In this document: one piece after another, positions 1 to 64,000 of the stretch
How the letters are laid out: each line of letters opens with the position of its first letter
How positions within the stretch are numbered: the first letter of the stretch is position 1
Assembly (NCBI GenBank): GCA_044892525.1
Contig: CM097887.1
Coordinates: 24,056,001 to 24,120,000 of the forward strand
Direction: 5' to 3'
Source of the DNA: Schmidtea polychroa
Taxonomy: Eukaryota
Length of the DNA: 64,000 nucleotides
Program-made: the position numbers and the translations under genes
Notes under the pieces: generated by a model
The model's input: only the letters and a program-made list of their open reading frames with translations
Databases searched by the model: none
What the model was told of the DNA's origin: nothing

Positions 1-1763
1 GATCAGAATTCATTAGAATAAGCTTCAATAATCGAAATACAAATAAATAAACATCTTTATTATGTACATTATTATGTACTTTATCAATACTAAAAAGCGA
101 TTAATATTAAATTAAAAAAATTAAATTCGTTAAATTCGTTAAAAATGATTATATTAAATATTTCTCGACGAATAACTGAATTCCTAATTTCCATGTCTTT
201 GGTAACGGTTAATCATGAAAACATCATTTAATTCTTCACGAATGATGTTGGTACTATGCAATTTTGGTGAGATCCCAAACAAAAGTGAGTCCCTCTTGGT
301 AACTGATAAGCTTATGATTTCTCCTGTTTATCATGATGAACAGACAAATAAATTAAATAAAACTTCTAAACGCAAAAAAATTCAATACAATAAAAATGAT
401 TTTGAATAATTATAAAAACTTCTAATCAAGATCGTAGAATTAATAACTCAAAATTAAATACAAAATAAATTTTTTAAAAATGTATTAACAATAATTTGAA
501 ATATAAAATAAAATTATTTATAATAAAATAAAATTTGATATTATCAATGTATAATTTGAAAATTGAAAATGTTTAAAGGAATCTAATCTTTAAATGATGA
601 CACATCAGATAATCAATTTTAAAATTTAGGTTTACAAATAATTTCAATAAATTAACCCTAATAATAAGTGTTGTTTCACCAATAAATGAACTGAATTCAG
701 AATTTTACAATTAATTTTGATATCACTTTAAATATTTGGCTGAGTTTCATCTAGAGTAAACTTTCTTTGAAACAAAATGGATGACACTTTAAATCCGATC
801 CGTTCTAAATTCAAAACTCGTTACTCATTCATTGAACACATTAATTTTGTTGACTTTTACTGGCAAATTTCACAAGTTTCTCTGCTTTTTTGTCAACTAT
901 CTCTTTTTTGTGAACCATATCAGAGGTTTCCCCCAATTTTTGATAATAAAAAAATATAAATTATTATTATTCTGTCGTCACCTAACAGGTTGCTATTACT
1001 TCTGTCAAACTCGGCGATTTTGTTTTCCAAATGAAATGATTGATGTCGTCAACAATCTTTTAATTAATTAATTAATTAGTATGTATTTTCGATATTAAGA
1101 ACATGCTATTAATTTAAAATAATTATAGTCATCTTTTATCTTTTCCCATGACAAATATTATTAGATTTTTAAATTTTTAATCAATTACAGTGGAATACTT
1201 ATTTTTGAAGTTAAATCAATTTTCCATTTGAATATTATTTTGCACTTATTTACATAACTCCAACAAATCTACCCCTCCACATTAAACAATATTCCTACTC
1301 AAATCTAACATTGATTTTAGACAATACGACTTGTTTCTTGTTTTCATCGACTTGATATTCACCTAATTTTCGGGGAGTGAATGTTGCATATTTTTCTTTA
1401 TTCATTTTGATTTTTCGTTTATTGTATTATTTATTATTATTTCCTTTATTTATACCTATTATTTTATTATTTTGCACATATTTTTCAACTTTAATTTGTG
1501 ATTAATTGTCGATGCTCGCGTCTGTGTGCGCTTTGTACTGGTTTTGGAGGTTTTTGTGTGCGCACACAGACGCGTAAAATTGTGAAAATGATTTTATGAT
1601 TTGGAGTATTTTTGATTGGATGGAATTTTAATTTTGTGGGTTTTGCTGGATTCGAATTAGTGTTGCTGACTTATGGATATGATATTCTATTCAATTTTTC
1701 TGGAATTGTGGTTTTAAAGAACTGATTTATAATTTTGATTTGAATTTTTGGCCTTAGTGAAAT

Positions 1764-2396
1764 ATGGAAGATAATGAATGTTTGATATGTCGTATTTCAA
1801 TGAGCAATATGGCGAAGAGATGTCTTTTCAGCAGTGGAACTTGTCCATGTGATCGTGGCTCAGTAAGATCGTTTCAAATTATTAATGGAAGTTTTTCAAA
1901 ACGATTGGAAATCAACGATTTAATTTCTGTAAATCATGAAATGACAGAAGACGAACTCCAAGAGATGTTTATGAAATTTCCCCAAAGAGATAAAAAGATA
2001 AACTTGCTAACTTATGGATATGATATTCTATTCAATCGAGCTCTTAAAAAGATCAACACAACCCCAATGTTTATTAGCCGAAGTGCTGAACAATTATCCA
2101 ATGTTTCAAATTCAATCATGGCGCAATCTCAAGTTATTGGACACGATAAATGGTTTTGTACAAATAAAGCGTGTGATATTAATTACAAAGAAATTCTTTT
2201 GATGTGTCTTAGATTTAGACACTTTGAATCTGTCATCCGACATGGGCGACTACGCCCAGAAATCGATGTCCTCTTGTTTTTGTCAAATATTTCTATTTTA
2301 CTTTTGAGGGTTTTTATTGATGAGTTTGATTTATTAACCAAAATTAGTAACATCATGAAATTGATCAGCTATGATTACGATCAATTATCTGAATAA
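1764..2396 (+). CDS. Hypothetical 210-aa ORF, Cys-containing N-terminus, no recognised family
   Basis: Open 633-bp frame in very AT-rich DNA with an ATG start. No motif recognised. Confidence 0.3.
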   Translation: MEDNECLICRISMSNMAKRCLFSSGTCPCDRGSVRSFQIINGSFSKRLEINDLISVNHEMTEDELQEMFMKFPQRDKKINLLTYGYDILFNRALKKINTTPMFISRSAEQLSNVSNSIMAQSQVIGHDKWFCTNKACDINYKEILLMCLRFRHFESVIRHGRLRPEIDVLLFLSNISILLLRVFIDEFDLLTKISNIMKLISYDYDQLSE

Positions 2397-2944
2397 AATT
2401 ATAATCATTTAAAAGTTTTTTTAAAATTGACTTACGTTTATATGAACTTTAAGTTCTCCTGTTTTGAAATATTTGTTTGTTTAAATGTTTATGCTTCACC
2501 ATTATCTAACACTTAGTTTATTCTGCTTTTCTTTTTTGTCAATATTAGTACTCCTAATGAAATGATATCGATTTTTGATGTCTAACGAAGTTTGTCTCGA
2601 AATCCATAATATATATAGAGCTGAAAATAAGACAGGCAGATAGGTATTAACTCAAAGGGTACTTGAACATGTTTCAGGACTTTAACATTTTCTTTAGAGA
2701 TGACCATCAAACTTACAAATCAAACTTACAAAAAATTTCCTTTAATTTAAAAAATATTTATATTATGCGATTTATAATTTAATTGAAACCACAATATTCT
2801 GTTCGAAATTTATACAAGATTTTTTGATAGTCGCTGTCTGATGTCGAATGAAATTTATCTCGAAATCCAAAATATATAGAGACCTGATGAACAAAAACAT
2901 AGATATACTACTGAAAAGTCTCAATTTCTTAGTTTTCAATATAA

Positions 2945-3110
2945 ATTAAAGTTCTGTTACATTTTTCAACTCTTCCACAAGATCGGGTATGAATTTGACA
3001 TATTGTGAGGTTCAAAACTTCAAATAGTTCTGTTACTGACTTTAAATAAATCACTTATGAAATCTGCCCCATGATTCTGTAAACAGTTTTCGGTATCCCT
3101 GAACAAACAC
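2945..3110 (-). pseudogene. Degraded retroelement integrase core fragment
   Basis: With frameshift correction the minus strand reads GIPKTVY.DHGADFISDLFK ... HTRSCGRVEKCNRTL, matching the rve SDxG..F and HPQxNGxVERxNRTL motifs. Confidence 0.45.
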
Positions 3111-3496
3111 CGATGTAGAGTATAGAGAATAACACTCCCCTAAAAATAAATAAAATAAGTATGTCAAATTTCAATAAGCCAAATTGATTTATACATAAGC
3201 AAAATGCTATAAAAATACTAATTTTAAAAAATTATCTGAAAATTTAATTTTGGAGTTTGCTTTGGAATTTGCAAAATTAGTATCAATTAATTTCATATTT
3301 ACACAATGTGTTATTTTGTATTTAATAAACAGTATTGCTAATAACTAAAGTAGTATTGACTAAACCTTCCAGTGGCGATTACAGAACAATTACATGTGAA
3401 TCAAGAATATTTTAATAATTACCATAAATTTTGTTAACAATTACCCTAATTCCTCATTTGTCTATAATTATCCATTGAAAATGTTATCATATTATG

Positions 3497-3566
<70 letters not shown>
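3497..3566. repeat. (AAT)n microsatellite
   Basis: Direct read: uninterrupted AAT run of about 70 bp. Confidence 0.95.
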
Positions 3567-3567
<1 letters not shown>

Positions 3568-5006
3568 CAAATTAATTATGTTTTCTGATGTATTTTGCTA
3601 ACATTAAGTTCGGGTTCCTCACTTGGCGGAACTGGAAACCTCCCAAAGAGGGGTGCAATCGCTCCTTCCCTGATTTACTCCTACTCACAAGACTTTCTTG
3701 TCCATTGTACACGATATAAATGTTTTGATGAGCTCAAACTTAAAACGGATATATTTTGGCCAAATTTTACCAATATAAATAATTACATATTTTAATATTC
3801 CCTTTAATCACAGCAAAGTTTTACAGAAATGAAACGGCTTCGAATGCTCTTTTAAAAATTCGGATTTGATGTATCCCCCTGACGATTATTTCTGTTATTT
3901 AACTAGATTTTATCATAAAATTTCCTTTATAATTTTTATAAAATAACAGAATTTCATCTTTATTGTAATTATTCAATAATTTTCATATTAATGTTTGTAA
4001 GACTAGATCAAAACAATATATAAGGTACACGATATTTCGGCACATCCTTTACCAAGCGTGTATTTACAAAATTATCAAAGGAAATTTCATTTGATTCCGT
4101 TTTTGTTCTAAATTTTTATAATTAATAATAATAATAATCTTGTAAAGTCTAATGACGTAAAATATTATTTGGAAATTAATCTTGGTTAATGAGAAATTTC
4201 CTACAAAGCTTCTTTAACCATGTTGTGGGGCACATGTTTTATAGCCAAACAAGATATAGTTGATTAAAATCTGTCGATTACATCCTTGTGAAATTATAAA
4301 AATTTGGAGATCGGTAACAAAGTTCTCAAAATGAATCAACAAAGATTTGATCATGTTTGCTTTAAAAAATATTTTTGCACATTTTTATTATCGTTATTAT
4401 TATATTATTATTTTCAAAGTAATATTATTATTATTATTATTTTTTTTTCTAAAGGATTATTTTCTTTAGAGTACTATTATCAACCGAAAAAATATTTTCG
4501 AGTGTCCACTGTAACATTATTACAACAAAAGGGTGGGTTACTGGTGGTTGAATGTTTATTAGTTGATGCTGTCGCCAGCGTAACCCAGGATACAATATTG
4601 TTCTCCACCTGGTACCCGTTGAGTAATCAACGTTGGTACTGTACCAAGGGGTTGAGTACTCGCAAAAAGTGAGCGCATCGAGGCACTATAATTGTCGAGT
4701 ACTCCATGGGTTCACGGACTACCGTTAGAAGGTGTGTGTCCGATTTCTCAGGTCCCTTATCAAAATTGTTTTCCCAACCTTACGCACAAACTCTCATTTC
4801 TCAGGCAATCATATGTTGGGCTAAAGGTGGAGGTGGCGAAAACTGGATCAAATAGGGAAACGAACCCCGGGAAAAATTAAATGAAATAGGATAAAAAATA
4901 AATCAGCACCAAATCCCGGTAGTAAATAGGGAGAAACAATAAAATATCAATAAAAGAATAAGAATAAGCAACCAAATAAATAAAACCCCTAAAAGTTGAA
5001 AATAAG

Positions 5007-5099
5007 TGTTAGAAAAAGACATAGTTTCACAGAAATATTTATTCACTACAAAAATCTAAACGGAACACACAATCGTTATACTATTTATAGTACATTGAA
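5007..5099. mobile_element. 93-bp remnant of element B LTR inside A1 5' LTR
   Basis: Identical to 25188-25280, at the same offset (193 nt) from the LTR start in both A1 LTRs. Confidence 0.9.
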
Positions 5100-5899
5100 A
5101 TAAGTCAAGTCATTAAAATTTAATATATTATGATAAAAACATAAAAATAATAATAAATAGTAAAATTACAAGCAAGTCGCGTCCTGATTGGACGGAAAAT
5201 ACTATATATGCAACGTGGAAAATTAGAAAACTACCACTTTAATTTTCACGATTGCAGGTAAAATTTTAGTTAAGAAAACTACCACTTTAATTTTCACGAT
5301 TGCAGATTGCAGATTTCAGATCACAGGACTAGAGACTACTTTTCAAACTACAGACTTCAGAGCCTTTAATTTCAGTTTAGCGATTTCAACTAAGGGATAA
5401 TTAACGACCAGTGACAGATCCATTCCAAATTTCAAACTAGACCGATTTTATCCAGTTTTCAAAACCTAAGGTATGGCTCGATGGTTACTTATGGATGGTT
5501 ATCATTTTAATTATTGTAAATAAAAAATAATTTCATGAAATAAAATTATTAAAACAAGAACAGCCTTTCTTCATGGTGCCGGCAACTGTATCATCTGGAA
5601 GTTTCAAGTATGATGTGGACGAACAGAGGTATGCCACGGTGGAGGGCAGTGTTAAGAGGAATTTTTATAGAATGCATCCAGAAGATGTTGAAAAATTATT
5701 AGATCCTTGGAGAACATGATAGTAATTGATGAGATAGTTACAAATGGGATGATCAAATGCGCGATTGGATAGGAAGGAGACATCATACTTGGATGCCAAA
5801 TGATATGGTCGCCGGGTAAATTTTTTTGTTCATTTATTTATTCATCATTTATTATTTTGTAATCATAAATTATGCTAAAAATTTTGAATATGAATAAGT

Positions 5900-6324
5900 C
5901 GATTGGTCCCTCATGACGGTGCAAGAACGGCGGCAGAGATGAATGCCTTCTTGGGTGTGTCATGAGGGGTGAAGAGACTCGGTAGTTGAAATACGTTTGC
6001 GAAGTAAAATTGTTCCACCGAGTGCGGTCGTTCCTGGAGCATCTTCATTCTTATGCCGAAATCTCCAAAAGTAGCATTGACGATTTTTAAAAAATTCTAA
6101 AAAGTTCGGTTAGAGATCGACATCGACATTCGCATTGACTTAGCACTATAGGCTATAGGTTGCCAGGGATTATAATTTCGTTTTGAAATTTTAGGTATAT
6201 TTACCTCGATAAAAATCCGAGACGGTAACGGGGAATTGGAGAATAAAGATATAATAAGGGGGTGAGGCCTAGATAGGGGGCATTTCTTAAGTACATCCCC
6301 CGTTCTCTTTTCATAAACGATCAT
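5900..6324 (-). pseudogene. LTR-internal antisense ORF (frameshifted), conserved in A2
   Basis: Reads ...LPSLFTPHDTPKK after frameshift correction. The A2 homologue (44493-44753, minus) reads PGFFTPRDTPKD. Confidence 0.4.
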
Positions 6325-6497
6325 ATGAAGAAATTTGAATGCTTGTAACGGAATGACTGTGAATGAGGATGGATGATGAGGTCTGTGGGTTGTCGTTGAG
6401 TGAAATGATGGATAAAATGCCCAACTCGTGTTCTAAAAATCGACTATCTCATTCTAATAAATGTTCTGAATCGATATAAAACTGATTGACTTTCTAG

Positions 6498-7245
6498 ATG
6501 ACGACATCGTCCAACAACACTAAAGAACTCCGTCCTTGCTTCTCCTGCGCCGATAAAAACGCGGACATCGCGCAGCTCCATCTGTATATCGGGGCTCTAA
6601 AGAAACGAATTGACCTGTATGAAGGAACGTGGTTCTCCCCGCCACAAATGAAGGAGGAGAGAAGCAAAATACTGCGACTAGAGCATTGCAGGGATAGCCT
6701 GCTGGAGGAAAGTCGTTGCCAACGGCTCACAATCAAAGCCCAGTCGGAAGCCCTCCACAAGGTCTATACGGAGGCAGAATTAGTCAAGCGGGTACGGGAA
6801 TTTCCCGTCGTGGATGGGACGAACGTTTTTCCACTCCACCACCAGTTATCCCGACCATCTGCCGCAAGTTGCCAAGGACATGGCTCCCATTTACCACCCA
6901 ATCTTGTCAGGTTATCTGCCAATGGCAGGCGGCTCGTCTGATCCCATTCTGGCCCCAGTTCTCGTGGCCTCGGGCAATACCCCGGTGGTGGAAGCTAACC
7001 AGCCATCCCGGAAACGGAAACGCCCAACTCGAGCAGCAAAGAACCAGAAGCGCAGAGAGGCGATGGCAGCCATAGAAGCGTCGCTATCGGCGGCGAATTC
7101 GACGATCCAGGAAATCTCTTCCACTCATTCCATTCCCTCTAAAGAAGTTTTTCGATTGGTACCGGCTGAAGGTATCAAATTCGCCTCGGACCACCGTCTA
7201 CCGGTAGACATCGATGAAATACTCGCGGAAGGAGACGTTTTCTAA
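6498..7245 (+). pseudogene. LTR-internal gene (CxxC, coiled coil, EGTWFSP motif, NLS), split by one frameshift near 6815
   Basis: Overlapping ORFs 6498-6941 and 6814-7245. The C-terminus is conserved at 45771-45965 (minus) and the N-terminal motif at 38102-38587 (minus). Confidence 0.6.
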
Positions 7246-7809
7246 TAATGCGGATTGCATCGATTCCGATCCTTTCGATCAAATTACAAACCCACTTGTA
7301 CACTTTGGCTAACTGATTTCACATTCGTATATGTGTATTTGACTCGCATGCTGAGAGTTTATGATTGTAGAATATCGTTTTGTGTTGAGTTTAATATAAT
7401 TGGGTGATTTTTTCTTCGATACTAAGAGTTGTCGACAGGTATGACTGAGTGACGTGAAATGCTAATGAACATGATGTAGAGTGCAGGTAAATCTTATCGA
7501 TGGTCGTTCCCTTGGACCAGGATCGGACCAAGTTACCTATGGGAATACGGGTAAGTCCTTCCGAGGCACCTTAGAACCTGAACCGTGAAGGGGTTAGGAG
7601 TAGTCTTAAGGCAGAGGCTCACCTGCTAACCTTTTCCGACCCGTGTGAGCAGTACCAACGTGGAACATCACCACGGGCTCATGCGTGGGAATATTCGGAT
7701 GATCATTTGGAGTATGCATGGGGAGTGTCTGAGCTAAAAGATGAGGTCTTGTATGTACGACGGTTATGTATGTATGGTTTTCTTCTCCCTCATACGCCAA
7801 CATGATTTT

Positions 7810-7827
7810 TGGGGGCTCAGCCGGGAT
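7810..7827 (+). promoter_or_regulatory. Primer-binding site, tRNA-Pro type
   Basis: TGGGGGCTCAGCCGGGAT matches the canonical tRNA-Pro PBS TGGGGGCTCGTCCGGGAT at 16/18 and lies 7 nt after the LTR end. Confidence 0.85.
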
Positions 7828-8274
7828 TGAATTTGATTTGTTTTGATCGCCTATTATTGTGTTAGATTAATAATTCAATTAACTATGATAAAGAATGGAA
7901 TCGGGACTGAAACGAATCGATGTTATAATGCAATTGAATGATGATACGAACTGTTTGTGTGTGAAAGAGGGTATATTATGAATAAAAACGAACCTAATGA
8001 GTATGAATGAATATGATTGAGTATGATGAGAAAAGAAAACGGGAACTAATTATTTTTTCTTATTTCTATTAAAATAAAAGGGATAACAAGAGAAGTAATG
8101 ATAAAAAAATTTAATGATTAAAGTTGACAATACGACAGTAGAATTTCAAAAATCGAACAAAATACGAAAGTTAGAAACAATAACAATAAAAGACAAATGA
8201 ATACTAAATACAAACAAAATAATATTATTGTTAATACCAGTAAGAACAAATAATAACAACACATTTATTTAGAT

Positions 8275-8754
8275 ATGTTCGAAGCAAGACAACACCTACA
8301 ACAGCTAAGCCGGTTCGTCGACATAGAAAATGATTCCATAAAGACACTAAAGGAGAAATTGACACAAATAGAACTTTTAGAACAACAACGTCGCAATGCA
8401 CCACTGATATCAAAATAAAACTTTTTAACAGACAGATTGGGAGCAACAAACACCGACACCGACTTGTCTATCCATTACCAATGGCTTCAGCAACGTCTCG
8501 ACGATCCTGCCTTGAATATTGAATACGTAAGAATACGCGAACAAGTGAAAACTCTGTCTAAAATAATATGAGCCTTGATTGAAGAGAAAGCAGCAGCATT
8601 GAGAACCTGTAAGATTTGTAAGGCGCGACCTGGCAGAATAATGATATTACCATGCGGACATCTAAGCCATTGTGATGAATGCGTCGTTAAGTTAACCCAT
8701 TGCTCTTTATGTGCGTGTGTGATAAAAGAGAAACACACGGTCTACTTCAACTAG
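8275..8754 (+). pseudogene. Coiled-coil + C-terminal IAP/MDM2-type RING-HC E3 ligase (two in-frame stops)
   Basis: CKIC..RPGRIMILPCGHLSHCDECVVKLTHCSLC.CVIKEKHTVYFN*. The 160-codon frame has a TAA and a TGA; the second stop is CGA in A2. Confidence 0.8.
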
Positions 8755-9443
8755 CACGCGACCGTCACTCGGTGAAGGGAATTGTCTGATTGAGCAATTA
8801 GACTAAAACATTTTAAGTTTTGTTGTTAATGTTTTAATAATGATATAATATATCGTATGTAGTATGAACTGAATAATAAAATAAATCATTTTTTTTGTTT
8901 TGTTGATTTCATTGTGTGAAGTTATAATTCGATCTGTTTCATCATAATTTTCACCATGAAGAAAGGGTATTTAAAAAAATTTAAATTGAGTACATAAAGT
9001 GGAACTAGTCCCAACATAGGATTAAAGGGGGAATAAACCGAGCCACCTTCGGGAGGTACGTTATACAAACGCCGTTTGGGAGGGGATAACCGATCACCCC
9101 GAGTGAGAAATGTAAGGCGAATATTGAAAAGTTTCTGCGGTATGGCTGATCACCATACCAATGTAGAAATGGATCAATGCGATCGTTTTGCGTTTTGAGC
9201 AAGGGGGGAAAGGGGAAAATATTCTCAAGCGGCGAGGAATAAGCCGACAATTAAAAGGAAAAGTGGAGAAAACGAGAATCCGGAGTAAAGGGAGAAGAAG
9301 CATGCAGAGTCAGGGAAATTAAAACTGAGCTGAGAAAAGCCAGCCAGTTCAAAGATATTAAGGCCGAGTTGGGAAAAGCCCAGCCGGTCAGGATTATGAA
9401 GATTGAGCTGTTGAAAAAGCCAGCCAGTCGTAAAGGCCTAGAA

Positions 9444-9645
9444 TAATAGTGAGATAGCAAGTATTGCTACCAGTGAGAAGGCATTATGCCTACCAAAAAA
9501 TAGCGTTAAGCTAATAGTGAGATAGCAATTATTGCTACCAGTGAGAAGGCATTATGCCTACCAAAATAGCGTTAAGCTACTAGTGAGATAGCAATTATTG
9601 CTACCAGTGAGAAGGCATTATGCCTACCATGAAATAACGTTAAGC
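9444..9645 (+). repeat. Three tandem ~67-bp units, each with two small hairpins, in the leader
   Basis: Unit taatagtgagaTAGCAA-tta-TTGCTAccagtgagaAGGCA-tta-TGCCTaccaaaatagcgttaagc. Confidence 0.9.
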
Positions 9646-10633
9646 CAATAATGGAATAAATAGTAAAGCTAGCTAGAATGAATTGAATTTAAATACGAGA
9701 ATTCGAATATAGAGAATTAAACGAGCTCGTGGGGGAGATAATAAAAGTCTTTTAGTAAACAAGAGAAGCAGAAAAGGAAAACGAATCAAGGAGATAATGA
9801 AAGTGAAGAATAAGTGTGAATTAATGATGAATAAAAGGTGAAAATAATTAATTAATTAAAAAGGGGATCCCAAGTAAGTAGACAAAGTTCTACAGAATTT
9901 TTTTGGTTTAAACCGGTTGAACGAATTTTGTTTTGGTTCCAGAGTAGAACCGAGTAATAGAGACGAAAGATTAAGTAAAACGGCGGAACTGCGTAAAAGG
10001 ATTAAGAAAAATGTGGGGGGTAATAAGCAGTAACTGACAACGACCTATCGATATTATAAATGATAACCATAGATAATTTATACGACCATATAGATAATTG
10101 TTACTACCCCAATTAGATAATTTAAAATCGACGAAAACTATGGGTTGATGGGTAATTATAGTCCACCAAGTTTGTATGGGGAAAATGAAGAGAAGCATAA
10201 CAGAGGCCCTAAAACGGTGTCTGTGCTTGAATGTGGCAAAAAGGAATGATTGATTCGTGTAAGCAAATGCAACACGATATCATTTTTTCATTGTAGATAT
10301 CAATCCAATCAAGTCAATCCAGAACCCGCTCAAAAGGAATCCAGAGAAGATATACAGACAACCCGGCAAAAGACAATTCAGAACCCGCACAAAAGAAAAC
10401 AAACCAATCCGAACACGGAGGACGATAACGATATTCTTATCTACGACGGGATTATCGAAATACTTAGTATCGACGTACTAGCAGAAGTCAATCAGGGACT
10501 CAGATATCTCCTCAGGAAATCAGTCGAGAAACTACGCGGAATATTCTTCGAAGAGACTACACCCAGAACCGAAGACATCTAATTCAGAACCCGATCAAGT
10601 AAAAGAAACCAAGAGAGACAAAGGGACAACAGG

Positions 10634-12469
10634 TAAAAATTTTTGGTAAAAGTCCCCAGAGCTTAGTAGAATTACTTCATATAACATTCACTAGCACTGG
10701 GGCAGAAATCAATGAGTTTTTTATTGCTTTTCAGCTTTTTAACTATTTTTCAGGAACCATTAAAATGTCGAAGGATCTCCGAATTGCATGCTGGGATTGT
10801 ATTGGCTCCAATATTCGAGATATAAACCAAAATACTTATACATATGCTGACAAGCTTATCTCTGGAAGTTTTGTCATTGAAAACTTGGTCCGAGAACAGC
10901 ATATAGACTTCCTAGATGCATTCGAAGCAGCCATAAAAATATGGCAATCTAACGTAAACTATAATCAGAATTACCTTTCTTTTATGAATAATGATTCGTT
11001 AGAAAAACATGCTTTTTTTAATAAAAATGTTAATTTTAAAGAAAAATTTAAAGAAAATGTTAATTTTAATAAAAACCCTAATAATTTTAAAAAAACCTTA
11101 AAAAAAATTAATATAAGTAATGAAAATTTTATTAAAAAACAAGTTATTAAAAATAAAAACGTGAAAACCCTTGATATTAAAAACGTGAAAAATTTACAAT
11201 TTTTTGAAAAGAAGCATGTTAATTATTTCCTTAATGATTTTAGAAAATTTTATAAAAATAAAAAAGCTAGAAATAAAAAACGAAAAAAATTAAAGAAAAA
11301 ACAAATTCAGAATAATTTGTTTAAAATTATCTCAAAAAACAGATCCGATGACAACGGCCGACTCACAGCAAACGTAAGCCCTGAAACAGAAATATTCTAC
11401 CACAGCTCGCCGGCCTTCGGCCGACTCCCAAGAAAATGATAAAGATGACGAATATGAAACTCATTTAGAATCCGATGCCAATAAAGTTAAAATGATACCC
11501 AAATCAAAAGAAACTCCAAAAAATAATATATCGCCAAATGCTCATAAAAAAACCCTAAAAAAGCTAATAACAATGATAATAGTGACAAAAACATCTACCT
11601 ATTAGACGATAGCCCTATTGAAAGGGACTCTTATCTAAAAATAGGGCAATCTAACAATGGATATGCCTTACCTATAATAAATAACTACAAAGGAAGCTTT
11701 AGTTTTACGGATATAGGTAGAATGAACCTGCGCGTTTTAAACAGAGATAGCACAAGTGAAAATGAAAATGATAGTTGTATAACCAAACCAGAAAATGATA
11801 AAGATGACGAATATGAAACTCATTTAGAATCCGATGCCAATAAAGTTAAAATGATACCCAAATTAAAAGAAACTCCAAAAAATAATATATCGACAAATGC
11901 TCATAAAAAAACCCTAAAAAAGCTAATAACAAAAAGAAGAAGGGAAAACGTCATTAAGAGTGTATATTATCAATAGGTCAATGTAGGAGTCCTTGTAGGG
12001 GCTCCGCCTAACTGACAATACCTTTTTAGTAGTTAATATTTGTAATATAAAACCTTTTCCTTTAAAACCACCTTACCTTAAAACACCATTCCTTCCAATC
12101 CATACTATAATATACTGTATAATATCTGATGGCTACAAAAATCGCAAATGGAGTCTTCTTACTCCGAATTATTAAATTCATTTAGATATGTGTGGACACA
12201 GAATGCTTGCTGATAGAATACTTTATGGAGAACCGCGTTCGATGCCAGAATTCGAGGACTGATACTGTGAAAGAAAGAACTAAGCCGACGCTTGCTGATT
12301 GGTGATAAAATACTTAGAAAAAACCACGTTTGATGCCAGAGTTCCTAACTCCAGCATCCAAAGAGAATAGACATAAAAATTTCAGTTTATTTAAGGGTGA
12401 GAACCGTTCTCCCCTTCGGCCCTGTGCCAGTTCGATTTACATAAAATAAAATTTGATTTTTTTTTTTTT
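10634..12469 (+). mobile_element. 1.8-kb non-autonomous relative of the NeSL-like element, inserted in the A1 gag 5' region
   Basis: Absent from A2. Shares the 5' hairpin, an internal motif (cagctcgccggcc..cggccgactc), 3' hairpins and the aataaaatttga(T)n end with 29827-37540. Contains a 140-bp duplication (11431-11572 / 11790-11931). Confidence 0.75.
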
Positions 12470-12470
12470 A

Positions 12471-13792
12471 CGGCAAATCGAAGAACACTCAGATCCTCAA
12501 GTAATCAATACGATTCATTATTTTCAGTAGAACAACTGCAAAGCATTAAACGAACAAGATCAATTCGCCATAAAAGAGGATCATCGCAAGGACCTAACGA
12601 AACAAGCAGAATACCAATAGACGACAAAGAAAACCCAACAACCCAATATACACCAAAGCGAGCAAGAAGTCGAGAAAGTATAATAGATATCACGAACAGT
12701 TTAACAACCTCAACAGAAGAACTATCCGTCCGGAGTTTAACTACGTCGTTGGATAACTTAAAAGAAATAGCCGAATTTCAAGAACCAATCATGACGAATG
12801 GTGTAAAGACCGACGAATATAAAGAGAAATTCAGGGTCGAACCATTCAATGGGAATGCGAACAAATTGGCGGCATTCATAACAAATTTTGAAGTCTATAC
12901 AACGGTGTGTGTATGGACGCCAGAAGCAATTAGTAAACGAATGCCTTTGTTTTTGTGCGATAGCGCACTCGAAGTGTATCTAGAAGCGAAAGAAAGAAAG
13001 ATAACATTGGATAGTTGGGAAAACATCAAAACCTTTTTGAGGAAAACTTTCGGAGCCAGCAAACCAATAAATCAAGCGCTAAGCGAACTGGCGAGTAGAA
13101 AACAAAGAGCAAACGAATCCATCACGTTATAAGCGAGCGAATTACGAAGATTAGCAAAGAAGGCCATGAATGGAAACTTGCCGAAGGAAAATTTAATTGG
13201 TTAATTCATAGAAGGACTACGCCGAGAGGAGGTAAGAGCCTCGGTGGGATGTCAAATGTGTAAAACACTAGAAGAGGCCATAGATTGGGCCACAAGATGC
13301 GAACTACACCTCCCAGCACAAATGAATGTCATGCAAGAGGAGGGGAGAATCGCAACAGCAACGGTAAAAACCGAAAATGGAGATAACAACAATCACGAAC
13401 CAAAGATGAATCAATTCATACCGGGTGCGCATCAAATTTTCAAACCACCACAAGGACGATCAAACGGGAATAACAGCGAACGCAACAACCCAAATAATGG
13501 GAACAATTTTAATAATCGACGAAATACGAACGATAGCAAACAATGCCGAACATGCGGTAAAATAGGGCATTGGGATAGAGATTGTTATAGAAACGCAAGT
13601 TGTAACAGGTGCGGACGACGTGGACATACGGAGAATATATGTCAAGCAAGAGCGTGCTATAACTGCGGTCAATCAGGTCATATCTCAAGGGAATGCCGAG
13701 AAAGGAGCCAACAACAACGACCACAACAGCGAAATAATAATTATACCCGAATCCGCAACGACAAAGTAACCCTAGTGAGGGAAAACAAATGA
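12471..13792 (+). pseudogene. gag: A1 Gag (capsid-like region + three CCHC zinc knuckles)
   Basis: FRVEPFNG...LFLCDSALEVY; CRTCGKIGHWDRDC, CNRCGRRGHTENIC, CYNCGQSGHISREC. TAA at 13130 and 13202 (TAC in A2) and a 1-bp deletion near 13748. Confidence 0.9.
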
Positions 13793-16700
13793 ATGTGATG
13801 CAAGAAATTTCACAAATGAAACAGATGATGCAACAAATGATGAGACCAAGACAAGAACCAGCACCACAACAAACTCAGAATATACGTATGATGAGGAGCA
13901 CCGAAAATCTCAGCAGTTATGAAGCACAACAACATGCACAAGAATGGCAGAGACTACAAGCTGAGGAAGAGAGAATAAAAAGAGAGCGAATTCAGCAGCG
14001 ACAAGAACAACCATTACGAATAAATATGATGAGAATGGTAAAGGAAATAAAAGAGCAATATTGTTACAATTATGGTAAAAATCCAAGTACCTATGATCGA
14101 ACCAGAGAAGCCTAAAGAAACAATTATAGAAACTAAAAGAGAAAACCCAACAACACCGCTAAAGGGAAATCAGAGAATTCAGAAAATATTTTGGAAAAAG
14201 ATAAAAGATAAAATCGAAAGAGAACATGAAAAAACAGAAGCAGAAGCGGTAAATAACGAAAACGAGAAACAAACTAGTCATTTAACCCATGAAATGATAC
14301 AAGAATTAGAATCGGAAGAATTAACGATATTTGAGAATAAAAAACTAAAGAAAGTACCGAGAATGAGAAATTTACGAATTAATGTAATGAAGACGACAAA
14401 GAAGGTATTGTCAACGGATGACAAAGAAGATTATGTGAGTAGCCTTGGTGGAGAAATATTCCAGTTAAATGAAAATATCGAACAACTGAGAGAAAAGATT
14501 GGGGCGGAAGAGCACGAAAATGAGAGCGAAAGCGATGTGACAAGCGAAAGTGAAGATGAGAATATCGAGATGAAACTAAGGAAAGAAAGAAAGGAAGCGA
14601 TAAGAAAAGTAAAAGAAATACTTCCAGTAGTAGTAAGAAACCAGGATTTCATTGACATCATACCATATAGACGCTTCACACAAAAGATAATGAAACTAGA
14701 AAGAAACGAAAAAGATCTAATACCAAGCGAAGAAAAAGCGATAATAAAGAAGTATATGGAAAAAATGAAACAAGTGGAGACAACACGCTATGTAATAAAG
14801 ATCGGAACGAGCAAAGGGCTCGAGAGAATATGGATAAAAAATGCAGTTACAGACGAGCTTTTCGATTGGATCAGAGAACATTTGGGCAGTTCGAGGAAGA
14901 AAGAATACCTGTATCAATATCAAGGAGAACAAATTAAACCTGATATGCACCTAATAGATGCGTTGATTTGGCCAGGAGAAACTCAAATATTGAAGTTACA
15001 TAAAGAGAAGCAACCAGCCAATGTTCACGAATGGGCTAAAGACGCCAAGGCTGAATACGATTTTAATATCAAGCTGAAGTTGGAACAAATAAAACAATGC
15101 ACCTTGAGACGAAACCTAGATAAATTAATCAAACAAATCCAAGAACAAGTTGAAGATAACTGGGATTTGCTCATAGCAAGACGAACCCCAGCTATGCATG
15201 AACTAATGAGCCGATTACGAGATACAGAATTGCTCAGAATGAGCGATTGGAGAATCATAAATTTGATCCACAAATATGGAAGGTTAAAAGAAACGCAACC
15301 AAAGAAATTAGAAATAACCATATGGTTACCAAACGAGGAGAAACGACGAATAAAAATGAGTAATCAGAGTACGGTGGATGACTTAGTATCAAAGATAAAC
15401 CAAGAGATAACAGAAAGGGTGCGAAGCGAGAGTAGCGATGGTATGATAGATGATGTAGTCATGATGTACGATAAAATAATATTACGGGCTGAGGACGATA
15501 CCTCGTTAAGCGAAATGGGAATGTGGGATAATCACCAAATAATTAGAATATTGCCCATGGACGAATTCCGAACAAGAGATGTAACCTACCAGAAAGAAAT
15601 ACGCGACAGGATGAAAACGCTATACCAAAAATCAGTAGAGATAATTGAAATTCATCAACAGTGGCTAAAAGAAAAAGAACTACAAGGGAAAATCAAGAAA
15701 CTGAGTATTAGATCTTGCAGACGAACCCCATGGGAAAGGATGTGGAATGCGGAAAACAAGGAATGGGAAATCAGGAAAGGAATCTTTGTAGAGACAGAAA
15801 TCGATGAGACAGAAAGCGAATCAGAAGAAGAGGAAGATGAACCTCCAAAATACGAAGAGGAAGAAATAGAACCGGCATCGGACGAGGAAAGCGAAACGGA
15901 CGTCACGTCAGAAAGTGAAACCGAAATTAGACACATTCATGCGATGAGAAAGAAGGAACGTGAATATGCCGATATGGACAGTGAGGAAGCGATAGAAGCC
16001 AGAGAACGAGAAGAGAAGGAAAGATATAAACAATTAGGTGATATCATAGCAATGGGAGCAAAATATCAACAACGACAAGTAGTAGCATTGGCTAACATCA
16101 TCCTAAAGACATCAGAGAATATCCACAATCTAAGAGAGATGGCGAAGGCGATAGAGGAATACCGACAGTATAACGAATGGTATCCAGAACAGCTAGTACA
16201 AATTATCAGAAAATGGAGAAATCAGGAGTGGGCACAAGATACCCAAGAAAGATATCGTATCCGAGTCAAATATCCCGACAAAAGCATCGAGGATATAGAA
16301 GTACATCCAACAACGAAGATCAGGGAATTAAAAAAGAAATTAGCATACGAAACTCCATTTCACCTGCAATTATTCGGGAAATCGCTAGATGATAATGCAG
16401 ACGTCGGAATAACACCCATGAGATTGGGGGAGATCAATGTATTGACAATGGCAGAAACATTAGGGAAACCAATCAAAAGAAAAAGCAAATCCAGCAAACC
16501 CACGAAAGGTAGCTTAAGTACACCAAGTCCTGACAAAGGGCCGAGTAAATCGAACGAAACCGAGGAAATCGAGGAGATCATATTAGAAGACGGCGATGAA
16601 GGAGCCGGAGAACGATCACCAATTCTAGTGAGATGGCCGACAGGGGCAGAAATATGGACAACAAGCCAACCATCAACTAGCTATCAACTACCAAGTAAGC

Positions 16701-17074
16701 TGAACATAGAAGAAATTATCGATAATACGACAGAAACCGAAACCGACGAACAATTCCAACGACAAAAAGGACCAACAAAAGTAACACCGGAAGGTCAAAC
16801 AGACAAAATAATAGACGAATGGAATGAATGGCTGAGAAACAACGATAGCTCATTACCGAGAACAGATAATGAGAGAAACCCGAGTTACGAAATGACCAGA
16901 GAAGCTGGAACAACGATGGAGAAACGGGCAAAAGGAAGACCCAAGAAGCAAGGAGAAAAGCCAGAATTAAAAACTAGAGAACAATTAAAACAAGAACAAG
17001 GACAAGTCAGATTAGAAAAATTGGACAAAATAGTGTGGGATCTAAGAGGCCCAAACAACAATAGAAAGAGGTGA
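13789..17074 (+). CDS. A1 accessory polyprotein region with three ubiquitin-like domains and acidic linkers
   Basis: ORFs 13789-14115 and 14072-17074, joined in A2. Beta-grasp-like segments at ~14780-15005, ~15303-15557 and ~16250-16445. Confidence 0.75.
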
Positions 17075-17470
17075 AAAATGGATACGAGAGCTAGTCAAAG
17101 ATATGCTAATAATAACCAAACCGCAATTGAGACGGTTATGGCAACGGAAGGTAGCAAATGTGGAAGCCAGACAACTATGGAATATAATATCCGGAATAAT
17201 CCCGAAATTGATCAAAGAGAAAACAAAGACCACTAAAACAGATTGGGAAGAGACCAGGAGAGTAATTGAACAATTAACTTTAAACGCGAACGACGACGAA
17301 CATCATCTAGTGGTATTAACGTATCTAATGTATAATTTGATGGGATTAGCAGCTAGGAAAATACCTAACAAACAATTCGCAAATCATGTAGAAATGACAG
17401 TGACAATCATTGAAAATACAATCGAACCACCTATTATCCGCGCAGGCGGGTGGAAAAGACTTATACAAGC
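17075..17470 (+). CDS. Bcl-2-like domain of the A1 polyprotein
   Basis: BH4-like WIRELVKDML, BH3-like ARQLWNIISGII, BH1-position VIEQLTLNANDDEHHLVVLTYL, BH2 PPIIRAGGWKRL. Confidence 0.75.
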
Positions 17471-17589
17471 GCCACGAAAAAACGAGCAAGAAAGATCAAT
17501 GCAAATCCGGTTGAAGAAATTGCTAAACGAACTGGAATGGGAATTGCCGATGAAAGACCCAGCCAGCAGAAAAGCGTCGATTAATTCAC

Positions 17590-19663
17590 TAATGATGACC
17601 ATGATGATATGGATGCTATGCACAAGCGGAGCATCAGGATTTACAATTTACGACTGCGACAATTCAGTAATGGGAGAAAAGTACTCGCTGAGAGATATAG
17701 AGGAATGTAGACAGGCATCTCCGAATAAATTAGATATAGTAAAAAAGAAAGTCTCCTATCACGTGTATCAAGAATCAGACTTTATCCGAACACAAGCGAG
17801 AATGCGTAGTATCAAAGAAGGTATTGGCATATTACTGTGGGCAATATTCGTATTCAACTCTCATACTACCCGGATTAGATAAAGAAATAGTACCTATACA
17901 GCGAGAGGACTGTAAAGAGCTTTTTAGAACTGGAGCGATGAGAATCAGAGATGGAGTAACAATACACGGACAAAGCGGAATGATCAAGACTGAAAGCATC
18001 TATGTAGCCGGACGGCTAAAATCTACGGATGGATCATGTAGCGGAGGCGCGTATACGATCAGAGGGGAGGCGATATCGGGGGTACTAGTAATTGAGTCCT
18101 ACACAGTGGAGTTGAAGGAATACGAAGCGCAATTTGACGCAAATAATTATCAAATGAAAACCAACCCAGCATGCAGAGCTACGGAAAACGTATGTAAAAC
18201 TGGAGTATCAACCATAATATATGAAGCTAACACTCAAAAATGCCGACTCCAATTGTTAAAAAGTGCTTTGTTTAATGAAGTAAAAGGAGAAATTTATGAA
18301 AACGAAGATGACGATGAAGAAAATGGAGGAGTTAGAATGCGAAATGGGAAACCAATTCCACCATCCCCCAAAGAAAAAAGACTCACAACACAAAATACAC
18401 CAACCGCACTAATTACAGACGATCCAGATATAGGTATGAGATTCATCAGGGAAAAAGAGACCACCAAATGTGACGAACTACGCAGGCATCTACATGTCAA
18501 GACAGGTAATAGACCGAGCAGTGGGAAAGATATCAACGGAGGACGTAAAGCTGTACCTGTACGCCAATAACAAAATGGACTTTTTATTTCATCGTGGACA
18601 AACGACAATGCAAAAAGTATATTACGACCTCATACAAAATGACTGTTCATTGAACAAAGAAATACTAAAAACCAAATTAGCCATCGCAATAACACACCCA
18701 GATAACACGATGCCATCACTCCCGTTACCGGATGGACATTTTGGTAGAATGGTGGGAGAGGTGATGTATACATATGCATGTACTAAGACGTTCGCGCGAA
18801 TGCCAAGAAACCCCACAATTCCACCAGGGAAATGTGCAAACGAATTAGAAATTAGTTACAAAGGACGGAACAGATTTGTTCAACCCGTCACTAGAATTAT
18901 GAACCCAATTGGATTTTATCCGAACACTTTTAACTGTTCAAATGCATACGGACCATTATATGAAAAACCCGATGGGAAATGGATAATGTTACCAGTAAAA
19001 ACCGAAGTACAAGAACCTAAAAAGTTTGGATTAATAGAACTCGCAACAGAAAAAGATTTCAAACCAATCGATGTGTCAAAGGCAGGTATGTACTCACCAG
19101 AGGATTTAGAAACAGCACGACTAAACGTACTATTCCCAGCAAGGCAAGAATCCATTTTATCGAACATGGTTACCATAACTGGTGGAACAAATTTTCAATC
19201 AGGTCCAAACTATGAACTATTATTATCACCAGATCATTTTCAACAAGCCACGTCCAACATGATGAAAGCAATGTGGGGAAGATTTCTAGTGTTCGGACAG
19301 ATGATGGCAGGAATATTGGGAATCATCTTAATTATCCAGATTGTCAGAGTGATATTGACTCAAATGTTAGCATGTTTTGATATCTATAAGAGGGAAAAGA
19401 AAGTAAATTGGAAATTGATAGTAGGTTTTCTACCATTTTTGACGAAAACAATGGTGTTGCACGGTCATTCTAAAGATATACATAGAATAAAACGATTAAT
19501 CAAAATACTGACAAAGATAAAAGGAACTGACGAGGAAGTCGGCAGACGATTCCGGAAAGCAATGTATGATGAAGCAACAAGAGCCCAGCTGACAAAGAAC
19601 AAACCTAAATTTATGGACAGGTTTAGAAATCGAAAAAAGCGTAAAACAGATGATGTGGATTAG
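17590..19663 (+). pseudogene. env: Envelope glycoprotein, chuvirus/Jingchuvirales-like (class III fusogen), two frameshifts
   Basis: Signal-like LMMTMMIWMLCTSGASG then FTIYDC..YSLRDIEEC..ECVV..YYCG. Cys-rich ectodomain, C-terminal TM (FLVFGQMMAGILGIILIIQIV) and basic tail. Confidence 0.75.
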
Positions 19664-19862
19664 CGGAATAATAATAGCAGGGGCATTTCTGATCATAACG
19701 GGGGGAACAATAAAAATAATCAAAGATAGACGACATCGCGGGGAATTAGAAATGACCAGAATCAGAAATTTTCAACATCAGGTAAAAAGACCAAGTAATA
19801 TCAAGCAGGAACAGTGGGTGGAGGCCTGGAATGCTCAGCGCCCTCCAAACTCACATATATAG
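19650..19862 (+). CDS. Small ORF with N-terminal hydrophobic helix, overlapping the env stop
   Basis: MMWISGIIIAGAFLIITGG followed by basic residues; 70 aa. Confidence 0.45.
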   Translation: MMWISGIIIAGAFLIITGGTIKIIKDRRHRGELEMTRIRNFQHQVKRPSNIKQEQWVEAWNAQRPPNSHI

Positions 19863-20006
19863 AAAGGATTATGACTGTATATAGATTGTAAAAAGGAAGT
19901 ATATAATATTTATTTATATAACAGTATTCTATATCTCTATATAAGCGCGGTATCAATATTATATGATGATGGGGATAAATAACATAAAAATAAAATTAGA
20001 CAAGGG

Positions 20007-20390
20007 TTGAAAAGTATGTATAAATTAAGAATGGAGCAAATAAACAACGAGGAAAACCACAGCACGACAACCGAGGAGATGTGGAAACAACAATGTGCTA
20101 TGTTAGCTCAAGTAATTTCGAATTTACAAGAACAAGGACTCGCTGTACAAAGAAACTTAGTCGAAAGTTTAAACAAAGGATTCAGTTACGTAAGAATAAT
20201 TGAAGATCAGCGAATAAAAATAGAACAAATGCAGAGAGAAATAGATCGAATATCGCGATACAGTCAGGTACAGGAGGAAGAGTTAATAAGAATTGCCGAG
20301 GAAATGGAAAGAGAGGAGATAGAAGACTGGTCAGAATGGTTAACCAGTAGGGAAGAGGGCGGACAAGAGGCCGACTCTTCCAACCAATAA
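20007..20390 (+). CDS. Orphan coiled-coil protein (A1 3' cassette)
   Basis: Open 127-aa frame (likely ATG at 20016) with heptad pattern, flanked by AT-rich spacers. Confidence 0.55.
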   Translation: MKSMYKLRMEQINNEENHSTTTEEMWKQQCAMLAQVISNLQEQGLAVQRNLVESLNKGFSYVRIIEDQRIKIEQMQREIDRISRYSQVQEEELIRIAEEMEREEIEDWSEWLTSREEGGQEADSSNQ

Positions 20391-20455
20391 ATATAGCCCA
20401 AATAAAATGTAAATAACTGTAAATAGAAATACGAGATTGTACCAGTAACGAATAT

Positions 20456-21868
20456 ATGTATATATATATAATTATAGAAATGGATAAGCGACAAAGAGAA
20501 GAGTTCAAAGAGATTGTCGAACAAGTCAGAAAATCCACCACAATTCGAATACATGACCATGTGAAGTGTGGAATATGCAAGGGATTATTAAAAGAACCTC
20601 ACCAAACCAGATGTGGATGTAGAATGTGCAAGGAATGTGTAGAGGAGATAATAAAGAAGGGACCACAATGGTGCCCAGTATGTAAAGAAACGATGATAAC
20701 AAGTTTGGGAGATACAAACGAAGACAAAGCGGCAGTGAAAGATATGTTGAATGCAAATTTAGGATGTAAAAACACCCCATGCAATTGGCGAGGAGTGATA
20801 TGGGAAGTGAGACAACACATAGAGAAGTGTGAGTATAAAATCAGTCAATGCAAACGTTGCGAGGAAGCGATTAAAGCAAATGAAGAGGAAGAGCATCAAA
20901 GTCGATGCGAGGAAAGGCTAGAAAAATGTGAATATTGTGGAGAAACCGACACTTGGAGAAAACTAACCAGTCAACATCATAACTTACAAGAGGAAAAAGT
21001 GTGCGCAGAATTTAGAGGAGAATGTCCCAATAAATGCTATAAATCCGGAGTAATAAAACTCGCTCAACATCTGAAAGAATGTGAAAGGAAAAAGATAACG
21101 TGTGTGCTAGGAAAATGGGGATGTCTGAAACAATTACACCGAGGAGAATTACCCCAACATCTAGCAGAGAACGTATCAACACACGCGGAAATATGGTCAA
21201 CGGTATTACAAGAAAACGAAAATAAAACCGAAAAACTGGAAAAGGAAATAATCTCGCTAAAAGCGTTGGTAAAGGAGTTATTGCAAGGAAAAGAAGCATT
21301 TGAAGAAGCGAGAACAAGTACAAAGATACAGACAGACCTAGTAGAAACTAGCAACAATATGGTGAAAGAACTACATCAAAAAGTAAGCGAAATAAATCTC
21401 AACGAATTAATACCAACGGCTCCATACATATGGAAAATAACGGGAGTAAAGGAAAAAATGCAGAGAGCAAGAAACGGGAAGGATACAACATTATTAAGTC
21501 CAGCATTTTACTCATGGAAAAACGGATATAAGATGAAAATGAAAGCATATCCCAACGGGGATGGAAGTGCATACGGAACACATTTTTCAGTATTCTTCTT
21601 GATGTGCAAAGGGTTGTACGACGAGTTAATAGAATGGCCGTTCAAAGCAAAAATAGACCTCGCAATGATGAATCATCAAAGAATACATGAACAGAGTTTT
21701 CATACAGCAGGAAACCTCGTATGTTATCAAAGGCCATTGGAAGAAGAAGGACCTGCATCCGGAGCACCGAATTTCATTCTACAGCGAAAAGTGGAAGAGA
21801 TGACAAGGAACGATACCATCTACATAAAAATAGCGGTGAGGCGAGATGGCAAGAGCAGAACAGAATAA
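20456..21868 (+). CDS. TRAF-family protein (RING - TRAF zinc fingers - coiled coil - MATH), intronless and intact
   Basis: CGICKGLLKEPHQTRCGCRMCKEC...CPVC; TRAF Zn fingers; MATH motifs YIWKI, SPAFY..GYKM..YPNGDG..GTHFS, WPF. Probable start is MDKRQ. Confidence 0.95.
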   Translation: MYIYIIIEMDKRQREEFKEIVEQVRKSTTIRIHDHVKCGICKGLLKEPHQTRCGCRMCKECVEEIIKKGPQWCPVCKETMITSLGDTNEDKAAVKDMLNANLGCKNTPCNWRGVIWEVRQHIEKCEYKISQCKRCEEAIKANEEEEHQSRCEERLEKCEYCGETDTWRKLTSQHHNLQEEKVCAEFRGECPNKCYKSGVIKLAQHLKECERKKITCVLGKWGCLKQLHRGELPQHLAENVSTHAEIWSTVLQENENKTEKLEKEIISLKALVKELLQGKEAFEEARTSTKIQTDLVETSNNMVKELHQKVSEINLNELIPTAPYIWKITGVKEKMQRARNGKDTTLLSPAFYSWKNGYKMKMKAYPNGDGSAYGTHFSVFFLMCKGLYDELIEWPFKAKIDLAMMNHQRIHEQSFHTAGNLVCYQRPLEEEGPASGAPNFILQRKVEEMTRNDTIYIKIAVRRDGKSRTE

Positions 21869-22089
21869 CGAAACGAATAATTTTGTATATACTAATTTGT
21901 AAATATCGGCGTATATATCCAGTAAAATATTATATAGTAGCGTAGAAAACCCCAAATCTACTAATGGTAAACTTAAGCGGAAAAATTCTAAAACGACCCA
22001 CCAATAACGAATTGTAAAAAATAAATAAATAGCGAAAAACAAAAATAATTATGCTACGTCAAGTTAATACTATCGTTATTTAGATAAAA

Positions 22090-23128
22090 ATGACACAAGA
22101 AAGAACTGAGGTTTCAAACCACGAGCTAAGAATCAATAAAGTACACAGAGAAAGATGGGCCAAAGTGATGGCACAACTAGCAAATCAGACACGAAACTAT
22201 CTCGAAGAAGCAAGAGAATGGGAGAACCACCAATTCCAGTGGTTGGTGCAAAATTTGCGAGCAGAGGCAGAGGCATGTAAAAGAGCCGCCAAGTGGTCAG
22301 CATTAGAGAGTACTAGACAGGAAGCGCACGGTCACTACCTAAAACAATTGGTACAGGAGTCGAGAAAAAGACTGACCGACGAGAAGAAAAAACGGGAGGT
22401 AGAAAAACAAAAAGAGGAAAGGAAATCTCGTCAACTATTGGCAGAAGCCAGAAAGTGGAAAAGACAACATCGGGAAATTAAAAAAGAGATGAGAGAATTA
22501 CCTCAGAGGCTAGAATACGAAAGTGAGCAGGGAAAATGGGAAGAAAACCGTGACCAAAGAAAAGAGCTAAGAAGGCTCAGGAAAAACGCCGCCCGAAGTC
22601 AAACCTGGCAGACCAAGGCCATGGAATTTGAAAGGCATCTGGCCATGAAATTATCTATAAAAGAACAGGAAAATACTGCCATGGAAGAGATGATCCTGCA
22701 ACAGTCAGGGAGAATCGTTGAACTCGTGAATAAGGTGACAGACCTCGAAAGAGACAATAACGGCTATAAAGGGGCACTAGAACAACGGAACATAGTGCTA
22801 GCCGGAAAGAATAAAAAAATGGGAAAACGAAAGGAAGATGTATGATGAAAACATCAAGAACCTGGAAAAGGAGATCAAAAAATGGGAAAACGGCGAAAAG
22901 GCGGACGAGTTAGAAAAACAGATAGAAGTAAGAGATGATGAAACCAGGTATCTGACATACCTGTTAGACGAGGAACTTAACGTCTCAAGAGCACTGAGAG
23001 GCGAAGTTCAGGAGCTCAGAGCTCAGCTTCCTAGATATTATATCCCATTCGACCCAATCGCACTCCATCTACAAGCGTCAGTAGAAAGCGATGAAGGATA
23101 TGTGGGTCAAGAAGAAACGTTTGTATAA
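22090..23128 (+). CDS. Two overlapping orphan coiled-coil ORFs (22090-22845, 22838-23128)
   Basis: Long E/K/R-rich helical frames; may be one frameshifted gene. Followed by A18 at 23175-23192. Confidence 0.6.
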
Positions 23129-23298
23129 CAACCAACAGAAAAGATAAAAAATATAAAATCTGGACCTGTATCCCAAAAAAAAAAAAAAAAAATTAATAGC
23201 ATGGTAAAAGTATGACCCTGATTATATAAATTACATATAAATGTATAAGTATAAGCCGCACTGTAGCGCAATTATTAATTATGTATATATTATAGAAA

Positions 23299-24018
23299 AT
23301 GAACACTGAAAACGAACAACCCATCATAACATCTATAATCGAGCTAGAAGAGGGAGAAACTGAAGTAGAAGAAGTGGAGAGGAAGAAAACTATCAAGGAA
23401 GAATTACAAAAGGAGAGACAAGAAAACGAAAGATTAGTAGAAAGATGGAGGGATAATCGAAAAATGATTAAAGTATTGAAAAAAGAATATACCTTGTTAG
23501 GAGAAGTAAAAAAAGAAGTAGAGGAAGAAAACGAATGGTTTCACGAACAAAGAAAGCGAGGGAGAAATTGGGAAAAGTTCGCGGAAGAATTATGGCAGGA
23601 AAGAGCCAGTCTCAAGGCAAATGGAGTGATCGAAGATTACTGGAAAATAGAAGCGAGGAAACGACAGGAAACTATCAAAGAACTAGAAAACCAGCTGGAA
23701 GTAAAAGTACAGGAAAGTGCAAAAATGGAAAAATGGAGCAATAAATACCGAGAGATAGAGACAAAACAGCGGAAACAAAATCGAAAGACAAACGATCCAG
23801 AGGAAAATGATTTCCTATAATTGGAGCTGGAACGGAACCTGGAAGAGAAGAAGAAGATAAAAACCTTGAAAAGAGAGATAAGACGCTTGACAAACAAGGT
23901 CCAGGAGAAAGATAGACAACTAGAAATGTTGCCGGAACTCCGACATAGGGTCATTAAAGCAGAGTCTAAATTAATGCGAATCCGAGAGAAAGACCCTAAA
24001 AAGAAACGACAAAATTAA
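23299..24018 (+). pseudogene. Orphan coiled-coil gene with one in-frame stop (23818-23820)
   Basis: ORFs 23299-23820 and 23821-24018 are contiguous and in the same frame. Confidence 0.55.
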
Positions 24019-24062
24019 AACCAACAAAAAGCGATGTATATAAATGTGTATAAAATAACTAA

Positions 24063-24725
24063 ATGTATACCAGTATCATGAGAAGCCAACCGATCATAGT
24101 AACGCTGATGATGATGATAATTCTTGATCTGACAAGGCGACAACCAGTGAAACCCCAAATCGAACAGGTTCGAGACAGCAGAAAATCCAATCAGAAAACC
24201 GAACCGACAACCCCATCGTGCACCTACTCAAATGCAATAAAAACCAATCTTATCAATAACCTTCGAGCAACCCGAAACTACATCAACAACATCAGAATCA
24301 TGTGTAACCACAACCCTATGTGTAAAATTATCGATAAAAGAATCCTGGACCAAATTCACCAACTCGATCAACTGGAACAGCAAGTCCAACATCAAGAAAT
24401 GCAAAACCCAGTCGAACAAGTAAAAAGCCCCAACGGAACAAATGACAACCATGAACTCCTCTACGTGGTAATCGCCGATACCACCGTAATCATGGTAATC
24501 ACTCTCCTAAAAATCCATAATATCTACAAAGTTTGGAAGAAAAGTCACCCCGTACCGGAAAGATCATCTAGAAGATCTCATGAAGCTATTATGGCTGACG
24601 TAATCCAAGAAAATTTCCGACAACGAACCTCCATCGCAGAAACAGTCAGACCGTCCACAAGTCGCCGAATATACTACAACATCGAACCCCAACAATCCAA
24701 TCACCCATCATCAACAGAAAACTGA
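24063..24725 (+). CDS. Orphan predicted single-pass membrane protein
   Basis: N-terminal hydrophobic stretch (IIVTLMMMIIL) and second hydrophobic stretch (LLYVVIADTTVIMVITLL). C-rich composition unlike neighbouring ORFs. Confidence 0.55.
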   Translation: MYTSIMRSQPIIVTLMMMIILDLTRRQPVKPQIEQVRDSRKSNQKTEPTTPSCTYSNAIKTNLINNLRATRNYINNIRIMCNHNPMCKIIDKRILDQIHQLDQLEQQVQHQEMQNPVEQVKSPNGTNDNHELLYVVIADTTVIMVITLLKIHNIYKVWKKSHPVPERSSRRSHEAIMADVIQENFRQRTSIAETVRPSTSRRIYYNIEPQQSNHPSSTEN

Positions 24726-24994
24726 ACAACAAACATAACATTTTGAACTGTAACTATTGACAAAATTATTGCTGTTTTATTATTATATGATGAAACCGGT
24801 CACCTTAAGTGGCCACTGCTAGCTTACATTTGTCATTTTCTCTGCTTAATTAAAGTATTAGTTAGTTAATTTGATTTGTACGTTTGTGTGAATCTCAGTT
24901 GTGAGGTTATGTGCTATGCCGAAAGAGGGTATGGTCTGAATGTATGATATTATGTGAATTGCGGGGCGCAATTTTAACGGGCCCCGGAGTGATT

Positions 24995-25187
24995 TGTTGG
25001 GCTAAAGGTGGAGGTGGCGAAAACTGGATCAAATAGGGAAACGAACCCCGGGAAAAATTAAATGAAATAGGATAATAAATAAATCAGCACCAAATCCCGG
25101 TAGTAAATAGGGAGAAACAATAAAATATCAATAAAAGAATAAGAATAAGCAACCAAATAAATAAAACCCCTAAAAGTTGAAAATAAG
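24995..25187 (+). repeat. A1 3' LTR, 5' portion
   Basis: Matches 4814-5006 with one substitution seen. Confidence 0.9.
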
Positions 25188-25444
25188 TGTTAGAAAAAGA
25201 CATAGTTTCACAGAAATATTTATTCACTACAAAAATCTAAACGGAACACACAATCGTTATACTATTTATAGTACATTGAATTGCGTAATCTACAAAAGGG
25301 AGAATTATTAGTTTAAGTGATACTGTTGACACAGAAGACAAACATACTTAATTTAGTTATACAAGCATTCCCGCATCATTCAATAGATATCAAGGTCTAG
25401 TGACCTGGTTATGTAAGTAATTCTTTGGAAATTATTATATCATC

Positions 25445-28400
25445 TTACATCCCCCTCCATTTAAAACTTTTGATCCATTCTACATTTCGAATTATTTCTT
25501 TGCCTTGCTTATTCTTTAGAACATAGCTTCTGTCATGTCGTTTTCCAGTTATTTCATAAGGCCCTTCATAACGTTCATCCATCTTTCTAGTATTTTCTTT
25601 TTTAACCAATACTTGGTCTCCAACTTCAAAATTCCTATAATTTTGTGTAATTAAATTCTTTTCTATGTTTTGTTTATGTTTAATTCCCTCCACGATCTCC
25701 CTTCTCCGATTATTAGCATCATTATTTTGTATATCCAAATTCTCTTTTTCCATCCATTGTCTACAAATATTCCGCCCAAATATTATTTCAGAGGGCGAAA
25801 ATCCGGTTGTCTGCTGTATCGTCGCATTTAACATAAATTCCACATCGGGCAATATTTCTGCCCAATCTTAATGCCGTTTGTCTTTTAACGTAATTGCAAT
25901 TGCATCCCTTATAGTTCTAAATTGCCTCTCAACTAAACCGTTTGTACTATGATGATATGGGCTTGAATATATTATTGTAATATGATGCGTTTTCAACACT
26001 TCTAAAAGTAGTTGAGATTCAAATGTCTTTCCTCTATCGGATTGAATGATTTTAGGAGCACCAAATTTCAAAATCCAATTTTCTCTTAAAATCTTTGCCG
26101 TCGTCTTTTCATCCTGATGAGCAACTGCCGTCAATGATATATACCTACTGAATTGATCAATTATAGCTAAAATATATTGTTTTCCATGAATTGTTTTCTT
26201 AAATGGTCCGCAGAAATCAATAAATATCTCTTTGAAAACTTCATCTGTACTCTGTTTAATCAGCGGTTCTTTTGTTCGTCTTGTCCACGTCTTCCGTTTC
26301 TGACACTGTTCACAATTTTCAATCACTCTTCTAACTTCATTTTCACTAATTTTCATTTTCATTTTTTTCCGTGCATATTCGTAAATTTTTTTTACCCCTG
26401 CGTGACATAAGTCTTTATGTATATTTAAAATTACACCTTCATTATTTACTTTTATTTCTTGGTCCATATTTTCTATGGCCAATATTTTAGTTTTATTTTT
26501 ATCTACCTTGGCGTTTTCATGAACTGTTTGGCACTGACTACATGAAGTACAGTCTTTCCTTGATAGGGCATCTGCGTTAGCATGCAATTCTCCTTTTCTG
26601 TATTCTAATTTGATATCTAGCCCACTTAAATAGTTAATCCATGTCTGGAATTGTGCTGTAATTGGCTTTTTTGTATTTATCATAAAGGTTATAGCTTTAT
26701 GATCGGTTCTTAAAGTAAATCTTTTTCCATATAGATAGTGTTTGAAATGCTGAGTAAAATGATAGATTGCAAGCAATTCCTTTCGCGTAATGCAGTAACC
26801 GATTTCGTGCTTATTCATTGTCTTTGATCCATATGCAATAACTTGTTCTTGTCCATTACTACTCAACTGCGAAAGCACTCCCCCAATCGTATCGAAACTA
26901 GCATCTGTATCTAAAATAAAGGTTTTTCGTAAATCCGGAAATCCTAGTACTGGGGTAGACGTTAACGCTTTCTTTAGCGTGTTGAAATTTGTTTCACATT
27001 CTTTAGTCCATATAAGTTTATCTTTGTTAGACCCACATAACCTTTCTAATGGTCTTGCATACTTGGCGTAATCTTTAACAAATTTTCGATAATAATTTGT
27101 TAAGACTAGAAAGCTTCTTAAACAGTTTAATACATTTTGGTTTTTCATATTCTTGCATTGCTTTTATCTTTTCATAATCTGTCTTAATACCATTTTTATT
27201 TATAATGTGTCCCAAAAATTTTATTTCTAGTTTGTTAAAACAACATTTTTCTAAGCTTATTTTCAAACCAGCTTCTTGAATCTTTCGAAAAACTCTTTCT
27301 AGTCTTTTTTTATGTTCGATTTCATTGTCTGCAAATATAAGGATATCGTCTAAATAAACAATTGCTTCTCTTCAATTAAGGTCACCCAAAACTTGAGTCA
27401 TTAATTTTTGAAAAGTTGCTGGGGCAGCTGCAATTCTAAAAGGCATTTGGTTAAAACAATATTGACCATCTTTTGTTGAAAATGCAGTCTTTATTTTTGA
27501 TTCCTCTTCTAATTCCACTTGATAATAAGCATTACCAAGATCGATAGTGCTAAATATCTGTGCTCCATTTAGGATATCCATCATCTCTTCAATATTTGGT
27601 ATTGGAAATCGAGGTCTCTCCTTAATTGCATTTAGTGCCCGAAAATCCAAACATATTCTAATATCTGATTTATTCTTTTTTAACACACATACCAATGGGC
27701 TATTCCACACCGAGTCACTTTTTTTTATAATTCCTGCTTCTTCCATGTCTTTTAGCAAGTCTTGTATTTTGTGAGCAATATGAATCGGCTGACGTCTAGG
27801 ATTAATTGTCACTGGGCTACCTCTAGTAACTATCTTATGTTTAATTAACTGTGTTTTTCCTACATCCCATTTATTTTTCATGAATATATCCGAAAATTCT
27901 TTAAGTAATTTATTAATCGTTGGGTCGATAATTCCTTTCAAATTGTTTTCCTCTAAATTCATTAATTGATTTTTTAATTTTACTTTAGTTACTGCCTGTA
28001 ATTTAATATCAAAACAATTCATCATTTCTACGCCTGCAATTACGCTCGGGTTAATCTTATTTGCCACAAAGAATCTTATTACCAATTCTAATCCCGAAAT
28101 TCTCACTTTTAGTAATATTGTTCCTATGATTTTAAGTGTGCTCTCGTTTGCACATGTAACCATAATATTGGATTCCCTTATTTTATCACGCATCTTTAAT
28201 TTACTAACAACATCTTCGCTAATCACGTTTATTCTAGCCCCGGTATCCAAAAGACAATCAACTTTTATTTTATTTTCCAGCCAAATACCTACACTAGGTC
28301 TGCCATTCATTCTTTCGTAAACGAATTTAGGTGCAAAAGGTCTTTCTTTATTTTCATTAACTTTATTATTAATTATATCGATACTCATAATCTTATCAAT

Positions 28401-28640
28401 TTTGTTATTAATTTCATAAAAACTATATTCAAAATAATTTTCAAAGTCAAAACATTCACAATCATTCATAATTACATCATTAATTTTTAAATCATCTTTA
28501 AATTCATTCATTACGGAAATCTTGAAATCACAAGCATTCAAATTCAAACATTCTGTGTCAACAATATACTTACTTAAACCAAATTTATGGCTCCTAGCAA
28601 CTCCCTTGAAACTGGAGCCTCCCCTTTTAGCTGTTCGCAA
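25445..28640 (-). pseudogene. pol: Element B pol (PR-RT-RH-IN), frameshifted
   Basis: LLDTGA, YLDD, DTDAS, HKDLCHAG..CEQC, FIDFCGP, SDRG, GLVERQFRT. Confidence 0.93.
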
Positions 28641-29645
28641 TCTTTTTGCATGTCATCCTGTTGAATCAGCTCTCCTTCCTCGTATTCGTAGTCGTATATC
28701 GCATTGCATTGTCTTCGATGTGGTCCTCTGTCTGAAGATTGGTTTCTGCTTTGATATTGTCCTCTGGATCCAAATTGTTTTTGATTTCTATCATAATTTC
28801 TTCCGTTGTAATATGCTTCTGTTTTAACTGAATTTCTTCTGATGTCCCAACATTGATACTTGAAATGACCATTTTTGGAACATTGAGAGCATTTTACGTT
28901 TGGGCATTCTGCTCGAATATGTCCTTGCTCTCCACACGCCCAACATCTCTGCAGTTTAAATCGCCTGGTCCCGTTCTTCCAGTCACTTTTATTTGGCATA
29001 TTGAAGTTCGCGGCCTCATTGGTTCTAGAGTTAGAAAATATTGGCGTCTTATTCTGTTGGTACAACTGAGTTTTTCTCGGACTTTTGACTGTCTCCGCAT
29101 ATGATTTATTTTCATGTAGAGATGCTAAGGATTGTTCACTTGAAAGCTCTTTTTGAATTTCTTATATTCTTGATATCACTTCCTGCCTTATCTACTGATT
29201 TAACTTCTCTTAATTTCAATTCTTTTTTTGTTTCCATATCTTCCATTGCATTCTGCATTAAAAATAACATTAATGCCGGTTTTGTTAACTTGTGTCGAAG
29301 AACATTGTCGACGAGCTTTTCCACTTTATTGAAAAATTCCGTGCACGAGTCATTTCCTTTTCGATATCTTAAAGCTGCGTCTAGATCCATGGCTAGATTT
29401 TTCCTTGGCTCGAACGCTTTTCTTAATCTTTCTTCATAGCCTGAATAATCGCTCTGTACTTCTTCATATTTCTGGATCAACTCCACCGACAGAAAGGCCT
29501 TAGTAACAATTTCTTGAATTTCTTGCGGTTGTTGAGTGAATTCGAAAAATCTCTTCAATTCCAAAATAAAATTTTCTAAATCACCATTTGGCAGCAATTG
29601 ATTAGGTGGCTTGATATAGTTCTGGAGTCCTGGCGTGGTCGCCAT
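28574..29645 (-). pseudogene. gag: Element B gag (split)
   Basis: ORFs 29136-29669 and 28574-29065; CWACGEQGHIRAEC and CSQCSKNGHFKYQC knuckles. Confidence 0.9.
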
Positions 29646-31229
29646 GTTAGAAAAAGACATTAGTTTCACAGAAATATTTATTCACTACAAAAATCTAACC
29701 GGAACACACAATCTTTATACTATTTATAGTACATTGAATTGCGTAATCTACAAAAGGGAGAATTATTAGTTTAAGTGATACTGTTGAACAGAAGACAAAC
29801 ATACTTACTTAATTTAGTTATACAAGAAAAAAAAATCAAATTTTATTATAATACATCCACAGGCCAGTTGGCCAAGAAGGGGAGAGATTCTCACCTTTAT
29901 GAAGTCTGGAGCTCTTAATTCAATGATCCATGGATACCAGTGTTACTAAACTCCGGTATCAGAACGGTGTTTTTCCCGAAAATTTCATTTGGGTTTGTGG
30001 TTAGAGCTTCGGAGAGGTCTGAATAGATTGGGTATCGTTGATCCAAGCTTCAGAGAGGTCTGGGTGGGTTGAGATAGTAGAGTTGTTGAGGTCAGCCATT
30101 TGCGATGATGACAGGATAATATCCTAAATAAATAAATGTCGGGGCAGGAAGGCTCCCTTGCGATGTTTATAGCGGTAATAGGTGTTTATTATTATAATAT
30201 ATATTAGAAGGAGTTGGTGAAGGTTGTGATAGTATAGTAGTAATAGTATAGTAATATTGATATAATATTGATAGGAACAACTAAAAAGACCACCAAATAG
30301 GCAGAATCCCTACAAGGATTCCTACATTAACCCATTTGGTGATTGACATTTACTATATACATTATAAATAATAATAGATATAATAGTAATAGTAGGTAAA
30401 AATAATAATACTAGATATAATAGTCATAATAATAATAATAATAGTAATAATAACAATAATAAAGAAAAAATAAAATGACAAAATTAATAATAATAATAGT
30501 TACATTAAAGGGTAGCACTATTATAACGATAGTAATAAGAGGTCATTAGGGTATTTACGTATTTTTATGGGTAGGTTAGATTAGAGAGTTTAGAATTTTA
30601 AATTTAGGAGTTGAGTATTTTATTTGTTTTAGTTTTAAAGTATGTTCCAAAATATAATTAGTATATAATTGTGTAATAGTAGTATTAGATTAGTAGTAAT
30701 AGTAATAATAATAGTAGATAGTAGTATAATAGTAATAGTAGATAAAGTAATAATACTAGATATAATAGTCATAATAATAATAATAGTAATAACAATAACA
30801 ATAACAAAGACAAAGATAAAATGACAAAATTAATAATAATAAAATAATAGTTACATTAAAAGGTAGCACTATTATAACGGTAGTAATAAGAGGTCATTAG
30901 GGTATTTACGTATTTTTATGGGTAGGTTAGATAAGGGAGTTTAGAATATTAAATTTAGGAGTTGAGTATTTTATTTGTTTTAGTTTATAAGTATGTTCCA
31001 AAATATAATTAGTATATAATTGTGTAATAATAATAGTAGTTTATTAGATTAGTTTTGTAGATAATAACCATAATACACAAATAATACTGAGATAATGCTC
31101 TGAATACATATTATATAATAATATCTAGGTTTAAAGTTTGGTTTAGCAAGAGACATATGAGAAGTTTAAGGGGCGAAATATAATAACCATAGAATGCGAA
31201 TAAATAAAAGATGCTTTGTCTACAAAATA

Positions 31230-31231
<2 letters not shown>

Positions 31232-31266
<35 letters not shown>
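31232..31266. repeat. (TA)n microsatellite
   Basis: Direct read; abuts the ORF2 stop. Confidence 0.95.
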
Positions 31267-31267
<1 letters not shown>

Positions 31268-31270
<3 letters not shown>

Positions 31271-34200
31271 ATTTATGTAAATGTGTTGGCGATATATTTG
31301 GTAGCTGCTATTGATTGCAGCTACACAAGCTTTTTTGGAAAGCTCCTTTATTTCATTGTTGCATAGGCCAATAATTCTAAGTATTGAGTCATTATTTTTA
31401 TCCCATGAACCAAGGGTGCCAATTACAAGAGCATGTAAGGTGTGTGGGCATTTATGGAGTCTACCAATTTCCTCGCCCAGTTCTTTATATTTATTGTAGT
31501 TGTTTTTCCTAGAGTTGTCGTAGTTTTCTCTGGAGTCAAAAGGAACCTTAATGTCTAGGATGTGTATAGCTTTGTTTCGTTTGGATTTTAAGAGAAGGTC
31601 AGGTTTAAGAGTGGAGTTGGTACCTTCCGGTATTTTCTCTATGTCAACTTCATAGTTGACAGAGATAAGAAAGTTTGCCACAGTTTCTAAGACGTTTTCG
31701 TGCTTATTTCGTCTTGCATTAATACGTGCTTGGCAGTGGTTGAAGATGTGTGCAGGTGTTTCAGGATGAGCATGGCAGTGCCGGCAGAGTATTGATTTAT
31801 TAGTTTTAAGGCGGTGTGGTGAATAGTTTAGTTTTAAAATGTTGTTGCGTGCGCGAATAAGAAAAAGGAATTGGGCATCAGGAAGGATGTCACTTTTAAA
31901 GAAATAGTCAGCAATGCTGCTTTCACTAATTGCTCTTGCCATATAGCCCTGGCATTTCATCGCACACCAACGTTCAGCATAGATAAGTCCAATGATAGTG
32001 TGTAGTTCAGCTGATGTTCTATCTACATTACCAAGGGAGAAATAATTGATGCGACTCTTGTATTTTATTTCAAGCTGTAAGAGGTCCTCAAGCATCACAA
32101 TTTTGGTTGATATACCATATTGGTGAAGCAGACGTCGGGCGGATTTTTTAAATTTCGAGAAGATGGAGAAAGTTGGATAGCTTTTAGATATCTGGCCATT
32201 CAGCCAAGACAGTGCGACATTTAGATCTCCCTGTCCTCTAGCTTCAATAAGTTCGGAGGTAATGAGATTCTTGAAGTTAAGATCACTAGAGTTTAAAGCC
32301 CTAATAAGTTGGACAATACTTTGAATAAGGTATTCGTCAATGGAAGATACAAGTCCAAGGCCGCCCAGCTTGCAAGCTGCATATAGGAAATTGTCATTCA
32401 GTTGCATTATCTTATCTCCGATGGATCTTTTAATACCCTGTTTTATTTGCAGGTCAAATCCATATTGTTGTTTTTCAGAGCTACGGAGGATGTTGCGTGG
32501 AGAGTCAAGAATGTTATGGTTAATAACACAATTCCTAAAAGTAAAGTTCAAGCGGGAGTGGATGAAGACTTTAAAGGCGTTAATTTTTTGGGAAGGATGT
32601 AAATGAGAGTTGAGGATTTTGTTTGTGTCTTGAATTGCGGAGTCAAGTCTTTCATTGATGCAGTGTTTGGTTTTATGGGAGAAGTCTACCCCTAGATATC
32701 TGTACATGTTAGATTCATCGATCTTTGGTAGGGTTTCACCATAGAGTAGAATGGGTTGGTAGTTGCAGTCATGGTCAACGTGGAAGTATCCAGATTTCGA
32801 AGGTTTAAAACGCAGATTGACTTTTGTTGCAAGGGAGACAGTAAGAGATAGGGCCGACTTGATGTTGGGATAAGAATCAGATATGAGTACTATATCGTCA
32901 GCATATGCAAGGATGCTAATGTTGTGATTATGAAAAAGAAATGGATGAGTTTGTAATACATTGCGGAGTATGAAATCAATGGATAAACAGAACAGAGTCA
33001 TGGACAAGGGGCAGTCTTGTTTCACGCCTTTATATATTGGTGTATAATCAGATTTTTCTCCCTCACAATCGAAGTAAGTTTGTACATTGTTGTACATGTC
33101 TTGAAGAAGAGCAATAGTAGTGGAGTGGACACCCATCCCTGAAAGAGTGTGCCAGATGAGTTCGTGTGGGATTGATCCAAAGGCATCAACTATATCCAGC
33201 CAAACGATATGTAGGTCAGTTTTCTTACGATAAGAAGAGTCTTTTATAAGGTGTAGGATGAGATTGTGTTCAGCACATCCATCCGGTGCGCAGATAGCTT
33301 TTTGATTAGATGTTAGGAGATTTCCTGTACTGATCCATTCAAGAAGACGGTTATTCATCAGTGAGGCGAATATCCTATAGGCAGTGTTCATTATTGAGAT
33401 CGGTCTCCAAGAGTTAGCCTCATGGCTTATTTCAGCTTTACCAGCTTTAAGAATGAGTCGGGTACGAAAGGATTTCCAGCATATTGGTGATCTGGAATTA
33501 CGAAGGATGTTGTTACATAAGGCAAGGATGAGCTCAAAGTTAGGAGATATCTTTCTCCAATCGCTTAGGGAGATTTTATCGGTACCAGGGGCAGTATTGT
33601 CGAGTTGGCAGAAGATACTTTTAATGTCATCAATGTCAAAGGGAATGATGGTTAATGATTCAGAGAGTGCTGGGTACTGATAGTTAAGGTTAAATGTGCA
33701 ATCGGAGGTTTTGCTAGCAAAAAGTTTTAAAATATGATCCATATTTGGTGTATGTGTTTTCATTTGATTATTTAAGATTTTTGAAATTTCCTCTTTAGGA
33801 GCAAATTTATATTTTTGTCTCTTGGTAAATACCAGCTCTTTACTAACCTTATAATTTTTGTGAATAATGTCCGATGCTTTCTTTGTGATGTATTTATGAG
33901 GATTAATGCTTCCATTAATTCTCTCAATCTCACTTAAGGCAGCATCGCATTCAATTAGATTGTTATTTAGATTAATAATTAGACAATTGATAAATGGTCG
34001 GAATTTCCGCACATCATCATTTGGCAATTTGCAATAATTATAATTATTTATAGTAGTTTTAATATCATTAATCATATTAGTTACATTAGGGCAAGTTAAT
34101 TTTTTACGTTTAATAAGGCATTCGATAAAGTGGCATATATAGAAAGCAGAGTCTGTAGGTACGAAGCAACGAGGGTATGCAGGATTTTGAAGTACAATTT

Positions 34201-35650
34201 GGACAGGGCTTACAATTTTTTGGAGATCAAGAATGGTTTCGAGGATATTCTGAGCTAATAAAAGGTGAGTAGAGAGGCTATCGTCAAGAAGCGGGTCAAT
34301 GAGTACAGCAAGTTTACGATGTTTGTCAAGTAGAAAGAAGAACCAGTTGTCTTTACCATCAGACATGGGCATGATAATCTCATTCCAGTGAGCAAATTCA
34401 GAGAAAGGAAAGGTGGCAAAGAAGGTTACATAGTTATGCTGAATAAGTGCATTTCCTATGAATGGGTCTACAAAAATAGAAGAGTTTTTCAAGGCATTTG
34501 AAAAGATATATGCCTTGATTGCATGTTGTGACCATCATGTCGACTCCTTCTCAACATTATTACCGAAGATAAGGATATCAGGAAGGGGACGTTTGACAAT
34601 TTCGCTTTCAGAGAAGGTAGCCTCAAATTCTTGCGACTCAAGAATTGGGCGCAAGTTGTTCACATTTTCAGGGGGGCTATCCTGTATTTGGGAGATCACA
34701 AGCGGAGTGGGGATATTGCCTGGATACACATAAGGTTCTGGGTGATATTCGAGGATATGTTGTCGAATAAGGTGATGGGAGATCCATGATCCACAGAAGC
34801 AGTATATTTCCTCGTCAGGGTAAAAGATAAGTTTTTTATGTTTGACCTTTATGTGGTTAATAATGGTCATAAGGGGGGTGTCGATGTCAAAGATGGTTTT
34901 ACATTTATTGCGATTTTTACTATAGTTGAAGCATATGAGGTTATTGGAGGGTGAAATCCGGATTTCAGCGCGGCTCATATATTCCAGGTCGCATTGGTCT
35001 ATGTGTTGAAAGTGGGTGATGTGATTATAAATTTGTTTGAAAGTTATTGGATTTGGCGCAAATTTATTCTCACCAGGAGTTCTACATTGAATGCAATCGA
35101 TAAGAGTATTTTCGTCAATTTTTAATCTATGAAAGTCCCACGCGTGCTTAAAGATTTTTTTGCGATTATGGACAGAAACAGGACTGCAAAGTGTTGTCCT
35201 GCATTTGGACCTGCATTCGATTTTGCCCCTACCATTAAGTTTGAGAAGTATTTTGTTATCAAGTTCACTCTCATCTGCTGTTTTTGGGACGAAGGTATTG
35301 CGTGTGTGTTTGGCCAATGTTATGGGTGTGAGGTATTTAGAAGATGGGGCAGGGATATTATTCGCAATCACTTGTATTTTTTTATTAAATACTTCCATTT
35401 GTGATTGTATTCTTAATGCCTCTTGGATTTCGTTGCATTCAGATTCAGAAGGAGTAGGTGCGGTGACTTTAGGTGTACTGCTAAGCTCAGTAGCGTTGGT
35501 AGTTTTAGATTGGATAAATTCAGGTGTATTATGAAGAGAGGCAGTTGTCATAGGGTGTAGGTCAGTGTTGTTGTTGGAAGAGGAAGAGGCTGTGGGCTGG
35601 AGAGGTGGTTCTTGGTCGATAGAGGCTACACTGCTGCTCGATAGATTCAC
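31268..35650 (-). pseudogene. NeSL-like ORF2: C2H2 fingers - protease-like - RT - RLE (one in-frame TGA at 34535)
   Basis: ORFs 34535-35650 and 31268-34492 are in the same frame. Motifs WRPIS, GVKQDCPLS, LAYADD, CRHC..ETPAHIFNHC. Confidence 0.9.
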
Positions 35651-36280
35651 ATCATCTATGTCCGAGTTAAAAAGATCATTATTTGGCTGGGGATTTACAA
35701 GAGATTGAGAAGGGTTATGAGGAGTTTGAGAATTAGACTCATCTATTGGAAGGGGGTCAATGGTGTCATCAAGGTCACAGCTGTAGTGTGAGGTGTCAAG
35801 AATGTATTCAGAGCAAGAGGAGGACGAGGGGTTAGGCGAGAGATCAGAGTCATTGTCAATAGTATCATTTAATGGAGAGCGTTTAACATGGGGAAGGGCA
35901 GTGAGGGAATCATCAGTATTGTTCTCATAATTATTAATTTTATTTTTATTTTTATAAATAGAGTAGAGGGTTGTGTATTTACCCTTACGTATGATTTTTT
36001 AACAAAACAAGATTTTATTACTTTACTATTGTTATCGTTAAAAGTTGGAGGAAGGTTTTTAAGATCCTTGGGCTTATGGATGAAATCATTCGGGATAGGC
36101 TCAGAATAATGACGTTTCAAGGAAGTTCCAAGGTTTTTATTAGAAAGAGTTTGAGGTATAGTGTAAGTATTTCGATTGTCAGGTACATAATTAGCCATAT
36201 TCACAGGAGAAAGAAAGGTATCAGTTGTTTGTGAGTTTGGAGTTTGATTATAAACTAAGTTGTTTAAGGTAGGTTCAGAA

Positions 36281-37525
36281 CTAACGAGCTTTTCGCTGAA
36301 GGTGACAGTCTTTGAAGAGGCGAGTCGGCCGCAGGCCGGCGAGCTGCGTGTTTTGAGAAAGAGTGTGGTTAAATAAGTGATATTTAAACAAAGAAAAGTC
36401 TTTATTTAAAATAGATAGTTTATTCAAATTAATAAATTTTGATATATTTTGTATTATAATATTAATTAACTCACTAGAAAATCCATTAAAAGGGACTTCT
36501 GTGAAGTTTGTATTTTTATACTCCATAATTAATTTTTTAATGATATATTTAATTTTATTTTTAAAAAGTTTTTCATATTTATAATTAATTTGATTATCAC
36601 AATAATTATTCAAATTCTTATTTAACTTATCACTATTTTTAAATTTATCATTACAAGTTAAATTATCATTATCATGAGAGTCATAAGTATAATTATTAGA
36701 AGGTCTAAAATTATTAATACTATAATCTTTATAATAATTATTCAAATTCTTATTTAAGTTATCACTATTTTTAAATCTATCATTACAATTTAAATTATCA
36801 TTATCATGAGAGTCATAAGTGTAATTATTAGAAGGTTTAAAATTATTAATACTATAATCTCTATAATAATTTTGATTATGATTACCCTTTTTTAATAAGT
36901 GAATCTTTCGAGCTGGGCAAAAAGTTTTCCAAGAGGTGGCATATATATCGGGAGTTTCATTCACTTTAGCATTCTTCTCAGAATAGTATCTCTTAGGCAT
37001 ACGGTTCACTTCATTGTTACAGGTAAGAGAACTTCCATTATTGATCGGCTCCTTGTGATTAATTGTATCCGTTATTTTAGTACGTGCTGTGGCAAATGTG
37101 CCATATTGCTTGAGGATCATCCTAGCCGGGCAGTAAGATCTGATTTTCCTCGTTTCATATGGATCAGCAGGTGATTCGTCGGGTGGGGTCTCATCGGTTC
37201 TATATATATGTTTAGGATGCAATAAATTTACTTTATCGATTGGTTTATCTCTGGAAGAAGAGCCTCTCCCATGTGGATCTGAGGGGGCCGAAGGAGATCC
37301 GTGAGGTCGAATATCATCAGCTCTATTAAAAAGTTTAGATAGTAATAACAATAAGTTGTTCTTAATATTGTCTCCATTATTGGAGCTTCTTCCATCCAGG
37401 TAGGTATTATTATTCCTGGAATCCTCTGCAGATTTCTGCCCAGTGCTATGAATGATATATAGCAGAAATTCTGCTAAGCACTGGGAAACGGCGGGTAACG
37501 AATATAAAGGATTATTTTTGATCAT
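36281..37525 (-). CDS. Low-complexity Asn-rich 5' ORF of the NeSL-like element
   Basis: 414-aa frame with an internal ~44-aa tandem repeat. The start overlaps the 5' terminal hairpin, so it may not be the true start. Confidence 0.4.
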   Translation of the reverse strand: MIKNNPLYSLPAVSQCLAEFLLYIIHSTGQKSAEDSRNNNTYLDGRSSNNGDNIKNNLLLLLSKLFNRADDIRPHGSPSAPSDPHGRGSSSRDKPIDKVNLLHPKHIYRTDETPPDESPADPYETRKIRSYCPARMILKQYGTFATARTKITDTINHKEPINNGSSLTCNNEVNRMPKRYYSEKNAKVNETPDIYATSWKTFCPARKIHLLKKGNHNQNYYRDYSINNFKPSNNYTYDSHDNDNLNCNDRFKNSDNLNKNLNNYYKDYSINNFRPSNNYTYDSHDNDNLTCNDKFKNSDKLNKNLNNYCDNQINYKYEKLFKNKIKYIIKKLIMEYKNTNFTEVPFNGFSSELINIIIQNISKFINLNKLSILNKDFSLFKYHLFNHTLSQNTQLAGLRPTRLFKDCHLQRKAR

Positions 37526-37540
37526 AGAAAAAATTTTTTT

Positions 37541-37989
37541 GAGAGTTTATGATTGTAGAATATCGTTTTGTGTTGAGTTTAATATAATTGGGTGATTTTT
37601 TCTTCGATACTAAGAGTTGTCGACAGGTATGACTGAGTGACGTGAAATGCTAATGAACATGATGTAGAGTGCGGGTAATCTTATCGATGGTCGTTCCCTT
37701 GGACCAGGATCGGACCAAGTTACCTATGGGAATACGGGTAAGTCCTTCCGAGGCACCTTAGAACCTGAACCGTGAAGGAGTTAGGAGTAGTCTTAAGGCA
37801 GAGGCTCACCTGCTAACCTTTTCCGACCCGTGTGAGCAGTACCAACGTGGAACATCACCACGGGCTCATGCGTGGGAATATTCGGATGATCATTTGGAGT
37901 ATGCATGGGGAGTGTCTGAGCTAAAAGATGAGGTCTTGTATGTACGACGCTTATGTATGTATGGTTTTCTTCTCCCTCATACGCCAACA
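37541..37989 (+). repeat. A1 3' LTR, terminal 449 bp
   Basis: About 99% identical to 7353-7802, ends CCAACA and is followed by the TSD CATA. Confidence 0.9.
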
Positions 37990-38101
37990 CATATAATAAA
38001 ATATATCGCATGTTATTTAAATACTACAAAAATATGTATTATTTTAATACTACAAAAATATACAAAACACACTACCAAAATATACAAAACAAAATAGAAG
38101 T

Positions 38102-38587
38102 TCAAATCGGCTTGTTGGTAGAGCTGGTTAGCCCCGTCGTAGACGCTTGTACTGTTGCCGAATTGACCTGTCGTTCGTATTCGGTCAATCTGGCCTTCTT
38201 TAATTTCTCCGTGATGTTCCGCCCTAGCCGCTTTCGTTTAGGCTTACTTTCGGCGGCTGGGGGATATATCGCTGCCAGTTCGACGGTCAGCGGCCGTATT
38301 TGCCTTGTTACGGCTTCCTGTAGAAACTGCTCGTTTCGCTCGGTTTCGAGCGCGCGCACCTGTAATTTTAGGGCGCGAATCTCCATTTGGTCTTGGGCGG
38401 CTTGTGTCTGCAGTTGGAGAATCTGGGCTGTCTTCTTCTTCATTGCCTCGGGACTAAACCAGGTCCCTTCGAACTCCCGACACTTTCCTTTTAGTTTATC
38501 CACTCGAACTCGGAGTTCGTCGGCTTGTTTTTGAGCCTGCTCCCGATCTTTGCGCAGATTTTCCATTAATTTATACACTAAAACCAT
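38102..38587 (-). CDS. Coiled-coil protein with EGTWFSP motif and NLS; homologue of the A LTR gene, outside A1
   Basis: FEGTWFSPEAMKK versus YEGTWFSPPQMKE at 6498; PKRKR. Confidence 0.65.
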   Translation of the reverse strand: MVLVYKLMENLRKDREQAQKQADELRVRVDKLKGKCREFEGTWFSPEAMKKKTAQILQLQTQAAQDQMEIRALKLQVRALETERNEQFLQEAVTRQIRPLTVELAAIYPPAAESKPKRKRLGRNITEKLKKARLTEYERQVNSATVQASTTGLTSSTNKPI

Positions 38588-38816
38588 AAAGAGTTATTAA
38601 TTTCCTTCATATCAAACAGACTCAGAACGATCAATTAATAAAATTATTAATTAACAGTAGTGTTTTACCGCTACGACATTATTGTACTTGCTCAATCTAC
38701 TACATGAATTACAAAACCCAGAAAAGAATACTTTATTTAAATAATACACACTAGGTGCTTTCTAAGATTTAATCAGTAAACGAACGATAAATGAGATGTT
38801 AATTGTAATCTAATAA

Positions 38817-39182
38817 TCATGCTTGGCGTTTGCGGGGCCTCCCTCTCTTTCGTGGGGTTGTCTCGGCTTCTTCGAGTTCCTCCAGGGATACTCCCTCTCT
38901 CTTGACCCGAATTTGTAATTCGATTTTCTTAAGCCGGGTCTGAGCGGCTTCTACATCACTGGCCGCTTGATCGCGGGCCTCCCGTAACGTGTTGTTTTCC
39001 GGCTCCGTTTTCACCCACGCCGGGGCATCGGGTTCCGGGCCACTTCGGATAACTGGGCCGAAGTTATCAAGATCCAATCCACGATTCCAATCGTGGATGG
39101 GGTACCAAATGTACCGCGTACTGAGCCGGGTGACCATTTGCCGGTGGGTTTCCTCGTCACTGAAATCGTCTGATTGGGACAT
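38817..39182 (-). CDS. Small acidic protein ending in an AT-hook
   Basis: C-terminus PRKRGRPRKRQA; GC-rich open frame. Confidence 0.6.
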   Translation of the reverse strand: MSQSDDFSDEETHRQMVTRLSTRYIWYPIHDWNRGLDLDNFGPVIRSGPEPDAPAWVKTEPENNTLREARDQAASDVEAAQTRLKKIELQIRVKREGVSLEELEEAETTPRKRGRPRKRQA

Positions 39183-40519
39183 GCCTGCAGTATAAATATT
39201 AAGACCCGAGCATAACCAATGTGACTTATAAATTGACGTCCGATAAAATATACAGAAATTTTCTTGTTTAAAATAAATAATACTTTAACTACCAAATTTA
39301 TTATAATTAATATAAATACTTCTAACATAAAATTTTCGATTTAATTTATTATTATACTTTTTAATTAGTTAAAATTAAAGAAGAATTTTTTCAAAGTTAA
39401 GCATTAAGGCTAGAAAAATCTATGCCTCGACCGACAATTTCCAAAAAATTTGTTTTGTTTTAAATTATTATTTTAATCATTCAGCATTTATTTACCACTA
39501 GTTGGTAATTTGAATTTTTATAAACTGAAATTTTAGAATTTTTAGATAATTTTAGGTAAATATGAACATTTCCACTAAATGCGGGTACACCAGGCGAAGG
39601 GTACTAGTGACGAGCTCAGTCTCTCACTCAATTACTCTTCCTCTGATTGTACTCGTTATAGGTGGGATCATCATCCTTTATATTTCAAGGTAATTATGCA
39701 TTTATCATGGATTTCAATTTAGGTACAATTTGATGATTATTTTTCCCAGCTAGAGATCTCGAGGTTCAGCTTCTGGAACTCGCCCTACGATTCTTGGTCA
39801 GGATTTATTTTTATTTTTATTTTTTAATTATTTTTCGTTAATTTTACGTCCATGATGGATTTGGAACGGTTCCAGAACATTCCATGTTAATTTTAATTTA
39901 ATTTTTATTTTAACTGATGTTTTCTGAATTTCTTTTTAAGATTTTTTATTTTTATTACTAATTTATTTATTTTCTCTTACTTTTATTGTTCTAGATGGCT
40001 TTTGTGATGGTCATCGCCATTTTTATGGAATGTTCTGGGTTTTTCTGGAATTTTTTACTGTTTTTATCGTCTTTTAAGTTATCCGAGTCTGTTTTTTGTA
40101 ACTCTATGTTTATTTGGTTATTTTTGAGTTCGATTTTGCATAACTTCTTGCTTTTGGTATAATTTTATTTAATTTCTGTGTTTATTATTTTGTTGTTTTC
40201 TCCTTTAATTACCATTGTTTATTTGGTGTATTTTTAATATTTAACTATACTTTTTGCTTTTTTGCGTGTTATGTACCTACACATTTCAGTCACAATTAGA
40301 AGTTTGAGTCTAGAAATCAGTTCTAGCCCAACACAATATAAAAATTTCTCACAAAATTCTCACAATAGTTAAACGCTTGTCTGATTAATTTTTATATTAT
40401 TACATACATATTATTACAAGCGTTTAACTATTGAAAGAAATGTGAAAACTATAACGAGTTTTCAATAAAAAGTTTTAATAAATCAATATAAAGATTTTTT
40501 AAAAAATATATATTAAATC

Positions 40520-42430
40520 ACTAAGTTAATCGGATAAAATAACATCAATTTCAATTCCGATTTCTCTAACAAAAATGTTACCATCTGATTCATCGTCAAA
40601 CTCAGGACTCAAACCACCAAAAAGTGGTCCAATCTCTTCATGAGCAAATACCTGACCAACATCAGTTTCATCAAATCCTAAATAATGACCATATGCCAAC
40701 TGGTATTAGGCCCCACCCATAGTCTCTTGTCATCGTTGTTCGACAAGGCTATTTTGTTATTCTTAAAAGTAAAGAGCTGGTGATTTCTTGTACCTATTTT
40801 CGCCTGTGTCACCGTATATACTACGCTGCTGTTGTAGCAGTCTAAATAAGACTGGTGCCTTATCTCTATATTACCTAGCTGAACTTCCTTAGCCCTAAGC
40901 ATTGACTTATCTCCTAACAAACTATAACACTTAGGGTGCAAGAAAACCCACTCTTTATAACCCAGCCCTTTACTTTCGTCCTTAAATTTTCCTATCACAG
41001 AATCCAAATTCTTTGAATACAAAGGATCAGCAGGATCATAATTGCTTGTATCTAAAAGACGGTCTCTTATCATTGCCGGCAAAAGAGTGTCAAGCCCTCA
41101 GTGCTTTATCCTAAGAAAAAGGAGTCGGTGTCGTAAGCAACGATATTTATATCACAGTTAAACTCTAAACGATATTTTGCCAATTCTATATACTATAACT
41201 GGTACATCCTCAGTTTAGACAGGTCTAGCACAGATTGGCCAATGTAGCTAGGCTTGTCTAAACATAAAGAATCCTTATTTAGATGTTCAGCAATCAAGTC
41301 ATCATCAATTTTGATAGATTTCTTGAAAGTCGGCTTTGAAGCATATACAATCATCTTTTCAGCTATATTGCATAGACTCAAATTCATTCGTTTTTAAGGT
41401 TTTCTACAGATTTCCCATACAGACTATTATTAAATAATTTATATAAATCTCTGTACAGCTTACATGTAGAATTTGAGCGCAAATTAGTGTTGGTATCTAT
41501 ATACTCTTTAAAAATGGGTGCATGCGTAAATTTAATTGCCCTATGTACATTATTAATAATAGCCCCCCCCCCCCCCCACCCAATTCTATATACAACTCGA
41601 GAAGCCTCCAATGAAGAACATGGTTCTTCGGCCATTGCGTTAGCATCAGCTTCTCAACTTTCGACTTTGGTAGGCACATCTTTTCCGGAGCAATCGGAAA
41701 TCATTTAATAAATCATGCAAACAATCAGGGATATCAATATCGACTTCCATAGTATACTCATATGATAGGATTTCAATATCCTCATTCAAACATTTATTCA
41801 AGACAGAATCAAGATACACCCATTCAAAGTCAGCATACGGATGCTTTTGGCTTAAGCCCCAACAATACAAGTTGTTTATATCAATGTACAAGAGTTATGT
41901 GACTTCAGAACTTGCAACATAATGTCCTGCAAAAGATCAATGGGTTCCGTTAATGTTATAAGCGCTGAGGGCCATGACATACCGGGAATTCCATAGAAAT
42001 TAAGAGGCTCCAGACGATTGTAAGCAATTACCTTATCACGGAATTTCTGAAAATAATCTGCGAGGAGAAACACGTTTAATTTGAGGTATGTTAACATGTA
42101 ATCTAACATATTGTTGCAATTTTGCTGAGTCCAAATAACTTGGGCTAATACATACTCATCATCAGACACCGAATCCCAGATAGGACTCAAGAGCCGATTC
42201 CAGAACCTCAAGTGATATAGCAAAGTCATAAGGAAAGATACCCTTGGCTCGAACAATTGCGCCATCAAAAACAGAAGTTAAAGGCAGATCGGAAAGAATC
42301 TTAACCGCTTTTGCTAAAGATGAATTAAAAAACTGCATGCTGTCAATAAAACGGACAGGCAATTTGTTAATATACGCGATGAGAGAGATGAATTTTTCTG
42401 TAGTGGTCGGAATAATATTTAATTCCCAAG
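40520..42430 (-). pseudogene. Protein-primed family B DNA polymerase (Polinton/adintovirus type), decayed and truncated by A2
   Basis: EKFIS..RFIDS, KGIFPYD, YIDINNLY, KLFNNSLYGK, KPSYIGQSVLDLSK, GKFKDE, LAYGHY across several frames. Confidence 0.88.
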
Positions 42431-43145
42431 TGTTGGGCCAAGTTTTGAAAGTGTTGAAAATCTAGTCAAGGGTGAGAAAGGGACCACACAAAAGAATAGA
42501 ATAGGATAAAAATAAATTTTACAGAAAACCGCAGAAAAATATAGGAATAGATAAATCAAATAACAATAAAAGAAACAGGAATAACTAATAAAATAATAAA
42601 ACTTTTAAGACGGAAAATAGGACAGAAAGGAAACTACCCAATACGCATAACAATAAAAGGAAAATAAAATAGCAAAAATTTAAGAAAATAAACGAGAAAT
42701 TAAAGAAATAAAATAAAAATAAAACCATTCCTAAATAAATGTGTAGGCTAATTAAAACAAAAACTTATATCGCAACAAAATGGCAATAAATCCATAGGAA
42801 AACAAGAGAAAAACAATAAAAATTAAGAAAATAATAAAATAATAATAAAAAATAAGTAAGGTCGTTAAAATCCATTATATTATAATGAAAAACATAAAAA
42901 TAATAATAAATAATAAAATTACAAACTAATCGTGTCCTGATTGGACGAAAAATAATATATAAGGAACGGGAAATATCTGTAGAGTACGACTTTAACAAAT
43001 TCTCTATAGGTAAAAAATTTTTTGCATTTGACCACTTTAACAAATTCTCTACAGGGAACTACGTTCAAGCCACTATTACAGAACTACGAGCATAGATAGC
43101 AGAATACCACGCATAACTAAAACTTACAAATTAACGAGTTCAACT

Positions 43146-43952
43146 TGTTGAGTTTTTATTTGTAAGTCGGTCCTTTCTCTGACTCCTCGTGTTCTTATTT
43201 TACCAAATCAATGAAAACTCAACACAAAATAACTTTATTTGATTTTTATCACAATTACAATTCGTCACTATTTGCACCTTTCTCTCAATTCAAATTTATT
43301 TCGTTAAGGTATAGAACCCAAGGGGCAATTACCTTTTCTTGTACGAGTCTAGCTTCTTTATAATTCACAAATTTCCTCTTTTGACTTGTCCTTGCTGGAT
43401 TTTCTGTTTAGCTTTTTCCTTTTTCTCTTCGACCAAATGGCGGCTTGCTCATTTCTAAGCTCTCCTTTTATACTGTGTCTAAGAGGCCAATTATCTAGCA
43501 AATTCAAATTAATTGTTTCCCCGGGCACCCTAAGTAAATTTTGAAAGGTTTGACAATTATTTTAATTTGTTTACCCTGAAATTATAAACCGAATTATTAT
43601 TACCTTATCTGGTGTCTCGGGTCTCACTGCGCATCAGGTTTTCTTCAGTGCTCGGGTTTCCCATGGGCTCGGGCTTTCCATTGGCTCGGGCTTTCCATTA
43701 CAGATTAATTAATTTTAATTAATTTGTTTTTCCTTATTAACTTTTTCTATGATCACCCTATTACATTTTTATTATGCTTTCTAACCTCGTCTAACAATTT
43801 GGCATTCAACCATACTCGATACCCCCGTTCAATATTGATTTTTAATTTTCATTAAATTTTAATTAATTTTGCACTTATATTGATTTTACCAATTTTTGTT
43901 CTGCTTTCTAATACCATGTGAAATTTATTTTGTTTTTGCTCTAACCCCAACA
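43146..43952 (-). mobile_element. Solo LTR inserted in the A2 LTR
   Basis: TGTTG...CAACA termini; 4-bp TSD AACT at 43142-43145 and 43953-43956. Confidence 0.8.
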
Positions 43953-45239
43953 AACTACAGAGGTCTAACCAAGCCACAGAAAAACCGATTCGATTTAAGA
44001 TTTGAACGCTTTGATTTTTCAACACTTTCATAGAAATTTTGGTAAGTTATGTTGAATTATGAATGTTCAATTTTTATTATGTTATGATTTTGATATATAA
44101 CAATGAATGATAAGGCCAAATATTTTATTTCAATAAAAGTTTTAATTAAAAAGATGTTACTCTTTCTCTATGGTGCTGGCGATGATGTCGTCTGGAGATC
44201 GGATATGATGCGGCCGAATTATGAAGGGATTGCGAAGAGAATGCATGGGTGCGAATGCCAGGATATGAGGAGCTTGAATTATTAGAGCCAACCGAAGATT
44301 CATATGAAATGGAGTATTATACGGTTCGAATATTAGAGGTACAATGAGTATCATCATGAGGCATCATATCCGAAATTCAAACGGCGTGGTCGCCAGGTAA
44401 ACATTTATTTATTTACTTGCATTATTATTCCATATTTGTCTGATGATGAATGAGGTGGAGCATTTTTCACATTTATTGATAAATATTTTATATCAGCGTT
44501 GGTCGATTTGTCCTTCGAGACGGTCCAAGGGTAGTGGGCAGAAATGCGTACTATCCTTGGGTGTGTCGCGAGGGGTGAAGAAACCCGGTGAGGAAGAGAA
44601 ATTTCCGTTCATGATCCTTTCATCGAGTGCGATCTCAAAAATCACTTTCGGCATTGAAAAACTTTCTATGCGGAAATTCAGATCACTTCGTTTCGATATC
44701 AATGACCAATTGAATGAATACCCTACGGGAAGAGAGATTGACATCCTTTTCAACGCTTCAGCTAAGCCTTGAGGTTGTTAGGCACGAATCTTGAGCCAAT
44801 GTTTCTTCTAGAGGAGCGCGACGGTCGAGGCAGACATCTGATGGATATTAGTGCTGAGTTAGGTGATTTACTCCAAAAATCTTTCTATTTTCGCGACGAA
44901 TAACCGAATGTGAGATTGAGATTTCTCCTGTCAGTACTTCCAAAGAGGAGGACGTTGGCTATTAGATCCATCGTTTGTGGACTCATAGTCTAGATTGTCG
45001 ATTTTTGGTTTACCGCTATCAGCGATAAATATTCAACCTGTCAGCAATGTAAACATCGTACGATAGCTAATCAAATTTCTTACGATAGTCTTGAATTAAT
45101 GATCTAAGTTGGATGTAATCCATTCGCACACCGACACCACGATAGCCTGTTATCCTCGAGTATAGAATATTTTTTGTGATTACTCAACCAAGTAGAAGCG
45201 TAATAAATAACTAGATGCATGCTCACACACTATTACCTG

Positions 45240-45965
45240 TGTTGGCGTATGTGGGGAGACCAGAAAAATTTATCACCAGGCGTACAATCAAGTTCATTCG
45301 ACTGAGACCCTTCCCTAACATACTCCTAATGACTTTAATGATATTCCCTCATGTGATCCCGTGGCGATGTTCCACGTTGGTGATGCCCACACGGGTTGGA
45401 GTTGGTTAACAGGTGAGCCCCTGCCTTAGGACTACTGTTAACCCACTCGCGATTCGGGTTCCAAGGTGCCTTAGAAGGTCATACCCATCTTCGTACGCAT
45501 AACTCGGTCCGACCCTGGTCCAAGGGGACGACCTTTAATCTAATTACATTCATTCAACATCACCCTTTCATTCACACTAACCACATAATCATACATATCG
45601 AAAGTAATCACAATGAACAATAAAAAAAATAGAAGACAATAAGCAAAATTAAATCACAACATTGATTATAACCACGGAATTTGAACAAGTTAAAATATAC
45701 AGTGCTGTCAGTTCTTCAAAAATTCGATTTGCAATTCGAAGGAAAGAATCGAGACCGATTGTAAGTCACTTTACACGAAGCCTTCTCCTTCGGCAATCAT
45801 CTCATCGATGTCGACAGGTAGCCGGCAGTCCGATATAAATTTGATGCCTTCGGCCGGAACTATTCGAAAGAGTTCTTTCGAGGGGATAGAGTGGGTGGAA
45901 GAGATTTCTTTGATTGTGGATTGCGCCGCAGACAACGACGCTTCGAGTGCTGCCATTGCGTCTCT
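45240..45965 (-). repeat. Inverted fragment of the A-family LTR 3' end within A2
   Basis: Reverse-complement homologue of A1 ~7050-7802, joined directly to the RING 3' half. Confidence 0.8.
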
Positions 45966-45978
45966 ACGTTTCTGGTCA

Positions 45979-46263
45979 ATCCACTACCAATGGTTTCAGC
46001 AACGTCTCGACGATCCTGACTTAAATACCGAATATATAAAAGTACGCGAACAAGTGAAAACTCTGTCGAGGAGAATACGAATCTTGATCGAAGAGAAAGC
46101 AGCAGCATTGAGAACTTGTAACATCTGTAAGATGCGACCCGGCAGAATTCTGATCTTACCTTGCGGGCACCTCAGTCATTGCGACGAATGCGTAGCCGCC
46201 TTAACTCATTGCTCTTTATGTGCATGTGTGATAAAAGAGAAGCACACTGTTTATTTCAATTAG
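45979..46263 (+). pseudogene. A2 RING gene, 3' half (open; 5' half lost at the rearrangement)
   Basis: HYQWFQQRLDDP...CNICKMRPGRILILPCGHLSHCDECVAALTHCSLC. Confidence 0.8.
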
Positions 46264-46854
46264 CACGCGATCGTCACTCGGTGAAAGAATTGGTGTATTT
46301 AACAATTAGACTGAAACATTTTATTTTATCGATGTGTTAACATTTTAATGATAATATCGTATATCGTATATAGCGTGAGCTGAATAATGAATAAAATATT
46401 TTTGTCTGTTTATCTCATTGTGTGAAGCTATAATTCGGTCTATGATGAATCTTATTAATTTTATTATAATTTTTCACCATGGAGAAAGAGTATCTAAAAA
46501 TTTAAATTATTTACATAAAGTGGAACTAGTCCCAACATAGGGTTAAAGGGGAAAAACCGAGCCACCTTCGGGAGGTACGATATATGAAAACCGTTTGGGA
46601 GGGGATAACCGATCACCCCGAGTAAGAAATGTGAGGCGAGGTACCATCGCGGATATTGAAAAGTTTCTACGGCATGACTGATCACCATGCCAATGTAGAA
46701 ATGGATCAATGCGATCGTTTTGCGTTTTGAGCAAGGGGGGAAAGGGGAAAACACTCTCAAGCGGTAAAGATTAGGTCGACAATTAAAAGTAAAAGTGGAG
46801 AAAATGAGAATTTGGAGTAAAAGAAGAGAAGGAGAAGCAGAAGCATGCAGATTC

Positions 46855-47095
46855 AGAGATATTAAGGCCGAGCTGTTGAAGAGTCAAGCCGGTCAGGGAA
46901 ATTAAGACTGAGCTGTGAAAAGTCCAGCCAGTCCGGAGATATTAAGGCCGAGCTGTTGAAGAGTCCAGCCGGTCAGGGAAATTAAGACTGAGTTGTGAAG
47001 AGTCCAGCCAGTCCGGAGATATTAAGGCCGAGTTGTGAGAAGTCCAGCCGGTCAGGATAATGAAGATTGAGCTGTTGAAAGTGCCAGCCAGTCGT
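46855..47095 (+). repeat. Tandem ~39/78-bp repeats in the A2 leader
   Basis: Repeats of attaaggccgagctgttgaagagtccagccggtcagggaa; fewer copies at A1 ~9310-9430. Confidence 0.85.
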
Positions 47096-48207
47096 AAAGG
47101 CCTAGAAATTACAGTGAGATAAAATATTAAAGCTAGCTAGAAAACGAAATTAAGGGAAACGAATTGAAACTAGATACGGGAATTTGAATTTAGAGAAGAA
47201 TAAACGAGCTCGTAATAATTGATAATAGAATTTCATGGAGAAAAAGAAACAAGAAAGGAAAATGAATTAAAAAGATAGTAAAATAAAGAATAAGTGAGAA
47301 TAAAGAATTAACAAGGAAGAAAATAATTAAATAATTAAAGGGGATCCCAGTTAAGTAGACAAAGCTCTACAGAATTTTTTGGTTTAAACCGGGAAAACGA
47401 ATTTTGTTTTTGGCTCTAGAGTAGAACCAAGTGGAGGGAACAGATACGAAGGAATAAGCGAAACAGCGAAAACCGCGCAAAAGGATTAAGAAAATGAGGG
47501 GGGTAATAAGCAGTAACCGACAACGACCTATTTATACTATAAATGATAACTATAGATAATTTATACGACCATATAGATAATTGTTACTACCCCAAATAGA
47601 TAATTTAAAATAGACAAGAAATATGGGTTGATGGGTAATTATAATCCACGAAGATTGTATGGGGAAAAGAAGAGAAGCATAACAGAGGCCCTAAACGGTG
47701 TCTGTGCTTGAATTTTGCAAAAGGGAATGATTGATTCGTGTAAGCAAATGCAACACGATATCATTTTTTCATTGTAGATACCAATCCAACCAAGTCAATC
47801 CAGAACCAACTCAGAAGGAATCCAAAGACGATCGATAAGCAATCCAGTTAAGGAAATTCAGAACCTGCGCAGGAAGAATTCGGAGAAACACGACAATCTA
47901 GCAGAACAAACCAAGTCAGAACCCGCTCAAAGTAAAGAAGAACCCAGAGAAGACAAAGAGACAGCACAGGAGAATCACTGCCGACCCAAGAACGCTCAGA
48001 TCATCAAGTAATCAAGGTGAACTTTTATATAATTTAGACCAACTCGAGAAACTTAGAAGATCACGATCATCACGCTTTGCAAGAGGATCATCCCAAGGAT
48101 CAAGGAAATCAAGGAAAAATCAAATAGAAGATAAGGAGAACCCGATATCGGAAAATATATTAAATCGATCGAGAAGTAAAGACGACCTAACAGATATAAC
48201 AAATAGT

Positions 48208-51200
48208 TTGACAACATCAACAGACGATTTATCAGTTCATAGTCTATCCGTATCATTAAATAATTTAAGAGAACCAGTGGAAGCACCCGAAATAATCATG
48301 ACGAATCCTATACCAACCATTACAAAAACCGAGGAGTATAAAGAGAAGTTTAGAGGCGAACCCTTCAATGGGAATGCGAATAAATTAGCAACATTTATAA
48401 TTAATTTCGAAGTTTATATAATGGTGTGTGGATGGACACCGGAAGCGATCAGTAAAAGAATGCCTTTGTTTTTGTGTGATAGTGCACTCGAGGTATATCT
48501 GGAAGCGAGAGAAAGAAATACGAAATTAGACGACTGGGAAAGTATCAAAACATTTTTGAAGAAAACTTTCGGAGCCAGCAAACCAATAAATCAAGCTTTG
48601 GGTGAACTGGCGAGTAGAAAACAAAGAGCAAATGAGTCAATAACGTTATACGCAAGTGAATTACGGAGATTGGCAAAGAAGGCCATGAACGGAAACTTAC
48701 CGGAAGAGAATCTGATTGGTTACTTTGTAGAAGGATTACGCCGAGAAGAGGTAAGAGCCTCGGTAGGATGTCAGATGTGCAAGACACTAGAAGAGGCCAT
48801 AGATTGGGCCACAAGATGCGAACTTCACCTCCCGGCACAAATGAATGTCATGCAGGAGGAGGGAAGAATCGCAGCAGCAACGGTAAAAACAGAAAAGGGA
48901 GATAATAACAATCATGAACCAAATATGAATCAGTTTATACCGGGAGCACACCAAATTTTTAAACCACCACAAGGACGACCTAGTGGAAATGTTAGTGATC
49001 GCAACAATACAAATAACGGGAATAATCCCAATATTAGGAGAAATATGACGGACAATAAACAATGTCGAACGTGTGGAAGACCAGGACATTGGGATAGAGA
49101 TTGATACCGAAACGCAAATTGTAACAGGTGCGGACGACGAGGGCATACGGAGAATATATGCCAAACAAGAGGATGCTATAACTGCGGTCAACCAGGTTAC
49201 ATCTCGAGGGAATGTCGAGAAAGGGGCCAACAACAGCGACCACCACAGCGAAATAGTAATTATACACCGAATCCACAACGACAAAGTAACCCCAGTGAGG
49301 GAAAGCAAATAAATGTTATGCAAGAAATTTCACAAATGAAGCAGATGATGCAACAGCTGATGCGACCAAGACAAGAACAAGCACCACAACAAACACAGAA
49401 TATACGTATGATGAGGAGCACCGAAAACATTAACAATTATGAAGTACAACAACACGCACAAGAATGGCAAAGATTACAAGCCGAGGAAGAGAGAATAAAA
49501 AGAGAGCGAATTCAGCAACGACAAGAACAACCGTTACGAATAAATATGATGAAAATGGTAAAAGAGATAAAAGAGCAGTATTGTTACAATTACGGGAAAA
49601 ATCCAAGAGTAGTACCCATGACCGAACCAGAGAAGCCAAAGGAAACGATAACAGAAAGCAAAAGAGAAAATCCCACAACACCGCTAAAGGGAAATCAGAG
49701 AATTCAACAAATATTCTGGAAAAAGATAAAAGATAGAATTGAAAGAGAGCATGAGAAAACGAAAACAGAAGCAGACGCGGAAAATAACAAAAACGAGAAA
49801 CAAAATAATCATCTAAACCATGATATGATACAAGAATTAGAATCGGAAGAATCAACGATATTCGAAAATAAAAAATTAAAGAAAGTACCGAGGATGAGAA
49901 ATTTACGAATTAATATGATGAAAACGACAAAGGATATATCATCAACAGATGACGAGGAAGATTATGTGAGTAGTCTCGGTGGAGAAATATTACAGTTAAA
50001 TGAAAACATCGAACAACCAAGAGAAAAGATTGAGGAGAAGGAAGACGAAAATGAGAGTGAAAGCGATATGACAAGCGAAAGTGAAGATGAGAATATTGAA
50101 ATGAAATTGAGAAAAGAAAGAGAAGAAGCGATAAAACAAGTAAAAGAAATACTTCCAGTGGTAGTGCGAAACCAGGAATTTATCGACATTATACCATATA
50201 GACGCTTCATAAAAAAGATAATGAAACTAGAGAGAAACGAAAAGGATCTAATACCAAGCGAGGAGAAAGCGATAATAAAAAAGTATATGGAGAAAATGAA
50301 ACAAGCGGAAACAACACGCTATGTAATAAAAATCGGAACGAGTAAAGGACTCGAAAGAATATGGATAAAATATACAGTCACGGACGAGCTGTTTGATTGG
50401 ATAAGAGAACATTTGGGTAGCTCGAGGAAAAAAGAGTATCTGTATCAATATCAAGGAGAGCAAATCAAACCGGACATGCGCCTAATAAATACATTGATCT
50501 GGCCAGGAGAAACCCAAATATTAAAGTTACATAAAGAGAAACAACCGGTCAATATCCACAAATGGGCTAAAGACGCCAAGGCCGAATATGATTTTAACAT
50601 CAAACTAAAACTGGAACAAATAAAACAATGCACTATAAGACGAAACCTAGATAAGTTAATCAAACAAATCCAAGAACAAGTAGAAGATAACTGGGAATTA
50701 CTCCTAGCAAGACGAACCCCAGCTATGCATGAACTAATGAGTCGATTACGAGATACGGAACTATTCAGAATGAGCGATTGGAAAACCGTTAATTTGATCC
50801 ACAAATATGGAAGATTAAAAGAAACGCAACCAAAGAAATTGGAAATAACCATATGGTTGCCGAACGAGGAGAAACGACGAATAAAAATAAGCAACCAGAG
50901 TACGGTGGACGAATTGGTAGAAAAGATAAATTAAGAGATAACGGAAAAAGTGCGAAACGAGAGTGATGATGGCATGATAGACGATGTAGTTATTATGTAC
51001 GACAAAAGAATACTACGAGCTGAAGATGACACCTCGTTAAGCGAAATGGGAATGTGGGATAATCATCAAATAATTAGACAGGATGAAAACGCTATATCAG
51101 AAATCAGTGGAGATAATTAAAATTCATCAACAGTGGTTAAAAGAAAAAGAACTACAAGGAAAAATAAAGAAATTGAGTACTAGATCTTGTAGACGAACCT

Positions 51201-53128
51201 CATGGGAAAGGGTGTGGAACGCAGAAAACAAAGAATGGGAAACCAAGAAAGGAATCTTCATAGAAACAGAAATCGATGAGACAGAAAGCAAACCAGAGGA
51301 GGAGAAGGATGAACCTCCCGGATACGAAGAAGAGGAAATGGAACCTGTATCGGACGACGAAAGTGAAACGGACGTCACGTCCGAAAGTGAAACGGAAATC
51401 AGACACATCCATGCGATGAGAAAGAAGGAACGTGAATATGCCGATATGGACAGTGAAGAAGCGATAGAAGCAAGAGAACGAGAGGAGAAGGAAAGATATA
51501 AACAGTTAGCTGATATCTTAACATTGGGAGCAAAAAATCAAAAACGACAAGTAGTAGCATTGGCTAACTTCATCCTAAAGTCATCAGAAAATATCCACAA
51601 TTTGAGAGATATGGCAAAGGCGATAGAGGAATACCGACAGTATAACGAATGGTATCCAGAACAGCTAGAACAAATTATTAGAAAATGGAGAAATCAAGAA
51701 TGGGCACAAGATACCCAGGAAAGGTATCGAATCCGAGTAAAATGTCCCGACAAAAGCATCGAAGAAGTAGAAGTGCATCCAACAACGAAGATCAGAGAGT
51801 TGAAAAAGAAATTAGCATACGAAACTCCATTTCACCTGCAATTATTCGGAAAATCGTTAGATGATAATGCGGACGTAGGAATAACACCTATGAGATTGGA
51901 AGAGGTGAATACGTTAACAATGGCGGAAACATTGGGAAAACCAATTAAAAAGAAAAGCAAATCCAGTAAACCTCCAAAAGGTAGCTTGAGTACACCAAGT
52001 CCCGATAAAGTGCCAAGCAAATCAAACGAAACCGAGGAAGTCGAGGAAATCATATTAGAAGATAGCGACGAAGGAGCCGGAGAAAGATCGCCAATATTGG
52101 TGAAATGGCCGACAGGGGCAGAAATATGGACAACGAGCAGACCGTCAACTAGCTACCAACAACCAAGCAAGCTGAGTATTGAGGAAATCATGGATAATAC
52201 AACAGAAACTGAAACGGATGAACAAATAAAGAGACAACAAGAACCAGCGAAACTGCCAACCGAAGGGAAAAATGATAAAATCATAGACGAATGGAATGAA
52301 TGGCTGAGAAACAACGATAGCTCACTACCAAGAACAGATAACGAGAGAAACCCGAGTTACGAAATGACAAGAGAAGCAGGAACAACAATGGAAAAGCGGG
52401 CAAAAGGAAGACCCAAGAAACAAGGAGAAAAACCAGAATATAAAACCAAAGAACAATTAAAACAAGAACAAGGACAAGCCAGATTAGAAAAATTAGATAA
52501 AATAGTGTGGGATCTAAAAGAGGCCCAGCCAACGATCGAAAGAGGTGAAAGGTGGATACGAGAGCTAATAAAAGATATGCTAATAATAACAAACCCGCAA
52601 TTGAGACGATTATGGCAACGGCAAGTAGCGAGTGTAGAAGCCAGACAACTGTGGAATATAATGTCAGAAATAATCCCGAAACTAATTAAGGAAAAAACAA
52701 AGACCACTAAAACAGATTGGGAAGAGACACGGAGAATGATCGAACAATTAACTTTAAACGCGAACGACGACGAACATCACTTAGTGGTAATAACGTATCA
52801 AAAGTACAACCTGATGGGACTAGCAGCAAGAAAAATACCTAACAAACAATTCGCAAATCATGTAGAAATGACAGTTGCAATCATTGAAAATTCAATCGAA
52901 CCACATATTATCCACGCCGGAGGGTGGAAAAGGCTTATACAAGCGCCACGAAAAAACGACCAAGAGAGATCGATGCAAATCAGGTTGAAAAAATTGCTAA
53001 ACGAGCTAGAATGCGAGTTGCCAATGAAAGATCCAGCCAGCAGAAAAGCGTCGATTAATAATGATGACCATGATGATATGGATGCTATGCATAAGTGGAG
53101 CAGCAGGATTTACAATTTACGATTGTGA
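48208..53128 (+). pseudogene. gag: A2 Gag-accessory-Bcl-2 polyprotein
   Basis: 48208-49104 and 49318-50934 share a frame with one TGA at 49102. 51083-53128 runs from the acidic linker and UBL3 directly into the Bcl-2-like domain (~52550-52945). Confidence 0.88.
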
Positions 53129-53902
53129 TAATTCGATAATGAAAGAGAGATACTCACTGAGAGACATAGAAGAGTAGACAAGCATCACCAAATAAATTAG
53201 AAGTGGTACAAACAAAAGTCTCATATCACGTGTATCAAGAATCGGATTTTATCAGAATGAGAATGCGTAGTGTTATATTATAGTTTTTGATTATTTGATT
53301 TGTGTGTGTGATATGAATTTGTTATGTTTGGAGGCTGTTATTTGATGGGAAATTTGAAGAGCCCGATAGAGTCACCGATAAAAAAAATGTGTTGGGACAA
53401 TCGTGGTGTGTGCTGTGTAACAACAAATAAAAATAATAATCAACAATAATAAATTACAAACTTTATTAACTAAAATAATAAATAATACTTTCTACAAACT
53501 CTAGTACAATTCTGATACTCCGAGATCAATCCAATTGCCAATAGGAAATGTTGATAATCAGATTGGAACAACGGCAAATATGTGCTTTATTTCAAAACTA
53601 GAATAATGGAAATTGTTAGACGCAATTAAATTCAAGTCTTCTTCAAGCATTTATTTTTATAACAACTTCAAAAATTGTGCCGTTTACTAGAATATTTAAA
53701 CACCGAGGCGTGATAATTATTAATATTAATGTAATTACTGGTCATACATTTAATTGATTTAATTTAATATAATTTAATATAATATGATATAATTTAATAT
53801 AGAATTTAAATATACAAATTTAACAGAAATAATTATTTCTACTAACTGATCTCACTTCTACCATTTAACCATAATGATTTTATATAGAGATTTACTAACT
53901 CC

Positions 53903-56900
53903 TTACATCCACCCTTCTTTAAAATGCTTTAACTTTTCTATATTCCTCGTTATTTTTCTCCCGTTTTCGTCTGTTAATAAATAACTTCTTTCATGATTTC
54001 GTTTTATTACTGTGTATGGTCCTTCATATCTCTCGTAATCTTTGTTTCTAATTTCTTGTTTCACCAATACTTTGTCCCCCACTTCTAAGTTCCTAGTTGT
54101 GCCAATTTCTTTCGTTTGCTGTCTTTTAGCCTCTAATTTCCACATGATTTCATTCCTATCCACTTCATTATTACTATGCCATTGCGATCTATTAATCTTT
54201 CTTTCAAATATAATTTCTGCTGGACTCACTCCAGTAGTTTTTTGAGCTGTCGCATTTAAAACGTATTCTATATCAGGTATTAATTCTGCCCAGCTTTTTT
54301 TAACTCCTTCTCTGAGTGACGCGTTAATATAGTCTCTTATAGTACGAAATTGTCTTTCAATTACACCATTAGTATTATGATGATACGGACTCGAAAATAT
54401 CAACTCAATTCCTGCTGCCTTTGCTAGTTCTTTAATGCTATTTGCTTCGAAATTTTTTCCACAATCAACATGTAGTTCCTTAGGGGCTCCAAATTTCAAT
54501 ATCCAATTATTTAACAAAACTGCCTTTATTGTATTTTCATCTTGCTTTCTAATAGGAGTTAGAGATATGTATTTACTGTAATCGATTATTGCACAAATAT
54601 ATTTTTCTCCTCTGAAGGTTTCTCTTAATGGACCGCAAATATCCATGTATATTTTCTCCATAGGTTCTGAAGCTTGAATTACTTGGGTTTTTTCTTTTGA
54701 CTTTGTAGTTAAAACTTTGTTTTTCTGGCATGCTTCACATATTGAAATAGTCTCTTTTACTTCGTTTAGCAAATCTTCTATATCAAATTTGTTCCTAATA
54801 TATTTCATAACTTTTTCTACTCCTGCGTGGCATAATAATAAATGTGTTTCCTTAATCATTTCTCGTCTTTTTGTTTCTGGTATCCATATTTTGTTTTGAT
54901 TGGTATAGATAATATTTCCTTTTAACATATATTTATTATTTTTCCTTTCATTTATTTGATCTTTTATATCTTGTATTTCTGCATTATCTCTTTGCCATTC
55001 ATTTCCATTATTTTCGGTCATCAATGTTAACAATCTAGTTTTTAATCGCCCTGATTTGGGGTTATCATGGTCCATCAAACATTGTACACATTTGCCGCAT
55101 GTATTTCTAGACAGCATATCTGCATTCGTATGCGCCGTACCTTTTCTGAACTCCATTTTTATGTCTTAACTGCTCAAGTAATTTATCCACGTTTGGAACT
55201 GTGCTGTTATCGGCTTCTTTGTCGTTAACATAAAAGTTATTGCTTTATGATCAGTGCGCAAAACAAACCGTTTACCGTATAAATAATGGTTGAAATGGCG
55301 ACAGAAATAATATATAGCCAAAAGCTCTTTTCGTGTTATACAATATCCTCTTTCATGGCTACTCATTGCATGTGATCCATATGCAATAACGTGTTCATGC
55401 CCCATTTCATCTCTTTGTGATAATACAGCTCCAATTGTATCAAAGCTTGCGTCTGTATCTAATATGAATTCTTTCTTGAAATCTGGAAATGCGAGAATTG
55501 GCGCTGTAGTCAACGCCATTTTCATTTCTTCGAAAGCTTTCTCACATTCCTCAGTCCAGATTATTTTTTCACTATTGCTTCCACATATGCTTTCTAGCGC
55601 TCTTGATTTTGTTGCATATTCCTTAATAAATCTCCGATAATAGTTACATATACCTAAAAAGCTTCTCAAATTCTTTATACACTTAGGCCTCTGAAATGAT
55701 TTAATAGCCTCAATTTTACTTTGATCTGTCCGAATCCCCTGACTGTTAATAATGTGCCCTAAAAACTTTACTTCGCTCTTTAATAACTGACATTTTTCTG
55801 GGTTGATTCTCAATTTAGCTTCCCTTATTTTCTCTAGAACTTTTCCAAACACATTGTAATGTTCTTCAATTGTTCTTGTAAAAATTAAAATATCGTCTAA
55901 ATACACCATAACTCCTTCTTTCCATAGATCTTTCAATATTTTTGTCATTAATTCTTGGAATGTACCTGGTGCCGCCGCAATGCCAAAAGGCATTCTATTT
56001 AAACAAAATTGCCTTTCTTTAGTAGAAAATGCTGTCTTTTCTTGCGATTCTATGTCCAATTTCACCTGATAATAAGCGTTCCCAAGGTCTATAGAACAAA
56101 AGTACTTAGATCCATGTAATGTATCTAGAATTTCTTCTACATTCGGCATAGGAAAAGCTTGTCTTTCAGTAATCTTATTAAGCTGTCTAAAATCTAAACA
56201 AAGTCTGATATCTTTTTTGTCTTTTTTCCACACGCATACTAACGGCGTATTCAAAGGTGAATTACATCTTCTTATGATATCATTATTTTCTAAATTTTTT
56301 ATAGCAGCATTTATTTTCTCCACTAAATTGATGGGTTGTTATCTGGGTTTTATCATAATTGGCCCTTCTTTTGTGATGATTTTATGTGCAATTAAATCAG
56401 TACATCCGATATCCCAGTTATTAGCCATAAAAACACTTTTATTGTTTTTAACAATCTCTAACAGTCTTTTATTTTCGTTTAATCTTAGAATTTCTTTTGC
56501 TTTTTGACATCTCTCGTTATCTGTAATCTTTTCCCCAAATCTAGCTTCTATTTCACACACAAATTCATTATATCCTTCTTCATTTTGCTTGATGTAGTTT
56601 AATTCAATTCCAAACTCTTTCTGCAATTCCACTCCGCCTATTATATCTGGAACAATATTTTTAACTATTATAAATGTTATTTTTCTTTCCATATTACCAA
56701 TTCTAACATCAATATATATTTTTCCGATTGTCTCTAATTTACTATCATTTGCACATCTTTACATCTCATCTGTTTTTATGATTTTCACATTCACTAATTT
56801 TTCCACAACTGCTTCTGCCATTACATTTACTCTTGCTCCTGTATCTAGTAAGCATTCCATTCTATAGCCCTGAATTTCAAGAGTTGTACTCGGTCTACCT
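53903..56900 (-). pseudogene. pol: Element C pol (frameshifted)
   Basis: LLDTGA, YLDD, DTDAS, HLLLCHAG..CEAC, YMDICGP, GVIERQFRT. Confidence 0.92.
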
Positions 56901-57291
56901 TGCATTTTGTCATAACTCAATTTCGGTCGTTTCCATTCATCTTTAGTGAAAATATTTTGCTCCTCTGATATTTCATTAATCCACCCAATTTCCTTTCTCT
57001 CTAATTTATCTTCTGCCTTTTTAATAAATTTATAAACTTTTTCATTTACTATTTTATTATTATATTCTGCTTCTTTAATTTCATTATACTCTTCTTGATT
57101 CTTAGGATTATTATTATTATTTATTAAAGATCGATCAGCATTAAAATAACTATAACATTTAAAATTATTTAAAGGAAACTTTTTAAAATTACAAATATTA
57201 TTACATAAAGGTTTTACATTATTATATATATAAGGATTATTTACATTATTAAAATTATTATGACCAATATTTACATCAATATCAAAATTAC

Positions 57292-58332
57292 CTAGTATAT
57301 TGCTCCGATCATTGCCTCCCGTGTCGAAGCATGTACTTTTGGGTGCTGAATATCCTCATATTTGTCTTCTGCATCATCTGAATACTCAAGTGGCATCGTC
57401 TCATCATTAGGTTCAATTGCTGCAATTGTTCTTCCTGGATTGTTGATCTTTTGTTGATAGCTTGTGGTTCGATGGGCATAATAATTATTGTTTCTCATGT
57501 TTGAATTAGTTTGAAACTTCCTTCTTTCCAAATTTGTATAGCAGTCAATCTCCTTATGTCCACGTAAGTGACATCTCTGGCATTGAATCGTTGAACATTC
57601 TCGCCGTCCGTGGCCTTCAACTCCGCATGCAAAACACGTCATTTTCTTTTTCATTTGGCATTCTCGACTCACATGACCAGTTTTCTTGCATGTCCAGCAT
57701 TCCAATTGTCGGTTACTGACGTTTCGCTGCTTGAAATTATTATTTCCGTTTACCATTCCTCTTTGAGCAACATCTCTGTAGCTTCTGTAGTTTTGAACAA
57801 CCGGTGAAGTCTTCACAACATTAATATGGCCCATAATTTTGTTTACCTTTTCTAATTTCTTTATTGTCGCTTTTATTTCTTCTGATGTTTTCAAATCTTT
57901 CATCTCAATCTCTTTTTTAACTTCTCGATCTCTTACACAGTTTGTAAGCAGGCATTTTTCTATTTCTTCTTCATCCCATTTGTGCGCTATTAATTTCTTT
58001 GTCATCTTTTTAATTTTCTCTATAAAAGTTTCGGCTGAATCTGATCCTTGTTCATAACTCAAAGCTTCTTTTAGATCATCCATTAATGATGTCAGTTTTG
58101 AAAATGTATATCGAAGTTTCTCTTCCATAGTTTTTCCTTCGGCTGCTTCATAATCTTCCATTAGCGATCTGTCAAGTAATGTTGTAGTTAATATTACTTG
58201 CATCCTAATTGTTGTTTTTGTCGCGCCAAAAAACCTTTGACAATCCTTAATAAAATTTTCTAAATCATCGCCTTTGTGAAATTTCTCAGGTAAAAGTCTG
58301 CTTATCAATAAATCCGTGGTCGTGGTCGCCAT
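57292..58332 (-). CDS. gag: Element C Gag
   Basis: MATTTTDLL...; three CCHC-type knuckles. Confidence 0.9.
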   Translation of the reverse strand: MATTTTDLLISRLLPEKFHKGDDLENFIKDCQRFFGATKTTIRMQVILTTTLLDRSLMEDYEAAEGKTMEEKLRYTFSKLTSLMDDLKEALSYEQGSDSAETFIEKIKKMTKKLIAHKWDEEEIEKCLLTNCVRDREVKKEIEMKDLKTSEEIKATIKKLEKVNKIMGHINVVKTSPVVQNYRSYRDVAQRGMVNGNNNFKQRNVSNRQLECWTCKKTGHVSRECQMKKKMTCFACGVEGHGRRECSTIQCQRCHLRGHKEIDCYTNLERRKFQTNSNMRNNNYYAHRTTSYQQKINNPGRTIAAIEPNDETMPLEYSDDAEDKYEDIQHPKVHASTREAMIGAIY

Positions 58333-58919
58333 GTTAGACGCAATTAAATTCAAGTCTTCTTCAAGCATTTATTTTTATAACAACTTCAAAAATTGTGCCG
58401 TTTACTAGAATATTTAAACACCGAGGCGTGATAATTATTAATATTAATGTAATTACTGGTCATACATTTAATTGATTTAATTTAATATAATTTAATATAG
58501 AATTTAAATATACAAATTTAACAGAAATAATTATTTCTATTAACTGATCTCACTTCTACCATTTAACCATAATGATTTTATATAGAGATTTACTAACTCC
58601 TTACAGAAATGTAAGTGGTTTGCTCCTGGTTTGATCAAAGACAGGAATGATTTTCGGTTTAATTCCGAGATTAAGCCAATTGACAATAGAGAACTTTGAT
58701 CAAAAACTGGAATAATTTTCAGTTCAAATCTAATCTTCGTTTATTCAAATTTTTATCGATTTTATTTTTCCTATAGCGATAATTTACTATAGTAAATTAT
58801 CGCTATATAGTTTTTTTTTTAAAAATCTGGATTTCCCAGATGGTGGCATTTTATATTTTAGTATTCACAATTCCTAATTGTGAACACTAAAATATTAACA
58901 AAAATAGCTGTACATTACA

Positions 58920-61030
58920 CGTAGTATCAAAAAGGGTATTAGCATATTATTGTGGACAATATTCATATTCAACTCTCATACTACCCGGATTAGATAAAGA
59001 AATAGTACCCATACAAAGAGAGGACTGCAAAGAGATTTTCAAAACCGGAGCGATGAGAATCAGAGAGGGAGTAACAATACATGGACAAAGCGGAATGATT
59101 AAGACAGAAAGCATTTATGTAGCCGGACGAGTAAAAGCAAGTGATGGATCATGTAACGGAGGTACTTATACGATCAGAGGAGAGGTGATATCAGGGGTAG
59201 AAGTAATCAAGTCCTATACAGTAGAGCTAAAAGAATACGAAGCACAATTCGACGCAAATAATTATCAAATGAAAACAAACCCAGCATGCAAGGCTAACGA
59301 AAACGTATGTAGAACCGGAGTGTCAACCATTATATATGAAGCTAATACCCAAAAATGCCGACTTCAATTGTTAAAAAGTGCCTTGTTTAATGAAGTAAAA
59401 TGAGAAATATACGAAAACGAAGATGACGATGATGAGAATGGAAAAATAAGAATGCGAAATGGAAAACCAATACCGCCATCGGCCAGAGAAAAAAGGCTCA
59501 CAACACAAAAAACACCAACGGCACTAATCACGGACGATCCAGACGTAGGTATGAGATTCATCAAAGAGAAAGAAACCACCAAATGCGATAGCATAGTATA
59601 CAGGACAAACTACGCAGGCATCTATATGTCAAGGCAAATAATAGATAAAGCAGTGGGAAAGATAGCCACGGAGGATGTAAAACTATACCTATACGCAAAC
59701 AATAAAATGGATTTCTTATTTCACCGAGGGCAAACGACAATGCAAAAAGTAAATTACGATCTTATTCAAAACGACTGTTCATTGAACAAAGAGATACTAA
59801 AAACCAAATTAGCTATCGCAATAACACACCCAGATAATACAATGCCATCACTCCCGTTACCTGATGGACATTTTGGTAGAATGGTGGGAGAAGTGATGTA
59901 CACATACGCGTGCACCAAGACGTTTGCACGAATGCCAGAAAAACATACAATACCACCAGGGAAATGTGCAAATGAATTAGAAATTTGTTTCAAAGGCCAA
60001 AACAGATTTGTTCAACCCGTCACCAGAATCATGAACCCACTTGGATTTTATCCAAGTACATTTAATTGTTCAAATGTGTACGGACCATTATACGAAAAGT
60101 CCGATGGGAAATGAATAATGTTACCGGTAAGGGCCGAAGTACAGGAACCCAAAAAGTTCGGATTAATAGAGCTTGCAACGGAACAAGATTTCAAACCGAT
60201 AGACGTATCAAACGGAGGTATGTATAGTATAGTATGGCCCATACCTCCGTTTGATACGTCTATCGGTTTGAAATCTTGTTCCGTTGCAAGCTCTATTAAT
60301 CCGAACTTTTTGGGTTCCTGTACTTCGGCCCTTACCGGTAACATTATCCATTTCCCATCGGACTTTTCGTATAATGGTCCGTACACATTTGAACAATTAA
60401 ATGTATTTGGATAAAATCCAAGTGGGTTCATGATTCTGGTGACGGGTTGAACAAATCTGTTTTGGCCTTTGAAACAAATTTCTAATTCATTTGTATACGC
60501 CAGAGGATTTAGAAACAGCACGATTAAACGTACTTTTCCCAGCCAGGCGGGAATCAATTTTGTCAAATATGGTTACCATAACCGGCGGAACAAACTTTCA
60601 ATCGGGTCCAAATTATGAATTGCTACTATCACCTGATCATTTTCAACAAGCCACGTCAAACATGATGAAAGCGATGTGGGAAAGATTTCTAGTGTTCGGA
60701 CAGATGATGGCGGGAATATTAGGAATCATTCTAATTATCCAAATTGTCAGAGTAATACTAACTCAAATGTTAGCATGTTTTGATATATACAAGAGAGAAA
60801 AGAAAGTAAATTGGAAATTGATAGTAGGGTTCCTACCATTCTTGGCAAAAACAATGGTGTTACACGTCATTCAAAAGACATACATAGAATAAAACGATTA
60901 ATCAAAATACTGACAAAAATAAAAGGAACCGACGAGGAAGTTGCCAGGCGATTCCGGAAAACAATGTACGATGAAGCAACAAGAGCACCATTAAAAAAGA
61001 ACAAACCAAAATTTCTGGACAGATTTAGAA
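58920..61030 (+). pseudogene. env: A2 env, main part (5' part at ~53060-53270)
   Basis: Colinear with A1 env; stops, an inverted duplication and a 1-bp deletion near 60865. Confidence 0.85.
59969..60493. repeat. 254-bp inverted duplication (fold-back) in A2 env
   Basis: Arms 59969-60222 and 60240-60493, 17-nt spacer, two mismatches seen. Confidence 0.92.
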
Positions 61031-64000
61031 ATCGATCGAACAGCAGTGATAGTGATGATGATGATAACTGGAACGATAAATATCCCTATCCAAGTAGAAA
61101 CCCTAACGAAAAACAAATAGAGACAGCGCCATATTGGGAGAAAGAAAAGAAAAATACTTGGATAGCCAACGGAAGCTATATACCACCAGATATCGTTGGA
61201 CAACAAGCAGCGTCGTTAAACATAACACAAAATATGTATCCACAGCTACCAAGTCAACCAGGTATGAATTACATGCCAACCAGAGGGACCAGGAGTCTGG
61301 ATCAAACAGATGACGTAAGAACGATAGCAGTGATGAGTACACCAGGAGGTCCAGCAGTAACAGTTATGACCCAAATTAACGGGAAAGAAACGAGTGTAAT
61401 GATAGATACAGGTGCTAATGTATCAGCAATAGCCATCAACCAAATACCCGGAAAATATTGGAAAGACATCGAACAAACAACTATTCATATTATCGCATGC
61501 AGTAAAGAAACGGTGGACGTAGTAGAAAGATGGTGGACCACGTTGAGATATCAAGACAACGAAATAGAAACCTATCTAGCAGTGATACCAAAACTGAGTG
61601 TACCATGTATAATTGGAACAGACTTGATGCCGGAATTGTTCAAAGAAGTGGTAATCGATTTAACAACCATGTGCTTAAAAGACAAAACGGGTAGAATATG
61701 CAAGATGAATGCAATAATTAGATGTCCGGAGAAAATAATTGTACCAGCGAAGTCACAAATGATATGTCAAATAAAAGTAGATACCAGAATGGAAGGAGAA
61801 GCCATCTTCGAACCAAGCAGATCATTCGAAAAAAGACGAGAATTACCACAAGTGAGAGAAATAATAACGATAAACAAAGAAGGAGAAATACCCATCAACA
61901 TCACAAATTTCGAGGAAGAAGACAAAATCATATATGAAAATGAAAGATTGGGTAGATTAACACCAATGATAGACATCGAATTACCAAAAGTCACGAATGA
62001 ATCAACCAAAGCCGACGAACTGGGGACAATTGATACCACATTATTAACGGAAAACGAAAAGGAAAAACTTCAACAACTATTGATAGAATATAAAGATATA
62101 TTCGCCATTTCAGATTTGGATTTGGGAGCATGTGATGTCACACTACACGCAATACCATTGATAGACGAAACCCCGATTGCATTACGTCCATACAAACTAG
62201 CGGAAAAACAAAAAGAGATAGCCGAAGCAGAAGTGCAAAAGATGTTAGATGCAAAAGTAATCGAACCAAGCTGTTCACCGTGGCAATTTCCAGTAGTCAT
62301 GGTAAAGAAAAAGGACGGTACACAGAGATTTTGCATCGATTATCGAAAATTAAATGCAATAACAAACAGAGACACATACCCATTACCAGACATCAATGAG
62401 ATATTACTTATGTTACAGGGGGCCGCATATTTTACGTCTTTAGATCTGAAAAGCGGATATTGGCAGATCAAAGTCAAAGAGGAAGACAAGGAGAAAACAG
62501 CATTTACATTGGGCCGAGATCTATACCAATTCAGGAAAATGCCATTCGGACTGACCAATGCCCCAGCATCATTTCAGAGATGCATGCATTTTGTCATGCA
62601 CGGGATCAAGCAGTGTATGGTATATATTGATGACTTGTTAATATATTTAGCAACATTCGAACAACATTTGGAAGATATCAGAAACGTGTTCATCCGATTG
62701 AGACAATGGAAATTGAAACTCAAGCCATCGAAGTGCGATTGGGCAAAAGAGAAAGTTACGTTCTTAGGACACATAGTTTCAGCAAAAGGAAAAGAACCAG
62801 ATCCAAGAAATATAGAAAAAATAAAAACATGTCCAGCACCAAAAACAGTTACCAAAGTTCAAGAATTCTTAGGATTATGTGGATATTATCGTAAATTTAT
62901 TAAAAACTATGCAGGTATTGCGAAACCAATCCAAGAATTAGTGAAAAAAGACATTTCGTTTATCTGGGGAGCAGAATAACAAAAGGCATTTGAGACATTA
63001 CGAGATAAATTAATTGAAGTCCCAATACTAGTACACCCAGATTTCAAGAAACTGTTCTTGTTAGCAACAGATGCAAGCGGATATGCAGCCGGAGCAATAC
63101 TGGGACAACTAGATGAGGAAGGAAAAGAAAGAGTGATCAGATACTACAGCAGAACGTTTAAGAAACATGAGAAAAACTATTCCGTGACAGAAAGAGAAGC
63201 ATTAGCAATAATACAAGCTATTAAACACTTTCGATATTTGTTGTGGGGACATGAAATATGTATAACAACAGACCATCAACCATTAGTATGGCTCGGACAG
63301 CATAAAGAAGCTTCAAGTAGATTGATGCGATGGGCAATGCAATTGCAAGAATATTCACCATTCATAAAATTCAAAGCGAGAAGAGCAAATGCCAATGCAG
63401 ATTGTATGTCAAGATTCATCTTTCCCGATTTAGTATATCACGAAATGCAACAAAAATGTCTAATGGTAGCAGAAGATCTAGATTTCTGCCAATTACGGAA
63501 AGACCAACAAGGTGATGCAGAATTGAAACAAATTATTGAATATGTAAAAACGGGGAAAGCAGAGGCATATGAGAAAGATCAAAAACTAAAAGAGCATATG
63601 GATAAACATCGGCATCGATATATAATAGAGAAAGACTGGCTATTGATAATGGATGGCGAAAAAAGACTAATGTGTATTCCAGAGAATAGACGTAAAGATT
63701 TGTTGACACAATATCATGATGGAAGACTCGGAGGGCATATGTCATCTAAAAAGACGTTGGCACGAATGAAACAAAAGTATTTCTGGCCTACATTAACCGA
63801 AGACGTAACGGAATGGGTGAAAAATTGTCTAACCTGTGCAACTAGGAAAAACACGGGAACAAAATGGAAGGCACCATTAACACCAATGCCAGTGCCAGCA
63901 GAACCCATGACAATGATATCAATGGGCGTAGTCGGTCCACTACCAGAATCAGATAGAGGAAATATCTACATATTGGTGATGACAGATTATTTGACTAAAT
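60811..64000 (+). CDS. pol: A2 Env tail fused to Pol: protease, RT, RNase H, integrase (one stop at 62977-62979)
   Basis: HSKDIHR...FRNR (Env tail) is in frame with MIDTGAN, YIDD, ATDASG, HDGRLGGH..CLTC and the integrase core start. Confidence 0.93.

Follow-up and report, generated by a model that had tools for sequence, protein, structure and literature searches.

A complete, intronless TRAF gene inside a Gypsy element of Burro-like layout in Schmidtea polychroa

The window analysed here, the whole stretch of 64,000 nucleotides of Schmidtea polychroa DNA, contains a complete TRAF gene inside an LTR element (element A, also called copy A; Table 1). The gene is very probably fixed cargo of the element family, which by its layout is assigned to the Burro/GYPSM1-like giant Gypsy elements. 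In the explanation that we favor, TRAF would have been captured long ago from the flatworm TRAF radiation, presumably as a processed copy, and would have taken on the A-rich make-up of the element. It would then have spread along with the element, located between pol and the 3′ LTR and under selection on the protein, with a place behind pol expected in complete copies. The copy in the window is a young, decaying insertion with no pol, and its TRAF would be intact simply for want of damage so far. As for function, we give an even chance to the reading, made by analogy, that the product is a mimic of pro-survival TRAFs.

Table 1 Features of the window with their positions, strands, and the evidence used.
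Feature	Position	Strand	Evidence
Left target-site duplication, CATA	4810..4813	.	Same 4 bases at 37990-37993
Element A, LTR element enclosing TRAF	4814-37989	+	Self-comparison, 4-bp target duplication
5′ LTR of element A, ~3.0 kb, TGTTGG...CCAACA ends	4814..7802	+	Self-comparison
Primer-binding-site-like 18-mer, 7 bases past 5′ LTR	7810..7827	+	Sequence
Decayed accessory RING gene upstream of gag, copy A	8463..8755	+	Likeness to sister copy
gag: Retrotrans_gag and CCHC knuckles, two in-frame stops	12401..13792	+	Pfam
Middle of polyprotein, ubiquitin-like stretch near 16235-16462	13741..17074	+	Pfam
Helical region (BCL2-like position) and env-like fusion glycoprotein, three frames	17046..19663	+	Pfam
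Remnant frame, one strongly hydrophobic helix and basic tail	19602..19862	+	Hydropathy 2.07
Deletion junction, env abuts accessory block, pol absent	19633..19638	+	Sister-copy likeness, contigs
Accessory ORF, 135 codons, no Pfam family above cut-off	19983..20390	+	ORF list, Pfam
TRAF gene, 462 aa, intronless	20480..21868	+	Pfam, alignment, AlphaFold model, structure search
RING, eight Cys ligands, residues 30-68	20567..20683	+	Pfam and ligand check
Five TRAF-type zinc fingers, residues 96-235	20765..21184	+	Alignment, ligand sets
Coiled-coil helix, residues 232-306	21173..21397	+	AlphaFold model, heptad bias
MATH/TRAF-C domain, residues 316-455	21425..21844	+	Pfam, model, structure search
Accessory ORFs 22084-22845, 22802-23128, 23296-23820, 24063-24725	22084..24725	+	ORF list
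3′ LTR of element A, two pieces 24995-25280 and 37540-37989	24995..37989	+	Self-comparison
Small gypsy element nested in 3′ LTR of A but not related to A; has gag, PR, RT, RH, IN of its own	25188..29826	-	Pfam
Nested non-LTR retrotransposon in 3′ LTR of A, 1088-codon RT frame	31268..37546	-	Pfam
Right target-site duplication, CATA	37990..37993	.	Self-comparison
Sister element B, cut by window end; 3′ accessory block beyond window	42431..64000	+	Pfam, self-comparison

The TRAF gene and the enclosing element

The TRAF reading frame is open over 20423-21868 on the plus strand, which is that of the element. The preliminary description placed the gene at 20456..21868; the open, intact frame is upheld, whereas the start probably lies elsewhere. 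The ATG at 20456 is in frame but lies within a TA microsatellite; the likely start is the ATG at 20480, where the nearest relatives also begin in the alignment. Because host TRAFs can be aligned along its full length, the gene is taken as intronless and complete.

The RING-zinc finger-coiled coil-MATH architecture that the same description read from the letters is borne out by Pfam for the RING and MATH domains, by five ligand sets, and by a modelled helix. The RING scores above the cut-off with PF00097 (zf-C3HC4; E 6.6e-05) and the MATH domain with PF22486 (E 5.7e-25) and PF21355 (E 1.9e-25). Pfam zf-TRAF gives no score on the protein itself; the fingers, four with CCHC and one with CCHH ligands, align with those of host TRAFs that do score. 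In the AlphaFold model (mean pLDDT 79.8), a helix of 75 residues with heptad bias and pLDDT of 84-95 precedes the MATH sandwich of the β domain. The best solved relatives in the structure search are TRAF3 (E 6e-28) and TRAF2 (E 1e-26).

The location of TRAF inside an LTR element, also part of that description, is confirmed by paired LTRs with inverted 6-base ends, by CATA on both flanks, and by LTR identity of 99.5%. The LTR pieces differ by only 4 substitutions and 1 indel in 736 aligned bases, which marks the insertion as young. The mid part of the 3′ LTR is replaced by nested elements. We take the 18-mer behind the 5′ LTR to resemble the tRNA-Pro primer site of retroviruses; no tRNA genes were found within the 64-kb window. 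An LTR end at 9016 (second CCCAACA) was rejected, since placing the end at 7802 accounts for both the CATA duplication and the primer-site-like 18-mer. The 5′ LTR contains two short ORFs (6498-6941 and 6784-7245).

The polyprotein starts with Retrotrans_gag and CCHC knuckles in both element A and the sister copy B. Its middle part in A (14051-17071) contains no Pfam family above cut-off and no MATH domain. The ubiquitin-like stretch, at the place expected for Burro, matches PF00240 below the cut-off (E 0.0028; 17.8 bits against 25.4). The helical region before env gives a six-helix model with a pLDDT of only 50.7, and neither Pfam, Atlas, nor sequence comparison gave a match to a BCL2-like domain there; fold comparison gave none that was clear. 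The three env-like frames match PF24664 with E 4e-04, 2e-17, and 1e-43.

TRAF belongs to a block of same-strand ORFs 3′ of env, and none of the four accessory ORFs downstream of it reaches the Pfam cut-off. The frame at 19602-19862 is probably what is left of the 3′ end of an accessory gene for a membrane protein, and the ORF at 24063-24725 has two hydrophobic stretches; these transmembrane-like frames lie either side of the TRAF block. Separate polyadenylated units for the accessory ORFs are unsupported, as 12 of 17 AATAAA sites lie inside ORFs and the sites are not confined to ORF ends. The presence of two frames with hydrophobic helices flanking TRAF in the same block, together with an env gene in the element, would fit a TRAF that serves as adaptor to membrane proteins encoded by the element itself (the env tail or accessory membrane proteins) and acts in particle trafficking or release. 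We consider this function improbable, since no clear TRAF-binding motif is seen by eye in the protein tails of the window.

Copy A lacks pol. Its likeness to copy B stops at about 19633, one read-set contig tracks env to 19633 and then diverges, and contigs of run X7 start at 19637-19638 after ~130-150 other letters. Copy A thus seems to have lost pol and the front of the accessory membrane-protein gene by an internal deletion. Its gag-env region has two stops and five frame changes. The two copies are ~85% identical in gag-env, with dN/dS of 0.12 at dS of 0.57, indicating purifying selection on the family. As the family is selected but copy A is broken, copy A decayed after insertion.

In copy B, the env frame continues through PR and a putative dUTPase-like stretch to RT (shared env-PR-RT frame, 60784-62979), with RH and IN after it. 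The dUTPase-like stretch between PR and RT, at the expected place, has PF00692 as its sole match (E 0.11). A gene with an IAP/MDM2-type RING lies upstream of gag (45694-46263; PF13920, E 2.9e-07) and is, judging from its sequence, a putative second E3-type cargo besides TRAF.

The element family is assigned to Burro/GYPSM1-like giant Gypsy elements by its layout, which matches that published for planarian Burro/GYPSM1 (PMC6431247). Shared features are the CCHC gag, an in-frame env of mononegavirus type located after gag and before pol, multi-kb LTRs, accessory ORFs, and TRAF/MATH cargo, here represented by the ORF at 20480-21868; weakly matching candidates for the ubiquitin-like and dUTPase-like stretches lie at the expected places. 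Burro elements, giant Gypsy LTR elements of planarians, are already in print with MATH_TRAF_C cargo, which in S. mediterranea is part of the polyprotein and in Dugesia tigrina of an accessory ORF lying upstream, and also with BIR and BCL2-like motifs (PMC6431247, which cites Jurka 2007 and Grohme 2018). Unlike the Burro described there, TRAF here is a stand-alone RING-5ZnF-coil-MATH gene positioned 3′ of env, towards the 3′ LTR. That text names the MATH domain only and does not display the D. tigrina ORF, which may also be full length. Neither BIR nor ankyrin was found in the 64-kb window, and word-indexed protein searches (1, 1, and 5 hits) gave no Burro polyprotein with MATH.

TRAF as probable multicopy cargo

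Part of the TRAF gene is present in 10 of 17 listed public runs, from 5 studies. Contigs of four such runs were aligned to 18300-25300 at 80% likeness. The runs gave 6148, 3075, 535, and 111 aligned contigs, and 30 of 30 bins were covered in all four. The summed contig depth of TRAF relative to env is 1.01, 0.60, 0.72, and 0.38. In the two deepest runs, the TRAF depth is ~400 and ~140 times that of single long pieces, which should be read as "many" and not as a copy number. The listed contig pieces on TRAF are 79-95% identical to it, and four extend from TRAF into the sequence on its left or right. Among the listed contigs, none spans from pol to TRAF, and a complete element was not seen. Four of the 15 listed contig joints, plus two more, skip or replace part of TRAF, suggesting that many TRAF copies are damaged. 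Locus scans gave 0 of 2 candidates in viral data and, when made with the TRAF alignment, 0 of 487 in metagenome data.

The differences between copies point to selection on the protein. Among the 40 best-supported differences listed (1702 more exist), 7 of the 10 in TRAF are silent against an expected fraction of 0.27 (P 0.005); the silent share is 4/5 in env and 4/7, 2/5, and 2/5 in three other accessory ORFs. None of the 12 indels listed (64 more exist) falls within the TRAF ORF.

The silent sites of TRAF resemble those of the element. Its fourfold sites have A at 0.61 and T at 0.05 (n=142), and those of four gag/env/pol frames of the family have A at 0.53-0.59 and T at 0.07-0.12; T reaches 0.24-0.42 in six frames of the unrelated nested elements. 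These values agree with the earlier remark that TRAF has the same strand bias as the element's own genes. The long residence proposed from that bias also finds support, both in the silent-site make-up and in the nearest proteins being only 37-41% identical.

At the damage density of copy A, a 1386-base ORF stays open with a probability (P) of 0.24-0.30. The intact ORF is therefore expected by chance and gives no sign of domestication, which we rejected for this copy. Chance survival is also what a neutral passenger, or a one-off retrocopy of a host mRNA, would show. We find such an origin hardly credible for TRAF in view of the many diverged copies with the same neighbours, the excess of silent changes, the element-type silent sites, and the low identity to the nearest protein. 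In particular, a one-off processed retrocopy near-identical to a host mRNA, the outcome that the preliminary description had named as contradicting it, is at odds with the diverged copies, the silent sites, and the lack of a near-identical protein among 1.84 billion representatives.

Descent and possible role of the TRAF protein

A phmmer search with the window TRAF against these 1.84 billion protein representatives gave 6243 hits, the best full-length match being 37% identical and three fragments 40-41%. Trees were calculated with 119 rows (250-660 aa) and then with chosen subsets of 29 and 24 rows; the 24-row set excludes the three fragments. The window TRAF groups with these nearest proteins, which are of A-rich type (support of 97, 96, and 99/98 in the three trees). 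It is sister to P0003 at 99/98, and the pair is kept in a mixture-model tree without fragments. The pair sits in a clade of 16 rows (99/98) with Dendrocoelum TRAF-2, -4, and -5 and Dugesia japonica TRAF2-like A, and TRAFs of molluscs, cnidarians, echinoderms, brachiopods, and fish fall outside the flatworm TRAF clade. The window TRAF's group includes the five rows richest in E/K/R/T among the 119. This richness is what would be expected of A-rich element genes, and shared composition may account for part of the grouping of these rows. Two or more further clades of flatworm TRAFs lie outside the A-rich group.

The RING motif TRCGCRMC indeed has Cys where His is usual, as first described. By pattern, 14 of 152 proteins have this Cys (61 have His, 21 another residue, and 56 no match), and the carriers include host flatworm TRAFs and a starfish TRAF. 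The residue is thus no special trait of the element, a candidate we rejected; being common to host flatworm TRAFs, it suggests inheritance from the donor.

The window TRAF resembles host planarian TRAFs (those of Dendrocoelum and D. japonica above; Smed-TRAF-2A/B are also known, PMC7586133) in domain order, length, Cys-for-His RING, finger spacing, and membership of one clade. It differs from them in identity (27-31%), in its element-type composition, and in its place in a multicopy mobile element. Unlike vertebrate TRAF2/3/5, it has an all-Cys RING and a shorter coil, and it lacks a 7-residue insert present behind the RING of the fish TRAF row P0019. Viral TRAFs (megalocytivirus ORF111L and giant-virus TRAF-like proteins) are similar in being host TRAFs carried by a genetic parasite, and the top two rows of the viral fold search match with E of 1e-16 and below. 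They differ in belonging to DNA viruses, in length (206-368 aa in the top iridovirus-like rows), and in identity (17-23%). Viral and element TRAFs were likely captured independently.

The element TRAF would trimerise via the coil and the MATH domain, and the trimer could dock on receptor tails or adaptors, with the RING and zinc fingers recruiting ubiquitin machinery. Alternatively, the same cargo might act as a decoy that binds receptor tails or mixes into host TRAF trimers, thereby blocking innate signalling against element RNA or DNA. Sequence divergence would be compatible with this. The branch of the window TRAF is long (1.26 versus 0.24-0.91 in the conserved clade of host TRAFs to which P0017 and P0012 belong), its MATH bit score is 90 versus 102-142 in host TRAFs, and both the Ser run and the basic residue of what we take to be the TRAF2/3 receptor site are altered. 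However, host flatworm TRAFs also show an altered Ser run, branches of equal length occur in other clades of flatworm TRAFs, and the RING, five fingers, and coil are all retained, which is more than a decoy needs. We therefore regard a decoy as rather unlikely.

The mimic of pro-survival TRAFs would imitate host proteins so that element-expressing cells are not killed. It is favored because host planarian TRAFs support and are required for cell survival (PMC7586133), Burro has BIR and BCL2-like motifs (PMC6431247), the family has an IAP-type RING in its leader, and Burro RNA is seen in gut and other cells once piwi is lost (PMC8532177). Contrarily, the viral TRAF ORF111L of an iridovirus promotes apoptosis (PMC3352826), which counts against a pro-survival role. 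This precedent, and the iridovirus TRAFs that rank second and ninth in the viral fold search, would by analogy favor a pro-death factor aiding late particle release. We judge such a factor very improbable, since an element inherited via stem cells would gain from host-cell survival, and the published Burro co-cargo is BIR and BCL2-like (PMC6431247).

Planarian TRAF/MATH genes are known to be expanded, with 121 domains (PMC6109357) or 282 contigs (PMC7586133) reported. It is possible, though we hold it doubtful, that a large share of this expansion is Burro cargo: a complete TRAF captured, spread in hundreds of copies, and steering survival signalling in stem and gut cells, with some long-branch host clades being escaped domesticated copies. 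The host-type clades outside the A-rich group suggest that elements explain at most part of the expansion. In the literature searched (subscription journals aside), TRAF/MATH in Burro is named solely by PMC6431247, and a full RING-finger-coil-MATH gene in Burro, its 3′ position, its descent from a flatworm TRAF clade, and a link to the expansion were not found. The available text of PMC7586133 contains no occurrence of transpos- or retro-, and that of PMC11410931 does not mention TRAF or MATH.

TRAF cargo of Burro, earlier known as a domain label, is seen here as an entire signalling gene under selection, which stems from the TRAF radiation of the host and occupies a third position in the element. 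It offers a clean target for the idea, proposed in PMC6431247, of a Burro that interferes with apoptosis and ubiquitination. Host genes and element copies may be mixed up in the TRAF counts, expression profiles, and RNAi results obtained for planarians.

Nested elements and neighbours

A weak, sub-cut-off match to a Helitron helicase-like domain is located at 1761-2396 (E 0.006). Two short coiled-coil ORFs that are related to each other and match no Pfam family lie at 6498-6941, in the LTR of A, and at 38102-38593 on the minus strand, just right of A. The metagenome protein P0154 has env-PR-RT in one frame, with 56% identity to the window env, and by its sequence would be a Burro-like element of another lineage; a locus scan with it found 80 loci, all of a generic RT kind and all lacking matches to TRAF, env, or the accessory genes.

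The two LTRs of A carry the same 93-bp piece of a small-gypsy LTR at matching positions (5007-5099 and 25188-25280), as if an insertion in the parent LTR had been copied to both ends. A second small gypsy element, related to the one in the 3′ LTR of A, lies within env of copy B (53548-58610, minus strand). The 3′ end of the copy B LTR is inverted relative to copy A (45240-45976), and env of copy B also holds a fold-back duplication (59969-60493) with 254-nt arms that are 99% complementary and 17 nt apart.

Follow-up and report, generated by a model that had tools for sequence, protein, structure and literature searches.

How does an LTR retroelement that reads Env between Gag and Pol in a single frame place its enzymes on the correct side of a membrane? 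The question is raised by 64,000 nucleotides of Schmidtea polychroa contig CM097887.1 (hereafter the window; coordinates are positions within it, on the forward strand unless stated). Judged from its sequence, the window holds two damaged copies, A1 and A2, of a Burro-type Ty3/gypsy retroelement, assigned to Burro by traits, most of those tested being present, and not by identity to Burro-1 to -4. In natural copies a single reading frame takes in Gag, a gB-type Env and Pol, the likely product being one membrane-threaded polyprotein. We put at roughly 0.6 the probability that this chain is processed by signal peptidase and by the element's own protease (PR), which would release a Pol held in the cytosol on the Env tail.

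The pol order PR-RT-RNase H-integrase is of Ty3/gypsy (Metaviridae) type, as are the end features, namely TG...CA LTRs, a target-site duplication (4 bp in A1, and 4 bp in the two of five other genomic copies where it is legible) and a primer-binding-site-like sequence. The last may resemble a tRNA-Pro primer site; ARAGORN found no tRNA. The LTR-to-LTR span is 25.2-27.0 kb in 5/5 copies, and two copies with unbroken LTR matches (3.8 and 4.3 kb) measure 29.5 and 31.3 kb by coordinates, so that LTRs of ~4 kb and an element of ~30 kb agree with the size of Burro. Recent insertions with near-identical LTRs (99.4-99.8%) are present. The big ORF has ~4,630 codons from the first Met region to the last stop (coordinates, one copy), to which a conserved Met-free leader preceding Gag adds ~100; its range is ~4,600-4,700 codons, compared with 4,900-5,100 aa in Burro, and env sits in frame with gag before it and pol after it. 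Beyond integrase, the ORF continues for ~1,250 residues with ankyrin repeats in the same frame and a further hydrophobic segment, a part that the initial annotation overlooked, as it did the pol deletion of A1. A TRAF/MATH gene forms a separate ORF downstream of pol. Pfam searches detected no BIR domain in the ORFs scanned, where the only RING was of C3HC4_3 type, and no dUTPase-like domain in the PR-RT spacer; the published Burro calls of both used HHpred. Before env, a putative Bcl-2-like domain matched PF00452 at E 0.021 in copy L037, short of the cut-off, and at E 0.00096 in relative P0007, and the region had no match to relative P0012 or in the atlas search. Ubiquitin-like matches in L037 were weak (E ~0.01-0.13).

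A1 opens with a 5' LTR (TG...CA, 4811-7802), whose 4-bp target duplication recurs at the element's 3' end (37989). The primer-binding-site-like sequence (7810-7827) lies 7 nt 3' of this LTR, and other copies have it after their 5' LTR too. There follow a remnant of an accessory RING (zf-C3HC4_3) ORF (8572-8751; A2 counterpart 45901-46260), Gag, which is broken into two frames and comprises a capsid domain plus three CCHC knuckles (12401-13792), a mid-polyprotein part with acidic and coiled regions and weak ubiquitin-like matches (14051-17074), the candidate Bcl-2-like domain (17046-17460), ending with a BH2-like GGW motif (17421-17456), and an internal signal-peptide-like segment (17589-17639; A2 counterpart 53061-53108). 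The latter adjoins the N-terminus of a gB-type Env (PF24664), whose ectodomain and TM (17640-19357; TM 19301-19357) are split over three frames. A second hydrophobic segment, the basic tail and a deletion junction (~19637-19674) occupy 19406-19663. Downstream accessory ORFs (19983-24725), collinear in full copies, include a TRAF-like gene with RING, zinc fingers and MATH (20423-21868), and the 3' LTR (24992-37989) survives as two pieces, at 24992-25280 and at 37540-37989, which match the 5' LTR at 99.1-99.3% and are separated by other, nested elements. One stop-to-stop frame (18440-19663) links the ectodomain (PF24664), TM and tail (from 19466) as far as the FRNR motif (19622-19633), as the initial annotation had read it. 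A1 is a pol-deleted derivative, and the oddity is A1, not A2. The deletion took out pol and most of the 3' part of the ORF and is private: its junction is spanned by one of 40 scored matches (best 40 of 910 candidates), which rules out a widespread pol-less subfamily. A spliced product is likewise ruled out by short homology, rather than GT-AG ends, at the junction.

A2 is one element whose 5' half (~45970-53270) and 3' half (from 58920) are divided by a nested insertion in env (53271-58919, reverse strand), a TG...CA unit with a 5-bp target duplication that contains a gag-pol gypsy element (53614-58605). Upstream of it, Gag is followed by the Bcl-2-like domain, the signal and the Env start, with several breaks (47902-53270); downstream, the Env ectodomain and TM (58920-60760; TM 60704-60760) carry stops at 59401 and 60112 and an inverted duplication at ~60240-60493. 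Behind the TM lie the second hydrophobic segment (segment 2, 60809-60862), with lysines on both sides and a proline that splits it, and then a basic Env tail with a low-complexity linker to PR (60868-61332), which is under purifying selection. Cleavage at a candidate protease site at the PR N-terminus (61321-61338) would put the catalytic Asp at position 25 of the mature enzyme. Pol (PR, RT, RNase H and integrase zinc finger, 61333-64000) contains a stop at 62977 and runs past the window end. Two further claims about A2 proved correct. Its tail is joined to PR and RT without a stop, the frame 60784-62979 holding the tail (60868), then PR (DTG, 61402-61416) and then RT (YIDD, 62623-62634), with RNase H and the integrase zinc finger resuming in the same frame beyond 62977; and the 1-bp deletion proposed near 60865 relative to A1 is a one-base gap before 60866, which parts the A2 TM from the A2 tail.

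The single frame holds without comparing the broken A1 and A2, because natural frames can be read in genomic loci. The Env TM helix, tail and PR share one natural stop-free frame in 28 of the 30 best-matching loci, a set biased by having been picked for likeness to the junction, and RT shares it too in 23/30; the exceptions are A2 itself and L010. The whole 1.2-kb junction is covered in 40/40 scored genomic matches (best 40 of 605 candidates), and with 28/30 loci in frame A2 is not a one-off recombinant. Among 20 ten-kb stretches, TM to tail is open in 19 and tail to PR in all 20; every copy among them is interrupted somewhere between the first Gag motif and RT, and each of 17 intervals from Gag to RT is open in most copies (lowest 10/17). 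The 19 frame-changing indels in the 19 copies compared fall at 19 different places. The proposed Gag-Env-Pol order in one frame is thus upheld by the loci with TM, tail and PR in line, by the mostly open intervals and by the relatives described below, and the scattered indels and open tail-PR interval leave no obligatory stop or frameshift from Env TM to PR. A programmed frameshift after Gag was considered and rejected: 5/17 copies are shifted in one interval, but the sites differ. A scan of one copy showed no slippery heptamer from TM to PR, and 28 stretches were free of 2A motifs. In the tail and linker dN/dS is 0.03-0.06, with the linker at 0.04-0.06, like RT and the ectodomain, indicating purifying selection, with the PR value from 3 copies, the ectodomain value from 7, and related copies whose ratios are not independent replicates.

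Because a single genomic frame leaves spliced RNAs possible, it does not establish 1:1 synthesis. Env-less Gag-Pol RNAs or pol-less RNAs could arise from this frame and shift the ratio away from 1:1. Copia makes Gag through splicing. An excess of Gag is, to our knowledge, the rule in every LTR element apart from this one, which favours such an account, as does the conserved Met-free leader, suggesting that expression is not plain. We nonetheless consider splicing very unlikely, given that the pol-less junction of A1 is private (1/40 scored), has short homology and lacks GT-AG ends, and that both Env junctions are held in frame by selection. Contigs aligned to L037, from three presumed RNA runs plus one of unspecified type, are short pieces; they gave no joint among the matches listed for the presumed RNA runs and bear on neither level nor splicing.

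The arrangement recurs in a second family of the same genome, in which Env is ~35% identical, the TM-segment 2-tail layout is the same and the PR motif is seen in one of three printed frames. HMMER retrieved 994 relatives at E ≤ 0.001, and word-index protein searches only 3. Among 19 long public relatives, ten have PF24664 followed by a protease in one chain, five of these with RT and two with a Gag-type domain upstream. Two to four protease-like domains stand in tandem behind Env in six of the ten fused relatives, and the TM-PR linker in relatives is ~110 to 360 residues long.

The Env ectodomain has 560 residues and 14 Cys, and its match to PF24664 (E 1.7e-70) indicates homology to chuvirus/mononegavirus-type glycoproteins. 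A profile search of the PDB with Env returned herpes gB in 34/35 matches, all weak (E 0.006-0.36); a single-sequence search found none. The internal signal lies ~1,600 residues into the chain, and its hydrophobicity is low in this family (KD19 1.26-1.52, 7 copies). All 14 of the relatives printed have a signal-like segment ahead of the Env start. Such a signal might often be missed, giving one ORF two fates, in which a cytosolic Gag-(Env)-Pol would assemble as Gag-Pol and bring Pol in with Gag, and the inserted part would supply Env. Candidate PR sites on both sides of Env, some distance off, would suit this arrangement as well, but the signal is clearly stronger at the same place in relatives (KD19 ~1.6-2.0 in several), and an untranslocated disulfide-rich ectodomain with 14 Cys would likely misfold; we regard it as unlikely.

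Segment 2 is weaker than the TM, with KD19 1.41 versus 2.53 in this element and means of 1.30 versus 2.09 in 15 long relatives; the rows were grouped according to how much sequence follows the TM, and the means retain the TM-less fragments P0022, P0026, P0029 and P0076. In retroelement-type rows the ends of segment 2 carry Lys/Arg in 9/10 and 8/10, and its centre a Pro in 9/10, the Pro being a trait of related sequences rather than independent events. Directly after it come 11 Lys/Arg in 34 residues, a basic stretch that fits the positive-inside rule. Segment 2 matches in hydrophobicity the signal that must cross (KD19 1.41 versus 1.26-1.52), which counts against non-crossing, and is not clearly amphipathic (moment 0.24), which counts against a leaflet-dip model. 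If segment 2 really crossed the membrane a second time, the inserted form would have its Pol in the lumen and would then serve as Env only. Its conservation across PF24664, stand-alone glycoproteins included, with KD19 at least 1.6 in 10/129 rows, argues for a second pass; only 10 residues separate its two lysines, however, the chain beyond is strongly basic, and recent insertions (LTRs 99.4-99.8% identical) need a working cytosolic Pol, making a luminal Pol extremely improbable.

Beyond the observed frame, order, selection and conservation, we infer a processing route of five steps. Gag and the accessory domains would be made in the cytosol (step 1). The signal after the Bcl-2-like domain would enter the ER, and signal peptidase would cut just ahead of the Env N-terminus; the signal helix would then anchor the Gag half to the membrane, as at the core-E1 junction of HCV (step 2). 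The 560-residue ectodomain would fold in the lumen with the TM as stop-transfer (step 3), and segment 2 would dip into the cytosolic leaflet without crossing, so that the tail, PR, RT, RNase H and integrase would remain cytosolic (step 4). PR domains would meet on Env oligomers and cut at the site that lies 24 residues ahead of the catalytic Asp, as well as at similar sites within Gag (step 5). Seven sites resemble the candidate protease motif, one at the PR N-terminus and all outside the ectodomain, for a motif chosen after seeing the sequence and a chance of ~0.2 that none of seven would fall in the ectodomain. Pol would reach the budding site via the membrane it has in common with Gag, not as a Gag-Pol fusion.

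The same polyprotein and topology could also have PR free Pol early, the Env tail marking only the place of synthesis and Pol being packaged by binding genomic RNA, as in foamy viruses. The candidate cut directly at the PR N-terminus agrees with early release, and the variable TM-PR linker of relatives (~110 to 360 residues) suits a spacer better than a docking part; against it, within this family the constraint on tail and linker equals that on RT, and retroviral proteases are generally inactive until assembly, and we judge it improbable. More tentatively than the cytosolic route itself, and with considerable doubt, we suggest that signal peptidase parts Gag from Env as the chain is made, that Pol is packaged without a Gag-Pol fusion by riding the cytosolic tail of a gB-type trimer, that Env oligomerisation dimerises and activates PR, and that the tandem protease-like domains elaborate this switch. 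If true, the fusion would be a natural reporter that chuvirus-type glycoproteins keep segment 2 from crossing the membrane.

In errantiviruses of the strict, Drosophila gypsy type, env is a third ORF after pol, is expressed from a spliced RNA and encodes an F-type fusogen; with env before pol, in frame and of PF24664 type, the present element is not one of these. Non-canonical nematode ERVs reportedly place env before pol in a metavirus and carry a glycoprotein captured from an RNA virus. To the extent of the title of Sacco et al. 2022 and text citing it, they share with our element an env ahead of pol and an RNA-virus-derived glycoprotein. The initial annotation had treated the strategy as unfamiliar for an LTR element. 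The arrangement is not a discovery: an in-frame env between gag and pol is published for planarian Burro (PMC6431247), and PMC13524379 gives the gene order in three phyla.

Burro and GYPSM1 are giant gypsy-like planarian elements (PMC6431247, citing Grohme 2018 and Jurka 2007). As described in that paper, Burro resembles our element in its ~30 kb with LTRs, its huge ORF with three-CCHC Gag, ubiquitin-like and Bcl-2-like domains (both weakly matched here), in-frame env, PR-RT-RH-IN and ankyrin repeats, its TRAF/MATH and RING accessory genes, and an env like mononegavirus fusion proteins. It differs in that MATH/TRAF lies inside ORF1 or upstream in the two published cases, rather than in a separate ORF downstream of pol, and in that the published env is tied to gypsy Env, gB (class III) being what the profile indicates for ours. 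GAG-ENV-POL errantiviruses with HSV/gB-type ENV, which include Smed_errantivirus_1-6 (PMC13524379), share the gene order, a gB-type Env between signal and TM, a flatworm host and 14.5-18 kb over three genes; the Env start here is nearest Smed_errantivirus_5, by eye about half identical. The main text of that paper does not treat the fusion, Pol topology or processing, and no account of this processing route was found in the literature covered. In a laboratory planarian, knocking down PIWI raises the level of Burro RNA (PMC8532177), which makes the processing question testable on endogenous material. Atlas and other Belpaoviridae with single-ORF Gag-Pol-Env likewise carry Env in one polyprotein, freed by cellular proteases with no separate env mRNA, but their Env comes last, Pol stays joined to Gag, the lineage is BEL/Pao and the fusogen is class II (PMC9094657). 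At the HCV core-E1 junction (PMC5402940), the capsid-side protein ends in the envelope signal peptide, and a single chain threaded through the membrane carries the enzymes after the envelope, although HCV is an unrelated RNA virus without reverse transcription. If processed as proposed, the element described here would be a reverse-transcribing element with flavivirus polyprotein logic, its enzymes coupled to the envelope and not to the capsid.

Both frames that the initial annotation had described in the two damaged copies of the element, A1 and A2, are present. The A1 frame (18440-19663) holds Env ectodomain, transmembrane helix (TM) and tail, and the A2 frame (60784-62979) carries the tail shared with A1, then protease (PR) and reverse transcriptase (RT); after a stop at 62977 the same frame resumes into RNase H and an integrase zinc finger. 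The proposed 1-bp deletion of A2 near 60865 was located: aligned with A1, A2 lacks one base ahead of 60866. A2 is a single element with env interrupted by a nested insertion (53271-58919, 5-bp target duplication) and further damaged by two stops and an inverted duplication (59969-60493, ~250 bp, giving a long hairpin).

A DNA search with the Env-PR junction as query returned 605 candidates, and the whole query was covered by each of the best 40, which were scored. Among 30 fetched loci, selected on junction likeness and therefore uninformative about the number of copies that lack it, 28 have a single stop-free frame through TM, tail and PR, extending to RT in 23. Of 20 stretches of ten kb that extend as far back as Gag, 19 have an open frame from TM to tail and all 20 from tail to PR, and each capsid-to-RT interval is open in a majority of copies (minimum 10/17). 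No two of the 19 frame-changing indels share a site, and five copies have none from Gag to RT (relative to the ruler copy), so no frameshift is obligatory and the claim of one frame from Env TM to PR holds. Tail and linker to PR have dN/dS of 0.03-0.06 (A2 or locus L031 versus other copies), similar to RT. Splicing of the RNA from this single frame, as an alternative to the processing model below, is quite improbable. A1 (whole element 4811-37989, 4-bp target duplication, LTR pieces 99% alike) is the exception: its Env tail joins straight to the end of the ORF found in full copies, a junction spanned by 1 of the 40 scored matches, A1 itself. None of the 20 ten-kb stretches is fully intact, each having at least one break or deletion; despite this, LTR pairs 99.4-99.8% alike in five copies (L099-L108) indicate that the family moved recently.

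Nine other copies, and the continuation of A2, carry ankyrin repeats beyond integrase in the same ORF. In the nine, the ORF ends ~1,900 residues past the RT start, where accessory ORFs follow, including a TRAF-like gene; one such gene, whole (RING, zinc fingers, MATH), lies downstream of pol at 20423-21868 and is open in several copies. Ahead of the first Gag ATG, ~100 methionine-free codons are open (A1 12476-12790; A2 47980-48297; loci L032-L050). This leader is moderately constrained (pN/pS 0.28-0.60) and opens with ACG in strong start context in 17/17 copies and A1, A2 differing at that codon; a non-AUG start there is possible.

Env matches PF24664 (E = 1.7e-70), and 34 of the 35 PDB matches to its profile (108 sequences) are herpes gB, all weak (E = 0.006-0.36). 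A second family in the same genome, with Env ~35% identical, has TM, second hydrophobic segment and tail likewise; PR lies 216 residues further along in one of the three frames printed, and frames of at least 3,334 residues hold 8 of its 68 best matches. Among 19 long proteins from the 150 library hits listed, 10 carry the fusion-protein domain then protease in one chain, five of these with RT and two with an upstream Gag-type domain. Six of the 10 (P0001, P0004, P0005, P0006, P0009 and P0016) have two to four protease-like domains in tandem directly after Env (Pfam stretches and D[TS]G motifs), compared with one in the window family. Other relatives include P0124, with the PF24664 glycoprotein fused C-terminally to immunoglobulin domains, and the BEL/Pao-type proteins P0002 and P0091, with a PF24664-type Env after pol.

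Ahead of the Env start lies a signal-like segment, both in the window family and in 14/14 relatives printed; it follows a weak Bcl-2-like domain match. The ectodomain ends in one strong TM. Were this signal leaky, a cytosolic Gag-Pol-like form would arise, which we consider unlikely. The second segment after TM is present throughout the family and is weaker than TM in the window family (KD19 hydrophobicity 1.41 versus 2.53), with two lysines flanking ten residues, a proline in their centre and a basic stretch behind. We take this segment not to span the membrane, which would keep Pol cytosolic. Two features speak against this reading: a hydrophobicity matching that of the signal, and the lack of a clear amphipathic pattern. 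A second membrane pass seems very improbable. Retroviral proteases start ~24 residues ahead of the catalytic Asp; a candidate protease-site motif, chosen post hoc, occurs six times in the Gag half and again 24 residues ahead of the PR catalytic Asp. Early release of Pol, with packaging guided by RNA, has a similarly small chance to that of a leaky signal. In the best model, to which we give a probability of roughly 0.6 from sequence features, the polyprotein would be cleaved first by signal peptidase and next by the element's own protease, Gag and Pol coming together on the same membrane. A last hydrophobic segment lies ~50 residues before the ORF end (KD19 1.94; residues ~1866-1884 of the frame at locus L054; window 19641-19673), and Pol may thus have a membrane anchor on either side.

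Two ordinary gag-pol gypsy elements on the reverse strand, ~68% alike in pol, lie in the A1 3' LTR (25445-29830) and in A2 env (53614-58605). A non-LTR-type RT (RVT_1 with zf-RVT; 31268-37546, reverse strand) is nested in the same A1 LTR, and two ORFs upstream of it gave no Pfam match. A Polinton-like cluster after A2, just past the window (fetched loci L051:6584-9381 and L052:167-4622), encodes a double jelly-roll capsid, an integrase with a phospholipase A2-like domain and further ORFs. At 1761-2396, a weak Helitron helicase-like match (E = 0.006) fell under the cut-off.

The initial annotation implied that the strategy was new for an LTR element, but the arrangement is already published: for planarian Burro elements, PMC6431247 places env in frame between gag and pol, and PMC13524379 describes GAG-ENV-POL elements whose ENV is of the gB type from three phyla (Nematoda, Bryozoa and Platyhelminthes; nine are from flatworms) and credits the nematode case to Sacco 2022. 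The gB likeness of the window Env agrees with the HSV/gB class of that paper. A processing model for such a chain was not found in the literature searched or in the main text of PMC13524379; delivery of Pol on the Env tail and Env-driven protease activation, if true, would be the part that adds interest. The window element is not a strict Drosophila-type errantivirus and matches Burro in size, ORF layout and ankyrin and TRAF content, a likeness judged by these traits. Of the other Burro traits, the Bcl-2-like domain gave a match under the cut-off (PF00452, E = 0.021; E = 0.00096 in relative P0007), the scanned ORFs gave no BIR match, and the PR-RT spacer, where Burro has a dUTPase-like domain, gave no Pfam hit. 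The element family makes a planarian host likely. Its Gag-Env-Pol arrangement is real, conserved and known, and the element is one more family of the same kind.
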